A DNA stretch of 58,331 nt, counting the filler, from Sluysia triapertura (taxonomy: Eukaryota), in assembly GCA_046118255.1 (NCBI GenBank). It is 4 parts of 4 records of this genome, joined end to end, with 100 filler letters (N's around TTAATTAATTAA, not from the genome) between each part and the next. Parts side by side here need not be neighbours in the genome. Positions count along the whole stretch, not along the records: positions 1 to 19,358 come from JBJNIA010073165.1; 3 more parts are not named here. One strand, written 5' to 3'. Every line of letters begins with the position of its first letter. Within the stretch, counting starts at the first letter, position 1. A program made the position numbers and the translations under genes. Positions 1-58,331 of the stretch are shown piece after piece. Under the pieces are notes generated by a model that saw only the letters and a program-made list of their open reading frames with translations, did no database searches and was not told the origin of the DNA.

Positions 1-116
1 ATTAAGTAGAGTTTAAAATTTTAATTAAAACAAATTATAAATTATCAAACCAACGATTTTACAATTAAATGTTTTTATCTGTATTTTGTAGAATAGTTCC
101 AAAATATGTTAGATTT

Positions 117-245
117 TTAACTCAGTTCCTTCGTATAAATTTAATGGATTTTAAACTTTATTCTTTTGTGTAAATTTGATGATTTTTCTTTTAACTTTAT
201 TTCTTCGTATAAATTTAATAAAATTTTAACTTCGATCTTTTGTGT
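117..245 (+). repeat. Four degenerate ~36-bp tandem units (TTAACT...CTTCGTATAAATTTAAT alternating with TTAA(A)CTT...CTTTTGTGT), probably inside an LTR
   Basis: Units start near 117, 151, 191 and 226; CTTCGTATAAATTTAAT occurs twice exactly. Confidence 0.55.
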
Positions 246-290
246 GTCTTGTGCATGAATTAATTGCTTATTTATAGTTATTTTATTACT

Positions 291-310
291 ATCACAGTTG
301 GTGCATCCAA
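291..310 (+). mobile_element. Possible LTR 3' end (..ACA) followed by a primer-binding site TGGTGCATCC
   Basis: ATCACA-GT-TGGTGCATCC; the TGG start resembles the complement of a tRNA-Gly 3' end. No partner LTR identified. Confidence 0.3.
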
Positions 311-1221
311 TTTACTGGTTAACATAATCCACCAAATATGCATTGTTAATCGACAAATATGTTTCAGTATAATAATAATAATAATATTAATAATAATATA
401 ATGTCAGTATTATAATAATATTAATAGTAATACTAATAATAATGTAAATAAAACTTTGATAAACTTTGATGTATGATAATTTGTGATTATATATAGACTT
501 TAATTTATGATTATACACCAATTTTTATATTGTAATTACATACCATATGTTATCTTATTGATTTATATATTTATATAATCGTCACAATTTTTTAACATGA
601 TTTGTTAACACAATTTTAACTAACATAATTCATGTTGTTTATTCAAAAGAACCAAATCTTCAAGAATCTTATTTATTTTTCAAACTTATTTGTTAATTTA
701 TTTTTACAAAGCTTGTACCTAATAGGTACTACGTAATTTTCCACTTAAAATCTTTAATTCTTGACAATTAATAGTTCCAACGTAAAGTCAGTAACTACCA
801 AATTAACTTAAGACAGTTAATTTTGCAATTTTAATTATTTCTTACTATAATAATAATCTTGTAATATTATATTGTTCATAATATACCTTATTGATATAAC
901 TTGTTTTTTGTTATTACACATAATTATATAGATATAAAATAAGTAAAATCAGTTTTACATATTGTCGAATTTTATCGACGTCGTAATATATTTTTTTGTG
1001 AATCTTTTGTGAGAAAAGTTAAAGTAAAATAGAATAGAATAAAAAGCCTAGCTTAATGTGAATTCACCAACGTACTGGGCTTACCGGTTAGGGCCAGCCG
1101 TTAGATTTTCTATCAAATATTTTGAAATAAATGGAGGTTCTAATAGCTGTGAGGTTATACTGTTTTTAGAAAGAACTCTTGATGCTTAATTTCTTATTAA
1201 TACAGAAAATTTAATTTAATA

Positions 1222-1337
1222 GATTTTAATAAGGTTCTTACTTCGAACCTGGAGTATTAATATTTTAATGAGGTTCCTAAATTGAACCTTTAACAAACTT
1301 TTAATAATTGATTTTAATAAGGTTCGTACTAGAACCT
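1222..1337. repeat. Array of three hairpin-forming repeats ATTTTAATR-AGGTTC-N6/7-GAACCT
   Basis: Copies at 1222-1250, 1261-1289 and 1310-1337. The stems are identical; the loops differ (TTACTTC, CTAAATT, GTACTA). Confidence 0.75.
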
Positions 1338-4300
1338 ATAATGTTGTCAATAAACAATTCAAATTACGATAAATTTATTACAAAAGAAAAAGGAATGTTA
1401 TACAATCAATATATAATAATATCAATATAATTTAAAAAGATTGTGTAATAAATAATCTTCAATTAAAGAATTTTAAATAAGAAAGTTTAATGTGCTACCT
1501 TGAAATAGTAGCAAAAGTTGAATTAAATATTCAGTATATTTTAGATAGGCAATTTTAAAAATTGCAAAATATTTATTAATAAAAAACTAAAGACAATCGT
1601 AATGACAGCTTAGCTCTTCGGCAACGAGTTGTTAAATATCTTGACGTGGATGGAGTTCAACACGGATCAAATTTTTTTTAAAAAGAATTTTTGTGTATAA
1701 GATTTTTGTGAGATAATGTTCATTTTTTGGAATAAAAATAAATAAAATAATAAATAAATAATTTTTTTAAAATAAAAAATTAATTTAAAATTTTACTAGG
1801 AATAAAATTGTACGTTGTGAAGTGGAGCACCAGAGTGGTGTTTAGTAAATTATCATTTTATAAGGTAGACGTCACTTTCTAAATTATCTAAGCATCTGGT
1901 ATTGAAGATAGTAGGAATTGAAATAGATTCCTTACTCTGTCAATCTGGTATTGAGGTTGAAATAAACCTTAGTCATTCTTCTGAATCACTGAATTATATA
2001 AATGTATAAATAAATACAATAAAATTAATTAGGTTGTACTTATGAATAACCTCTTGAGTTTGTTGTAAAGGATGGGTATCAGCTAACTGCTTTAATTCAA
2101 ATAAAAACAAATTTTTAATAAATTTCTAATCATGCATGACATTTTGCAATGCTAATTTATTATCAGGAATGCTTCAACAGCTTTACCTTTCAAATGGAAT
2201 TGGAATTTTTATTTATTGGAATTTTAATTTTATTGCATTGATCCACTCAAAATATCTAATACAAAGCACTTACCAGCCCAACACATCACATTCCTTACAA
2301 CTTCTCGCGTTATTTCTTCAATACTTTATTCATATATTTCGACATCAGTTTGCATAAATGTTATTATGGTCTAAATGCATGTATTTTAAACCGCATACAT
2401 TTCCTACCTTCTACAATCCAAATAAATAAGTGATTGTAACTTTGTTCATAATCTAGTCTATAAATTAACATGACAAATCAAAACACTTTAGTAAAATTTT
2501 TTTCGACTATAAATTATAATTCTTAATGCATTATAATGTACTTTCAAATTCTTACGATGAAAGAGATCAATTCAATACACGACACCTTTTTAAAACCCTC
2601 AACCTTTCATATATTCTACACTCTTTCATAACCGATTACATACAATACATTTATAACAGTTATATCCTAAAGATATATATGCTTTATGTTTATTAATTCC
2701 AAAAGATATTCAGTAATACATCAAATATATAATAATACTAATAAATCAAAATATTAATAATTATTATTATCATTTTCATCATAGTAATTGTAATATTTTT
2801 ATCATCGTCATCATCAGCATCACCTTCTGCACACTATGTCGAATGTTAGTTAATTTGAAATTCATTGGCAACATATTATTAACAATATTTTTCGCCTTTT
2901 TCATTTTAATCATTTGGTTTTTAATTTGATATAAGAATGTGCATAACATTATTTAAATCAAATCAATTTAAAGTAATGTTCAATTGTGATGGCCGGGTTG
3001 ATTTTGAACATTGCGCGTATAAAGTTCGTATAGATTTAAAAACTTTATTATTATAAAAAGAGTTGCTAAACTTAGGCTTAAGGCCCGCTCCAAATTTTAA
3101 AGTTCTATTATCACAATCGATTTTATGAAATGTGGACTTAAAGTCCTTTTCATTATTCAAATTTGATAAATTAATATTACTAAAATTCGGCTTAATGCCT
3201 TGTACATTGTAAAAATATTGAAATTTGGGTCCACAGCAAAAGACGAGCAAAGTTTTGACTTGCATTTAAGATAAAACTTGATCACACATGAAATTCTTAT
3301 AGCTAAAAAGTCATTAAAGTCTTTTGGTTGAATAAAGAGTATAAATTCCAATCTCTCGATCTAGTATTGTAAAGATTAAAAGAATATAACCTAAAGTTTC
3401 CAAATAAAAATTTATGACGTGAGCTGTTTCACGATAGTACATAAAAATAAGTTCACACGACTTAAAAGCATTGTAACGAAGAGATGGATTGAAAATACTG
3501 TCGTAGAAAATTGCCAATTTCTTTTGAATAATTCGAAAAACATACTACGTAATTCAACTATACCTTAAAGTTATCCAGTGTATCCATGAAATTGATTGTG
3601 AAATTCGAAAACGTGCTGAAATTACCCTAAGTTTTAACAAAGATTTAATAGACTTATAGAAATTATATATTTATATTATTTGAAATGTAAAAACATTAAT
3701 GCGTTGTGGATCATACCTACGATGTAAAATTACGCGCTTTATAAATTACTATAAGTTAATTATTAGCCAAAATGGTCTGTCAGAAGATAATTTAACGAAA
3801 CTCTTGGTTATCATATAGACTAAGCAATGGACTTAGCGTTATAGAAAAGCTCTCTAAAGTCGTAATGAAATATAAACTAGATATATTCTAATTGATAGAA
3901 GTGTAAGAACCATAAATTAACATGTAAACTATTTTAACGATGAGATAATATACTTTAACTCAAGAAGAATTCAAGGAAATATTAAATGTTACTTGCGCAA
4001 AGGATAAATTAATAGAATCTTTTTGTCGAGGCACTTATTCCTAATAATAATTCGTCTTTTTTACTATCTCATTAGGTACTTCTTACGCGCAATTTCTGCT
4101 AGAAGTTTCCATGTTTTATCGGTGAAATATATTTTCTTAGTCTACCGATCCCTTCCAAGACATACTTTCTGAGTATTCTCTAAAATCTCACAGAAAAGGA
4201 ATCATTTACATTACATACCTTTCATAAATATTAGCGTACACTTCGTACTCATTAACAAAACTTACTACTATATGGAAAAAATTGTTCAAGTAATCACAAA

Positions 4301-5504
4301 ATTATGTAGCATGTATATATTTAATTAGAGTAAAATAGAGAAATTATGAAAAATTAGAAAAAATATTTCCTATTATTTAATTTCAGTGAAAAATACTGAA
4401 AAATAGTATTTTTCTATAATAATAATGTTAAGTTGAAGACATCACGATCTCATTTGAGAAATAATAATAATCAAAATAATAATTTTTAAATTTTGCTTAA
4501 ATTATTTACTTACAAAAGTAAATAAATATTAAAAATAAAGAATTTATAAAAATAAAATAATTATTTACAAAAATGAGTTAGTAATAGATATTAATTTTAC
4601 TTAAAAAATTAATAATAATAAAAATTGGCATACAAACGAAATATTGATTGGATACGAATCATTATAAATACAGATTCTTTTCAGTCGTTATTTTACAATT
4701 TATAACCACATGATATTTTATTTCATAAATTCATCAATTGTTATTGTTAAATATTTGAATTTAAAATTTGACATCAGTGCTTTCCAAGGAATTTAGCGAT
4801 TTTATTCTTTAATTTTACATAAGTTTAATAATTCATAAGTAGTTTCATGCAGTGAATCGTAAAATATATTAATATCAGTTTATTTCGCCAGATTTAAGGG
4901 GATTAAAATCCATCTCAATTATTAATTTAAACTATTAAATACTTTTAGCTTTAATCAATTAAAACATTTGTATTCTTTTTGTATTAACATTCTGTTTGTC
5001 TATAATTTATATTTATTGTTGGTTAACGACTTATTTATTATTAGAAAAAAAGTTTTGGATATTTGTGATATAAACATTTAATAAATTTCTGTTATTGTAT
5101 AATAACAAAAGTTTTAAATTGTTGTGAGTAATTTCACGTAAATAATAATTTGTTCTAGTTATTAACTTCTAAAGTGGGATAAGTATTCAGTTTAGAATCT
5201 TAAATTTAAGTAAAGTATAGAGTCATTATACTATGATATATTAAGTTATACAACGATTAGTTAAGTGCAAATTTAGTTAAATTAGTTACAAGCACTCCTA
5301 CTGCACATTTTAAATCGTGTACTGTAACCGAATCCTGACAAATTTTATTTTGCTGAATGTTGAGAATAAATAACGCAGCAATAAGATTATTAATTATAAT
5401 TAGTTAAATTTTACAATTACAATTAGTAACACAGTTTGTTTGTCATATACATAATATTGAATATTTCTCTTCGTTCAGAAAATTAATATTTTATGTAACA
5501 TTAA

Positions 5505-5734
5505 CCCTTACGCTGCGCAACACGTTTTGAAATTTTGAGACTGCTGTGCGCATATATTTCAGTGGTTGCGAGTTTATTTGTGTTGAGCAGTTTGTATTCC
5601 ATCCGTATGCAATATATGGCGTAAATAGTCGTATGTTGAACAGGAAACAATTTTAACATATGATGCGAAAATACTCACTTGGAGCGTATGAGACATTATT
5701 TTTAAGAATATATGCGTGTAGAGCAGCGAAAGGG
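5505..5734. mobile_element. piggyBac-type MITE (230 bp)
   Basis: TTAA on both flanks (5501-5504, 5735-5738). TIRs CCCTTACGCTGCGCAACACG and revcomp CCCTTTCGCTGCTCTACACG match 17/20. CCC...GGG termini; no ORF. Confidence 0.88.
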
Positions 5735-6294
5735 TTAATTAATAATGTTTTGACATTCGATTTTTTGGAATATAATTATAATTATTTAATTATTCAATTA
5801 TAATTTTTAATAGATGTAAAATTGCTATACAATTGGTAATATTTTTGATTTTCAATTGTTATTGTTGGTATTACATTTTCACATTGCTATAAATTTAATT
5901 AATTAATATATTTTTAGACTTTATCCATTTTATGCTTTAAATTTCATTAGGTTCTAAAGTTGTCTAGTGCTTCATAAGACATTCAGGGGATCTAGGTGCT
6001 TCCAAATTCACTTTTCCTACTTTTTATCTTCTGTTCTAAATATAAACACATCAATTTTGTCTGGGATATTATCAGAAATAATTTTATTTCACATGTACTT
6101 TAAAGATTGCAAATACTTTACAAGGTTTCTCAAAGGTCTTAAACGCTTTATGAAGACTTTAAAGATTCTTAAATTCGTGTAAGATTTTAAATATTCAAGG
6201 GCCCTTTAATGCTTAGAAATGTTTATAGGATAGTCTTAAGTTTCCCAATGGTCTCAGAAAATTCTAAGACATTCTTCTAAATTGACTAAATGAC

Positions 6295-6337
<43 letters not shown>
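6295..6337. repeat. (TA)n(TG)n compound microsatellite
   Basis: Directly visible. Confidence 0.95.
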
Positions 6338-7448
6338 AAATATAGATAAATTGTTATAGATTGGAAATAAAGTAAATTGTTATATAATGTAGAAAAGTGT
6401 ACATGAACAATAAAACGATAAAATTCTTTGAATATTATGTGAGTTCCGACTAGTTCCGACTAGTCCATAGGATTTTAAAGAGTAATAGTGACGTGAACTT
6501 ACTGGAGGTAAATAAAGTTGTGGTTAATTAAAGTTTATCTCTATGCAAGTATTCGAACTTATTTCTCTATTGTTTGTTATTTTTCTAAATTCGAATAAAA
6601 ATAAAATTAGATTAGTTATTTTACTAAGGTTATGTTTAAGTAGAACCTGCAAACAAGGATTTTATTGAGATTCCTTCTAAATAGAACCTTTTTATAAATT
6701 TAACTACAATAACAATTTTATTATGGTTAAAAGCTAGGTAAGTATAAAATAAATTTATGATTTAAGTTGGTAATTCGTTTATTACGGCTTTGGGTAATTT
6801 TACTCAGGATCTTCTTAAATGGATCTTTTCAAACTACATTAAGTTAACTGTTAATATTTTGAATGATTACAAAAAATCAACACTACAATTTAATACATAT
6901 TCAATTTAAATAAACTTTAAATTTTACTGTTTAATATAAAAATGTTTCTTAATGAGATTATAATAACTTATAACATTTTATGAAGATTATCAGTGATAAA
7001 TTTCAAAGAAAAATTTACTTTGTAACTATCTTACACAGTTGTGAAAAATATTAAATTAGAGTTTAAGTAGATTTTATCACCACTAAATTAAACTAGTGGC
7101 AGCGTTAATAAAATAAAACTAACGAGTTTTGTTAAAAAGCTATAATATCAAGAGTTAGTTAAGACAGTCTTTTAACCGAAATGAATTTCTTTTGAAATAA
7201 AGTTTCAAATCAGATTAACTTGTTTATGTTTTTCTTTTTATAGTTAAATTATGACCTTGAATGTAAGAAAAATAAGTAATTTAATTATATAATTTATATT
7301 TTATAATTTCATATTACTAAATTTTATTATTACAATACTAATCATTTTTAATTTTATTATTTTTACAATTAATAAAATACCATCTTTTAAATCAAGTAAA
7401 ATACATAGTAATCAAAAATCCATAAATTATGTAACATAGATAACTTTA

Positions 7449-7772
7449 TAGGTTTTGCAAATACAGTTTGCAAAGTACCGAAAATGTATACCCGGTAAAT
7501 TACGGTCAGAAAAATTCAATTCCGGTTTTTACCTGTTTTTTTACCCATTACCGAGCACTTTTATAAATAAAGTTCCTACTGGACTTTTGTATAAATTGTT
7601 TTCTGTTATGCACACTAAATATTTTTTAAGTAAATAAACTAACTTAAATGTAGTAATAAGACCAAAAAAATATATAAACTGTTATATTTAGTGCTTAAAA
7701 TGTATTTTTCGCCTGTTTAAAGAATAACAGTTCTTCAGAAGTTTTTCTTTATTTCTCAATATTTGCAAAGTA
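7449..7772. mobile_element. Degenerate hAT-like non-autonomous element
   Basis: Left end TAGGTTTTGCAAATA; right end revcomp TACTTTGCAAATA. Clustered ACCG/CGGT subterminal motifs at 7477-7553. The 8-bp flanks TAACTTTA and TGACTTCG differ only by transitions. Confidence 0.45.
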
Positions 7773-7789
7773 TGACTTCGAAAAGGTCA

Positions 7790-10150
7790 AAACATCTAGT
7801 GTTTTGGGCTATAACCGAATTAGATAAAACAGATATTATCAAACACTATATTCCCTTAGATAATGAAACACCAATTAAGCAAAAACCTTATAGATTAGCC
7901 TATCTCTACGAGACGAGGTTCAAAATCAAATTAAAGAGATGAAAGACATGTGATACGGAATAGTTTCTCTCCTTGGACATCACCTATAGTGTTGATTAAG
8001 AAAAAGGATGGTAAATATAGATTTTGTTTAGATTATAGACACTAAATGTCGTTACGAAAAAAGATACTTTTCTATTACCACGAATTGACGAAATGTTAAA
8101 TAAGTAAAACAATTCAGAATACTTTACGTCAATTGATTTACAAAGTGGTTACTGGCAAATACAAATTGTTGAAAAAGATAAACAAAAAACAGCAATTATA
8201 ACTTACAATGGACTATACGAATTTATTGTGCTTCCATTTGGCTTAACAGAAGGACCAACTACATTTCAAAGATGTATGAACTATATTTTAATGGATGTCT
8301 CATGCTATGGTATATATTGATGACATATAAATATATTCAAAAACTTTTGAAGAACATTTAAATGACATCAGTGAAGTATTACAACAATTGGATTTTGCGG
8401 ATTAAGAATTAAATTATCTAAATGTGAATGAGCAAAATCTAGTGTATCGTTTCTTGGTCATACAGTATCAGCTAAAGGGATTCAACCAGATCTCTTTAAT
8501 GTACTCCTATTAAAGTATAATTATTACAATGATTTTTAGGATTAGCAGGATACTACAGAAAATTTATTGAATATTTTGCAAAAATTGCGCACCATTAAAT
8601 TTATTAATTAAAAGGATCCAAACTTTGGTGAAAGAAACAACAAGAAGCATTTGAAACTTTTAAACGAAAATAAATATCTCATCCTGTTTTAAGATTTACA
8701 GATATGAATTTATCATTTATTATTATGACAGACGCTAGCGGTTATACTATAGGATCAGTGTTAGGACAAAAAAGAAAAGAAAATGAAAAAGATTATGTTA
8801 TTGCTTAAACCACATGCAATTAATTATTCAGTATTTCAAAAGAAGCTTTAGCGATTGTTTTTGTGGTTAAACAATTCAATCTTTATATTTATTTACTGAT
8901 CAACGCCCACTACAATGGCTTGTGACACAAAGGCACATCGAATCGGTTAATGCGATAGTCCATCTTATTACAAGAGTACGATTCGAAATAAAATATAGAC
9001 AAGAAAAGTCTAATGCAAACACTGATTTTTTATCCAGAATAGATGAGGACAAATGTCTGGCAACTTTTATAGCATGTTTTAATAAAAATTGATTAGTAAG
9101 GGAGGAACAGAAAGATGAAAAATTAAAAATTATTAGACAGGATAAAAGATTATTCAAGAAATCAAAGGGTAACCCATATCTATAGTAAAATGATATATTA
9201 ATATATAATATAAAAGGAAAGTTATTTTTAAGAATAATATTTTTTACGAATATCATAATGCAAAATTAGGTCATTTATCAGTTAAAAAGACTTCGACTGC
9301 AATAATGAAAAGATATTATTGGAAAGATATAAAACTAGATGTTAAAAACTGGTATAGTAACTGTGAAACCTGTTTACGAAGAAAAAATAAACAAATACAT
9401 AAAACTTACCTTAAACAAATTCAAGCTATCTCAGGACCAATGGAAATAGCTTCCATGGATGTAATAGGTCCATTATGTGAAACTATAAAAAGAAATAAAT
9501 ATAGAGATTAGTATTTTCAGATTATTTTACTAAATTGCCTGAAACAAAAGGGATACCTGATCAAAAAGCATTCACGATAGAAAAAAATTTTATAGATGAA
9601 ATTATTTTCATGTATGGCCACCTAAAAAATTAATTACTGATCAAGGTACTAATTTTACCAGTGAAATACTGGTAGAAGTATCTAACTTTTTAACATTAAA
9701 ACATCTGCTTACCACCCACAAAGTTATGTAATCGTACATTAATACAAATGCTACCTGCATATACTAAAACAATTGAGATGAATTTATTGCACCTTTTTTA
9801 TTTGCATACCGCAATGTAGTACATGAAGCTACTAAAGAATCATCATTTTATTTAATTTATCTTCGATAAACTAGATTATTTATCAAAATATTTAGAAGAC
9901 AATTATTTAGAGATAATAAAGGAAAGAATGAAAGAGGTATGGAAAAGAGCTAAATTGAATATAAAGTTTTACCAGGAATCCTATAAGCATTAAGAGAGTA
10001 TAGTATAACTTAGTAGAATTTAAAGAGTGATTGAATATTATTATATAACCCATTACATAAAAAATGTTTAAGTAATAAATTCTACAAACCTTATGATGGT
10101 CCATATATCGTTGAAGATACCACCGAACAAAACCTGAAAATAAAATTATA
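7790..10150 (+). mobile_element. pol: Decayed Ty3/Gypsy LTR-retrotransposon pol (RT, RNase H, integrase with GPY motif)
   Basis: RT motifs: [70 protein letters not shown] (~8313). RNase H: TDASGYTIGSVLGQ (~8728), KEALAIVF, TDQRPLQWL. Integrase: LGHLS, CETC, MDVIGPL, ITDQGTNFTS, PYDGPY (~10090). The RT-RH-IN order is diagnostic of Gypsy. Many stops and frameshifts. Confidence 0.96.
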
Positions 10151-10253
10151 AAAAGAAAAAATGTAAATCTGTAATAATTCTAATAATTCTGAAGAAATAT
10201 ACCAAAATGAGATAATTAACAATGTTTTAAAAGCACCTAATATATCTAAATTA

Positions 10254-10840
10254 ATGACAATCTTAATAATGTGCATATATATTATGATCACTTGGGCAAG
10301 AGATGGTACTCATATTGAAGACTGGATATTTAATTCATATATCATACGTAAAAATTAAACCTAAATTTACTGTTAATGACAGTTATCTTTATAATACAGC
10401 ATGCCAAAATAAATATGACATGCACCATGCAATGTATAGTGAAAATGAAAGTCTATTTTCATGCATTAATCTGAATCCCAACACAAATTATACAGTTTTT
10501 ATAAAGGTTGGAAATAAAACATCAAAAACTAACCAAGAAATGTATCCTGTTTTGCAAGTACTTACATATGCAGAATCTAACATTTGTAATGAGTCATTTA
10601 TATAAGTTAACGTAGTATTTAAACTACATATTATTATAACTTAAAACATGGACAAAAATTTATTATTTTATTAGAATTATATTTGTCTTTCAAATATGAA
10701 CCAAATAATTAACATTGAAGTATTTCCATTAACAAAAGATTTATTTTATGAAGATAGAAAATTATTAATAGCTTAAATAGCAGATCGTTGTACTTGAAAA
10801 TACTGTCAGGCCAGATTATTCTTATAGTTCCTAAAATATA
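10254..10840 (+). pseudogene. Env-position ORF relic after the Gypsy integrase: signal-peptide-like segment plus fibronectin type III-like domain
   Basis: ATG at 10254 gives MTILIMCIYIMITWA|RDGTHIEDW. After a frameshift, ORF 10303-10605 contains SCINLNPNTNYTVFIKV (FN3 L.P.T.Y.V.V pattern) and several N-x-S/T sequons. Confidence 0.5.
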
Positions 10841-12380
10841 AAATAATAACAATAATAATAATTAATCATACTTACCTTATTTGACCTTAAATTTCTAAAA
10901 ATAAATAAATATTAATAATAAGCTTACTGATACATTTTCTCTTCATTGATTGGAAATCTAAAAATATAAAAATTAATTATTAATCATTGCTTACTGGTGA
11001 TATAATAGACCATTGAGTTCACAAGAAAATTAATTAATCGTCTGAAAAATAAAAAAGGAGTTTACTTGGCAGATTGATTGTAACGCAATTCTGTGGTGAT
11101 AATTAGAATTTCTACGTGGCAGATTAATTAACTTGGTAGATTAATTATGATTTGGTAACGCGATTTCATCGGCGATAATTGGAGCTTATCTTCTAATTGA
11201 TTAATTAGCATACGACCGATTTCCTGAACGATTAACAAAAATCTTATTTAAATTTATTAAAAGTTTTCCGAAGAAATATCAGTAAGCTTTTTATGTTAAG
11301 GCTAATCTCTGTTAGTAGATAAAATATTACCACTTAAAATCTAAAAGTACACGTTTAGTTTTCCACTAAGCATAAAATCGTCTTTTAAAATATTTCATTA
11401 TTGTTTTAGAAATATATTATTATAATTATAATAATAGTTTATTTTACCTTTATTATCTTGCTTAATTGGTATTTCTGGTTATATTTTTCTTTTAATAATA
11501 TATTTATTAGTTTTTCAATGTCTTTTTGCTTGAAATGATTAATTTAAAGATATAAGTAAGTTATATAATTGAAGAATAAAATAGACGTAGTTAAGAAGTA
11601 AATTTTTGTAAAGAGTATACATTTATCGCAATAATAAAGTTGAAGTTATAATATTTAAGTTGGGATAGTAAAAAGTTGTTATGGGATCATATTTACTAAT
11701 AAATAAATAGAGTAAGTAATTAGACAAAGAAATATAAATTAGTGTAGTTTTGAATATAATCTTTTAGAAATTAAAGAAAAGATTTCTAAGTAATTTGTTC
11801 TCATAATTTTGTTATTTCTACGAAAAAGAAGAATATATCCTTTGTACATATTTTAATTGTAAGAAAAGTTTTTAGTTTAGTTTTTGAGTCTGTGTGCTGT
11901 TACTTACGAGTGCGTCTCCTTGTGATTAAAGCGTACATCGTAAGCGGACCTTTAACATTAAGTAATCAATTTGCAGAGTATAAGAAAATACTAGCAATAC
12001 GATATAAAAATTATGTATATCGCAGTAAATTGTCGAATAAAGTTTATTATACATCAAACTTTTAAATTCAACAATAAATATAACTACTATGAATTACTCA
12101 AAAGTGCATGCGACGATTTGCTACATGCATAATTTTACAACCACAGTTATAGGATTACGTATAATGATGTTAGTTATAGCAATAGGAGTATTGATAATGT
12201 TAGGGTTTATTTTATTTTATAATTATAGTTCTAAAAATAGATTCGAAAGATATATTACGGTATGTTTACAAAACCTGCTTCCAGACAATAGAATCTTGCG
12301 TTTAAATTTTACTACTTACTAACATTATTAATATTTTTTCTTAATTTTTTTACGTTTACATCTATAAAAGAATTACTATA

Positions 12381-12553
12381 CGATTTATAATTTATAAATT
12401 ATGATTTATAATTTATAGTGTATAATTTATGATTTCTAGTTTTTGATTTATGATTTATAATTTACAATTTACGATTTGTGGTTTATAATTTATAAGTTTT
12501 AGTTTATGATTTATAGTCTGTGATTTATTATTTATAAGTTACGATTTATGATT
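12381..12553 (+). repeat. Degenerate 7-bp tandem repeat (RATTTAT)n
   Basis: More than 20 consecutive GATTTAT/AATTTAT-like units. Confidence 0.85.
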
Positions 12554-12821
12554 CATTTTATACCGGAGGTGAACAACATCAATAGTACTTTTTACTGGAA
12601 ATAATTTTTGAACATTTTATGACTAATTTATACTTGAGACGAATCTTATTTTGTTACATTTTATTGGTGAACTATTTTATTCTAACATTTTAATGAGCAT
12701 TGTATTAATGTTCCTATTAGGATTTATTAAAATTGGACACACAATATAAGTTCATTTGTTTCAAAGTGCTTAGCATCTTAAATTATAATATTTGCGTATT
12801 GTAAATTTAGTTATTTAAAAA

Positions 12822-13315
12822 ATGGAGTTTAAGTTTTAATCATTTATGGGTTTTACGAAATTTCAGTTACATGTTTAAAATTTTAACAATAGGTAATTCA
12901 TCAATCGATAAAAAATTGTTTTTATTTTGATATACTGATGACAATTTTACTTCGGCGTAGGTATTGATTTTAAAGTTAAGACAGTAGTTAAAAATGATAA
13001 AAGAATAAAATTAAAAATGGGATACAACAGGATAAATAACGAAGGCTTATTATCGTGGTGCTGTGGGATTTATTTTGATGTACGATATCTCAAATGAAGA
13101 TTCATTGAATTCTGCTTATTCATGGGATAACGCACAATGATCGAGTCAGTTTTACAGGTAGAGGCTATCATTTGGAAAATCAGCTTTGTTTGGAGTTCTT
13201 GGGAACATCAGCGAAGACCGTATTCGAAATACTTGTATGTATTATTTGTGATAAAATGAGTGGATGTTTGTATTTAGATTTGAAACTTCAACAGAAACAA
13301 AACTGTCAGGCGAAT
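12822..13315 (+). pseudogene. RAB3: Rab3 small GTPase pseudogene (no introns seen, multiple internal deletions)
   Basis: [102 protein letters not shown] and IICDKMS are Rab3-specific. Stops and frameshifts present. Confidence 0.92.
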
Positions 13316-13910
13316 TTCAAAAGGTATAGTCAGATCAATGTCAATGGAAATAAAACATTTTTAGATCATCAGAAAACTTTATTTTTAATTATTTTGAAAA
13401 ACTTTTAATGTTATTTAATATTTTGAAATCAAAAATGAAATTTTTTCTCTATTTTTCATTATTATTGATAATAATAGTATTGTTATATATATCGTTAATG
13501 TATAATGCATTAAATAAGTACTCAAAAGATCGTTCATTATATTATTTCTGAAACAGTAAGAGCTTTGATTTTTCTTAAATATTTCATGGTCTTAAATACT
13601 ATTCATTTTATTATTTTTTTATTATCATTATTATTATTATTAAAACTATTTAATTTGTGTGTATTTTAAATGATATACATCAAATTTTTAAATTGTTTAG
13701 AAACAGATACAAATAAATTATTTCATTCATATTTGTATAACGATAATAATTAAATGAATCAAATATTAAAAAGAAAAACATTAGAAAATATCTAAAATTT
13801 GCTTTTGTTTTATATCAAAGTATTTTTACAATCATTTATATGATATATATTTGTAAATTTTGTAAATAAACGTAAATTATTGAATATTATTTTTTTAAAT
13901 TAAATTTCGA

Positions 13911-13911
<1 letters not shown>

Positions 13912-13957
<46 letters not shown>
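13912..13957. repeat. (ATT)n microsatellite
   Basis: Directly visible. Confidence 0.95.
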
Positions 13958-13960
<3 letters not shown>

Positions 13961-14022
13961 AGGAAATAATGAACGGAAATTGAATACACATATATGGAAA
14001 TTAAATAACTATTTTAACATCT

Positions 14023-14135
14023 ATGAATATTTAATTAATGGATTTGATAGCATTGGTAGATTGGTTATGATAGCAGCGTTGGAACATGCCGATGAACAAG
14101 TATCAATTCTAGCTGTCAACGAATTAAATTGCTGA
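14023..14135 (+). pseudogene. GAPDH: GAPDH N-terminal fragment (pseudogene)
   Basis: LINGFDSIGRLVMIAALEHADEQVSILAVNE resembles GINGFGRIGRLVLRAA...VVAVND and ends in TGA at 14133. Confidence 0.85.
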
Positions 14136-14475
14136 AAAACAGTCAAAGATAAGTTTATAATACTTTAAAAAGTATTACCTGGGATTTAGAAGATTTGGAA
14201 GAAACTGTGTAAGCTGTTGAAATATATCCAAAGTTTCTTATAAAGAACTTGATGATAAAAAATTATTTTTGATGAATTAAATGATTCGTAAGATAAACTT
14301 TAGACATTTAAATCTAAAGATAGTGTTCAAGTGAAAATAGCCAATAATATTGGCTATTTACATCAGTCAATATAAATGATGGTGGCTCAAATGATCGAGA
14401 TAGTCAAGATCATCAGCAGCTTATGCTACGAGCCCAAGATGAACATATTAATTGTATTTCTTGTGGATCAAGTAA
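14136..14475 (+). pseudogene. STX6: Syntaxin-6/10-like fragment directly abutting the GAPDH fragment
   Basis: TLKSITWDLEDLEETV*AVE matches the STX6 N-terminal motif LRSIEWDLEDLDETI. QQLMLRAQDEHINCIS matches the SNARE start QQLIVEQQDEQLELVS. Disrupted. Confidence 0.78.
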
Positions 14476-14909
14476 CCATTATTAATTAAGCTAAATTAAA
14501 ATTCTAATAGTTAATTTTTCTATAAGGTAAAGTTTAATAAAAATCTTGTTTTTAAAAACCTGTAAAAAAACTAAGCAAACATTTTATTATAGATTTTAAG
14601 GTATTATAATTATTAAATTATTAAATGTTAAAAAATTGAGCAAATATTTTTATTATATTAAAATGTTATTTGTTTAAACTCTTTTTTAATATAAAATAAG
14701 AAATAACCATAAAACATTAAAGTGTATTATAAAAAAGAGAAAACATTAAAAACTAATGTTATCCGGAAATTTAAAATTTTTCTCGGAATGATTTCATGAT
14801 CCTCATAATAGGCGTTATCGACCACGCCGGCTCTTATTATTTATCTCTTTTATTTGTTTGCTTCTTTTGTTACACCGTTCGTACTAGCACAGAAATGGTG
14901 ATACTTTTC

Positions 14910-16030
14910 TCAACCATCATGATCCTTGTTTTTCCATGGCATATTACAAATGATGTTATTTTCTTTCCGCTAAATAGGCATAATTTTGTATTAAATTGTT
15001 TGCCTATATTGATAATGGTAAAAAAAACCTCATATTTTTTCAACCCAATGTGTGAGAGATTTCTCAAAACGAGCTCTGCCGCCTCTGCACTCCTGCTTTG
15101 TTCTTTTAATTCTTTTAGACTCCTGATTTGTTTCTCTTCGTCCCTACAAAGAATGAGTTGCTTAAGCTTATCTCGGATAATCTAAAATAAAAGTATGTAT
15201 AAATTTATTATATTATAAAAGTATGTGCATGTGTGTGGCTGACTGAAATTCATGAGTGTTACATAAAAGTATAGAATATATAAGATTAAGTATACGTAAA
15301 AAAAGAGAAAACAAAGGAAAGAATAAGGTACATAAAGAAATTATATTAGGGTCAGTTAAATGTTATCCACAAGATAACTTACTTCCATGGGAAGCTCCTG
15401 AATGAATAAATTAATCAAAAACGGCATCTTTATATACTAGATAGAACCCATTAATGTAATTAAAAGGAATTTTTAATTAGTTTGATAAGTTTTGAATTAT
15501 GTTCATTCAAAATAGGAAATTTATAAAATTTAATTAAAACGGGAACATATCCTCAAAAAACGTAAGGCATGTTAACTCTTGAAAAATTAACTAAAATGAT
15601 TGTGTATAATAATTTTTGACAAGATTCGGTTACATTAAACGTCTTACTTGGCATTTCTGCAACTTGATAAGTTAATAACTAATAAGTTAATTCTAATCTT
15701 ACCTCCTAAAACTACTAGTCAAATTTAACACTTTATAAAATACTGAGTCTTTATAAATACTATTTGACAAGATGAATAAAACTAAAAAATCAAAAAAATA
15801 CAAAAAATTGTGATAGACACGATAGGAAAAAAGGAAAAATAAAATTATAAACTTTAAAGTTAAAACTCTTTTGTAATGATTAATTTTCCTGTATTTGCCC
15901 TTCAATATATCGGGAAACTTAATTTTTTCTTTAAAGATTTAAAGTTACGTGGATTTTAAGTTATTAATTTTATTAAAATTAAAGTTATTAAAATTAATAC
16001 CACCTTATAAAAATAACTTACAGTTAACAT
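14910..16030 (-). CDS. Predicted small spliced orphan gene (78 aa) downstream of HSE/TATA; exons 16030-16022, 15397-15383, 15181-15029, 14969-14910
   Basis: All three introns are GT..AG and phase 0, two with GTAAGT donors. Product: MLT-ELPME-IIRDKLKQLILCRDEEKQIRSLKELKEQSRSAEAAELVLRNLSHIGLKKYE-RKENNIICNMPWKNKDHDG*. Hand-built model. Confidence 0.4.
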
Positions 16031-16160
16031 GGATCTTGATAAAAGCTTTTCCAAAGCAATTACGAATCCTCTGAATAGAGTAAAGCGACTAAAATTTCCA
16101 AACAACGAATTTTGCAAATGGCGAATTTCAAAATGGTGATTCCCATTAAACTTATGCTAC

Positions 16161-16224
16161 TTTATATATTAATCAATAGCTAATGAGAATCGATGGAATG
16201 TTCTAGACCATTCTAGAAGCTTCT
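16161..16224 (-). promoter_or_regulatory. Heat-shock element (six alternating nGAAn/nTTCn pentamers) plus TATA box
   Basis: gGAAtgTTCtaGAccaTTCtaGAAgcTTCt at 16195-16224 has 5 of 6 perfect pentamers in exact 5-bp phase. TATATAAA lies on the minus strand at 16168-16161. Confidence 0.75.
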
Positions 16225-17946
16225 ATTCTACTATTAGAAGCGAATTTCTTTTGTTGGAAAATAATTATTTTTAAGTGATTTTAAAGGCAAATAATTTTAT
16301 ATGATTTTAGAGGTTTGTGATGACAACCTAACAATAATAATGATATTAAATTTTAATTTAATGATATTGAAAATATAAGGGGATTGTTTAACACAAATCC
16401 CATTATCTTTTTAGATAATTAAAAAGATAATGAAGTTGAACACAAACGGAATTCAATCAGTAAAATTGGTCGGCTTGTCACAGGCTAAAAAAGAATAGAC
16501 AGCTTTAATTTCAGTCTTGTTCAATTTCTTATTTTTCCATTTCCTAAATCATCATGAAGCTGCTATATATGCAGTCATATTTTTGCAAAAATATAGACAG
16601 ACAAAATTTAAGCAACAAAAGCAAACTAAAACCTTCTAGTTGTAGAGATGCTGCTTCAATTCATCAGTGGATAACGGTTAAATTGAAGCTATTTCTTTAG
16701 CATTCAGCTAAAATAAAACATTTTTATAAAAATAGGAACGTGTTTGGTATTGAATATATTTTGTATTAATACAGGCGTCGAAATTTATGTTAGATAAGTT
16801 GTGTAAACCCTGGTATTGATTTGTTAAAAGATTTATAATTTGAGGACGATTTTTCATTAAAGAATAATTTGTATTAGTATTATAAAGAATATTTGTTGTA
16901 ATCATGTGATAATATTGGAGAATAGATAGAGATTTTTGAATTTATTTAATTATTGAGTTTTAATCTGATAAATTAAAATGTATTAAAAGGCACAACAAAA
17001 TCAAATAATGTGTTAAATTCAACAAGTTTAATAATTAAATGTCTCTATGGATACCTTCTGTGTCACTAAATTAATATGCATTTACTCGATACCAATTCCG
17101 TAAAATGTTAATATTCCTCAATATCTTTAAGTTAATATCAGCAACGACTTAAACTCTTTATCGTCTTGCTATTTAATTAATGTTTGCTTACTTTCTCTAG
17201 AAGTTTGAGTTCGCATACTCGTTCCGATGGACAGGGAATGGAAACGCTTTAATTTAAATAAAGATGACTATCGGTTTAAATCAATAACGGTTAAGTAGAA
17301 TTGAACTTTTTTCTCGTTTGAGTTCCTTGTCGTCTTTTTTATTGTGGTTATTACGGTATATTAAGTTTCGGTTTTATTGTTTTTTTGTTTTTCAGTTCTT
17401 CAATATAATTTAACACTTATATATATCAAAAAATTATAATACTATACATTCAAATTACAATGAATTTAATTATATTCAAATTTCGACATTATTGTGTGAG
17501 TGTATGGGGGTTAATGTTTTACGTTTTGATGAGTTATAATAGATCAAGGCATGGTTGGTAAAAAGAAACTTATGGTGCGAGAGCCCTGACCTATACTTAG
17601 CCTTTATTAATTTGAAATCTTTGAGGGCTTCATCCTCGTTAGACTTAGGTCCCTTGATATTAGTATAATCTACGAGTTCGATATAATCTTTTTGACTTTG
17701 GTTGTTTAGGTTAAAATTATGGTACATATAGAAAACGTAAAAATTGGATAGATTAAAAAATACATTTATTGAAGTTGCAAAAATTTTTAAGCATAAACAC
17801 TCATTCAATTGTCTCATTCTGGAACGCTCTTCGTTGCTATTGGATCCAAGTTTGCTAGAGCACAGATTGATACCTCTAAAATTATAAAATATAATATCAT
17901 TATACAAAGAATTGAGGAGATTTGAACAAGATCTAGAATTAAAAAA

Positions 17947-18813
17947 TTATATACCTCTTTTAAGATTGTCATTTCCATTCTTATCAGCACTAAAAACATC
18001 ACTCGCATGGTACTTCGCAGTGTTCATCTGGCTCATAAACTCGATAATGTTGAAAACACGGTTTGTGTAATACTTCGGAGTATTTTCGTAATTTACACTC
18101 TCGTCAACGATAAATATATGATTTATGATGCGATTCGGGCTATTTACGCTATTCACACCTTCGCTAACATTAAACATATGATTTGTATGATAATTCAAAA
18201 TATTATTAATTGTTGAATAAACTTTATCATGGGACTCATAGCTATGGTCAGGTATAGCCTGGCGGTTTAAAATATCATATTTACAATTAAACGCTTGCCT
18301 GCGATCATCATTTGTAGGATCCATACAGTGAGGATCTGTGCAAAATAAACATTTACGATTGTCGTATCCCGTTTGACTACCTTTGACTGGAACTACTGCG
18401 ATATCTAAAATTGTGAAATTATCAACTTCTGCTTTATTACGCTCTAATATATCATCACTCTTGCCAGGAACTAGATCTAAAACTTTAACATAACATACAT
18501 CATGTCTAGAATTGTTTTCATATCTTGTTTGACTTTCTTTAACTAAGATTTCTGCAACATCTAAAAATGTAACATGGCCGGTTCCTGCTTTGTTCCATCT
18601 CAGTATATCATCATTATCCATCTGATAGACTATCAACGTTACTTTTTTACTAATGCCGCTGAAACTAATTTTTACTTTTTTAATTCTAGTAGCTGCTTTA
18701 ATTTTATTAATCCAGAAGGCTGTCGTGACCGTTATTAAAAATTTTTGACTGTCTGATTTTTCAATTTTGTAATCTCTGATTTTCTTTATTTTGTTTTTCA
18801 GTATGGCTGCCAA
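17947..18813 (-). CDS. Orphan protein (~288 aa open frame) with internal repeats; probably spliced at the 3' end
   Basis: Long open frame in AT-rich DNA. Duplicated block DDILRWNKAG..TFLDVAEILVKESQTRYEN / DDILERNKAE..TILDIAVVPVKGSQTGYDN, plus four ~20-aa repeats (NYHTNHMFNV / RIINHIFIV / KYYTNRVFNI / KYHASDVFSA). True start codon uncertain. Confidence 0.6.
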   Translation of the reverse strand: MAAILKNKIKKIRDYKIEKSDSQKFLITVTTAFWINKIKAATRIKKVKISFSGISKKVTLIVYQMDNDDILRWNKAGTGHVTFLDVAEILVKESQTRYENNSRHDVCYVKVLDLVPGKSDDILERNKAEVDNFTILDIAVVPVKGSQTGYDNRKCLFCTDPHCMDPTNDDRRQAFNCKYDILNRQAIPDHSYESHDKVYSTINNILNYHTNHMFNVSEGVNSVNSPNRIINHIFIVDESVNYENTPKYYTNRVFNIIEFMSQMNTAKYHASDVFSADKNGNDNLKRGI

Positions 18814-19094
18814 ATTATTAATTTTGTAATTCTCTTTTTAATTGGCTTATTATTTTTATTTTAGCTGTACACAAAGCCATGTGCTCGTAATTTTTATTAC
18901 CGTCTGCTTGTAACGATTGAGTTGCAGTACACTGAAATTCATGTTGAATGGAGACAAAAATAAATCAATTGTGATTGGTTTATGAACAAAGGTGTGTGAA
19001 ATGTTGTAGTAGAAATAACAATGTTCCATTCGCTGGCATCCGTTAGCTGGTATATTTTCATTGTTGTGTGTACAACAAAAACGATCCTTCACTT

Positions 19095-19148
19095 CACCCA
19101 ATCAGATTAGAGATAAATAAGAATACTTGTGAGCAATCTGATTGGGTG
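19095..19148. other. Perfect 14-bp inverted repeat CACCCAATCAGATT-N26-AATCTGATTGGGTG (paired CCAAT boxes or RNA hairpin)
   Basis: Arms at 19095-19108 and 19135-19148 are exact reverse complements. A perfect 20-bp palindrome follows at 19201-19220. Confidence 0.8.
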
Positions 19149-19358
19149 GTGTGCTGATGACAATATTGATTTTTTGTGTGTCGTTAGGGATTTATGATGT
19201 AATGTACTTTAAAGTACATTTGATTGCAAAATGATGAAGTAATAATAAGTAGTGATAATAATAATTGTAATAAGATTAGATATATAATAATACATGATAA
19301 TAATAATAAGAATAATTAGTGATTAATAATAATAAAGAAATGATAATAATAATTTAAT

Positions 19359-19458
19359 NNNNNNNNNNNNNNNNNNNNNNNNNNNNNNNNNNNNNNNNNN
19401 NNTTAATTAATTAANNNNNNNNNNNNNNNNNNNNNNNNNNNNNNNNNNNNNNNNNNNN
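19359..19458. other. Assembly spacer (N run with TTAATTAATTAA six-frame stop linker)
   Basis: Identical 100-bp structure occurs three times in the window. Confidence 0.98.
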
Positions 19459-19570
19459 TTTGGATCAGACTCGTTCACATTCATTTCATTTTCTTCAATT
19501 TCAAGAACATCAACGCAAATGGTGCAGCTAATACGACTAAAAAATACACTTCCATAAAAACGTTCTCTGC

Positions 19571-19595
19571 AGCTTATGCTTGGAATTTTACGGTA
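19571..19595 (-). mobile_element. Single terminus of a Tc1/mariner (pogo/Tc2-like) element
   Basis: Revcomp reads TA|CCGTAAAATTCCAAGCATAAG, resembling CCGTA..TTCC..YATAAG-type TIRs next to a TA target. The other end is presumably lost in the gap. Confidence 0.45.
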
Positions 19596-22500
19596 CTTTT
19601 AAATATTGTAAATTTTTGTAAAAAATAGAATAGCTTTTAAAATTAAATTGTAATTAAATAATTTAGTTTTTAAATTAAACAAAATTCTATTAGAACATTT
19701 TTAATAAATGAACTCTTAATAAAAACATTTTAAAAGAATATAAAAAACATTAAAACGAAAAATATTGCATTTTTATGGTTTGCAACATTTTTTTGGTTTG
19801 GAATATTTTTAGTCAATTTTATTACGGTAATAAAATTTATATTATCTAAATAATGTTGTTATTTGAAAAGTAAAAAAGAAACCTTTTAATGTTACAACTG
19901 AATGGATATATATAAATAATTTAAAAAAATTCACACGCAAATTTTTGGAAGTATACACGAGTATTTTGGTTATAGGTTTTTGGAGACTTTGGTTACATTA
20001 GATTTTTGTAAATTCGTTATTCGAGTCGTTATATCAACTAAGTGCAGAAGCAGAATTTGTGGTTCAAAAATTAATAAATTATACACACGTCACGCCCCAA
20101 ATTCGATTCAACATCAACAATATATATGTCCATGCAGCAATCGTGAGATTTGTTTTAATAAGATTCATCCTATAATATTTAAGATTAATATTTCACTTAA
20201 TATTTTATTAAATTATAAAGCCAAATATTATATCTGGCTCAATTTTAATTTTTAAATCAAAGTTTCAAGATTAAGTAAATAACTTAATTTTTAATATATT
20301 ATTATCTTATTTTGTTTACTTTTTAATTTTTACACCGTTTGGTCAGAGACCGTTGTATTGTCTAATTTAGTCTTAGTATATTTTGATAATAAACCTCAGT
20401 GTTGTTTAATATTATCTTTTTATTCATTAAAATTAAAATAGAGTATAAACATTTTTGAAAGAATTGTGAAAACTATTTATAAGAAAGAATATAATTATTT
20501 AATAAACTTTTAAGAATAACAAAAGATAGAACACGTTTATTTCATAATAGACATTAAACTAAAGAAATATTTAAGTGCGACCTTCAATTAAATTTGATTA
20601 GTATCTTAATAATAAATCCTAAAACAGTGTCTTGTTCGCATATAAATCACCGACCTCAGGCAAACACTAGTAATAATAATATAATCATTTGCTAGGAATC
20701 TATTAAATTTAAAGTAAAATCACAGCAAGTGTAATGATAGAAAGAGAATAGTGATATTTACCGATTCAGATAGATTATAACCACATTTCTCATCAAATCA
20801 AATATTTTAATGAAAAGATTGATGTGATAATGAATTGTGAAAATATTTCGATCCAAATCTTAACATTGAAAGAAACATTAAATTAACTATATTATTTTCT
20901 TTATTATACAAAACACGAGATTTTGATTACATAGCGAAGCAATTTATATCAACACCTATACCGACGAACATTGAAATACGTAAACGAAAGAGAAATTAAT
21001 TTTTAAAATATATTGATAGTATAGATTGTCCGTTGCACAATGTCAGAATAAATTATCACTTGCTACCGTAACAATGACTTAAAGTATCAAATAATTACAC
21101 CCAGAATATATGAAACTCATTATTGTATCCGCATTGCACATCTCAAAGAAGAGAATTTGCTGAATCAATATGACGAAAGATCAATAATATTGTAAAGTAA
21201 TGCTCATTATTATTTAAAATTTTCACTAATTAAATTTTCATTTTTAATTATTTTTTCATAAATTTAAAATCATTATTACTGAGATTATAATGCTTTTGTA
21301 TTAAATTAAAGTGAGATTACATAGAGTTAATATAAGTTCAAAATTGAGTAACATATAACAATCGATTTTAAATTGAAATTGTATAGTCATTTTAAAGTGA
21401 GATTCAATAAAGACAATATGAAATTAAAATTTATAAACATCAAACATCACTATTACACTTAATAAAATTATTTTAAAATAAAAATCAATAACAAGAATAT
21501 GAAATCATCATATCTTATCTTATCTTATCTTACAAACATGATTTAGAATATTACGATAAGAAAAAAGCTTACTAAATTGAGATTAAATAGAACTGGTATG
21601 CAATCAAAATTAATAAAATTAACTTAAGTTGCGATTCAGATAGAATAGACAAAAGTTATATGTAATCAAAATTTAAAAGCATTATTATCGACTAAAATTA
21701 TCTTAAATTTTGATTAAATAAAAACATAAAACAAAACTTAGTATCACATTATTAGTATGTACTTTATTAATTTGTTCAGATCAAAGAACAATCTTATAAG
21801 TAATTAAATAATTTGTATATAATTAATATTTGTTATCATTGTACATAATACAGAGTTATAATCAAATAATTTGTAATTGTATCATAACGAACAATATCAA
21901 TCAATAACTTGGAATTTTGAATTATACCACAAAATACTATATATATTCAATTCTCTACAACAATAATTGATATTTAATCGAAATCGTATCGGAGATTATT
22001 TCTGCAGTAATACCAAACGATTGTGAGTAAACGAAATACGCACCAAATTGACATTAACTAATTTTACAATCAAAGTAAGAGTTGTTTTTTGCATTTGAAC
22101 AATATAAAATCTTAATAACTATTTTAACTATAACTATTTTTAAAATAAGTATTTTAATTATATTTTGTGCAATTTATATTGTGATACAATTGAAGCATAT
22201 ATTAAGTAGTCTTATTTCATTTTTCTTTGTGAGTGGGTTGATAATAAGGCTACGGAATAATATCAAAATATTACGAATAAAATATATAAGTTTCTTTCTT
22301 TTGAATCATCGAAACTTAACGTTTTAATAGAATAACATAAATTATCATAGATCTTAATTACACGAAATTGATAGATACATAGTCCGACAATAACGATAGT
22401 TTAATTGAATAGTTAATCGATTATTTAGCGCTTCTATCCCGAATTATTGGGATGAGTATTTGAATCCACAATTCCAGATATAAATTCAACATATAGAATA

Positions 22501-23520
22501 TACATATCACCTGTAGAATAAGTTAGTAAAAGCTTACATTAACAATAATAATTTAGATTCTTGAATCTTGATTTGCACTTCTCAGAAAAAAACTCGAGTT
22601 TAAATCATATAAAGACAGAGCTATTATCTGACATATAAAGTTCGTTCCAGCGTATTCAAATATTTATAACTTATAAGTTTCACAAATGTTTAGTATAGAT
22701 ATTACTTGCAGAATAAGTTAATAGAGAAATTTACACTAATAAAAGATTGTAGCTCTAGATAACTTTAATTAGTAACTTAAAGTGACAATATTATTAATGA
22801 AGTTTAGATTATTACCAGAGACTAAGAGTTCATTTCATTTACATTCAAATATTTATAACATCTACTTTTTTAATTTTTACAATGTTTTATTAACATATTA
22901 ATAGTAGGAATAATTGTAGGTCACAAATCTTACAGGTACAAAAAGTACTGTGTTGAATAAGAGTTAGCGGCCAATAAATTTTTAATTAAATTATGTCCAA
23001 AGCTCGGACCCACATTACTCTACGGAGAGTTTTAAATATTTATTGATATGAATATTCATTATACAGGAACCGTTTGGTAGATATTCAGAGTATTAGGCAA
23101 ATATTTTTATGAGTGAACGTATCTGTAAATAAAAATTGACAATAATCTATGTAAAATCGCTTTAATATTTTAAATTTCTATAATTTCTTACATATGTTTG
23201 ATTCGAGGGTCTGAACTTCTTAACTATCTTATCACTTACCAGATAACCGCTTTATGCAATATTAAAATAATATTTTTCACTGGTTTATGAACAATTAATA
23301 ACATGTAAACATTTATTACAAAAATTTATAAACATCAATATACAAAATTCAAATAGATAAAGAATAAACTAGAATTGAGATGATAAAAGTAGATTTAAAA
23401 TTAAAACCTTATGAAGGCTTTTAATTTTATAATAAACAAATTTTAATGTCTTTATGTTTAGAACTTTATTAATTTGGATACAAAACATTAATGTATGAAA
23501 TTTATTAAATTTATTAACTA

Positions 23521-24460
23521 TTAAACACTTATCTTTATAAAAATGAACTTAAATTGAACAAGAAAAACACAGTCTTTATATATTACATGAATTGGCAAAA
23601 TAACAATAATAAAACGACAATAATAGATAAAATAACAAACACTACTGTTCATATGAATGTGTAAGAGACCATGTCCAACGTAGAAAACCAAACTTCTGCA
23701 ATCAGCGACATTTTCAGCAACACAACATATAGGTTTTGATATATTCTCCGAGCGATTTTCTTGCCTCATGAACAACCTGGTTACAAATTCTTCGATATTA
23801 TCAAACACCTCTATATTAAAGCATAATAATTTTAATGACTCTAAATAAAACATAGCCTATCGTTTCCTCTAAGTGACATCATGAACCGTCCAAAAGCTTG
23901 TTTCATTAAAATACTAATCTTTTCTTGTAAAACATCACAAGAATATACTATTTCAATCTTTAATTCAAATTTAAAATTTTAAATTAAATTCATTTTTTAA
24001 AGGCAGTACTGCAATTTAATGTTACACGATGTTCTTAGTGTTACACGTTTCACAATTGTTGTCAAATGTGCAACGACTTTACACATTTTGCTCGATATCT
24101 CTGTCTGAAAATTTTGAAAAAAGAAAAATTCAGTAAGTAATACACTTTGAGAACGTTCATTATAATGTTTTAAATTATCTTGAAAATTAAGCAATTTGCT
24201 GTATTTAACTTCATTATTTAATATACAACAAATATAAACAACAGTTTTGCAAAACATTTTTTTATCTGGTTGAGAATAATTTTCGAAATTCCTCATGCCT
24301 CTAATAATATTTTGAATTTCTCTAGAATCCTTCACAGATTCTATTCTGAGAAATGTTTCGTCTCTAAAAACATCACATCTGAGAAATATTTCATCACTAA
24401 CAACATCATCTCTGGGAAATTTTTCATCTCTATCAACGTTATTTCGGAGTCATGTTTCGA
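23521..24460 (-). pseudogene. Disrupted orphan coding region with a 33-bp (11-aa) tandem repeat x3 at 24345-24443
   Basis: ORFs 23997-24335 and 23521-23853. Units TCTGRGAAATNTTTCRTCWCTA.. start at 24345, 24378 and 24411. Confidence 0.4.
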
Positions 24461-25067
24461 AGGCATAATCTATTCTAAATCTACTTAAAACTTGCATAAG
24501 AAAACTCATAATAATTTAAATTAAAGTCTCATTGGCTCTCATTGTGAAAAATGTATCATTTGAGATGTGGTGGCCAACCTTATTACTTAAAATTTTAATT
24601 TAATTCATCATAATAAAAAATCACATTTCAGTAATATTCCACCTTTTATTTCTTCAAAAAGCATTAAAAATGTAAATATTTCAAAACGTTGTAAGTTCAC
24701 AATTTAATAACATTAAAATCATTCACAACATCGAAAATCATTAAATTTATTTCCAAACATAATAATAATCTAAATGGAATTTCTGTTAATATCTCCAATT
24801 TTACTAATCTCTTTTTATAATTTTTATTCTTTATATTTTTATTATGACAGATATTCCTCCTCCAACAATCGCAATTTTTTTTCATTTCAACATTATTTAT
24901 TGCCTAAAAGAAATTTAGAAACAAACGAAATACGTTTTAAAGAACACAAAGATTTCATTCCAAGACTTTTACACAACTTTATAATTTAGCAATTTTCAAA
25001 GAAATTAAGAAATAGGAAGATTTTGAAATATTTATGTATTTTATTTATTTATTATATTTTATTTTAC

Positions 25068-25098
<31 letters not shown>

Positions 25099-25862
25099 AT
25101 TTTATTTTATTATTATTGTTCGGTATTTATTATTATTATTCTATTTCATTTTATTATTAACGTTATTATTATCATTATTAATTAGTATTATTATTATTAT
25201 TATTATCATTCACACTATTAATTAATTTCTGTCAACTGATCTCAGTAAATTTTGATGATTTAATTTAAATTTTTGTAGCAACTAATATCTGCTCGTTGAT
25301 TATTGGCCGGTAAATCACTTTAGTAAATACTATACTGTGTGATTTAATTATTCAATTAAAAATAAATAAAAACATAATTTCAAATTGGAATTGAGTTACA
25401 AATTTTTCCGTTACAAACTTTTAGCTTAAAAAATATTCAAATCTCTAGCTTATAAATTCACTTTGTTAAAATTGAAACATTTTAAAAATGAGTAATTATG
25501 AATTTTAAACATAACTGGAACTTTTAATTAAATCATGTAAAAACTACGTTCCAGATAATTGTATTGAATTAATTATTAATGATGGTCCTTTATACAATGA
25601 TACAAAGAAGAAACAAACATTTCACCATTTAGATTTAGACAAACAATACGATTAATTTATCATGTACCGAAGCATTACGTGAGATAAAATCTTGTCTACT
25701 TATTTGATGAATATAATTATGAATAGAAGATTCGATGATAAAGGAAACAATCTTAAAGAATCTAAAATGAATTTGTTAAAGAAGTAAATTCTATGATCGA
25801 TCATATTGATGTTTTACCCAACATAACATTAAATAATCATCTGAAATACAATTTTCCATAAA

Positions 25863-25970
25863 AATCACTACAAAACTGCATTATGTTTGTTTGCTACAAA
25901 TAATTTATGCCTATGCCTCAGATATGGCCGTCTATGTCCGTATGCTCACAATGTATCAGAATTATGCTAT
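25863..25970 (+). pseudogene. CCCH zinc-finger fragment, Unkempt/TIS11-like
   Basis: HYKTALCLFATNNLCLCLRYGRLCPYAHNVSEL fits YKTxxC..C..CxxAH..EL with Unkempt-like spacing. The upstream frame is closed by TGA at 25842. Confidence 0.65.
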
Positions 25971-27178
25971 CATTCGTCTAACAATGCCAATTCTAATATC
26001 AAATTAGATCAAATCAACGAGCTAATAGAAAGTAATTCACTCAATTCAAATGATCCAATAAAAACAGATATCCAGCTGAGCTGAATGACTATTCTAAATT
26101 AGAAGTAAATTTTGCTTTATTTGAATTTATAGTTTTCTATTTTTATTAAGATTTTGCTTTGTTATACAACTTGTGGTATACTGAAATATAAGACGCCCAT
26201 CGATTTTTATTATCAAAATAACATTTGGTATATTTTGGTAAGTGATTCATTTTATGTTATAATTAACATATGTTTAGGATTTTATTTAATAATATTTCAT
26301 TGTAAAAGAATAAAAATAAATAAATACTTTCGTTATTGTTTTATAAAAATGTATCATTTTATATTAATAAAATTAACTAACAAAAATTTAATATTTATTT
26401 TAATAAAATATCCAATGAAAATAATTATAATGTTATCATTCATTTTACTTTTAAAATAAAAGCATTTTCATAATACCCCAAAAAATAGCAAGTTATATTA
26501 ATTTAATATAAATTATTTAAAAAGAATACTAAAATAAAATTATAAAAATAATTATAAAATAAATAAAATTATAAAAAATAAAAATATAATACAATAAAAT
26601 AAAATATAATAAAAATATAATAAAAGCAATGAAATTTTGTTTCTGAAACTGAAGCCTGGAGCATTAAAACATTAATATGGTGACATCTTTGGAATTCAAT
26701 AGTTTTATTATACTGTTCCAGTGCCTTGTTTCTTTTGCAAATTATAATGAGAAAAAGTAAATAAGTATGTAAACTTTAAAAATAATTTCAAAAATAATTC
26801 TTATACATTTTGTGCTGTGAAATAAAATATAAGCAAATTTGTAACTTAAATTCATTAAAAAAACAAAAGAAAATGAATTCAGTCTTACTATATATTTATG
26901 TTTAATTATAGATATTTTTAAAACAAAGTGATGTCCGGATTAATTGTATTGTAAATGTATTTATTTTAGTTAATTTTAATATCAAAAGGATTTTAAAAAT
27001 GTTAATTTTTTCCTTTTCTTTCATTTAATTTCTAATTCTCTGTCAAAATTAAAAATTTATATTTTTGTAACACTTCGAGCGATTTAGCCACATTTAAAAC
27101 TTTTGGATTAAATCTAATTAATTTAGTTTTGTTTTTACAAAAGTTATTTGGCGTTTGTATAGATTTATTATTTAATAG

Positions 27179-27180
<2 letters not shown>

Positions 27181-27230
<50 letters not shown>

Positions 27231-27246
27231 TAATAATAATAATAAT
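27181..27246. repeat. (AAT)n microsatellite
   Basis: Directly visible. Confidence 0.95.
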
Positions 27247-28269
27247 AGATAGTAACCACAACTGTGGGACATGTGTTTAGAGCTCGTAATTGTAATAATG
27301 ATAAACAACAACATTGTATAAATCGAATTTGTTTCTGTATATGCTACTCAAATGATATGTGGGTCGTTTGCTAGTCGTTATTGGGTTGTTGACCAAATAA
27401 AGTTGTTCGATTAACGACCTTGAAGATTCAAACTTATGGATATTTCAAATATTGTATCCAGTATCTTAAAATTTACTTTGTAAAAATGAATTAAAAATTT
27501 CAGTTTATTAATCTTGAATCTGATTATTTAAATTTGTAATGATTTGATTAATAGTGGCTTTGTTTTTGAATCTAATTATAGCTTTTTATCGTTTGTAAGC
27601 ACACCAACACGTAAAGAGTTATATTGTATGTATCTTCCATAAAATTTTCAATTGGGTAATTTCTATAATATACGTAACAGTTGGGTGTAAACACAAGGAG
27701 ACAGATGGGATTAGTTTAATCTTGATTTTATAAGGTGACTCTATGTCATTAATAGGTTGTTTACCATGTATTGTCCGGCGGTTTTGGGTATGAAAAATAA
27801 CAGTTCCTCAATTTGTAAAACTTAAAAGGTAAATATGAAATTGTTTATAATTTATGTTTTAACATTTTACTAACAAATGAAAATTGATTTTAATATTCTT
27901 TTACCATAATCCTCTGTTCTTTATTTAAAAATTATAAATAGAATTTTTAATTAAAAATCTTAGCTCAGACAACATTTTTAGTCGACTTTGTGAAAGCTAC
28001 AAAAAATGACCGAAAAAAAGTTACAATGTTACAAAATAATAAATAAGGAAAATGATTTCAGTTATATAAATGGTGGATGACGAAATCAAATGAAAAAATG
28101 GGGCCCAACAAATACTGTGACACAATAATGATAATCGCACTATAATAATAGAAAATGATTTTCTAAATGCATTAATTTATATACTAATTTTTTACTTGAA
28201 ATTGTCCAATCATAAATAAGATAGTCATTTTCTATTTTTTTCTACCACCATAGCGAATTGCAAGATTTT

Positions 28270-28980
28270 AATACTACGCACAACTTTACCACTAGCAAAA
28301 TAACGCAGAGCAGGAAAAATTTCAGGTTCAGACATGCATTGCTTACCAAGCTTAATTGATATGTCCATTTAAAATAGTAAATATATTTTATTGGTATCTG
28401 CATTTACCATTTTCAATTATCATCTAAAACGTGACTGCTATAATTAAATGACGAAATGATTTCTCTGTACCTATTTATGTACACAAAATTTTCTTTTCAC
28501 ACAAAGATTAACAAAGAAATGACCAAACTCTTAGTTTTATTTGTATACACACAAGTGAAGCAAAATTATTTTACTTCATATGAAAAAATTGTGTATAAAT
28601 ATGAGGCGTGTTTTCTCTTTCATCATTTCCACATATTTCCTCATAGCCAAGTTACTTTCTTGGTAATGACAATGAAACAGTGTTAATTGCGGTTATTTTA
28701 TAATAATGTATCACTGAAATTATATTTCATGTTTTATGAAAAGATAAATCTTGATAATCGTAATAAAAATTATTAAATTATCAAAGCGTGTCTGGGTTTT
28801 CTATTTCTTTTAATCATTATTAGCGATAATACCGATACATACTTGAGATTTAAAGCAAAATCACCCTATTTTCTGTTCATATTTTCATAAACAAGACAGA
28901 AACTCATACTTAATTCAGTTACTGTCAACTGCATACTCTTAGTAAAATTTTACATCAATCTGAAACATCTGTCATAGTCA
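28270..28980 (-). pseudogene. Divergent TATA-binding-protein-like (TBP/TRF) pseudogene
   Basis: In TBP order on the minus strand: SLIMIK..PRHALI (cf. VIMRIREPRTTALIF), SNLAMRKYVEMMK (cf. SRLAARKYARVVQK), EPEIFPALRY-FASGKVV (cf. YEPELFPGLIY..IFVSGKVV). Short upstream GT-AG introns, e.g. 29020-28984 (37 nt). Confidence 0.55.
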
Positions 28981-30340
28981 TAACTATTGTGACAATGAAA
29001 TAAATAATAATATTACTAACCCAGTCACTATTCATATCTAAAATGATAATATAAATAAAAAAACTTATAACCTGGTGTTGTTTTGTTGTCGATTATCTGA
29101 AATGGAATAGAAGTCATTATCTGAAATGAAATAAAATAATTAGTACAAATTCATATTGATAATTTTATATTTATCAAAAAAATTATATAATTATTATTAT
29201 TATTTATATTATCAAAAAATTATGAAAATTAATTACCTGCAAAATACGAAATGTTAAAGATTGGAAAAAATATAAAGAAAAATTTAGTTATTAATACGAC
29301 ACACAAGTAAATATTATTAAAATCAGTCAGTGTTACTGAAATTTAAAGAATCAATTTAAATCTTTTTTGTTGCTAAAAATAAATTTTGGTTATAAAACTT
29401 TTGTGGAATTCGACTGGTTGTAAAAGTCTCCTTGACGTCAATTATCGGTTAGATAATATTGGTTAAAAATTCTCTGTTAACTATCGACTAAGCGTTATAA
29501 AATTTTATGGTTTTTTTGTCAACCATCCAATAGATTATTTTGGTTATAAAGCTTAATTAACATTTTACGATCCATTCAGTTTTTCAAATAAACAATTGTT
29601 CTCATCATGACTTAAAATTATTACTAAGTTAATTATGTATGGTTTTTATTTATCTGAAGGGAAATATAAAATAAACTTAAAATATCCTATTCACATCTAG
29701 TTTAGTCTAGATATAAAGTCATTTTTAAAATGTGCAGTTTTTTCTAGAAGATTTCTTCTGCTAACAATTTCATTTGCGTTATTATTCTTGTTTTATTCGA
29801 TTGTAAGTGTTTAGATATATTATTGGTATCCTGTTCATAAAAAACTTTAGTATTGGTATTTTTTGAGTTTTTCTTTTGAAGTTTAAAGTATAATAAATTA
29901 GAAAATAATTAATTGAATATTATAAGTTAACAAGAAATTAACAGACCATAAGTAAAACTTATAATTAAAAGTGCATAAGGTTTTAACCTATAGAATAAAG
30001 AAATATCAATAAGCTCTTAAATTTATAGAGACATAATACGAATTAGGTATAATCACAACTATTAAGAATTATAAAATTTCTGAAAGTTGAAACAAAGAAT
30101 ATAATTAAACAATTCACGAATTAATAAATTACATAAAGACCATGCGCATAAATTGTAGATCGTAGGTGAACCATAAGTTTAACACATTTGTACATTAAAT
30201 AAATTAAATTTATTAGATAAAAACCAATATACATCTCAGTTATGCTCATCGACACATTTTATATAATTTAGAATCGACTTTAGTTAGATGAGTTTCTATT
30301 TTCATCGAGGATAGTAAATTTCGAATTCATAAAGCTTAAC

Positions 30341-30440
30341 NNNNNNNNNNNNNNNNNNNNNNNNNNNNNNNNNNNNNNNNNNNNTTAATTAATTAANNNN
30401 NNNNNNNNNNNNNNNNNNNNNNNNNNNNNNNNNNNNNNNN
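30341..30440. other. Assembly spacer (N run with TTAATTAATTAA linker)
   Basis: Same structure as at 19359. Confidence 0.98.
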
Positions 30441-30684
30441 AATCAGTTCAATTAACGTTCCAATAAATCAGTTCAATTAACTCCAATTAGATCAAATATT
30501 CCAACAATTGAATCTACCGTTCCAATAATTAAATCGACTAAATCTTTTCACTGTTAAAAAATTAATCATTAGTTTCATGCTCCTTACCTTTTTATACTTC
30601 TGAATATCCGATTTTATAATAATTAAAATATCCGTAGTTTTATAAACAAAATAATATAAATTTTCGAAAAATATCGACAAAATA

Positions 30685-30912
30685 ATATAAATTTCCGTGA
30701 TTGAAAACGTTCGATTTCCGATTAAAATTTCATAAATTAAAATTATTATTATTTACAATTTATAAACAATTATTAATGACTAATAAAACATTCGATTTAT
30801 ATAAATTTCCGTGATTGAAAACATTCGATTTCCGATTAAAATTTCATGAATTAAAATTATCATTATTTACAATTTATAAACAATTATTAATGACTAATAA
30901 AACATTCGATTT
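30685..30912 (+). repeat. Near-perfect 114-bp tandem duplication
   Basis: ATATAAATTTCCGTGATTGAAAAC...AAAACATTCGATTT starts at 30685 and 30799, with about 3 substitutions. Confidence 0.9.
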
Positions 30913-33158
30913 CCGATTTTTTCAAATAAACATAATGATAATTTAAAATTTTATAAATAAACAATTATTAAAATTTAAATTAATATGTTTTATTAAAATT
31001 ATTATTATTTTCCGATAAATCTTTTTTTAAATAAATTAAGATTATTATTACGGCTTTGGTATAATTTATTTTCTTTAATGTACATAAATTACATAAATTA
31101 TTTACAATTCTGTATATTACCAATTAAAAATCCATTGTTTCAAGTTTAATCGAATCATGTGGTTTTAAATACTACATGCACTCTGGTGATGTACAAATAT
31201 ATACTAAATTGGAAACGAATAACAAAATACTATTCAAAGAACTAATATATGAATTTATAAAGTTTTTGAAATAAATACTTAAAAAGCAATGAAAAGTAAG
31301 AATTTATAATCTTCGATAATAACCACAATACTTAAATACTAAAGTTAATTGTAGGTAGTGAGTTGCTGGAAGCGAAACTAAAAGTATGAAATATAAGCTG
31401 TTGTATGGATTTAAAAATCAACCTGGAAAGAATATTAATTGTAGTTAAAAGTGTAATTACCAATTAAAGAAAATATCAAATATTACAAAACTTGTTAAAG
31501 ATTTTCTAAATTAAATGTTTATTCATTAATAACTAATAGAACTGATAAAGTGCAAAAATTACAATAATAATCAATAATTAAGACTAATTTTCCAAAATAG
31601 TTATTAGGAATTACATTAGTTATCAATGAGTATAATTCCAAATCATAACTTTAATTTATAAATGCTTATATATTTTGAAGTCCTGAATCTCTTTGGAAAT
31701 AATAAATTCGTAAACCAAATTGATATTTCATTAAGATATAATAATTTATACGGAATCCACAGTAATAATAAATTAAGTGATATGTTATATACCACTTGTT
31801 TCAAAAATAAACAACTACCAGAACGTTGAATTACTGAAAGATTATGAAAGGTTTAAGAAATAGACAGTTATTTCTTTTAAGTACTTATTTTGCAGTAAAT
31901 ATTAGCACAATATAAATTAATATATTATACAAAATAAAATTCATTTTAAAGTATTTATGGTTCTTAAATCTCATAATTCACAACTACTAAGTAATCATTA
32001 ATTCGTTTCATGTAATTTTTCTAAACACAAAACTAAATTATGTGTTTAAATTTTTAAATATATGTATTCTGATGTAAAAAATTGTGATTTTGAAAAGTTT
32101 ATCCCAATTTAAAATTTGTTACAATATATTTAAAAAATTTACAACACGAAATTATCCATAAAATTATTGATTTATAATATATAAAGTTGGTTTTTTTTCC
32201 CGATACTGAGCTGATATAACCTTTACTGAACTCTGAATGAAAAGTAAAATATATTAAATACAAATAAAAATAAATTATGGGCGTAAAAAAGTTTAGACAT
32301 TAAAATAATTAAATATCTACCTAAATAAATTTAAATCATGTTTATATTTATTGTTATATAGTTATGCTACTGCAGCAACTGTTAAATACACAAAAATAAA
32401 CATATACTACTCTGTAAAATAAACAAAATTAATTAGTATGTTCTTAATACTTAAATACATACAAAAATTTAATTTGTAAAAATTAATGTTTTATCCTACT
32501 ATTACCTTAATAAATATTCAACAATTATAATTATACTAAATTAAGTGCTGCATAATTTAAATATCAAAATTCATTAAAAAGTGAGCTTATCCAAACAAGA
32601 TTTCATACATTTAGCAAAACATTTTAGGCATCAGTTTCAATAAAAACCATTTTGTTCTGCGCACTTTCATCGGATTACAAGATCTTTTGTAAGTATTATG
32701 ACAAAATAATTCGTCGGTTTCAAGATTTTGCCTATCAGTAATTTCTTTGAGTGTTAGAACAACCAAAAATCGCTCAGAACCAAGTCAGAACAATACAGAG
32801 ATTGTTAAAATAATTTGACTTTCTTAAGTACAATTTCATTTTGAAGTTTCTGAGATTATTTTAAACTAATTAAGAATGCACAATTTAATTTTATTATAAT
32901 TTCATAATTTTACAAACATAAAAAACTGATCAAAATGGATCAATTTGTAAATTTGCAAATCAGCCAGTAGTGCTACAAAAAAGTCACGATCTTATTAAAA
33001 TAAAAATGAAAAAAAACTACGAAAAACTCCAAAATAAATTTATGAATTGTAATATGGCTAAACCAATTTTATTAAAAATTATGTAGACGAAATAAAGAAA
33101 TTGGACATATAATGGAATTTAATTATTATAGGGATAAATTAAGGCAAGTCATTATTAT

Positions 33159-33335
33159 CCCATTCGCTGCCAAGCCCAAATTATATGAAATCATCCCCAT
33201 TGCCATTTATATTTATAATTTGCTTATTCAAAAGCCTGCATGTTATAATACATTTAAAGTAGGACGAGTATACCCGTCTTGGCAATGCGTGACACCCTGC
33301 CAAGGACGAGTATACTCGTCTTGGCAGCGAATGGG
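33159..33335. mobile_element. piggyBac-type MITE (177 bp) with palindromic subterminal repeats
   Basis: Perfect 16-bp TIR CCCATTCGCTGCCAAG; TTAT on both flanks; internal GGACGAGTATACYCGTCTTGGCA occurs twice. Confidence 0.9.
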
Positions 33336-33667
33336 TTATAGAATGAAATTCTATTGTTCGTAGTATAATATTAGTTATACAAGTCAGTATGTTTTACATA
33401 ACACTCGATAATTTTGGCATAATTGGGTGAGATTTAAAATATTATTTTAAATATGTAAAGAATCTAGAGAATCTGAAAACTTAAAATGAAGCTTACTCAT
33501 TTATATGGACTGCATATCCGGTTTCCGATCAACCGGCCAAAATTCATTTACGATAAATAGCAGTAAATTTTAATTTTTACCCAATTTTTCGAAAGTTAAA
33601 TTCGAATTAAAATAATTCCTTTTTAAAAAATGTAGTCAAATTTTAAAGATTAAATTACTATTTAGTA

Positions 33668-34858
33668 ATGGCTAATACTAGTTCTACTAGTGACTTACAT
33701 TCGCACTTAAAGACGTAGCATAACGTTAATCTATTAAAAAGACACGTGCCAACTGCTGGTACTTCAACTTCGTCATCTGAAAAATGAAATTCAATCATTC
33801 AAAATAATTTAAACAAATATTGACGAATTATGTCCCGTCGTAATCTCAAGGATGACATGCCATTTGTAAGGTTTTGTAGCTCTTAAGATTTAAGGCGATT
33901 GCTAATATCTAAAAGTGTGGAAAACATCGTTATGGATTATGGATCTAATCTAGTTCGCATTAATACAAAATTTAATTTTACATTTGATGAGTGAAAATCA
34001 GTACGAAATCAAAGAAATGAATATTAATATGCATACAGTATAAAAATTTTGGAATATTGGATTAATTCGGGTTCTCACTGCCAAAAAATATTTTGAACTA
34101 GTTTAACAAAAATTGAGAGTTCGGACTTGGATTTAGATCATATAACTACGATTACAACAGATGTCATTGTTAGGAAGAAACCTGGAAAAACTGTAAATTG
34201 CAAGCGTCAATTGTGCTTAGCCGTTATTAAGGTATTATATAAAAAGTCACTCACAATAAACTCGAATTTGGCTATGAAATTAAATCAGAGAATGAAGAAA
34301 ACGAATATGAAATTGCAGGTTTTATTGTATCTGATGAACAAAATTCAAATTGTAACGTAGTTCCGAATATTTCCCAAAAATTGCTAAAGACAAGTGGTTA
34401 AATTGTTTAGAAGTTTTACAAAAACTTTATATTCAGTCGTGTTATAATATCTTCATATTGCATCGATTATTCAAAATCAAAAGATTCTAAGTAATCGCAC
34501 TTTATTTAATAAATTGAATAAAACAAAAATCTGCAAATCGAATTCCTAGTCACCCGTCTTAAGGTTGTAATGGATAAATTAAGTAATATTTCTGAAGATG
34601 AATAAGAAACAATAAAGGATAGATTGTAGCTGGCTCTTAAGGTAAAAGGCTCTATTAAATTTAATACTACTATTGTCATAATAGTAAAATAAACTAAAAA
34701 TTTTAAAAACGTATTGAAGGACAATGCCGTGGTGAGTTATTTGAACTAATATAGAACCTGAAAGAGCATTTTCTGCAACAAAAATTCGATTACGACTTAG
34801 CGAAGAGTTAATTGATGAACATTGTTTTTGTGTGCATATTTTAAAAAGGAAAAATGTA
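33668..34858 (+). mobile_element. hAT-superfamily transposase relic
   Basis: SSTSDLHSHLKT*H (BED finger end), FTFDE (first catalytic D), ITTITTD, QLCLA (CxxH region), EPERAFSA..KIRLRLSEELIDE..F (C-terminal dimerisation motif). Heavily deleted. Confidence 0.85.
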
Positions 34859-35317
34859 AAATTTTTAAAATTTTCTTTGGAATAAATTAAAGTTAAATCT
34901 TTTAAATTAATTACACGTGATTCCGTTTGTTTATATCCAAAATTGTTACTTTAAACTTTAGTATTAAGGTGTTTATTTTTGAATAGTTTTTTAGGGCTTT
35001 AAATTTAATGATAAAATTGGCTCTTTCGTCCTTAGCATCTAATTATAAACCGATTGTATTGATATAATTTATAAATAAAATTTGCATTTTAAAATTAAAA
35101 GTTCGTAATATTTACGATAATTCGAGTAATCGTAATATAACGACAAAATATTCCAACCTTAATAAAGTTATTATTTTGTCTAGAATAAGCAATTTTATTC
35201 AATTTAGCAAAGTTATACCACAAATTTCACTCAAAACAAGCATAATGTTTAGAATGAAGTAATAAAACATTCGAGAAAATCATTAACATTATTACGTTTA
35301 CTAATCAAAGATATAAT

Positions 35318-36547
35318 CTATATTACTTGTTTTGCTTTAGATGATATACCCAAGCAAGCTTCAAATTCATTTTCATTCAGTTTTGAATTTGTAACATTAT
35401 CGAAACATTTTCCTTGTTTTATTGTGGGTTCTATCCTTAATCGACTAGACTTTCCGAACATATTATAATTTTTATCACGATTAGATAACTCTAATTTGTA
35501 CCGTAAAAGTTCTTTTTCTATATCCTTGGTTGTAGAATCTGGTTTAATCGGAGTCGCGATAATTCTATTTTTGTATTTCTGAAACAATGACAGCTATAAA
35601 ATGTAATCAGAATTATAAAAATAAAGGCTAATAATTTGTAAAAGTTTAAGTAAAATCTAAAAGCACAATGTAATTTAATGTTTAAATGCTTAGACAAAAT
35701 AGTATACATTAAACACACGTTCACGAAGTTTGTGTAATTAATGAAATAATTTTTAATTACATTAAATATTAACATTCGAAATATTTAATAAATATCGTAC
35801 TTCATTGATTTGTTCCACTGTAGACTTTAACTGTTTTAATTCTTGATCAAAATTTTTCTTATTTTCATTTATGCCATTAAGTTCACATTCTAAACTCTTA
35901 CATTTATCGAGTAGCATAGTATTAGAATTTTGAAGAACTTTAATTTCGGAATTTTGTTTTACATTTTCATTTATCAACTTGTCCAACCTCTTTTGTAGTT
36001 CAGATTTATCTTTGATGTGTTTTTGGTCATTTTGATGTTTTATCATTTCTAATACATTATAATTTTTTTGCTGTTGATTTAATTCAAATTTTAATTCTTT
36101 TATCTGAGTATCATATTGCATACAAGTATCAATATTATCTCTCATTAATTTATTAATTTGACTTTTTAAGCTTTCAATAATTTTTTTTAGATTAGTTTGT
36201 TCAAACAAAGATTGTTCCATCTTTTTGTGAACATCATCCAATAAACTTTGAAAGTGCATTCTAATTTCATTTTCTTCATTTTTAAAGCTTAATTCGATTT
36301 CTTTAATCAATTCCATTTTTTCTTCCATTGTAATCATAGATTTATTACTAATTTTCAATATATCAATTTCTTCTAATAAATTTTTTTCATATTCGGAAAA
36401 AAAACTTTTCATTTCAATAATAATATCATCTTTTTCTTGATTTTGTACAAACAGGACATGAATAACTTCAGTTAATTCAGCTATTTTTTTACATACTCGT
36501 TCTTTAAATTCTGTTCGTGATCCAATGTAACAATTTATATCACTCAT
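35318..36547 (-). CDS. FAM184A: FAM184-like coiled-coil protein; exons 36547-35801 and 35593 (or 35578)-35318
   Basis: N-terminal RVCKKIAELTEVIHVL resembles FAM184 KMSKKIAQLTKVIYAL. C-terminal YKLELSNRDKNYNMF resembles YQLELVNRETNFNKVF. Phase-0 GT donor at 35800; two in-frame AG acceptors 15 nt apart. Confidence 0.8.
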
Positions 36548-38505
36548 CAAAAATTAATAGTCTAGTTCACGCTTTTTGATTTTAATATAATTTAGTTTAC
36601 ACAATACGTAACCAATTAACAACTATGATTTTGATATTTATTGATTTACGGACTTAATAATGTACAAATATTTGATATTAATGCATTTATTTAGTAGTTT
36701 TGCATAATATATAACTAATTTATTTAAGCACTTCATAATATAAATGATAAATTTAATAAAAAATGAATTTTTTCCATTATTATAAATAGTATAACGAGAA
36801 TAAATCTATTTAATTTATTAATGTAATCAATCAAAAAAGCTATTATATATAATTCTTAAAGTATCAAGCTGTCATTAAAAATATTGTTCCACGTACAAAT
36901 TGTAAATTTCAAATATTAATATTCAGGCTGAGACTACAAATTACAAAAACAAAACGGGCGCAATCTCACACTAATTTAACAAACTGCAAGGAGTCATTTT
37001 CTATCGATAACTCTATTTTCATTTGAGTACTTTATTTTCTTTCCATATTTTTAGTATTCTAAACTTTATATAGATTAATTTTTAATGAAATTACTGACTC
37101 TTAAAATAAAAATTTCAAAAACATAAACTACAATTATTAATAATTAAACTGATTATAATTTATAACATTAAAAAAGAAGAGTTTGTCAAAACGAATTAAA
37201 ATTCTTAAATGGGAATAAGACAGTACTATATTTCATAAAATATTAAATATATCAAAATAGCTCACCTGGTGCTGATAAACTAATGCAAAATAACGTATAA
37301 ACATAATATAATTTTGTATCGTTTCTATCATAAAAATAAATTTTAATCCCAAAATAATTTAACGGTACTTTAAAAATATCCTAATTTTTATTTTACCCAT
37401 AACCTTGCGCAATTCAAAGACAGAAAAATTAAATTAACCGTATAACAATATTCACATAAACTGTAACTATTTTTTGCCACAATTGTTATTCTTTTTAATA
37501 CTTTCATGGAGCACGTGATATAATCCCATTTTTTAACACCTGCATTTTTAGAATTTTGCAGTTTTAAAAGAAAAACTACAAATGTGCTCCAAGAATGGGA
37601 CATTAACGCATGTGCGTTAAATTTAAAATTCGCATTTTACTTTTGTTTACATTAAGTCTATTAGTACCGAAGTTGTATTTTATTTTGAAGCAATTCAGCA
37701 CCGAAAATCTTATAAAATTTGGTATACATAAAAAATTTTAAGTTCTATATTCCACATATGAAACATATCTTTGAAAAATGAATGCATTACAATACGAATA
37801 TTCAATCCCATAAAATACACATGAAGCTAAATACTCAATTAAACTGATTTGTAAAAAATACAAAATCCATTTTTAATCATATTTACTTAACTTTCAAACA
37901 AATAAACCAATAAATTAATGTTTCATTTATTTATACATTTACAGCAGTTAGTTTAGTGTAAAATATTTATTGCACATAACATTCTTAATGTACTTGGAAG
38001 CCTTTTATAACTTTTGATTGAATGTTTATTATAGACAATAATGTCTACAAATTGACAATCAAGAGTTACTTTAAACTTTTTAGCATTAACTGAAGTTTTC
38101 TTCTCAATAACAAAATGAGTTAATGCTATTCTAAATACCTAATTTAATATAAAAATTTTGTCGGAAAATTATATTAATATCCCATGTTAAATTATAATAA
38201 TTGTTAATTTCGAATGGTTGCATTAGTATACATTTTCCAGTGACATGTATTAACAAATTATGCATCGAGATTCAGTATTTTGTTAAAAGAAAACAATTCG
38301 TGTATTTAAATTCTTACTACAACATGCAATTATGTCATATGTTACACTAGTATTTAACAATTTTACAATGTTTGATTTGACTGTAAACTGTCTGTTTTCT
38401 TTAATGTAAATTGTTTCGATGAATGTCTAAATAAAATATATAATTAAATGTGACCCAGTATTTATGTTGCATGTTAAATAATTTATTAAATAAAATTATA
38501 CTTAC

Positions 38506-40056
38506 TTAGCGTTTAAATCGCTTTCTAATAATACCTTCATCATTCCTTCGATCAAAACTTCTTTTGAAACCCTCTGAATTTTGTTCTCCATCACCTCTAA
38601 GTTTAATTGGATTTTCATTAAATCCCAATTTTATTTGATATGGAAATTTTGAATCAGAATAAGATACCGAAATATGATTACACAAAATAATGCATTCAGT
38701 AGCTTTTTCGGCAGATTCAAACTGGATTAAACCTGATGAAGATTTTTCCCTATCAGTCAATTGATGATATTCTTCAGGCATAGGAGATGAATATTTAGCT
38801 AATTCATCCTTAAGTTGATCAAAAGTAAATTTAGGAGGAGCATTCCAATAATTTAAGGTTTTCGTTGGAACACATATTCTGTTTTTACTTGCATATTCCA
38901 TGTTTGTAAAGCGATTGTCTCTTGATGTTGTGTAGTCTTTGTAAGATGGACTACCATCGAATAACTCATAAGGCTGCTTAACTTCATTTATTATTGGTTG
39001 CTTGGAATATTGCAATTGAATGACTTGATCAAATGCAGATGAATTGTGCAAATTATTCAGTAATCGCTCAGCAGCCACAGATTCACACATCTGTATCATA
39101 GCACTACCTTCTTTTGTTTTTAAAAATTTTATTTTACTTACATTTCCATACAAACATGCTATATTAAATAACCTATCACAATTTATTTTATCATTAGCTA
39201 AATTGTATACCATCACAACACACGGACCAGAATTTATTGAAGAATTAATAGAATTGTAATTAGCGGCTGAATTATTGTTTGAACTTGGCAATGGAGTCAT
39301 TATTCCTTGATTTAAACGCCTAAATTCTCTTTCTTGATTAAAACGTCTATCATAATTTCTATTATGCACATCTGCATCATAAGCACTATGTTTTAATTCA
39401 TTTCGCCCAGAATTTGGTAGTCCCAGCAACGAATGCGTAGGATTGGTTGGTGTTGTTAGTTCGTAGTTGTAAGTATCTTCTGTATTTGACGTAGCATGCA
39501 CTCTGTCAGTTGTTGCAAATTCAATTTTTATAGTACAGCAACCCGAATAAATATCCGCACCATTTAAATTGCGTTTGGCTATAACTGCTTCTTCAACAGT
39601 AAAAAATTCTACCAATGCATGCAAATTTGACTTACGATTTATAAAAATTCTAGCAACCCTACCGTGAGGTCTACAAATTTTAAGCAAGACATCAACATTT
39701 ATTGGGTACACTGCATTGTATATAAAAAATATCAACACTTTATTTTCCATTGGAACCGAACTATCACCTCCTACTACTTTTTTTATTTCACTAGATGTAC
39801 TGAAATTCACTTTTGCAGGTTTACCACCAATATTAACAAAATCGTTTTTATAATTTCTAACAACATCCTGTGCCGAATTTAAATTGAAGAATTCAACCAG
39901 TGCTTGTCGTTTTTTTGGAATCATAACTATATCTTTTATAACGCCAAACATTTCAAATGCTCGATATACATCTACTTCCAGTGTATGCTCCGCTAATTCT
40001 CTAATATGAATAACTTTGGATGGACTAGTGTTTTTCCTATCTTCCATAGTATCCAT
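38506..40056 (-). CDS. HNRNPL: Heterogeneous nuclear ribonucleoprotein L (smooth-like), 4 RRMs, intronless CDS
   Basis: 516 aa. RRM1 SPSKVIHIR..KRQALVEF; RRM2 NKVLIFFIYNAVYPINVDVL..LNGADIYSGCCTIKIEFA; RRM3 VVMVYNL..NCDRLFNIACLYGNVSKIKFLKTKEGSAMIQM, DGSPSYKDY..NRF..ASKNRI; RRM4 LNYWNAPP..SSSGLIQF..PYQIKLGF. Confidence 0.96.
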   Translation of the reverse strand: MDTMEDRKNTSPSKVIHIRELAEHTLEVDVYRAFEMFGVIKDIVMIPKKRQALVEFFNLNSAQDVVRNYKNDFVNIGGKPAKVNFSTSSEIKKVVGGDSSVPMENKVLIFFIYNAVYPINVDVLLKICRPHGRVARIFINRKSNLHALVEFFTVEEAVIAKRNLNGADIYSGCCTIKIEFATTDRVHATSNTEDTYNYELTTPTNPTHSLLGLPNSGRNELKHSAYDADVHNRNYDRRFNQEREFRRLNQGIMTPLPSSNNNSAANYNSINSSINSGPCVVMVYNLANDKINCDRLFNIACLYGNVSKIKFLKTKEGSAMIQMCESVAAERLLNNLHNSSAFDQVIQLQYSKQPIINEVKQPYELFDGSPSYKDYTTSRDNRFTNMEYASKNRICVPTKTLNYWNAPPKFTFDQLKDELAKYSSPMPEEYHQLTDREKSSSGLIQFESAEKATECIILCNHISVSYSDSKFPYQIKLGFNENPIKLRGDGEQNSEGFKRSFDRRNDEGIIRKRFKR

Positions 40057-40480
40057 GCTGTTTACTAAATAGGATTATAAAAAACAATCAAAATTTATTT
40101 ACTTTCACTTTTCAATATGTCGTCGATAAAAAATTAAACTTCAACACAACCTTGAAAAAAATGGTTATTGAAACAACTTAAATAAATAAATACTTTCGTA
40201 ATATAAATGCATGACTAACAAAAATACAATTAAATCATACAATTATATCTATTGATTGGTTTAATTTATTTGTGACATTATTTGTGTCATGGAAATTATT
40301 TGTAATGTGTCTAAGAAATATGTCGTTCAATACATTGAGATTCATTGTTGAGGTGCATATTTAAAATGTGCTTTAATTGGTACAACTTAAACCAGTACCT
40401 TAGCAAATGAATCTTAGTAGGCAATATATAAAAATTATAATAATTGGGTAATAAGTAACTCGTCGATTATTTCTTTAAAA

Positions 40481-40610
40481 TGTTGGGGTAAAGGTCTAAG
40501 TGCCATGTTGAATTATGATAGTAATATTGACTATAATAAAATAAAATTGTTAGACGGGCTGGTAGCGCAGCGAGAGGCTCAGGTTTGATTCCCGGTCAGT
40601 CTATTTTATG
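40481..40610 (+). repeat. Dispersed repeat beginning TGTTGGGG and containing a tRNA-derived (A-box/B-box) segment lacking the anticodon arm
   Basis: A-box-like TAGCGCAGCG, B-box-like GGTTTGATTCC, acceptor-like pairing GGGCTGG/TCAGTCT, then TTTT. The 5' part recurs at 58258-58331. Confidence 0.65.
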
Positions 40611-41326
40611 AAGTATAACAGAAAAGGCAAATTTGATACGTTCATAATTACATAGATAGGTATTAAATGGAATCAGAGTAGTGAAATTGAGGATCCATAG
40701 AATCATCTGAATACATTATTAAATTTCAAGAAACTTTAGAACCTTCATTGAATCTTTAAGCATAAATTCAAAAAAGAATAATTAATTAACCTAATTAAGG
40801 AAAATATTTTTTAAAGTAACGCATGAATGCTGATGGCATGATGAGTCAGTTTCAGCTATACCCTTCGATAGAGTTATAATTTAGCAAATATCTAAAATTA
40901 ACGTTTTATAATTGTTTAGATTGCCAAATTGTGAATTAGGGAATGCGTGAGAAACACATAGAACTACAAATTGGTGGATTTAACATTATAAACATTGCCT
41001 GGATAAGAATCATGAGAGTAAAAACATCTATAATAACATAAACAGCTGAAAAATACCTTAGAGTTCCAAAGACCTATTTAAGGTGTTGAGACCTTGTGGA
41101 AGCTTGAGATACATTTGGAAAACCTTTCGAAGCGTTAAGCTACCTTTAAACTTTAGATCATTTAAGCATTCTTGAAACATCGATGAGCATTTTGTTGGGA
41201 TTAGTGAAGAACAAGGGTTGATATAAGGGTCAAAACTTAGGATAACAGAATAAGTGGAACGTTATTAAAGAATTAAGACGAGGCATTATGATGAACTGAA
41301 ATAGTAAGATAACTATAGAGAATATT

Positions 41327-41426
41327 NNNNNNNNNNNNNNNNNNNNNNNNNNNNNNNNNNNNNNNNNNNNTTAATTAATTAANNNNNNNNNNNNNNNNNN
41401 NNNNNNNNNNNNNNNNNNNNNNNNNN
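41327..41426. other. Assembly spacer (N run with TTAATTAATTAA linker)
   Basis: Same structure as at 19359. Confidence 0.98.
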
Positions 41427-43175
41427 CCAACCAAATTGTTTAGCAGTTACAAAATTTTTAAATTAGAAAAAGTTTATTTAAATATAGTCAATTATCTTTA
41501 TTACTTTATATTTCGATTTTTCATTAATACCAAAACTAGAATTGAATTTAATATAAATTATGTCAACACTTACTACCTAAAATATAATGTTTTAATTTAT
41601 AAAACATTAGAATACATGTATGATAAAAAAGAGATCATGTTTCTTAAATTAACATACGATCAATGCTATTTTATTTTATTTCTTTTGATGCCTTCATCGC
41701 TATTCCATATAGGTCATGTAGACCTATACTCTTGCTGGATACCTTTGAAATCTAACTGTTCATCACTTTATTTCTACTTTAATATTTGCGATGTAAAACA
41801 AAAGATTTCATTACTCCTAAACTTCTGCAATGTCTTGAATAACACTCGTCATCCAACAGCACGTTGTCGATATTTTTGTTTAAAGGTATCTATTATAATA
41901 TTACGTATTAACTTAATGCTAAAAAATCAATCACGGGGGATACGACAACCCCTAAAGTAGTCTCAATTCTAATTGAAAAATATTCTTACAGAATGATTCG
42001 ACACTAACAGTAGATTTCGCACTTTTTCGGCAATACAATTTATATTTTCATCCATGCTCATTTTTAGATTCATATCATGTATTTTAGTTTATCGTCCAAC
42101 ATATCCAGAACTAATTTTTTAGGAGTACATATTTTTATTATTGAAAATTATGAGTTCTGACTTTAAAAAATTTAATAATAATTTATACATTGCGAATATC
42201 TACTATGAAATAAGTATTCATAAGCGCTTAAAATAATATATCTGAATTCGTAAACAATACATAGGCAGAAAATTTCTTGTTGACCTGCTGCTAAATCTGA
42301 TATACTTTTAAAAGATCAACGTCATATACAATTTAATGTGTGTTGTTATTACGTCGTGAAATTTATAGTGATTTATTTAATGAATTAATTAGTCAAATAT
42401 CCACCAATTGCATGTAACGTAGTATATTATTAAATCAAGTCAAAAATTAAATGTCTTTAAATTGTTATCAGGTTAATATATTAGTTTTGTAAACGATGAA
42501 TAAAGCAATAACCAAAATTAGTGAAATTAGTGATTAATTTCATTAAGGTAGTTATAATAATTTGGAATATTACATGAAGAATACATACATTTATAATTTC
42601 GATGTTACGTAATTTAAAACACCTAAACAGGAATTTTGCTTTTGCGAAGTTACATATAAATCTGAACTGAACATGCTTACTTTCATTTAATAAAAATAGA
42701 TGTTGAAATTATTCTTGAATCAAAATAAAATAGATTATTATTTACATTGTTTCATTAGAAGTCAGTAGCTTCACTTTGTGTAAATTTTAGAACAGTTATA
42801 TTATAATGGGTTCACTAAGAAAAATACCACATAAATTAACCGATAAAAACGTTGCAAGATTTTGCTACTTTAATTAATAAATGTACTTATTAATTAAAAG
42901 TTGGTCAATGTTTTCCACTAATGACTATTATTGTGTATATATTTTTATAAATGTCAAAATCACAATCTTTTTATTTAATTATTAATGAATTGTTATTATT
43001 ACATGAGTTATTATTAATTTTATATTTTATTCTATTACAAAAATTTATATAAAATTTCAAACAAATATGATTATACAAGTAGTGCTTAAGGCACTTAACT
43101 GATTCGTTGTTAAAGAAAATATTTATAATATAACAATACAACATAGATTTATTTAATATCCGAAAAATCGAAATT

Positions 43176-44482
43176 TTAATCACTCTCGATACAAAAGTAA
43201 TTAATAATGTCAAATAAACAACTTTGACATCTGAGATTGGTCGTGATTCCATATAGTGCAGGAATACTGTGCCACAAAATAATATTTAAGTTTGTTGATA
43301 TCATTTCTTTATGAATATATATAATAGCATTGCGACTATCCACGTGTAGGTGGTCTATAATTCTACCATTCTCCGATAGATATATGATAATGATGTTTGA
43401 ACCATTGCACAAAAAGACATTTTAAAACCATAAAGCAAGGTCTACGGAAAATAATGGATAGCAAATATCCAACATAATAGGTGAATTGCCTGTAACTCAC
43501 AAAAATCAAAGAACACACAATCTCTCTAAGACTATTAATATAATTCGAATTAACGTTATTAATTTTATAAAATTTAAAGATCAGCATAATCGTATTCCTC
43601 AATTTATCAACATATTCTAATTTTAAATTGATATAAAGGCCTTCATAAACCTTAAATATTAAAACATGTTTAACGTCAAAAACTTTAAAATAAAGATAAG
43701 ACTAATAAGTTTTAGAGCTCTCAACATGGTCGATATATTTTGAATTAAGACTTCAAAATTTAGATTAAAATTAAAAATAAGATCTTGTGAGAATATAAAT
43801 TCAAATATGTCCTTATTTATATCTTCAAAATCGCTCAATGCATTTTCAAAATTATATAAAATAAAAGCAACAAAATCATTGTATTTAATATTAGCCATGG
43901 ATTTACAATTAAATCCATTTATATATATTCGTACCCAAAGGTTTTTAACATTAACATAATTATGAGTACGTATGGCATTATCAAATAAATAACATATAGT
44001 TGATAGAATACTAGAAAACATTTTTGTCGAAAACACCTCTTTAATTTCACAGGTGTTGTTTTGTTTAAACAATTTTCAATGTAATGATAAATAGAATACC
44101 CAAAAAGATATTCTAATTTCTCTACAACTGTTTGAAATCCAATACCAATTCGGTAATACCGAACGATGTATGGATGTCTAACTTTTGATAACGTTTCGAT
44201 TTCATGTGAAGGTTGATTACCATCTAGAACATAGTTTTGTTTTTTAGCTTCTTGTTTGCTCTGTTTATCATATATATGTTCAGAAGAGACCGAGTTTGTT
44301 TTTCGTTCTACTGTACGTATTTTGTTTCTATCACAAATCAAATTCACTTTCATTAAATCAAATATTCTAGCTTCACGTTTAATACGCGTACTGTTTCCAA
44401 TAGATGAACCGCGAAATATTGCCATTTGATTTCCTTCAGTAACAGCTTCGTGGATTATTTTCTCATTTGTCTCGAGTATCAC
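43176..44482 (-). pseudogene. Divergent protein-kinase-like gene, frameshifted (possibly Polo-like derived)
   Basis: EIETLSKVRHPYIVRYY (subdomains III-IV) and LEYLFGYSIYHYI (V); after a frameshift ILSTICYLFDNAIRTHNYVNVKNLWV (VIa-b, no HRD). Distal YYVGYLLS..NGSNIII weakly recalls a polo-box. Confidence 0.6.
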
Positions 44483-46487
44483 TAGGTATACTCAATAATA
44501 AAGAATTATGAGTAGAATTATTTTTAAATTATTTCAAAAATTTTTAAAATCAACTACTAAGTTAGTAGTTCTACTATTTATAAAGATGCACACATTTGCA
44601 TCTACAAAACGAATTTGGTTGGTCCATTCTTTTAATATCATCATTGCCATTATCATTATCATCTTAACCATTGTCATTATCGTAATAATCATCGTCATCA
44701 TCACTGTCATCACAATTATTATCGTTAATTCTACTACTGCCATTTTTATTAGTAGAAATGGTTTTGGATTTTATATGAATAATCCTTTTTAACTTCATAC
44801 ATTAAACAGAAACTAATAAAATTCAAAATTAAGCACTGTTAGAAAATAACTTCATGATTGTAATTCAAATTGTATTTAAAATTCTTATATTAACTTAGAC
44901 AATTGCAATTTAATAAATCCATTACATTTTAATATGCTTGAATGTGCTGCATAATAAATATGTTCAAAATGAGTTCACGTCAATGCAAATCTGAATTAGA
45001 ATATCATATTTCCATTTAAATTTACAAATCAAATTAAGTTAAATGCTGATCTCGATTGGTAATTAATCACGACTTGTTTTATGAAGAATTTTTGCAAAAC
45101 AATTCATTTTCTTCAATTATAGTTGATAATGCTGGTTGACGAGAACATTCGGCATTAGTCGGCTTTTTAACTGGATTTATTCTCATTATCGAAGCTAAAT
45201 TGTCTTATTTTCCATATGTTACTTTCCTGCTTGCCATCAAGTGTAATTAATACATCTTTATCACTTTTTCTCGATGATCCGTATGTATTATGTAGCAAAA
45301 TTATCTCAAATAAATATTCATGTATGCGCATTTGATCTCAATAATCTCTATCATTGGGTATTTAATGTAAGAAACGTTATCTTTGTTATAGAAACACAAA
45401 TATACGTAACATTCATATATGTATCAATCTAAATATTTTTCTCGTTTACTTATAGTTAATTCAATCGTTTCATTAGGCAGTTCTTCTTTTGGTTTTTATG
45501 ACAATTTTTCAAAAACTCTATTAACTTATTTTATTGTTGGCCATTTAGTACAAGGCAGTACTAATGTAACGGTTGTATCTTATAAAGAAGTAAACCCTTA
45601 GCTCATGGACCAACTCGCATTGCACTACAAAAAGCCTTTTCTGTACTTTATTTACACTTGTAGCTATCATTCATGATCGATTCTAATTTGTGAAAAGATA
45701 ATTTGAAAAATTGGGAGATACAAGAAAAAGGATAGTGCGTCACAATGATGATAAAAATGGCAATGAACACCGAGTTTAATATTTTGGTTTACACTGTTGA
45801 TAACAAGAATTTTACTGGGCATTTGTAATTTTATAATTTTGAGTGGTATAATGTTGTGAATGATATGTATAAAATTTGTTATGATGTAATTTTTTGTGAT
45901 GAGGTTTGTGCAGATGATTTATGTGATCTATAAGTAGGTGTGGGCTGGGCCACCACAACTATATTTGTATAATGATCATAATTGTTTTCCGATTATTATA
46001 TACTATCATTTTAGTTGATTTTCCAAGAGTTAACATGTCTTATGACTTTTGCTTATAATAAACTGAAACAGACCAGTAAATTGGACAATGCGTTCTTTTT
46101 CTAATTAAATTTTTTTACATTTACATTGATTCCATGTTTACATTTTTATTTATATTCGTATTATCATCATCATCAGTATCATTATTTAAGTAATCCTTAT
46201 TATTATCATCATCATTATTATCATTATTAGCATTGTTATTAATTTTATTTTTCGTTTTAACATACTAATATCTTCTTGAATATCATCAGTCCTCAATTAT
46301 ATTATTATCGTTACTAATAACTTTTTTAATAATTGTATTTAATTTATTAGGTAAACAACCGCAATCAACAATGTATTCATCCCCATTAATATCATCATTT
46401 TTAAGTATTAATATTGTCATTATTGAATATATTGAATAACATTTGAGGTAGTGATATTAATTCTTTACCTGTAATTTTTATCAGAAC

Positions 46488-46769
46488 TTAAAGTGCCTGT
46501 TTATTATTTTCATATGAAAGTATAAGAGGTAAAGTTGTCTTATTTTTATTCCGCCAATAATCTCCGACTTCTTTAAGTAAACGTTTTGACTGTAAACTAT
46601 ATGGTTTAAGAAAATAAACATTATCTTGTAATTCTTTTATTTCTTCACTATTACTAATATCATCTATTGGTACTGTATTTAAATATTGAATTATATCTCC
46701 TGTATTTTTACGTTCAGTATTAATTAATTCAGTAATAATTTTAACATCAACAATATTATCAAAATCCAT
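46488..46769 (-). CDS. Unassigned ORF fragment (93 aa), preceded by a 27-bp direct repeat
   Basis: Plausible amino-acid composition but no family recognised. CATGGTTTTCCTTTTCGAGTAATGTGT occurs at ~46793 and ~47199. Confidence 0.3.
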   Translation of the reverse strand: MDFDNIVDVKIITELINTERKNTGDIIQYLNTVPIDDISNSEEIKELQDNVYFLKPYSLQSKRLLKEVGDYWRNKNKTTLPLILSYENNKQAL

Positions 46770-47713
46770 TTTATTATAAATTGCTTCGTTTTCATGGTTT
46801 TCCTTTTCGAGTAATGTGTAAATGTAAAATTTGTAATTGTAATCAATAATTATTAATATTAAATTATTTTATTGAAATTATGAAATCAGTATTATTATTT
46901 TTATTGAAATAGTATTATTATATTGATATTATTTAGAAATTGTTTTATTTTTTTAAATTATCAAAACCCTTAATCTAAAAATACTCTTACTAAAATTAGA
47001 TCTTTGAAAATTATAAATAGTGATGAAACATGAATAGCTAAAATAAATTTTAAATTTTGAACTTTGGATTTTAGTGATTTACCTACAAATATTGTATGTT
47101 GGTTAATTATTTATTAATTACAAGAAGTTATTGAAGTTTATACAAAGATTCGGTTATATTGAATTGCTGGAAACGAAAAAATGCTTTAAAATTTTTTACA
47201 TGGTTTTCCTTTTCGAGTAATGTGTTTGTTTTTATTCGTTAAGTTAATTTTAAATAACTAAAATAAATTAAAATATTAAAGTTTACTTACCACATAACTT
47301 AATTCTACAACGAATATTAATTATAAATTAATTAATTAATTAATATTAATTATAAATATTATTAAATTCCTATCTTCATTATATTAATATAAATATTGAC
47401 CAAATATTTAATAAATAATATTCTAACATTTTGAGTAATTGATTATTTATTAAATTTATCATTCTTATGTGATTATAGGTAGTATAATATTAACATTTTT
47501 GTGCAAATATTCTAACATTTTGAGTATTTTATTATTGATTAAAATTTATCATTTTGTATTATTATAACAAGTATAATATTAATATTTCTTGTATAAATTT
47601 TTTGTACTTGATTGCTTATAGTAACGTTGACATTTTGTATAATTATACTTAGTGGAATTTTGTATTATCTCATCAATAAATAATTGCGTTATCTATTTTT
47701 TGTTTGTTGTTAT

Positions 47714-47962
47714 TGTGAGAAATTGAGTTTATAGGAAGATACGTACATTATAAGCGTTCTGAGTAAAATAGCATACAGAATCCATTCTATGTACCTCCAT
47801 TTTCATTCTTTTGCTCGACGCTGCAAATTTATGTGCTGGCCCTTTAGTGAGTAAGTCCAGTATCATAGAGAGCTCCCATAGACATAAAACAAAGAAAATT
47901 TTCACATAAATTAACAAATAAATTAAAAACATTTATACATATTACAACTGGTGCCCAGCAGC
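47714..47962 (+). mobile_element. Putative 5' LTR (TG...TTACA) plus primer-binding site TGGTGCCCAG
   Basis: ATTACA-AC-TGGTGCCC at 47941-47956 lies ~480 bp upstream of a gag relic. LTR start is tentative. Confidence 0.55.
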
Positions 47963-48435
47963 ATAAGCATACATTAAAATAAAATAAAATATACAAGAAA
48001 TTAAATTATAAAGACAACCCTATTACGTTTTGATTATTATAAGCAAAAGTAACCTAAATTATAAATTGTAAATTGCTATAAGTTTTAAAGTCTATAAGCG
48101 ATTATTCCATAAGTTTTATCTATAAGTGAATATTGTTCCTGAAGTCAAATAAGTCATTATTGAATGTTTTCTACGAATTAATTCTACACGAATATATAAG
48201 CTAATGATTACTAGTTTTATAATAACGCTGTTGAATAAGTTTTATCCGAATAAGTCTTGATTAATTGATTTTAGAAGTGATTATTGAATTAATATGAATT
48301 AATTTACGAGTTTCAGAAGATTTATAGAATAAACCGTATTACTAAATCCTAAATTGTTAAGAATTGTAAGATTTGAATAAAATTGATAAACAAAATATAC
48401 CATTTGACGATTATAGAGCTAAATTAAGAAACTAC

Positions 48436-48800
48436 ATGGCTTTGCCAAATGATTTTAGAGATTGCATTTCACAATTAGCAAGAGAAATGCGTCCTTTAAT
48501 GGCCTTGGGAGAAATGCGCAGTTTTAGTGGAGCAGAGGAATAACTTTGTGACTTCTTATGTGAACACGATAGTATCGCCGAAGCTAGCGAAATAGAAAAA
48601 GTTAAACGAATATAAAATTGTCTTCTGGTGTGGCTATTCAGATTTTTAAAGACATAAATGAACAAGATAAAGCAACTTGGAATTCTTTTGCTAATGCATT
48701 TAAAGAGATTGACATGGAAAAATATTATAATAAAATGTTATACTCAAGAAAGCAAAAATCTAATGATACAGTTCACAAATTAACCCAGTCAAATCAAAGA
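48436..48800 (+). mobile_element. gag: Ty3/Gypsy gag relic
   Basis: MALPNDF..MRSFSGAEE*LCDFLCEHD..EKVKRI, then SGVAIQIF..TWNSFANAF..LYSRKQKSNDTV, the typical capsid pattern (FSG, FL, G.A, TW, L..RKQ...TV). Confidence 0.8.
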
Positions 48801-51800
48801 CGATGCCCAATTTTAATTAACTTTATTAATAATTAAATAAATTCCAAACATAAGAATGCAACATATATGAATAAATTGGAGAAAATAAGGTAAAGTTTAA
48901 ATGATCAATCTATTTTAAATGTCGAATTAAATTTCCATAACAGAAAGCGGTATATTTTATGTTTTAAATTTTTATTTTAATTCATTCATATTTGATTGAA
49001 GTCATTTTGAAATTGCTAAAGTATTTTTAGAGTGATAACAGTCACTTTATAAAAATGAAGAACATATGTAAAATTGATTTGATTTCTATAAAAAGATTTC
49101 GTAGTTATAAATTTGTTTAGCACCAAATCATGATCTTTAAAATCATTCAATTTCTAATTAGAAATATTCAAATCAATACTAAAAGTAAATAATACTTAAG
49201 AGATATTTATAGTAATACTAATTTGTAATTGATTTTTATTTAACCAGTAAATTGCTGTGTTGTTATTGATTTGATTTCCAAGAGCTTAATTTTGGGTTGA
49301 ATAATTATTCATATTAAATAAGAGAATTATTGAAAATTTATATTTGATCTAGTGAATACTTAAATAATTGAGATTCTTTTTAAGCTAATTAAATTGATAT
49401 TTATTTTAAATAATTTAATAATTTCCAAGGACATAATACTAGCGTGTAACTAAAAATTAGAAACATTAAATTAAATATTAACTAAAGATTAAAGATTAAG
49501 CAGAATGGATAGAATAATGTGATATCAAATTTAAAAGCACTATAATCGACGAAAACTATCTTAAAATAAGAATGAATATAAATTATATGCAATCAAGATT
49601 TAATAAAATATAACTGATATCCAGGTAGAGAGCAATATTATTTAGAATATTAGAATGTGTATTATTATACGGAACATTATTTATTATTACATTCATTATT
49701 ATACATATTTATTATGTTAAGACTTACTACAATTGTGTATTACATTTATACATGCTTATTATGTTGTGTACTATTTATTATTGGAACATTATTACACATA
49801 TGTTTTTTATTATGAACAAGCAAGAAAATTAATGATAAAAATTACTACATAAATCATATTAAGAAAGAAAATTAAATTATCTAGTATTAATATTACTGTT
49901 GCCGAAAAATAAATAATTAATACTGTACTGACAACGACAACGATTACCTCAACAAATTTTGTGTATTGAACTGAAATTGTTTTACATTCACAAAGAATCA
50001 AACTTCTAAATAAATTCGATACAATGCAAGAATATTAATACAGTTTAGAATAATAAATAAGGTTAAAATTTTAAAAGGAGAATTAATTGGTTATTAGGAA
50101 TTACGATTTCATTACAAAACACACGAAATATAGACAGCATATTTAAATTACATAAAAAACACTGCAATATAATAACTTTTAATTTCTACATTATCATAAC
50201 CATTTTAAATTTTACAATATCATACCGCCACCAAATAGACGATTAATGTTAATGACAATATAATTAAAAGTAAAGATGATATCAAAAACCCTTATATGAA
50301 TAATAGACAATACATTTGATGTTATTATCTAAAGTACTTATTCCATGGTTATCAAGCATCTTAATTCAAATGCATACAAATTTATTCTTTCGTTAAGAAT
50401 TTCCGACTAATTTCTAAATTCATAACACTATTTTGATCGGTGTGTTTGTCTACAATAACAGATTAAAACCTTTGAATAAAATCTTCCCAAGTAAGATTAA
50501 TTTCGCCGAATTTTTATATTTAAAGCAACAGTAAGAACAATGACTTCCAAACGAGTAAGAAAGTTTCTGAGTTATCTTTATTGCTCCAATCACACGCATC
50601 TGAAAAAGAAGTAAATCTTATGATAAAAATAAGGTTCCTTGCTAGAATAAAGTTCTAAAGGTTACGAAATATTTGATAATATTGATCACTTTGAAATTTT
50701 ATTGTCACCACTGTTAATTGTAAACTATGTAATATCAATTCATTTCTATTTCGATTTGATTAAAGAGAGTAGAAATTATAAACTGTATCAGACGCGAATT
50801 TTAAATCAGTTTAATTGCTAATTTTTTAGTTGGGTAGATCTTTACAATTTAATAATATTTTTTAAGATTTGTAATATTACAATGGAAAGTCAATGATAAT
50901 ACAAATAATCTCTCACCGAATAATTGTAAATATACGCAAAGCAACAATTTGTGATTTTCATTTGATTTAGTGAATAATTATTTTAATGGAAATTATAAAT
51001 TTGTTTAAATGAGAAAAATTCATATACAATTTGCTTGAATAAGAAACAATAGCATAAAATTATTGATTAATTTTATAGTTGAAAAAGAAATTAATTTGAT
51101 TTGTTCAAAAATTGCGTGTTTATAATAACTTTTATAAAATATATGGCGTGACCATATCCACATAGAAAATTCAATATAATAAAATTTTCAGACAAAACGC
51201 AGATTCATGATTTCTTTTATACTTCGAAACTATCGATTTCGATTTGGAAATATATTTTAAATTATTGTTCAACCACGATTCAAACAAAATGTATCGATTT
51301 CAATTTGGAGAAATATTTTTTAAAACAATCCCTTAGTTTAATTTCTGTTAAGGTTACCTGATTTAATTCGGAGTTAAATTTTTCTTAAAATGCATATAGA
51401 AATTTATGGGTAATTTAAGATTACCTTAATATCATTCATAAAAATTTTATAACTTCTCTTTAAGTTCAAAAAACTTAATAATTCAGTTGCTATCATAACT
51501 TCATTTTTAATTTAACTTTTAGTTTCATAATAAATCTTATTTTATTTGGAATTTTTGGTGTTAGTGAAAAAGACTATCATATTAGAATTAAGTTAAGATC
51601 TACAGATGCGCCTAACTTGAGTTATAAGGCATTTTCTAGATGTGCCCAATATAAAATAGAATTTAATTTTGTTGCAGATTAAAATTAAACACCGTACGTA
51701 AAAAGTCAAAATTAGAGCAAATACTCAGTGAATCAATGTACCAAATTGTGATGCATTTTTAAAACTGCCGAAGTTGAGCACAAAAACGAAAATCGATTTA

Positions 51801-51927
51801 CTGTAGTCATATTAAATAATTTAACATTAATAAATTCGTTAAACGAAAATGAAAATATTTCAGTTTAATATTTTACAGTTTGCATACACGATATATTAGT
51901 ATATAAAATTCAAAAAAGATTACTTAC

Positions 51928-52514
51928 TTAAAGCTATAATACACATCAATTGAATAACATTGTTTTTGAAACTGTTTGGATGATTGTTCTTTTGAAAGTA
52001 AATACCACCAACAACAGTAGAAATTATACCAAGAATTAGCAAGATACTCAACAATCCTTTCATGGAAATGATTTTTTTAGAAATAAATACCAAAGGAGGT
52101 CGAGAAAATTCCTATTAAGTCAAATCAACAAAAAAAATTATTACTTACATTACAGTTATTTTCAATATCTGATGAATTCTTTAAGCATAGGCTTTTGAAA
52201 AATCGACCACAATTAGTGCTTAAATCACATGAATTAGACAAACTAACTCTATTAACTGAATCAGAATTCCCATTTGCCAAATTTCCACGCCTCTGTCGTT
52301 GCTGGAACCGATTGCGTCGAGTTCCGACTGATGAAATACTAGATCTATTTGGCCAGGATAAACAACGTGGTTGGTATGTCCCATAAAAACAGCCTGATGA
52401 TAAACTGTGCCTGCAGGCTCCACCTAAGTGACCACTTGCAACTCCATAACCATCCAGAGACATTGGACAACCAATATTGCGCATGTGATATCGATATCCA
52501 TTTGCAAAAAGCAT
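51928..52514 (-). CDS. Spliced orphan membrane protein (exon 52514-52149, 37-nt intron, exon 52111-51928; last exon uncertain)
   Basis: ATG at 52514; GTAAGT donors at 52148 and 51927. The in-frame join gives two hydrophobic segments (GLLSILLILGIISTVVGGIYF; NVIQLMCIIAL). GC content is raised locally. Confidence 0.7.
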
Positions 52515-53535
52515 AGGTAATCAGTTTTTGTGCTTGTCTGATTGATTTGATTTCCAAATTAATACTACCTTACAAGCACAATTAAGTGTTGCAATCAATT
52601 AAATAAATAATTTCGAATAACATTATTTTACTAATGTTTTTTCATCATTTTTTAAAACTGAAATTAGTATTTATTTTAAAACTAACTTTTAAAAAATTAC
52701 TGTTATCAAATTTTATTATTGTATTAATTAAACAAACAAATAAATTAAAATTTTCGTTCTCAAATGACATTAGTCAACATGTGTATTATTATATTTTTTA
52801 AAGAATGAATGGCAAATGGATTACGTATCAATATGCATATAATTTAAAATATTCATACATAATTTATGAAGACTTATTCTTCAATCATCATTATTAATAT
52901 GGTCGAGTTTTTATTTGTAATAAACTGTAAAATAGTAAAAACTTTTATTTTAATGATTAAAATTTAATGTATTTTTATTACGCATGTGAAGGCTTCGAAT
53001 TTTAAAAAATTATAACAAAGTCCAGATTACAAGAAATAAAACTTTACATCTTGTTTAAAAATGTAAAATTGCCATATTAATTTATCGAAATTATATAAAT
53101 ATATGAGAAATTTGAAACTGATATCATCACTAAATCATTTTGATTAAATGTTACCAGTATTAAATAGAAAAACTTATGCCATTTATTATATTTATATTTG
53201 TTATATTTATTATGTTTATTTGAATAATTTTTCTTTTTCAAATTTAATATATTTAAATATAAAATACATTCGAACAAATAAAGACAATACTTGAATTGTT
53301 AATGTTTAAAATTATTGATTTAATTTACAGAGCTACTGGTACTATCACTTTCACATAAACTACAAATTTCAAAAATTGCACTAAAGAATTAAATAAAATT
53401 ATTATTTGAATATGCATAAATAATATATCTGAGAACTTTAAATAATTTAATTTTTAGGTATTTTATTTTTTATAATCTATATAATGAATTTTTGCATTTT
53501 TAAAATGATTTTCATTATCTATTAAAGTCTTAGTT

Positions 53536-54710
53536 ATGGCTGAACCTGACACTTACACTCGTCCATCCAAAGGAATATTAAAAATTGGAAAACACCCTCC
53601 TTGTTAGTTTAGATACTTTTAGTCATTTTATTGTTACCTTTCATATTTTTTAGTGTATTATGTTTAGTATATAAATGCCATTTAGATTTTAATTTTTAAA
53701 TATTAAATATAAACTTTTAAACTTTTATTTATGGTATTTAGTAACGCGAAGTGCAAGTTTGCAATCCAAGCGCGCATGCTTTAAAGAAGAATGTGGTAGT
53801 GGTGATGTTGGTGGATTGTCAAAAACTTTTAACTTAGGTTGTAGTCTTGATGTTAGTACTGATTTTGATTTATATTAATATATGAAGCCTTAAAATTTGC
53901 TCAATAAATTAATATGTAATAATTAAAATTGAATTTAAGTTTTATTTAATATTATACACTTTTATATAAAATGCTCGTGTCTCACAAGTCAAGTATTTTT
54001 TAATTTTTAAGCTTTTAAGAAGTTTATTTTTAATTTATTTTTGATTTTGATACAAATACATTGAAATTTTTGTTTCTAAGTACTTTTATTGTAATATTTT
54101 GCAGGCTATGTCTAGAATCATGAGTTAAGTAACACGATTTAAATCTATTAATATAAATATGATAAAGTTACATTGATTTATTATAAAGTTCTGTGCAGAT
54201 TTTGTTTATATTAAAATCGTCTTTTTTAAATATTGAATAAATATATTTTCTTTTGTTTCAGTGCTTTCGTTTAGAAACTGAATTTATTATGTGATATTTA
54301 ATAGTCGTCATCAAGGTTTAGATGCATTTTATATCCTCAATTTAGTAATGAATTGATAATATTTTTCTAAATAATTTAATTTAGATCTCGAAGAGTTATA
54401 ACTTCTATCTTGCAAATATTTTCAGCCAATCCATTAGAAATAATTTCAATATTAAATGAAGGAATAAAATAGCAGTCAAAACTAACCACAATTGTTGCAA
54501 CTTGATAATTTTTAATTTTATAGTAAGAATTTATTAAGTACTGTTTATTGATGCCAAAATTATATTTAATGAATAATAATAATAAACTTACTAAATAAAA
54601 CGAAAATAATAGCTGAAGAAGATGGATTAGCCCTATAGTGCTTAGAACTGATAGTATTTGTTAAGCAGTATGTGCTCTCAGGCCAAAAAGCGTTAAGAGC
54701 TGCAACGTTT
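53536..54710 (+). pseudogene. Multi-exon gene or pseudogene of unknown family with N-terminal KGILK motif
   Basis: MAEPDTYTRPSKGILKIGKHPP followed by a GT donor. An exon at ~53742-53838 joins in frame, but later exons carry in-frame stops. Confidence 0.3.
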
Positions 54711-55936
54711 ATTTTATTTTGGTATATGAAAGTTTTAACGGTATAATCAAAGTATTTTGATGTACCGTTTATAAGTAAAATGCAAACAATTAAATTAGTT
54801 TTAAAAAATTCAAACTTTATTTTATTTTTCTGACATTAAACATGACTAATAACTGTATTTAACTTAATTGTAAATAAAAAACTATGGAAATGATTTTTAA
54901 TTCACTAATATATCGTGTTAACACAACTTTATTATCAAGTTTTCTAGTGTTGATATTTTTCCAGTTCTTTTCTTTTCGCAATACATTGACTGCCAAAGAA
55001 AAAATAAGACCCAGTGTACCGTATATACTAACCCAATAAAATCCATATTTATTTATTAACTTTAATAATTGCATTATATTTGCCTATTATTGTAATAACT
55101 GTAAACTGTTTATCTTTTCGTATTTAAACTCGTAATATTTAGGATTAATAACTCTTATTAACTTTAAAATTACTTGTAACAGAAATTTTATTTTAATTAT
55201 CTTGAAATTACCAAGGCTTACCTTGATTATGTTTATTTTTAAAAAGTCGATCTGAAAATCGGAGTTCTAAAGGTCTTTGATCTAAGAGATATAGTGATAA
55301 TAGAATTTTAAATTTTTTCCACTTAAAGAGAAGTCTAACTGTTAAAAATTTATTACTATCGGAACAAAACTTGTTTATAACAAAACGAAAAATGTAAATA
55401 CAATTGTAAAATAAACTTTATATAAGTTAATTATGGAAACCATACGTTATGCTTACTTTTATCTAATAATATATGAGGATACAACTAATTTTTTTACTTT
55501 AGGATATTATACTAGCAATTACACAGATTTATCTATCAAATTAATCGAATTACTCATTCAATAATTTCATCCAGTTAATCAAATTATTGAACTCAATTAA
55601 CCACATTATCGATCCCAGTAAAATATTATTACGCATTTTATCGTTTATTTGTGGATGCTATTTTCTAACCTGAAATTTATTTAGTTTTTTGATTATCACT
55701 TTGTGTAAGTAATCCAACTCTACTCTATAATAAAATAGACTCTTTGCTATTATTTTTTGCATTTATTTGGCCAAATCCTTCCATGAATAGTTATTCGCAT
55801 TTTATAATATATATTTATAATTTGTTACAATTTCGTATGTGATTTACACACTAACATTAATTCAATTGCTAATTTCGTATCTCCTTAGAACACGCTAGTT
55901 TCGTACCACCTTATATGAATTCGTGTTATGTGGGGA

Positions 55937-56054
55937 CTCCCCATATAACGCGGTACGTAACTATCGCATTAAAAGAATTGTAACTGAATACAAAGAGAAC
56001 ATATACATACAAATATAGTTTAATTGGGGGTCCTATTATAGAGAGATCCATTGT
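55937..56054. mobile_element. Possible degraded Tigger/pogo-like MITE
   Basis: Left TGGGGACTCCCCATATAACG and right revcomp CAATGGATCTCTCTATAATAGG loosely resemble CAGTGGA.YCYC..TATAA TIRs. Confidence 0.3.
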
Positions 56055-56751
56055 GTTTTTAAATTTTAGAGTACACTTTAATAGCTAATCAATTAGGATT
56101 GTTTAAATTGGTGTTTGAAACCAATTATAATTCCACTTAAAATTATATATTGTATTTTAAACCAAATTTAATCAGTGGCATTACATTATGACCAATAATT
56201 TTTGTCTTATATTCTACAGTTAATATCTACTTATAGTTAAATTCTATTATATTTAAAATTTCCTATAGTTAAAATCTAAAATGATTTCAATACATGTATT
56301 TTCATAATAATATGACCAAATTCTTCTGCTACTTAAGTGTAGAAAATTTTGTTTCGCGTTAACTTTTTATTTTGTTTTATTTACTTTTAAAATTATATAC
56401 ATTTGGAAATATTTCTTTATCAGTCTGTGCTTTTAAGTTATTTCTTTGAATCCACTAAGGTTTAAAGTTTATTGTAACTATATTTTAAATTACAAAGGTT
56501 CAGTAATAAAATTATTTGTAACAATTATAATAATAATAATTATTATTATTGTGACTAATTCTGATAATAATAATTATAATATAAATAATTATTTTTTTTA
56601 CTTTATTTAATTTTATTTTTAATAATGATTTCATAATTCATTGAATTAAAGTTTCATGTGCTGTTACTTTTCCGACTTGTCAGAAGCTTTATATGATATT
56701 TTAATTATATTTAATTCAATTATCTTTGTTAAAACACGAAATATTTCAATC

Positions 56752-56765
56752 ATTATTACTATTAC

Positions 56766-56818
<53 letters not shown>
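56752..56818. repeat. (ATT)n microsatellite
   Basis: Directly visible. Confidence 0.95.
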
Positions 56819-56819
<1 letters not shown>

Positions 56820-57959
56820 AAGAACTTTGTTTTATGGTATAATTTATTATTAATTCAAATAAACCAAATGTTTATAATGAACAACCCGACTACTTTATTT
56901 GCACTATTTATTAAGTTGAATAATATTTAAGATCTTAAATATTATGACTATACAAAATCAATTGATATTTTTAATTAGTTTCACATTTGACAAATTAATC
57001 ACACTAAGCATGTGTTCACTCCAGCATCAAGGCGAGGTGAAAGTTGAATTTCTAATGAGATTTTTTATTTGCATACTTGGTTAAGTCAACCATGATACGC
57101 ATTTTTATTAATATTTATTTAATTTTATAATCATCAGTAATGTAAAATTTTATTTTTTATTGAAAATATTAACATTTAATAAATATTTATATTAGTTGTA
57201 ATTACTATTTGTCTCTATATTTTCTATGAGAATTCAAAATTAACAAAAATAGTAAATTATAGAAATTTTAAAAAAATAACTTATTCCCTTTTAAAAAACT
57301 AGTCATTTAATAGTTATTCGTATTAAAAATTTAAAATATAAAAAAACAATTTAAAAATTTTGTCAAAATTAAAGTCAAGTCAAATTTATCTAATAAATCC
57401 ATGTATTTAATTATATAAACAATTGAAATGCTTAATTTTTATGTGCATATTTTTAAACCATAATATTTGTGTATATAAATTTTTGACATTTTTAATTCAA
57501 CATTTATAATTTCGTTTTGAATTTTATCAGTAATTTAGCTTGATAAAATAAAAACAACTCAAGTAAACGAACTTTGGACATTTTATGTATTACGTTTGGG
57601 TAAGTTAATTGAAATTTATCTTGTGGCAATATAATTATAAATTTATGCAATCTGGACTAAAAACTTGTTAAATTCTAGATTTTGGTCAGTTTTGTTCTAT
57701 AGTTAATATTATATAAATGATTTTAATTTGTCAGTTATCATGTTAATATGGCCAATTTCATCTATGTATTAATTATTTTTCTATAATTTTGGCTTAGCTA
57801 TGTTTTTTTAGTTTGAATTAGATTGCGCTTGATAGTATTTGTTTCTTTCTATTTTAATAAAATCAGGGTTTTTTGTTCTTCCGGTGTTACTGCTGATGTT
57901 ACATTCTGTTTTTTCATTCTTGGTATCATAATTTTTCAAGAAGAATTAAAGCTACAAAT

Positions 57960-57992
<33 letters not shown>
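57960..57992. repeat. (CA)n(TA)n compound microsatellite
   Basis: Directly visible. Confidence 0.95.
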
Positions 57993-58257
57993 ACATAATG
58001 ACATTATCTTCATAATACAATAATTTTAAAATATAAACTATTATTTTGATTATTTTAATAACTATAATATTAACACAGGTTTTTTTTATTCAGTTTGTTT
58101 AAATTACCGATTTATCTCAAGAAAATTGATTCGTAATAACACAAACTCCCTCGATTGAATAAATGGTATATTTTTAATATTATTAGATTACACAGTCTCA
58201 GGCATTATTATAAAATCTAATTTAAAGACAGTTAAAAAATTTTTGATTGCATTTTTT

Positions 58258-58331
58258 TGTTGGGGTAAAAGGCCTAAAAAGTGCCAAGTAGTATAATTGA
58301 ATATATTGAAAATGAAAAAGTTAGACGGGGC
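58258..58331 (+). repeat. Second copy of the TGTTGGGG/tRNA-like repeat, cut by the window end
   Basis: TGTTGGGGTAAAAGGCCTAAAAAGTGCCA...GTTAGACGGGGC versus TGTTGGGGTAAAGGTCTAAGTGCCA...GTTAGACGGGC at 40481. Confidence 0.7.

Follow-up and report, generated by a model that had tools for sequence, protein, structure and literature searches.

The window analysed here is a 58,331-nucleotide stretch of Sluysia triapertura DNA (assembly GCA_046118255.1) with a GC content of approximately 25%. Spacers of the form N44 - TTAATTAATTAA - N44, at 19359-19458, 30341-30440 and 41327-41426, join contigs into what is likely a pseudo-molecule, and neighbours across a spacer are therefore not real neighbours. The element described below sits in the first of the joined pieces. 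A separate, spacer-bounded piece carries an uninterrupted 522-aa hnRNP L-like frame (38506-40074, minus strand), the best named matches of which are the flatworms Calicophoron, Schistosoma, Opisthorchis and Macrostomum (41-42% identity), and the host is therefore likely a flatworm, perhaps a planarian given its AT content. Other features of the window include a short element at 5501-5738 that is bordered by TTAA on each side and has CCCTT...AAGGG termini, which we take to be a piggyBac-like MITE; a low-depth fragment with an internal stop at 13021-13128 (+), presumably Rab-GTPase-like by motif; an mRNA cap guanine-N7 methyltransferase-like frame at 17476-18837 (-), with two matched stretches and apparently rearranged (Pfam E 4.6e-11); and a 263-aa coiled-coil-looking exon at 35762-36553 (-), without a Pfam match, which we assume to resemble FAM184.

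In the first piece lies the 3′ part of a high-copy Ty3/gypsy LTR retrotransposon, in decayed form (Table 1). Pfam identifies RT, RNase H and integrase zinc finger domains in a pol remnant spanning approximately 7790-10145, and the order RT - RNase H - integrase, with a GPY/F motif at 10086-10112 (+), is that of Ty3/gypsy elements. The RT at 7790 marks the 5′ boundary of this copy. No LTRs of the element were found, there being no long direct repeat around it in the window, and none could be recognised as a 3′ LTR after the 7-bp tandem array.

Table 1 Features of the element and its post-integrase cassette (window coordinates).
Feature	Position	Strand	Evidence
Reverse transcriptase, disrupted by stop codons and changes of frame	7790..8500	+	Pfam RVT_1 E 3.8e-14
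RNase H, broken	8506..9044	+	Pfam RT_RNaseH_2 E 2.5e-16; tblastn to L002
Integrase, broken: zinc finger, core, C-terminal part	9209..10145	+	Pfam Integrase_H2C2 E 1.1e-15
N/E-rich linker in GPY frame, after two stop codons	10167..10253	+	Motif position
Signal-peptide-like hydrophobic stretch, GPY frame	10254..10298	+	Prediction by eye and hydropathy
105-aa open frame with five sequons and two cysteines spaced by 20 residues; likely an FN3-type domain	10288..10602	+	
Decayed cassette continuation	10603..10803	+	High depth in bin 10573-10839
1,193-bp solo-LTR-like insertion interrupting the cassette	10804..11996	.	TG...CA ends, 4-bp direct repeat
93-aa open frame comprising a four-sequon stalk, a membrane helix predicted at 12161-12217 and a short tail	12041..12319	+	
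7-bp tandem array, close to where the high-depth region ends	12383..12553	+	Tandem Repeats Finder

A metagenome scan with the RT core alone returned one locus from 133 candidate stretches, at 64% identity. This locus, L002, is a 12.9-kb contig open at its 5′ end and is the sole intact relative found. Its single open frame, 3,426 aa or longer, encodes a gB/chuvirus-type env, three aspartic proteases and the RT, RNase H and integrase domains, along with two cassettes comparable to the one described below. The env (Monjiviricetes_fusion, residues 470-1109, Pfam E 4.7e-94) lies upstream of the proteases, which occupy nucleotides 3668-5600 as three domains within the one polyprotein. The first cassette sits between the second and third protease, and the second follows the GPY motif, fused in frame after the integrase. 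Paired hydrophobic segments (1585-1603/1753-1771 and 3020-3031/3324-3342) each enclose an ectodomain, with additional hydrophobic segments scoring 1.96 inside the post-integrase ectodomain and 1.81 in a protease. A 496-aa exonuclease ORF is located downstream at 10617-12107 (Pfam RNase_T E 1.4e-5); neither this nor the last ORF of L002 finds a match in the window.

Among 11 loci compared, L002 gave the best match to three pieces of the window (RT, RNase H and integrase zinc finger), the fourth piece being mostly out of frame and uninformative. The window RT shares 45% identity with the L002 polyprotein over 255 columns, the integrase matches residues 2621-2950 (tblastn), and the RT core of the window pairs with L002 at 92/89 support, a value obtained with a 70-aa core and lying below the tool's star threshold. 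Neither Pfam nor comparison with L002 revealed gag, env or protease upstream of the RT in the window, and L002 residues 101-2084 have no match anywhere in it. On the minus strand at 43919-44491 and 46289-46420, a frame with weak likeness to kinases (E 0.0045) and a match to residues 58-100 of L002 (E 2.7e-4) are possibly another decayed piece of a giant element. Of the further loci collected, L004-L012 are gypsy-type pol genes within bacterial MAG records and likely reflect eukaryotic host contamination. Scans of viral contigs with RT, pol and env returned 0, 0, 0 and 1 loci.

Shortly after the GPY motif of the integrase, the original prediction had described an open frame running into a hydrophobic stretch, followed by a frameshift and an FN3-like domain, and all the motifs it named were located in the window. 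The linker sequence SEEIY...SKL (10188-10253) occupies the same plus-strand frame as the GPY motif, from which it is separated by stops at 10149 and 10164. Its hydrophobic continuation has a 12-residue hydropathy of 2.7; given that 33 of 102 stop-free window frames reach 2.5, this stretch is by itself not beyond chance and is ordinary for AT-rich DNA. L002 has a hydrophobic stretch at the corresponding place (residues 3020-3031). The FN3-like motif LNPNTNYTVFIKV lies at 10471-10509, in a frame other than that of GPY. A plus-strand frame as long as 105 aa arose in 3/2000 shuffles of 10167-10803, and five sequons per 105 aa are equalled by 3/102 stop-free window frames of at least 60 aa. For the remainder, up to 10803, no domain could be assigned and no significant L002 match was obtained in any frame.

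The cassette resumes beyond the insertion, outside the interval originally considered. The length of the 93-aa frame was reached in 1/2000 shuffles, and its predicted 19-residue helix has a hydropathy of 3.07, with 5 of the 102 stop-free window frames reaching 3.0. The overall order is signal, FN3-like domain, decayed part, stalk, anchor and tail. On the basis of hydropathy, this is the order of a type I membrane glycoprotein (signal, sequon-bearing ectodomain, helix, tail), which occurs twice in L002 on the same basis. The surface-protein anatomy proposed earlier is borne out and now extends to a predicted anchor. Since two stops split the GPY motif from the signal stretch in this copy, we infer the fusion of the cassette to Pol from L002.

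The insertion that interrupts the cassette is flanked by a 4-bp direct repeat at 10800-10803 and 11997-12000, and is read as a solo-LTR-like element of a lower-copy family. An alternative 8-bp duplication at its ends was dropped, as TG...CA termini with 4 bp fit a contig of run X1 that joins 10803 to 12017 and skips the insertion. Sequencing depth was summed over the assembled contigs of this run, placed at 80% likeness; such sums do not equal copy number, nor do they prove long-range linkage. Run X1 contains 66% of the sampled words, and run X2, with one 261-nt contig at depth 2, was left out. The insertion has a depth of 152-582, versus 20-42 thousand on either side.

In run X1, the pol bins have a median depth of 25,568, with six of the seven at 15-46 thousand and one dipping to 704. 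Similar levels are seen after the integrase (23,939-42,409 over 10039-10839) and in the anchor part (19,890-39,078 over 11908-12441), compared with 61-191 in the downstream flank beyond 12709 and 23-52 for long single-locus contigs; values are down to about 60-70 by 12709. Cassette depth thus tracks that of pol and falls at both ends of the insertion. Among the joints listed, a single contig connects 10561 to 12371, and one contig crosses 10161/10182 with 65 letters on its shorter side. A further very deep repeat is present at 5767-6033 (depth 23,643), with no match to the L002 polyprotein.

It could be argued that the cassette is another high-copy repeat, or a host gene fragment, that came to lie beside pol by chance. 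Indeed, none of the run X1 contigs among the pieces listed spans pol to anchor or the whole element, no LTR bounds the element, and the cassette shows no significant sequence match to the post-integrase region of L002. However, depth is continuous from integrase into cassette, the linker and signal stretch are in the GPY frame, the same order recurs within a single frame of an independent relative, and a single-copy host gene would not reach such depth; we regard a chance neighbour as very improbable. Because the depth equals that of pol and a similar cassette is fused after the integrase in L002, the cassette very likely forms part of the element, in agreement with its assignment to a Gypsy element in the original prediction.

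We then consider the identity of the ectodomain, for which an FN3-type fold had been suggested. A phmmer search with the 105-aa window frame gave three matches among 1.84 billion representatives, all three to FN3-repeat proteins, with E-values inflated by the repeats of the targets (4-5 stretches each). These metazoan surface proteins (tenascin-X-like, sea-urchin fibronectin-like and a crab receptor phosphatase) are the only database matches of the frame; identity is just 26-43% over short stretches, and no donor gene can be named. Both window cysteines align gap-free to the sea-urchin FN3 repeats, which have them at the same spacing. Alignment with the L002 inter-protease cassette is likewise gap-free, with 15 identities in 58 columns and both cysteines aligned. 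This score was equalled in 2/500 shuffles, as one of 32 comparisons, and would fail correction. A two-row profile built from these two sequences matches seven solved chains (E 0.018-0.54), of which six are contactin or fibronectin FN3 domains, all as weak matches. The frame also carries an L-x-P-x-T-x-Y-x-V motif and has FN3-type nearest neighbours, each match being weak. In the Atlas, its neighbours are fn3 clusters (0.82-0.84), and the nearest neighbours of the L002 post-integrase ectodomain, a sequence not selected for FN3 likeness, include fn3 clusters at 0.87-0.89; as both recognition values are under 2300, these scores are leads only. The L002 post-integrase ectodomain additionally gives a weak FN3-profile match (E 2.3e-4 on one sequence).

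Several other searches were less informative. Pfam fn3 matches at the curated threshold were obtained for neither the 105-aa window frame nor the cassettes of L002; the window frame has a weak Pfam match to CRLF2-like_D2 (E 0.062). AlphaFold single-sequence models had mean pLDDT of 47 and 39, and fold searches from them were uninformative; when the two-row alignment was compared by HH-suite, the probabilities were 2.2 and 0.6, and single-sequence PDB searches found nothing relevant. Neither the FN3 frame nor the integrase piece matched a protein in word-index searches (21 and 16 candidates, respectively), a negative of little weight. No relative of the FN3 frame was present in 534 metagenome contig stretches, and viral contigs contained one 26-residue match (L001). 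The FN3 profile matched none of the 11 other loci (L003-L013, of which seven include the integrase end and L013 is without pol). Two of these, L003 (948-8463) and L008 (4620-9491), bear RT and have long frames with hydrophobic segments after pol. An in-window match at E 6e-5 was discounted as circular, the profile having been built from that frame's own matches. The frame before the shift brought no gain in FN3 profile score, and the first FN3 strands are therefore unaccounted for.

With all FN3 scores weak, pLDDT values of 47 and 39, and hydrophobic stretches common in the window, the likeness might be ascribed to chance in AT-rich, decayed DNA. Such an origin appears highly unlikely, as four libraries converge on FN3, the open-frame lengths are rare in shuffles, and the cysteine spacing is kept in L002, an element of unrelated source. 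The domain thus probably adopts an FN3-type fold, as judged from its sequence, and this part of the original prediction stands as likely, with each test weak and the Pfam fn3 threshold not reached.

The relationship between the window cassette and those of L002 is uneven. Against the post-integrase ectodomain, the equivalent in position, the window frame scores no better than chance (110/500 shuffles), and the anchor frame is marginal against L002 (21/500). The likeness to the post-integrase region, as assessed by sequence comparison, is accordingly one of architecture, with homology not significant in shuffles. The window FN3 domain is closer to the inter-protease cassette, which suggests that modules have been duplicated and shuffled.

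Among known systems, the closest are Burro (GYPSM1) elements, giant LTR retrotransposons of gypsy-like type found in Schmidtea mediterranea and Dugesia tigrina, which are described in the available sections of PMC6431247 as having env in frame before the protease within a giant polyprotein that includes AIR1, Smc, MATH, BIR, ankyrin, BCL2-like, SUMO-like and dUTPase-like modules. As in Burro, the window DNA is AT-rich, the host is likely a flatworm (hnRNP L matches) and the element is very abundant, with a depth far above its flanks; L002 is likewise one huge frame with many extra modules and a mononegavirus-like fusion protein before the protease. This gB/mononegavirus-type env in frame before the protease is seen in L002, the window copy starting only at the RT. 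In contrast to Burro as portrayed in those sections of PMC6431247, L002 has two cassettes of signal, FN3-like domain and helix, and three proteases. A complete Burro element exceeds 30 kb and has long LTRs; the L002 contig covers 12.9 kb.

Certain L002 stretches presumably resemble BCL2-like, SUMO-like and dUTPase-like domains by eye, but these candidates have no Pfam or PDB match to the corresponding families. As those domains were not confirmed in L002, we call the element Burro-like rather than Burro. It likely belongs to a lineage of Burro-like flatworm errantiviruses, with L002 as its nearest match among the 11 loci compared. Platyhelminthes errantiviruses have a GAG-ENV-POL arrangement with an HSV/gB-type env before pol (PMC13524379, available parts), and the env of Smed_errantivirus_1, in the portion of the supplement accessible, shares cysteines and several motifs with that of L002 by eye. 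The proposal of a new lineage is not upheld, since the arrangement of L002 has been published for both Burro and these flatworm elements.

What the cassette does within such an element is a separate question. The original prediction placed it in the position of an env. In L002, a separate gB/chuvirus-type fusion protein is found upstream of the proteases, and the identification as env was not borne out. No Pfam match to baculovirus F, gB/chuvirus or phlebovirus G families was obtained for the post-integrase cassette, either in the window pieces or in the L002 cassettes, and the same scan did detect the L002 env (E 1e-95); a missing match is no proof against homology. Given that L002 carries this env plus two cassettes, the product of the cassette is probably an accessory protein and not a fusogen.

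In the window family, the cassette might nevertheless have replaced a lost fusogen and be the sole envelope-like protein. Its location is the one classically taken by env, the window yielded no env match, and its FN3 domain is nearer the L002 inter-protease cassette, so that modules were likely shuffled between lineages; small non-canonical membrane ORF3s are also reported for rotifer elements in the available sections of PMC5408684. The missing env is uninformative because the copy is cut 5′ of the RT, and a complete gB-type env is present in the nearest relative. The visible coding pieces furthermore amount to approximately 300 residues, small for a fusogen, and match no fusion-protein profile. 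We consider such a replacement improbable.

On balance, we favour the reading that the window contains the decayed 3′ part of a high-copy, likely Burro-like element encoding a likely FN3-type membrane glycoprotein, predicted to be single-pass, that is probably an accessory attachment or adhesion protein and not the fusogen. Viral polyproteins can be membrane-threaded, and by analogy the L002 polyprotein would thread the ER membrane three times via signal/anchor pairs, at the env, the inter-protease cassette and the post-integrase cassette. The proteases, RT and integrase would stay cytosolic, and the three ectodomains would enter the ER lumen. Signal peptidase and the proteases of the element could then cut the cassette free, yielding a small glycosylated protein of the cell surface whose synthesis is coupled to that of the fusogen. 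Displayed on particles or on producer cells, this protein may bind host cell-surface or matrix proteins, and such binding could help the separate gB-type fusogen to reach target cells, for example stem or germ cells. By analogy with herpesvirus gB, which needs partner glycoproteins, attachment or adhesion is a plausible specific role for the product, at somewhat less than even chance. A stronger version can be envisaged for the giant errantiviruses of flatworms, in which a captured FN3 receptor-binding protein, cleaved from the polyprotein that also yields the gB-type fusogen, partners this fusogen for two-part entry in the manner of herpesvirus attachment glycoproteins; the FN3 modules would have been duplicated and shuffled along the polyprotein. 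Such a system is not known to have been reported for retroelements. We hold this stronger version to be rather unlikely.

Alternatively, the cassette might encode a host-modulating surface protein of the infected cell, acting as a decoy receptor, a block to superinfection or an immune dampener. One or two FN3-like domains followed by a helix and a short tail resemble the ectodomains of cytokine receptors, in keeping with the weak CRLF2-like_D2 match, and two divergent cassettes in L002 fit an arms race at the host interface. The available sections of PMC6431247 report apoptosis and ubiquitin regulators in Burro and list BIR, BCL2-like, MATH and SUMO-like domains for it. Nothing speaks directly against a modulator, but co-translation with env in L002, which would place the cassettes in the membrane of the fusogen and in equal amount, would fit a role on particles equally well. 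We view modulation as possible, though less likely than the attachment role retained in our preferred reading.

The lineage type is already known, and no description of an FN3 cassette within it was found in the texts searched. Within that scope, no FN3-bearing gypsy element was found in the literature; one candidate was an unrelated fungal glucosidase. The term 'fibronectin' is absent from the text of the Burro review (PMC6431247), from the main and supplementary text of PMC13524379 (the main text also lacks 'FN3', 'immunoglobulin' and 'accessory'), and from the available portions of the Luticola genome paper and of PMC8532177. The errantiviruses in the accessible parts of PMC13524379 are presented with no mention of a second membrane protein, unlike L002 with its cassettes besides env. 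In bdelloid LTR retrotransposons, the available sections of PMC5408684 describe non-env ORF3s as modules captured downstream of pol, some of them small membrane proteins and others DEDD exonucleases, with 'fibronectin' and 'immunoglobulin' absent from those sections. L002 resembles these elements in its downstream exonuclease ORF, whereas their ORF3s are separate ORFs and the L002 cassette is fused to Pol.

Planarian Burro is abundant and is expressed upon PIWI knockdown, according to the available part of PMC8532177. The cassette cautions that an ORF with a signal and a helix in the env position need not be an env. To our knowledge, envelope-bearing retrotransposons have been described with one surface protein, the fusogen. 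If correct, a second membrane protein, of host-like FN3 type and derived from the Pol polyprotein, would represent a new type of accessory gene, and would point to a way in which these elements could locate their target cells or damp signalling in the host.
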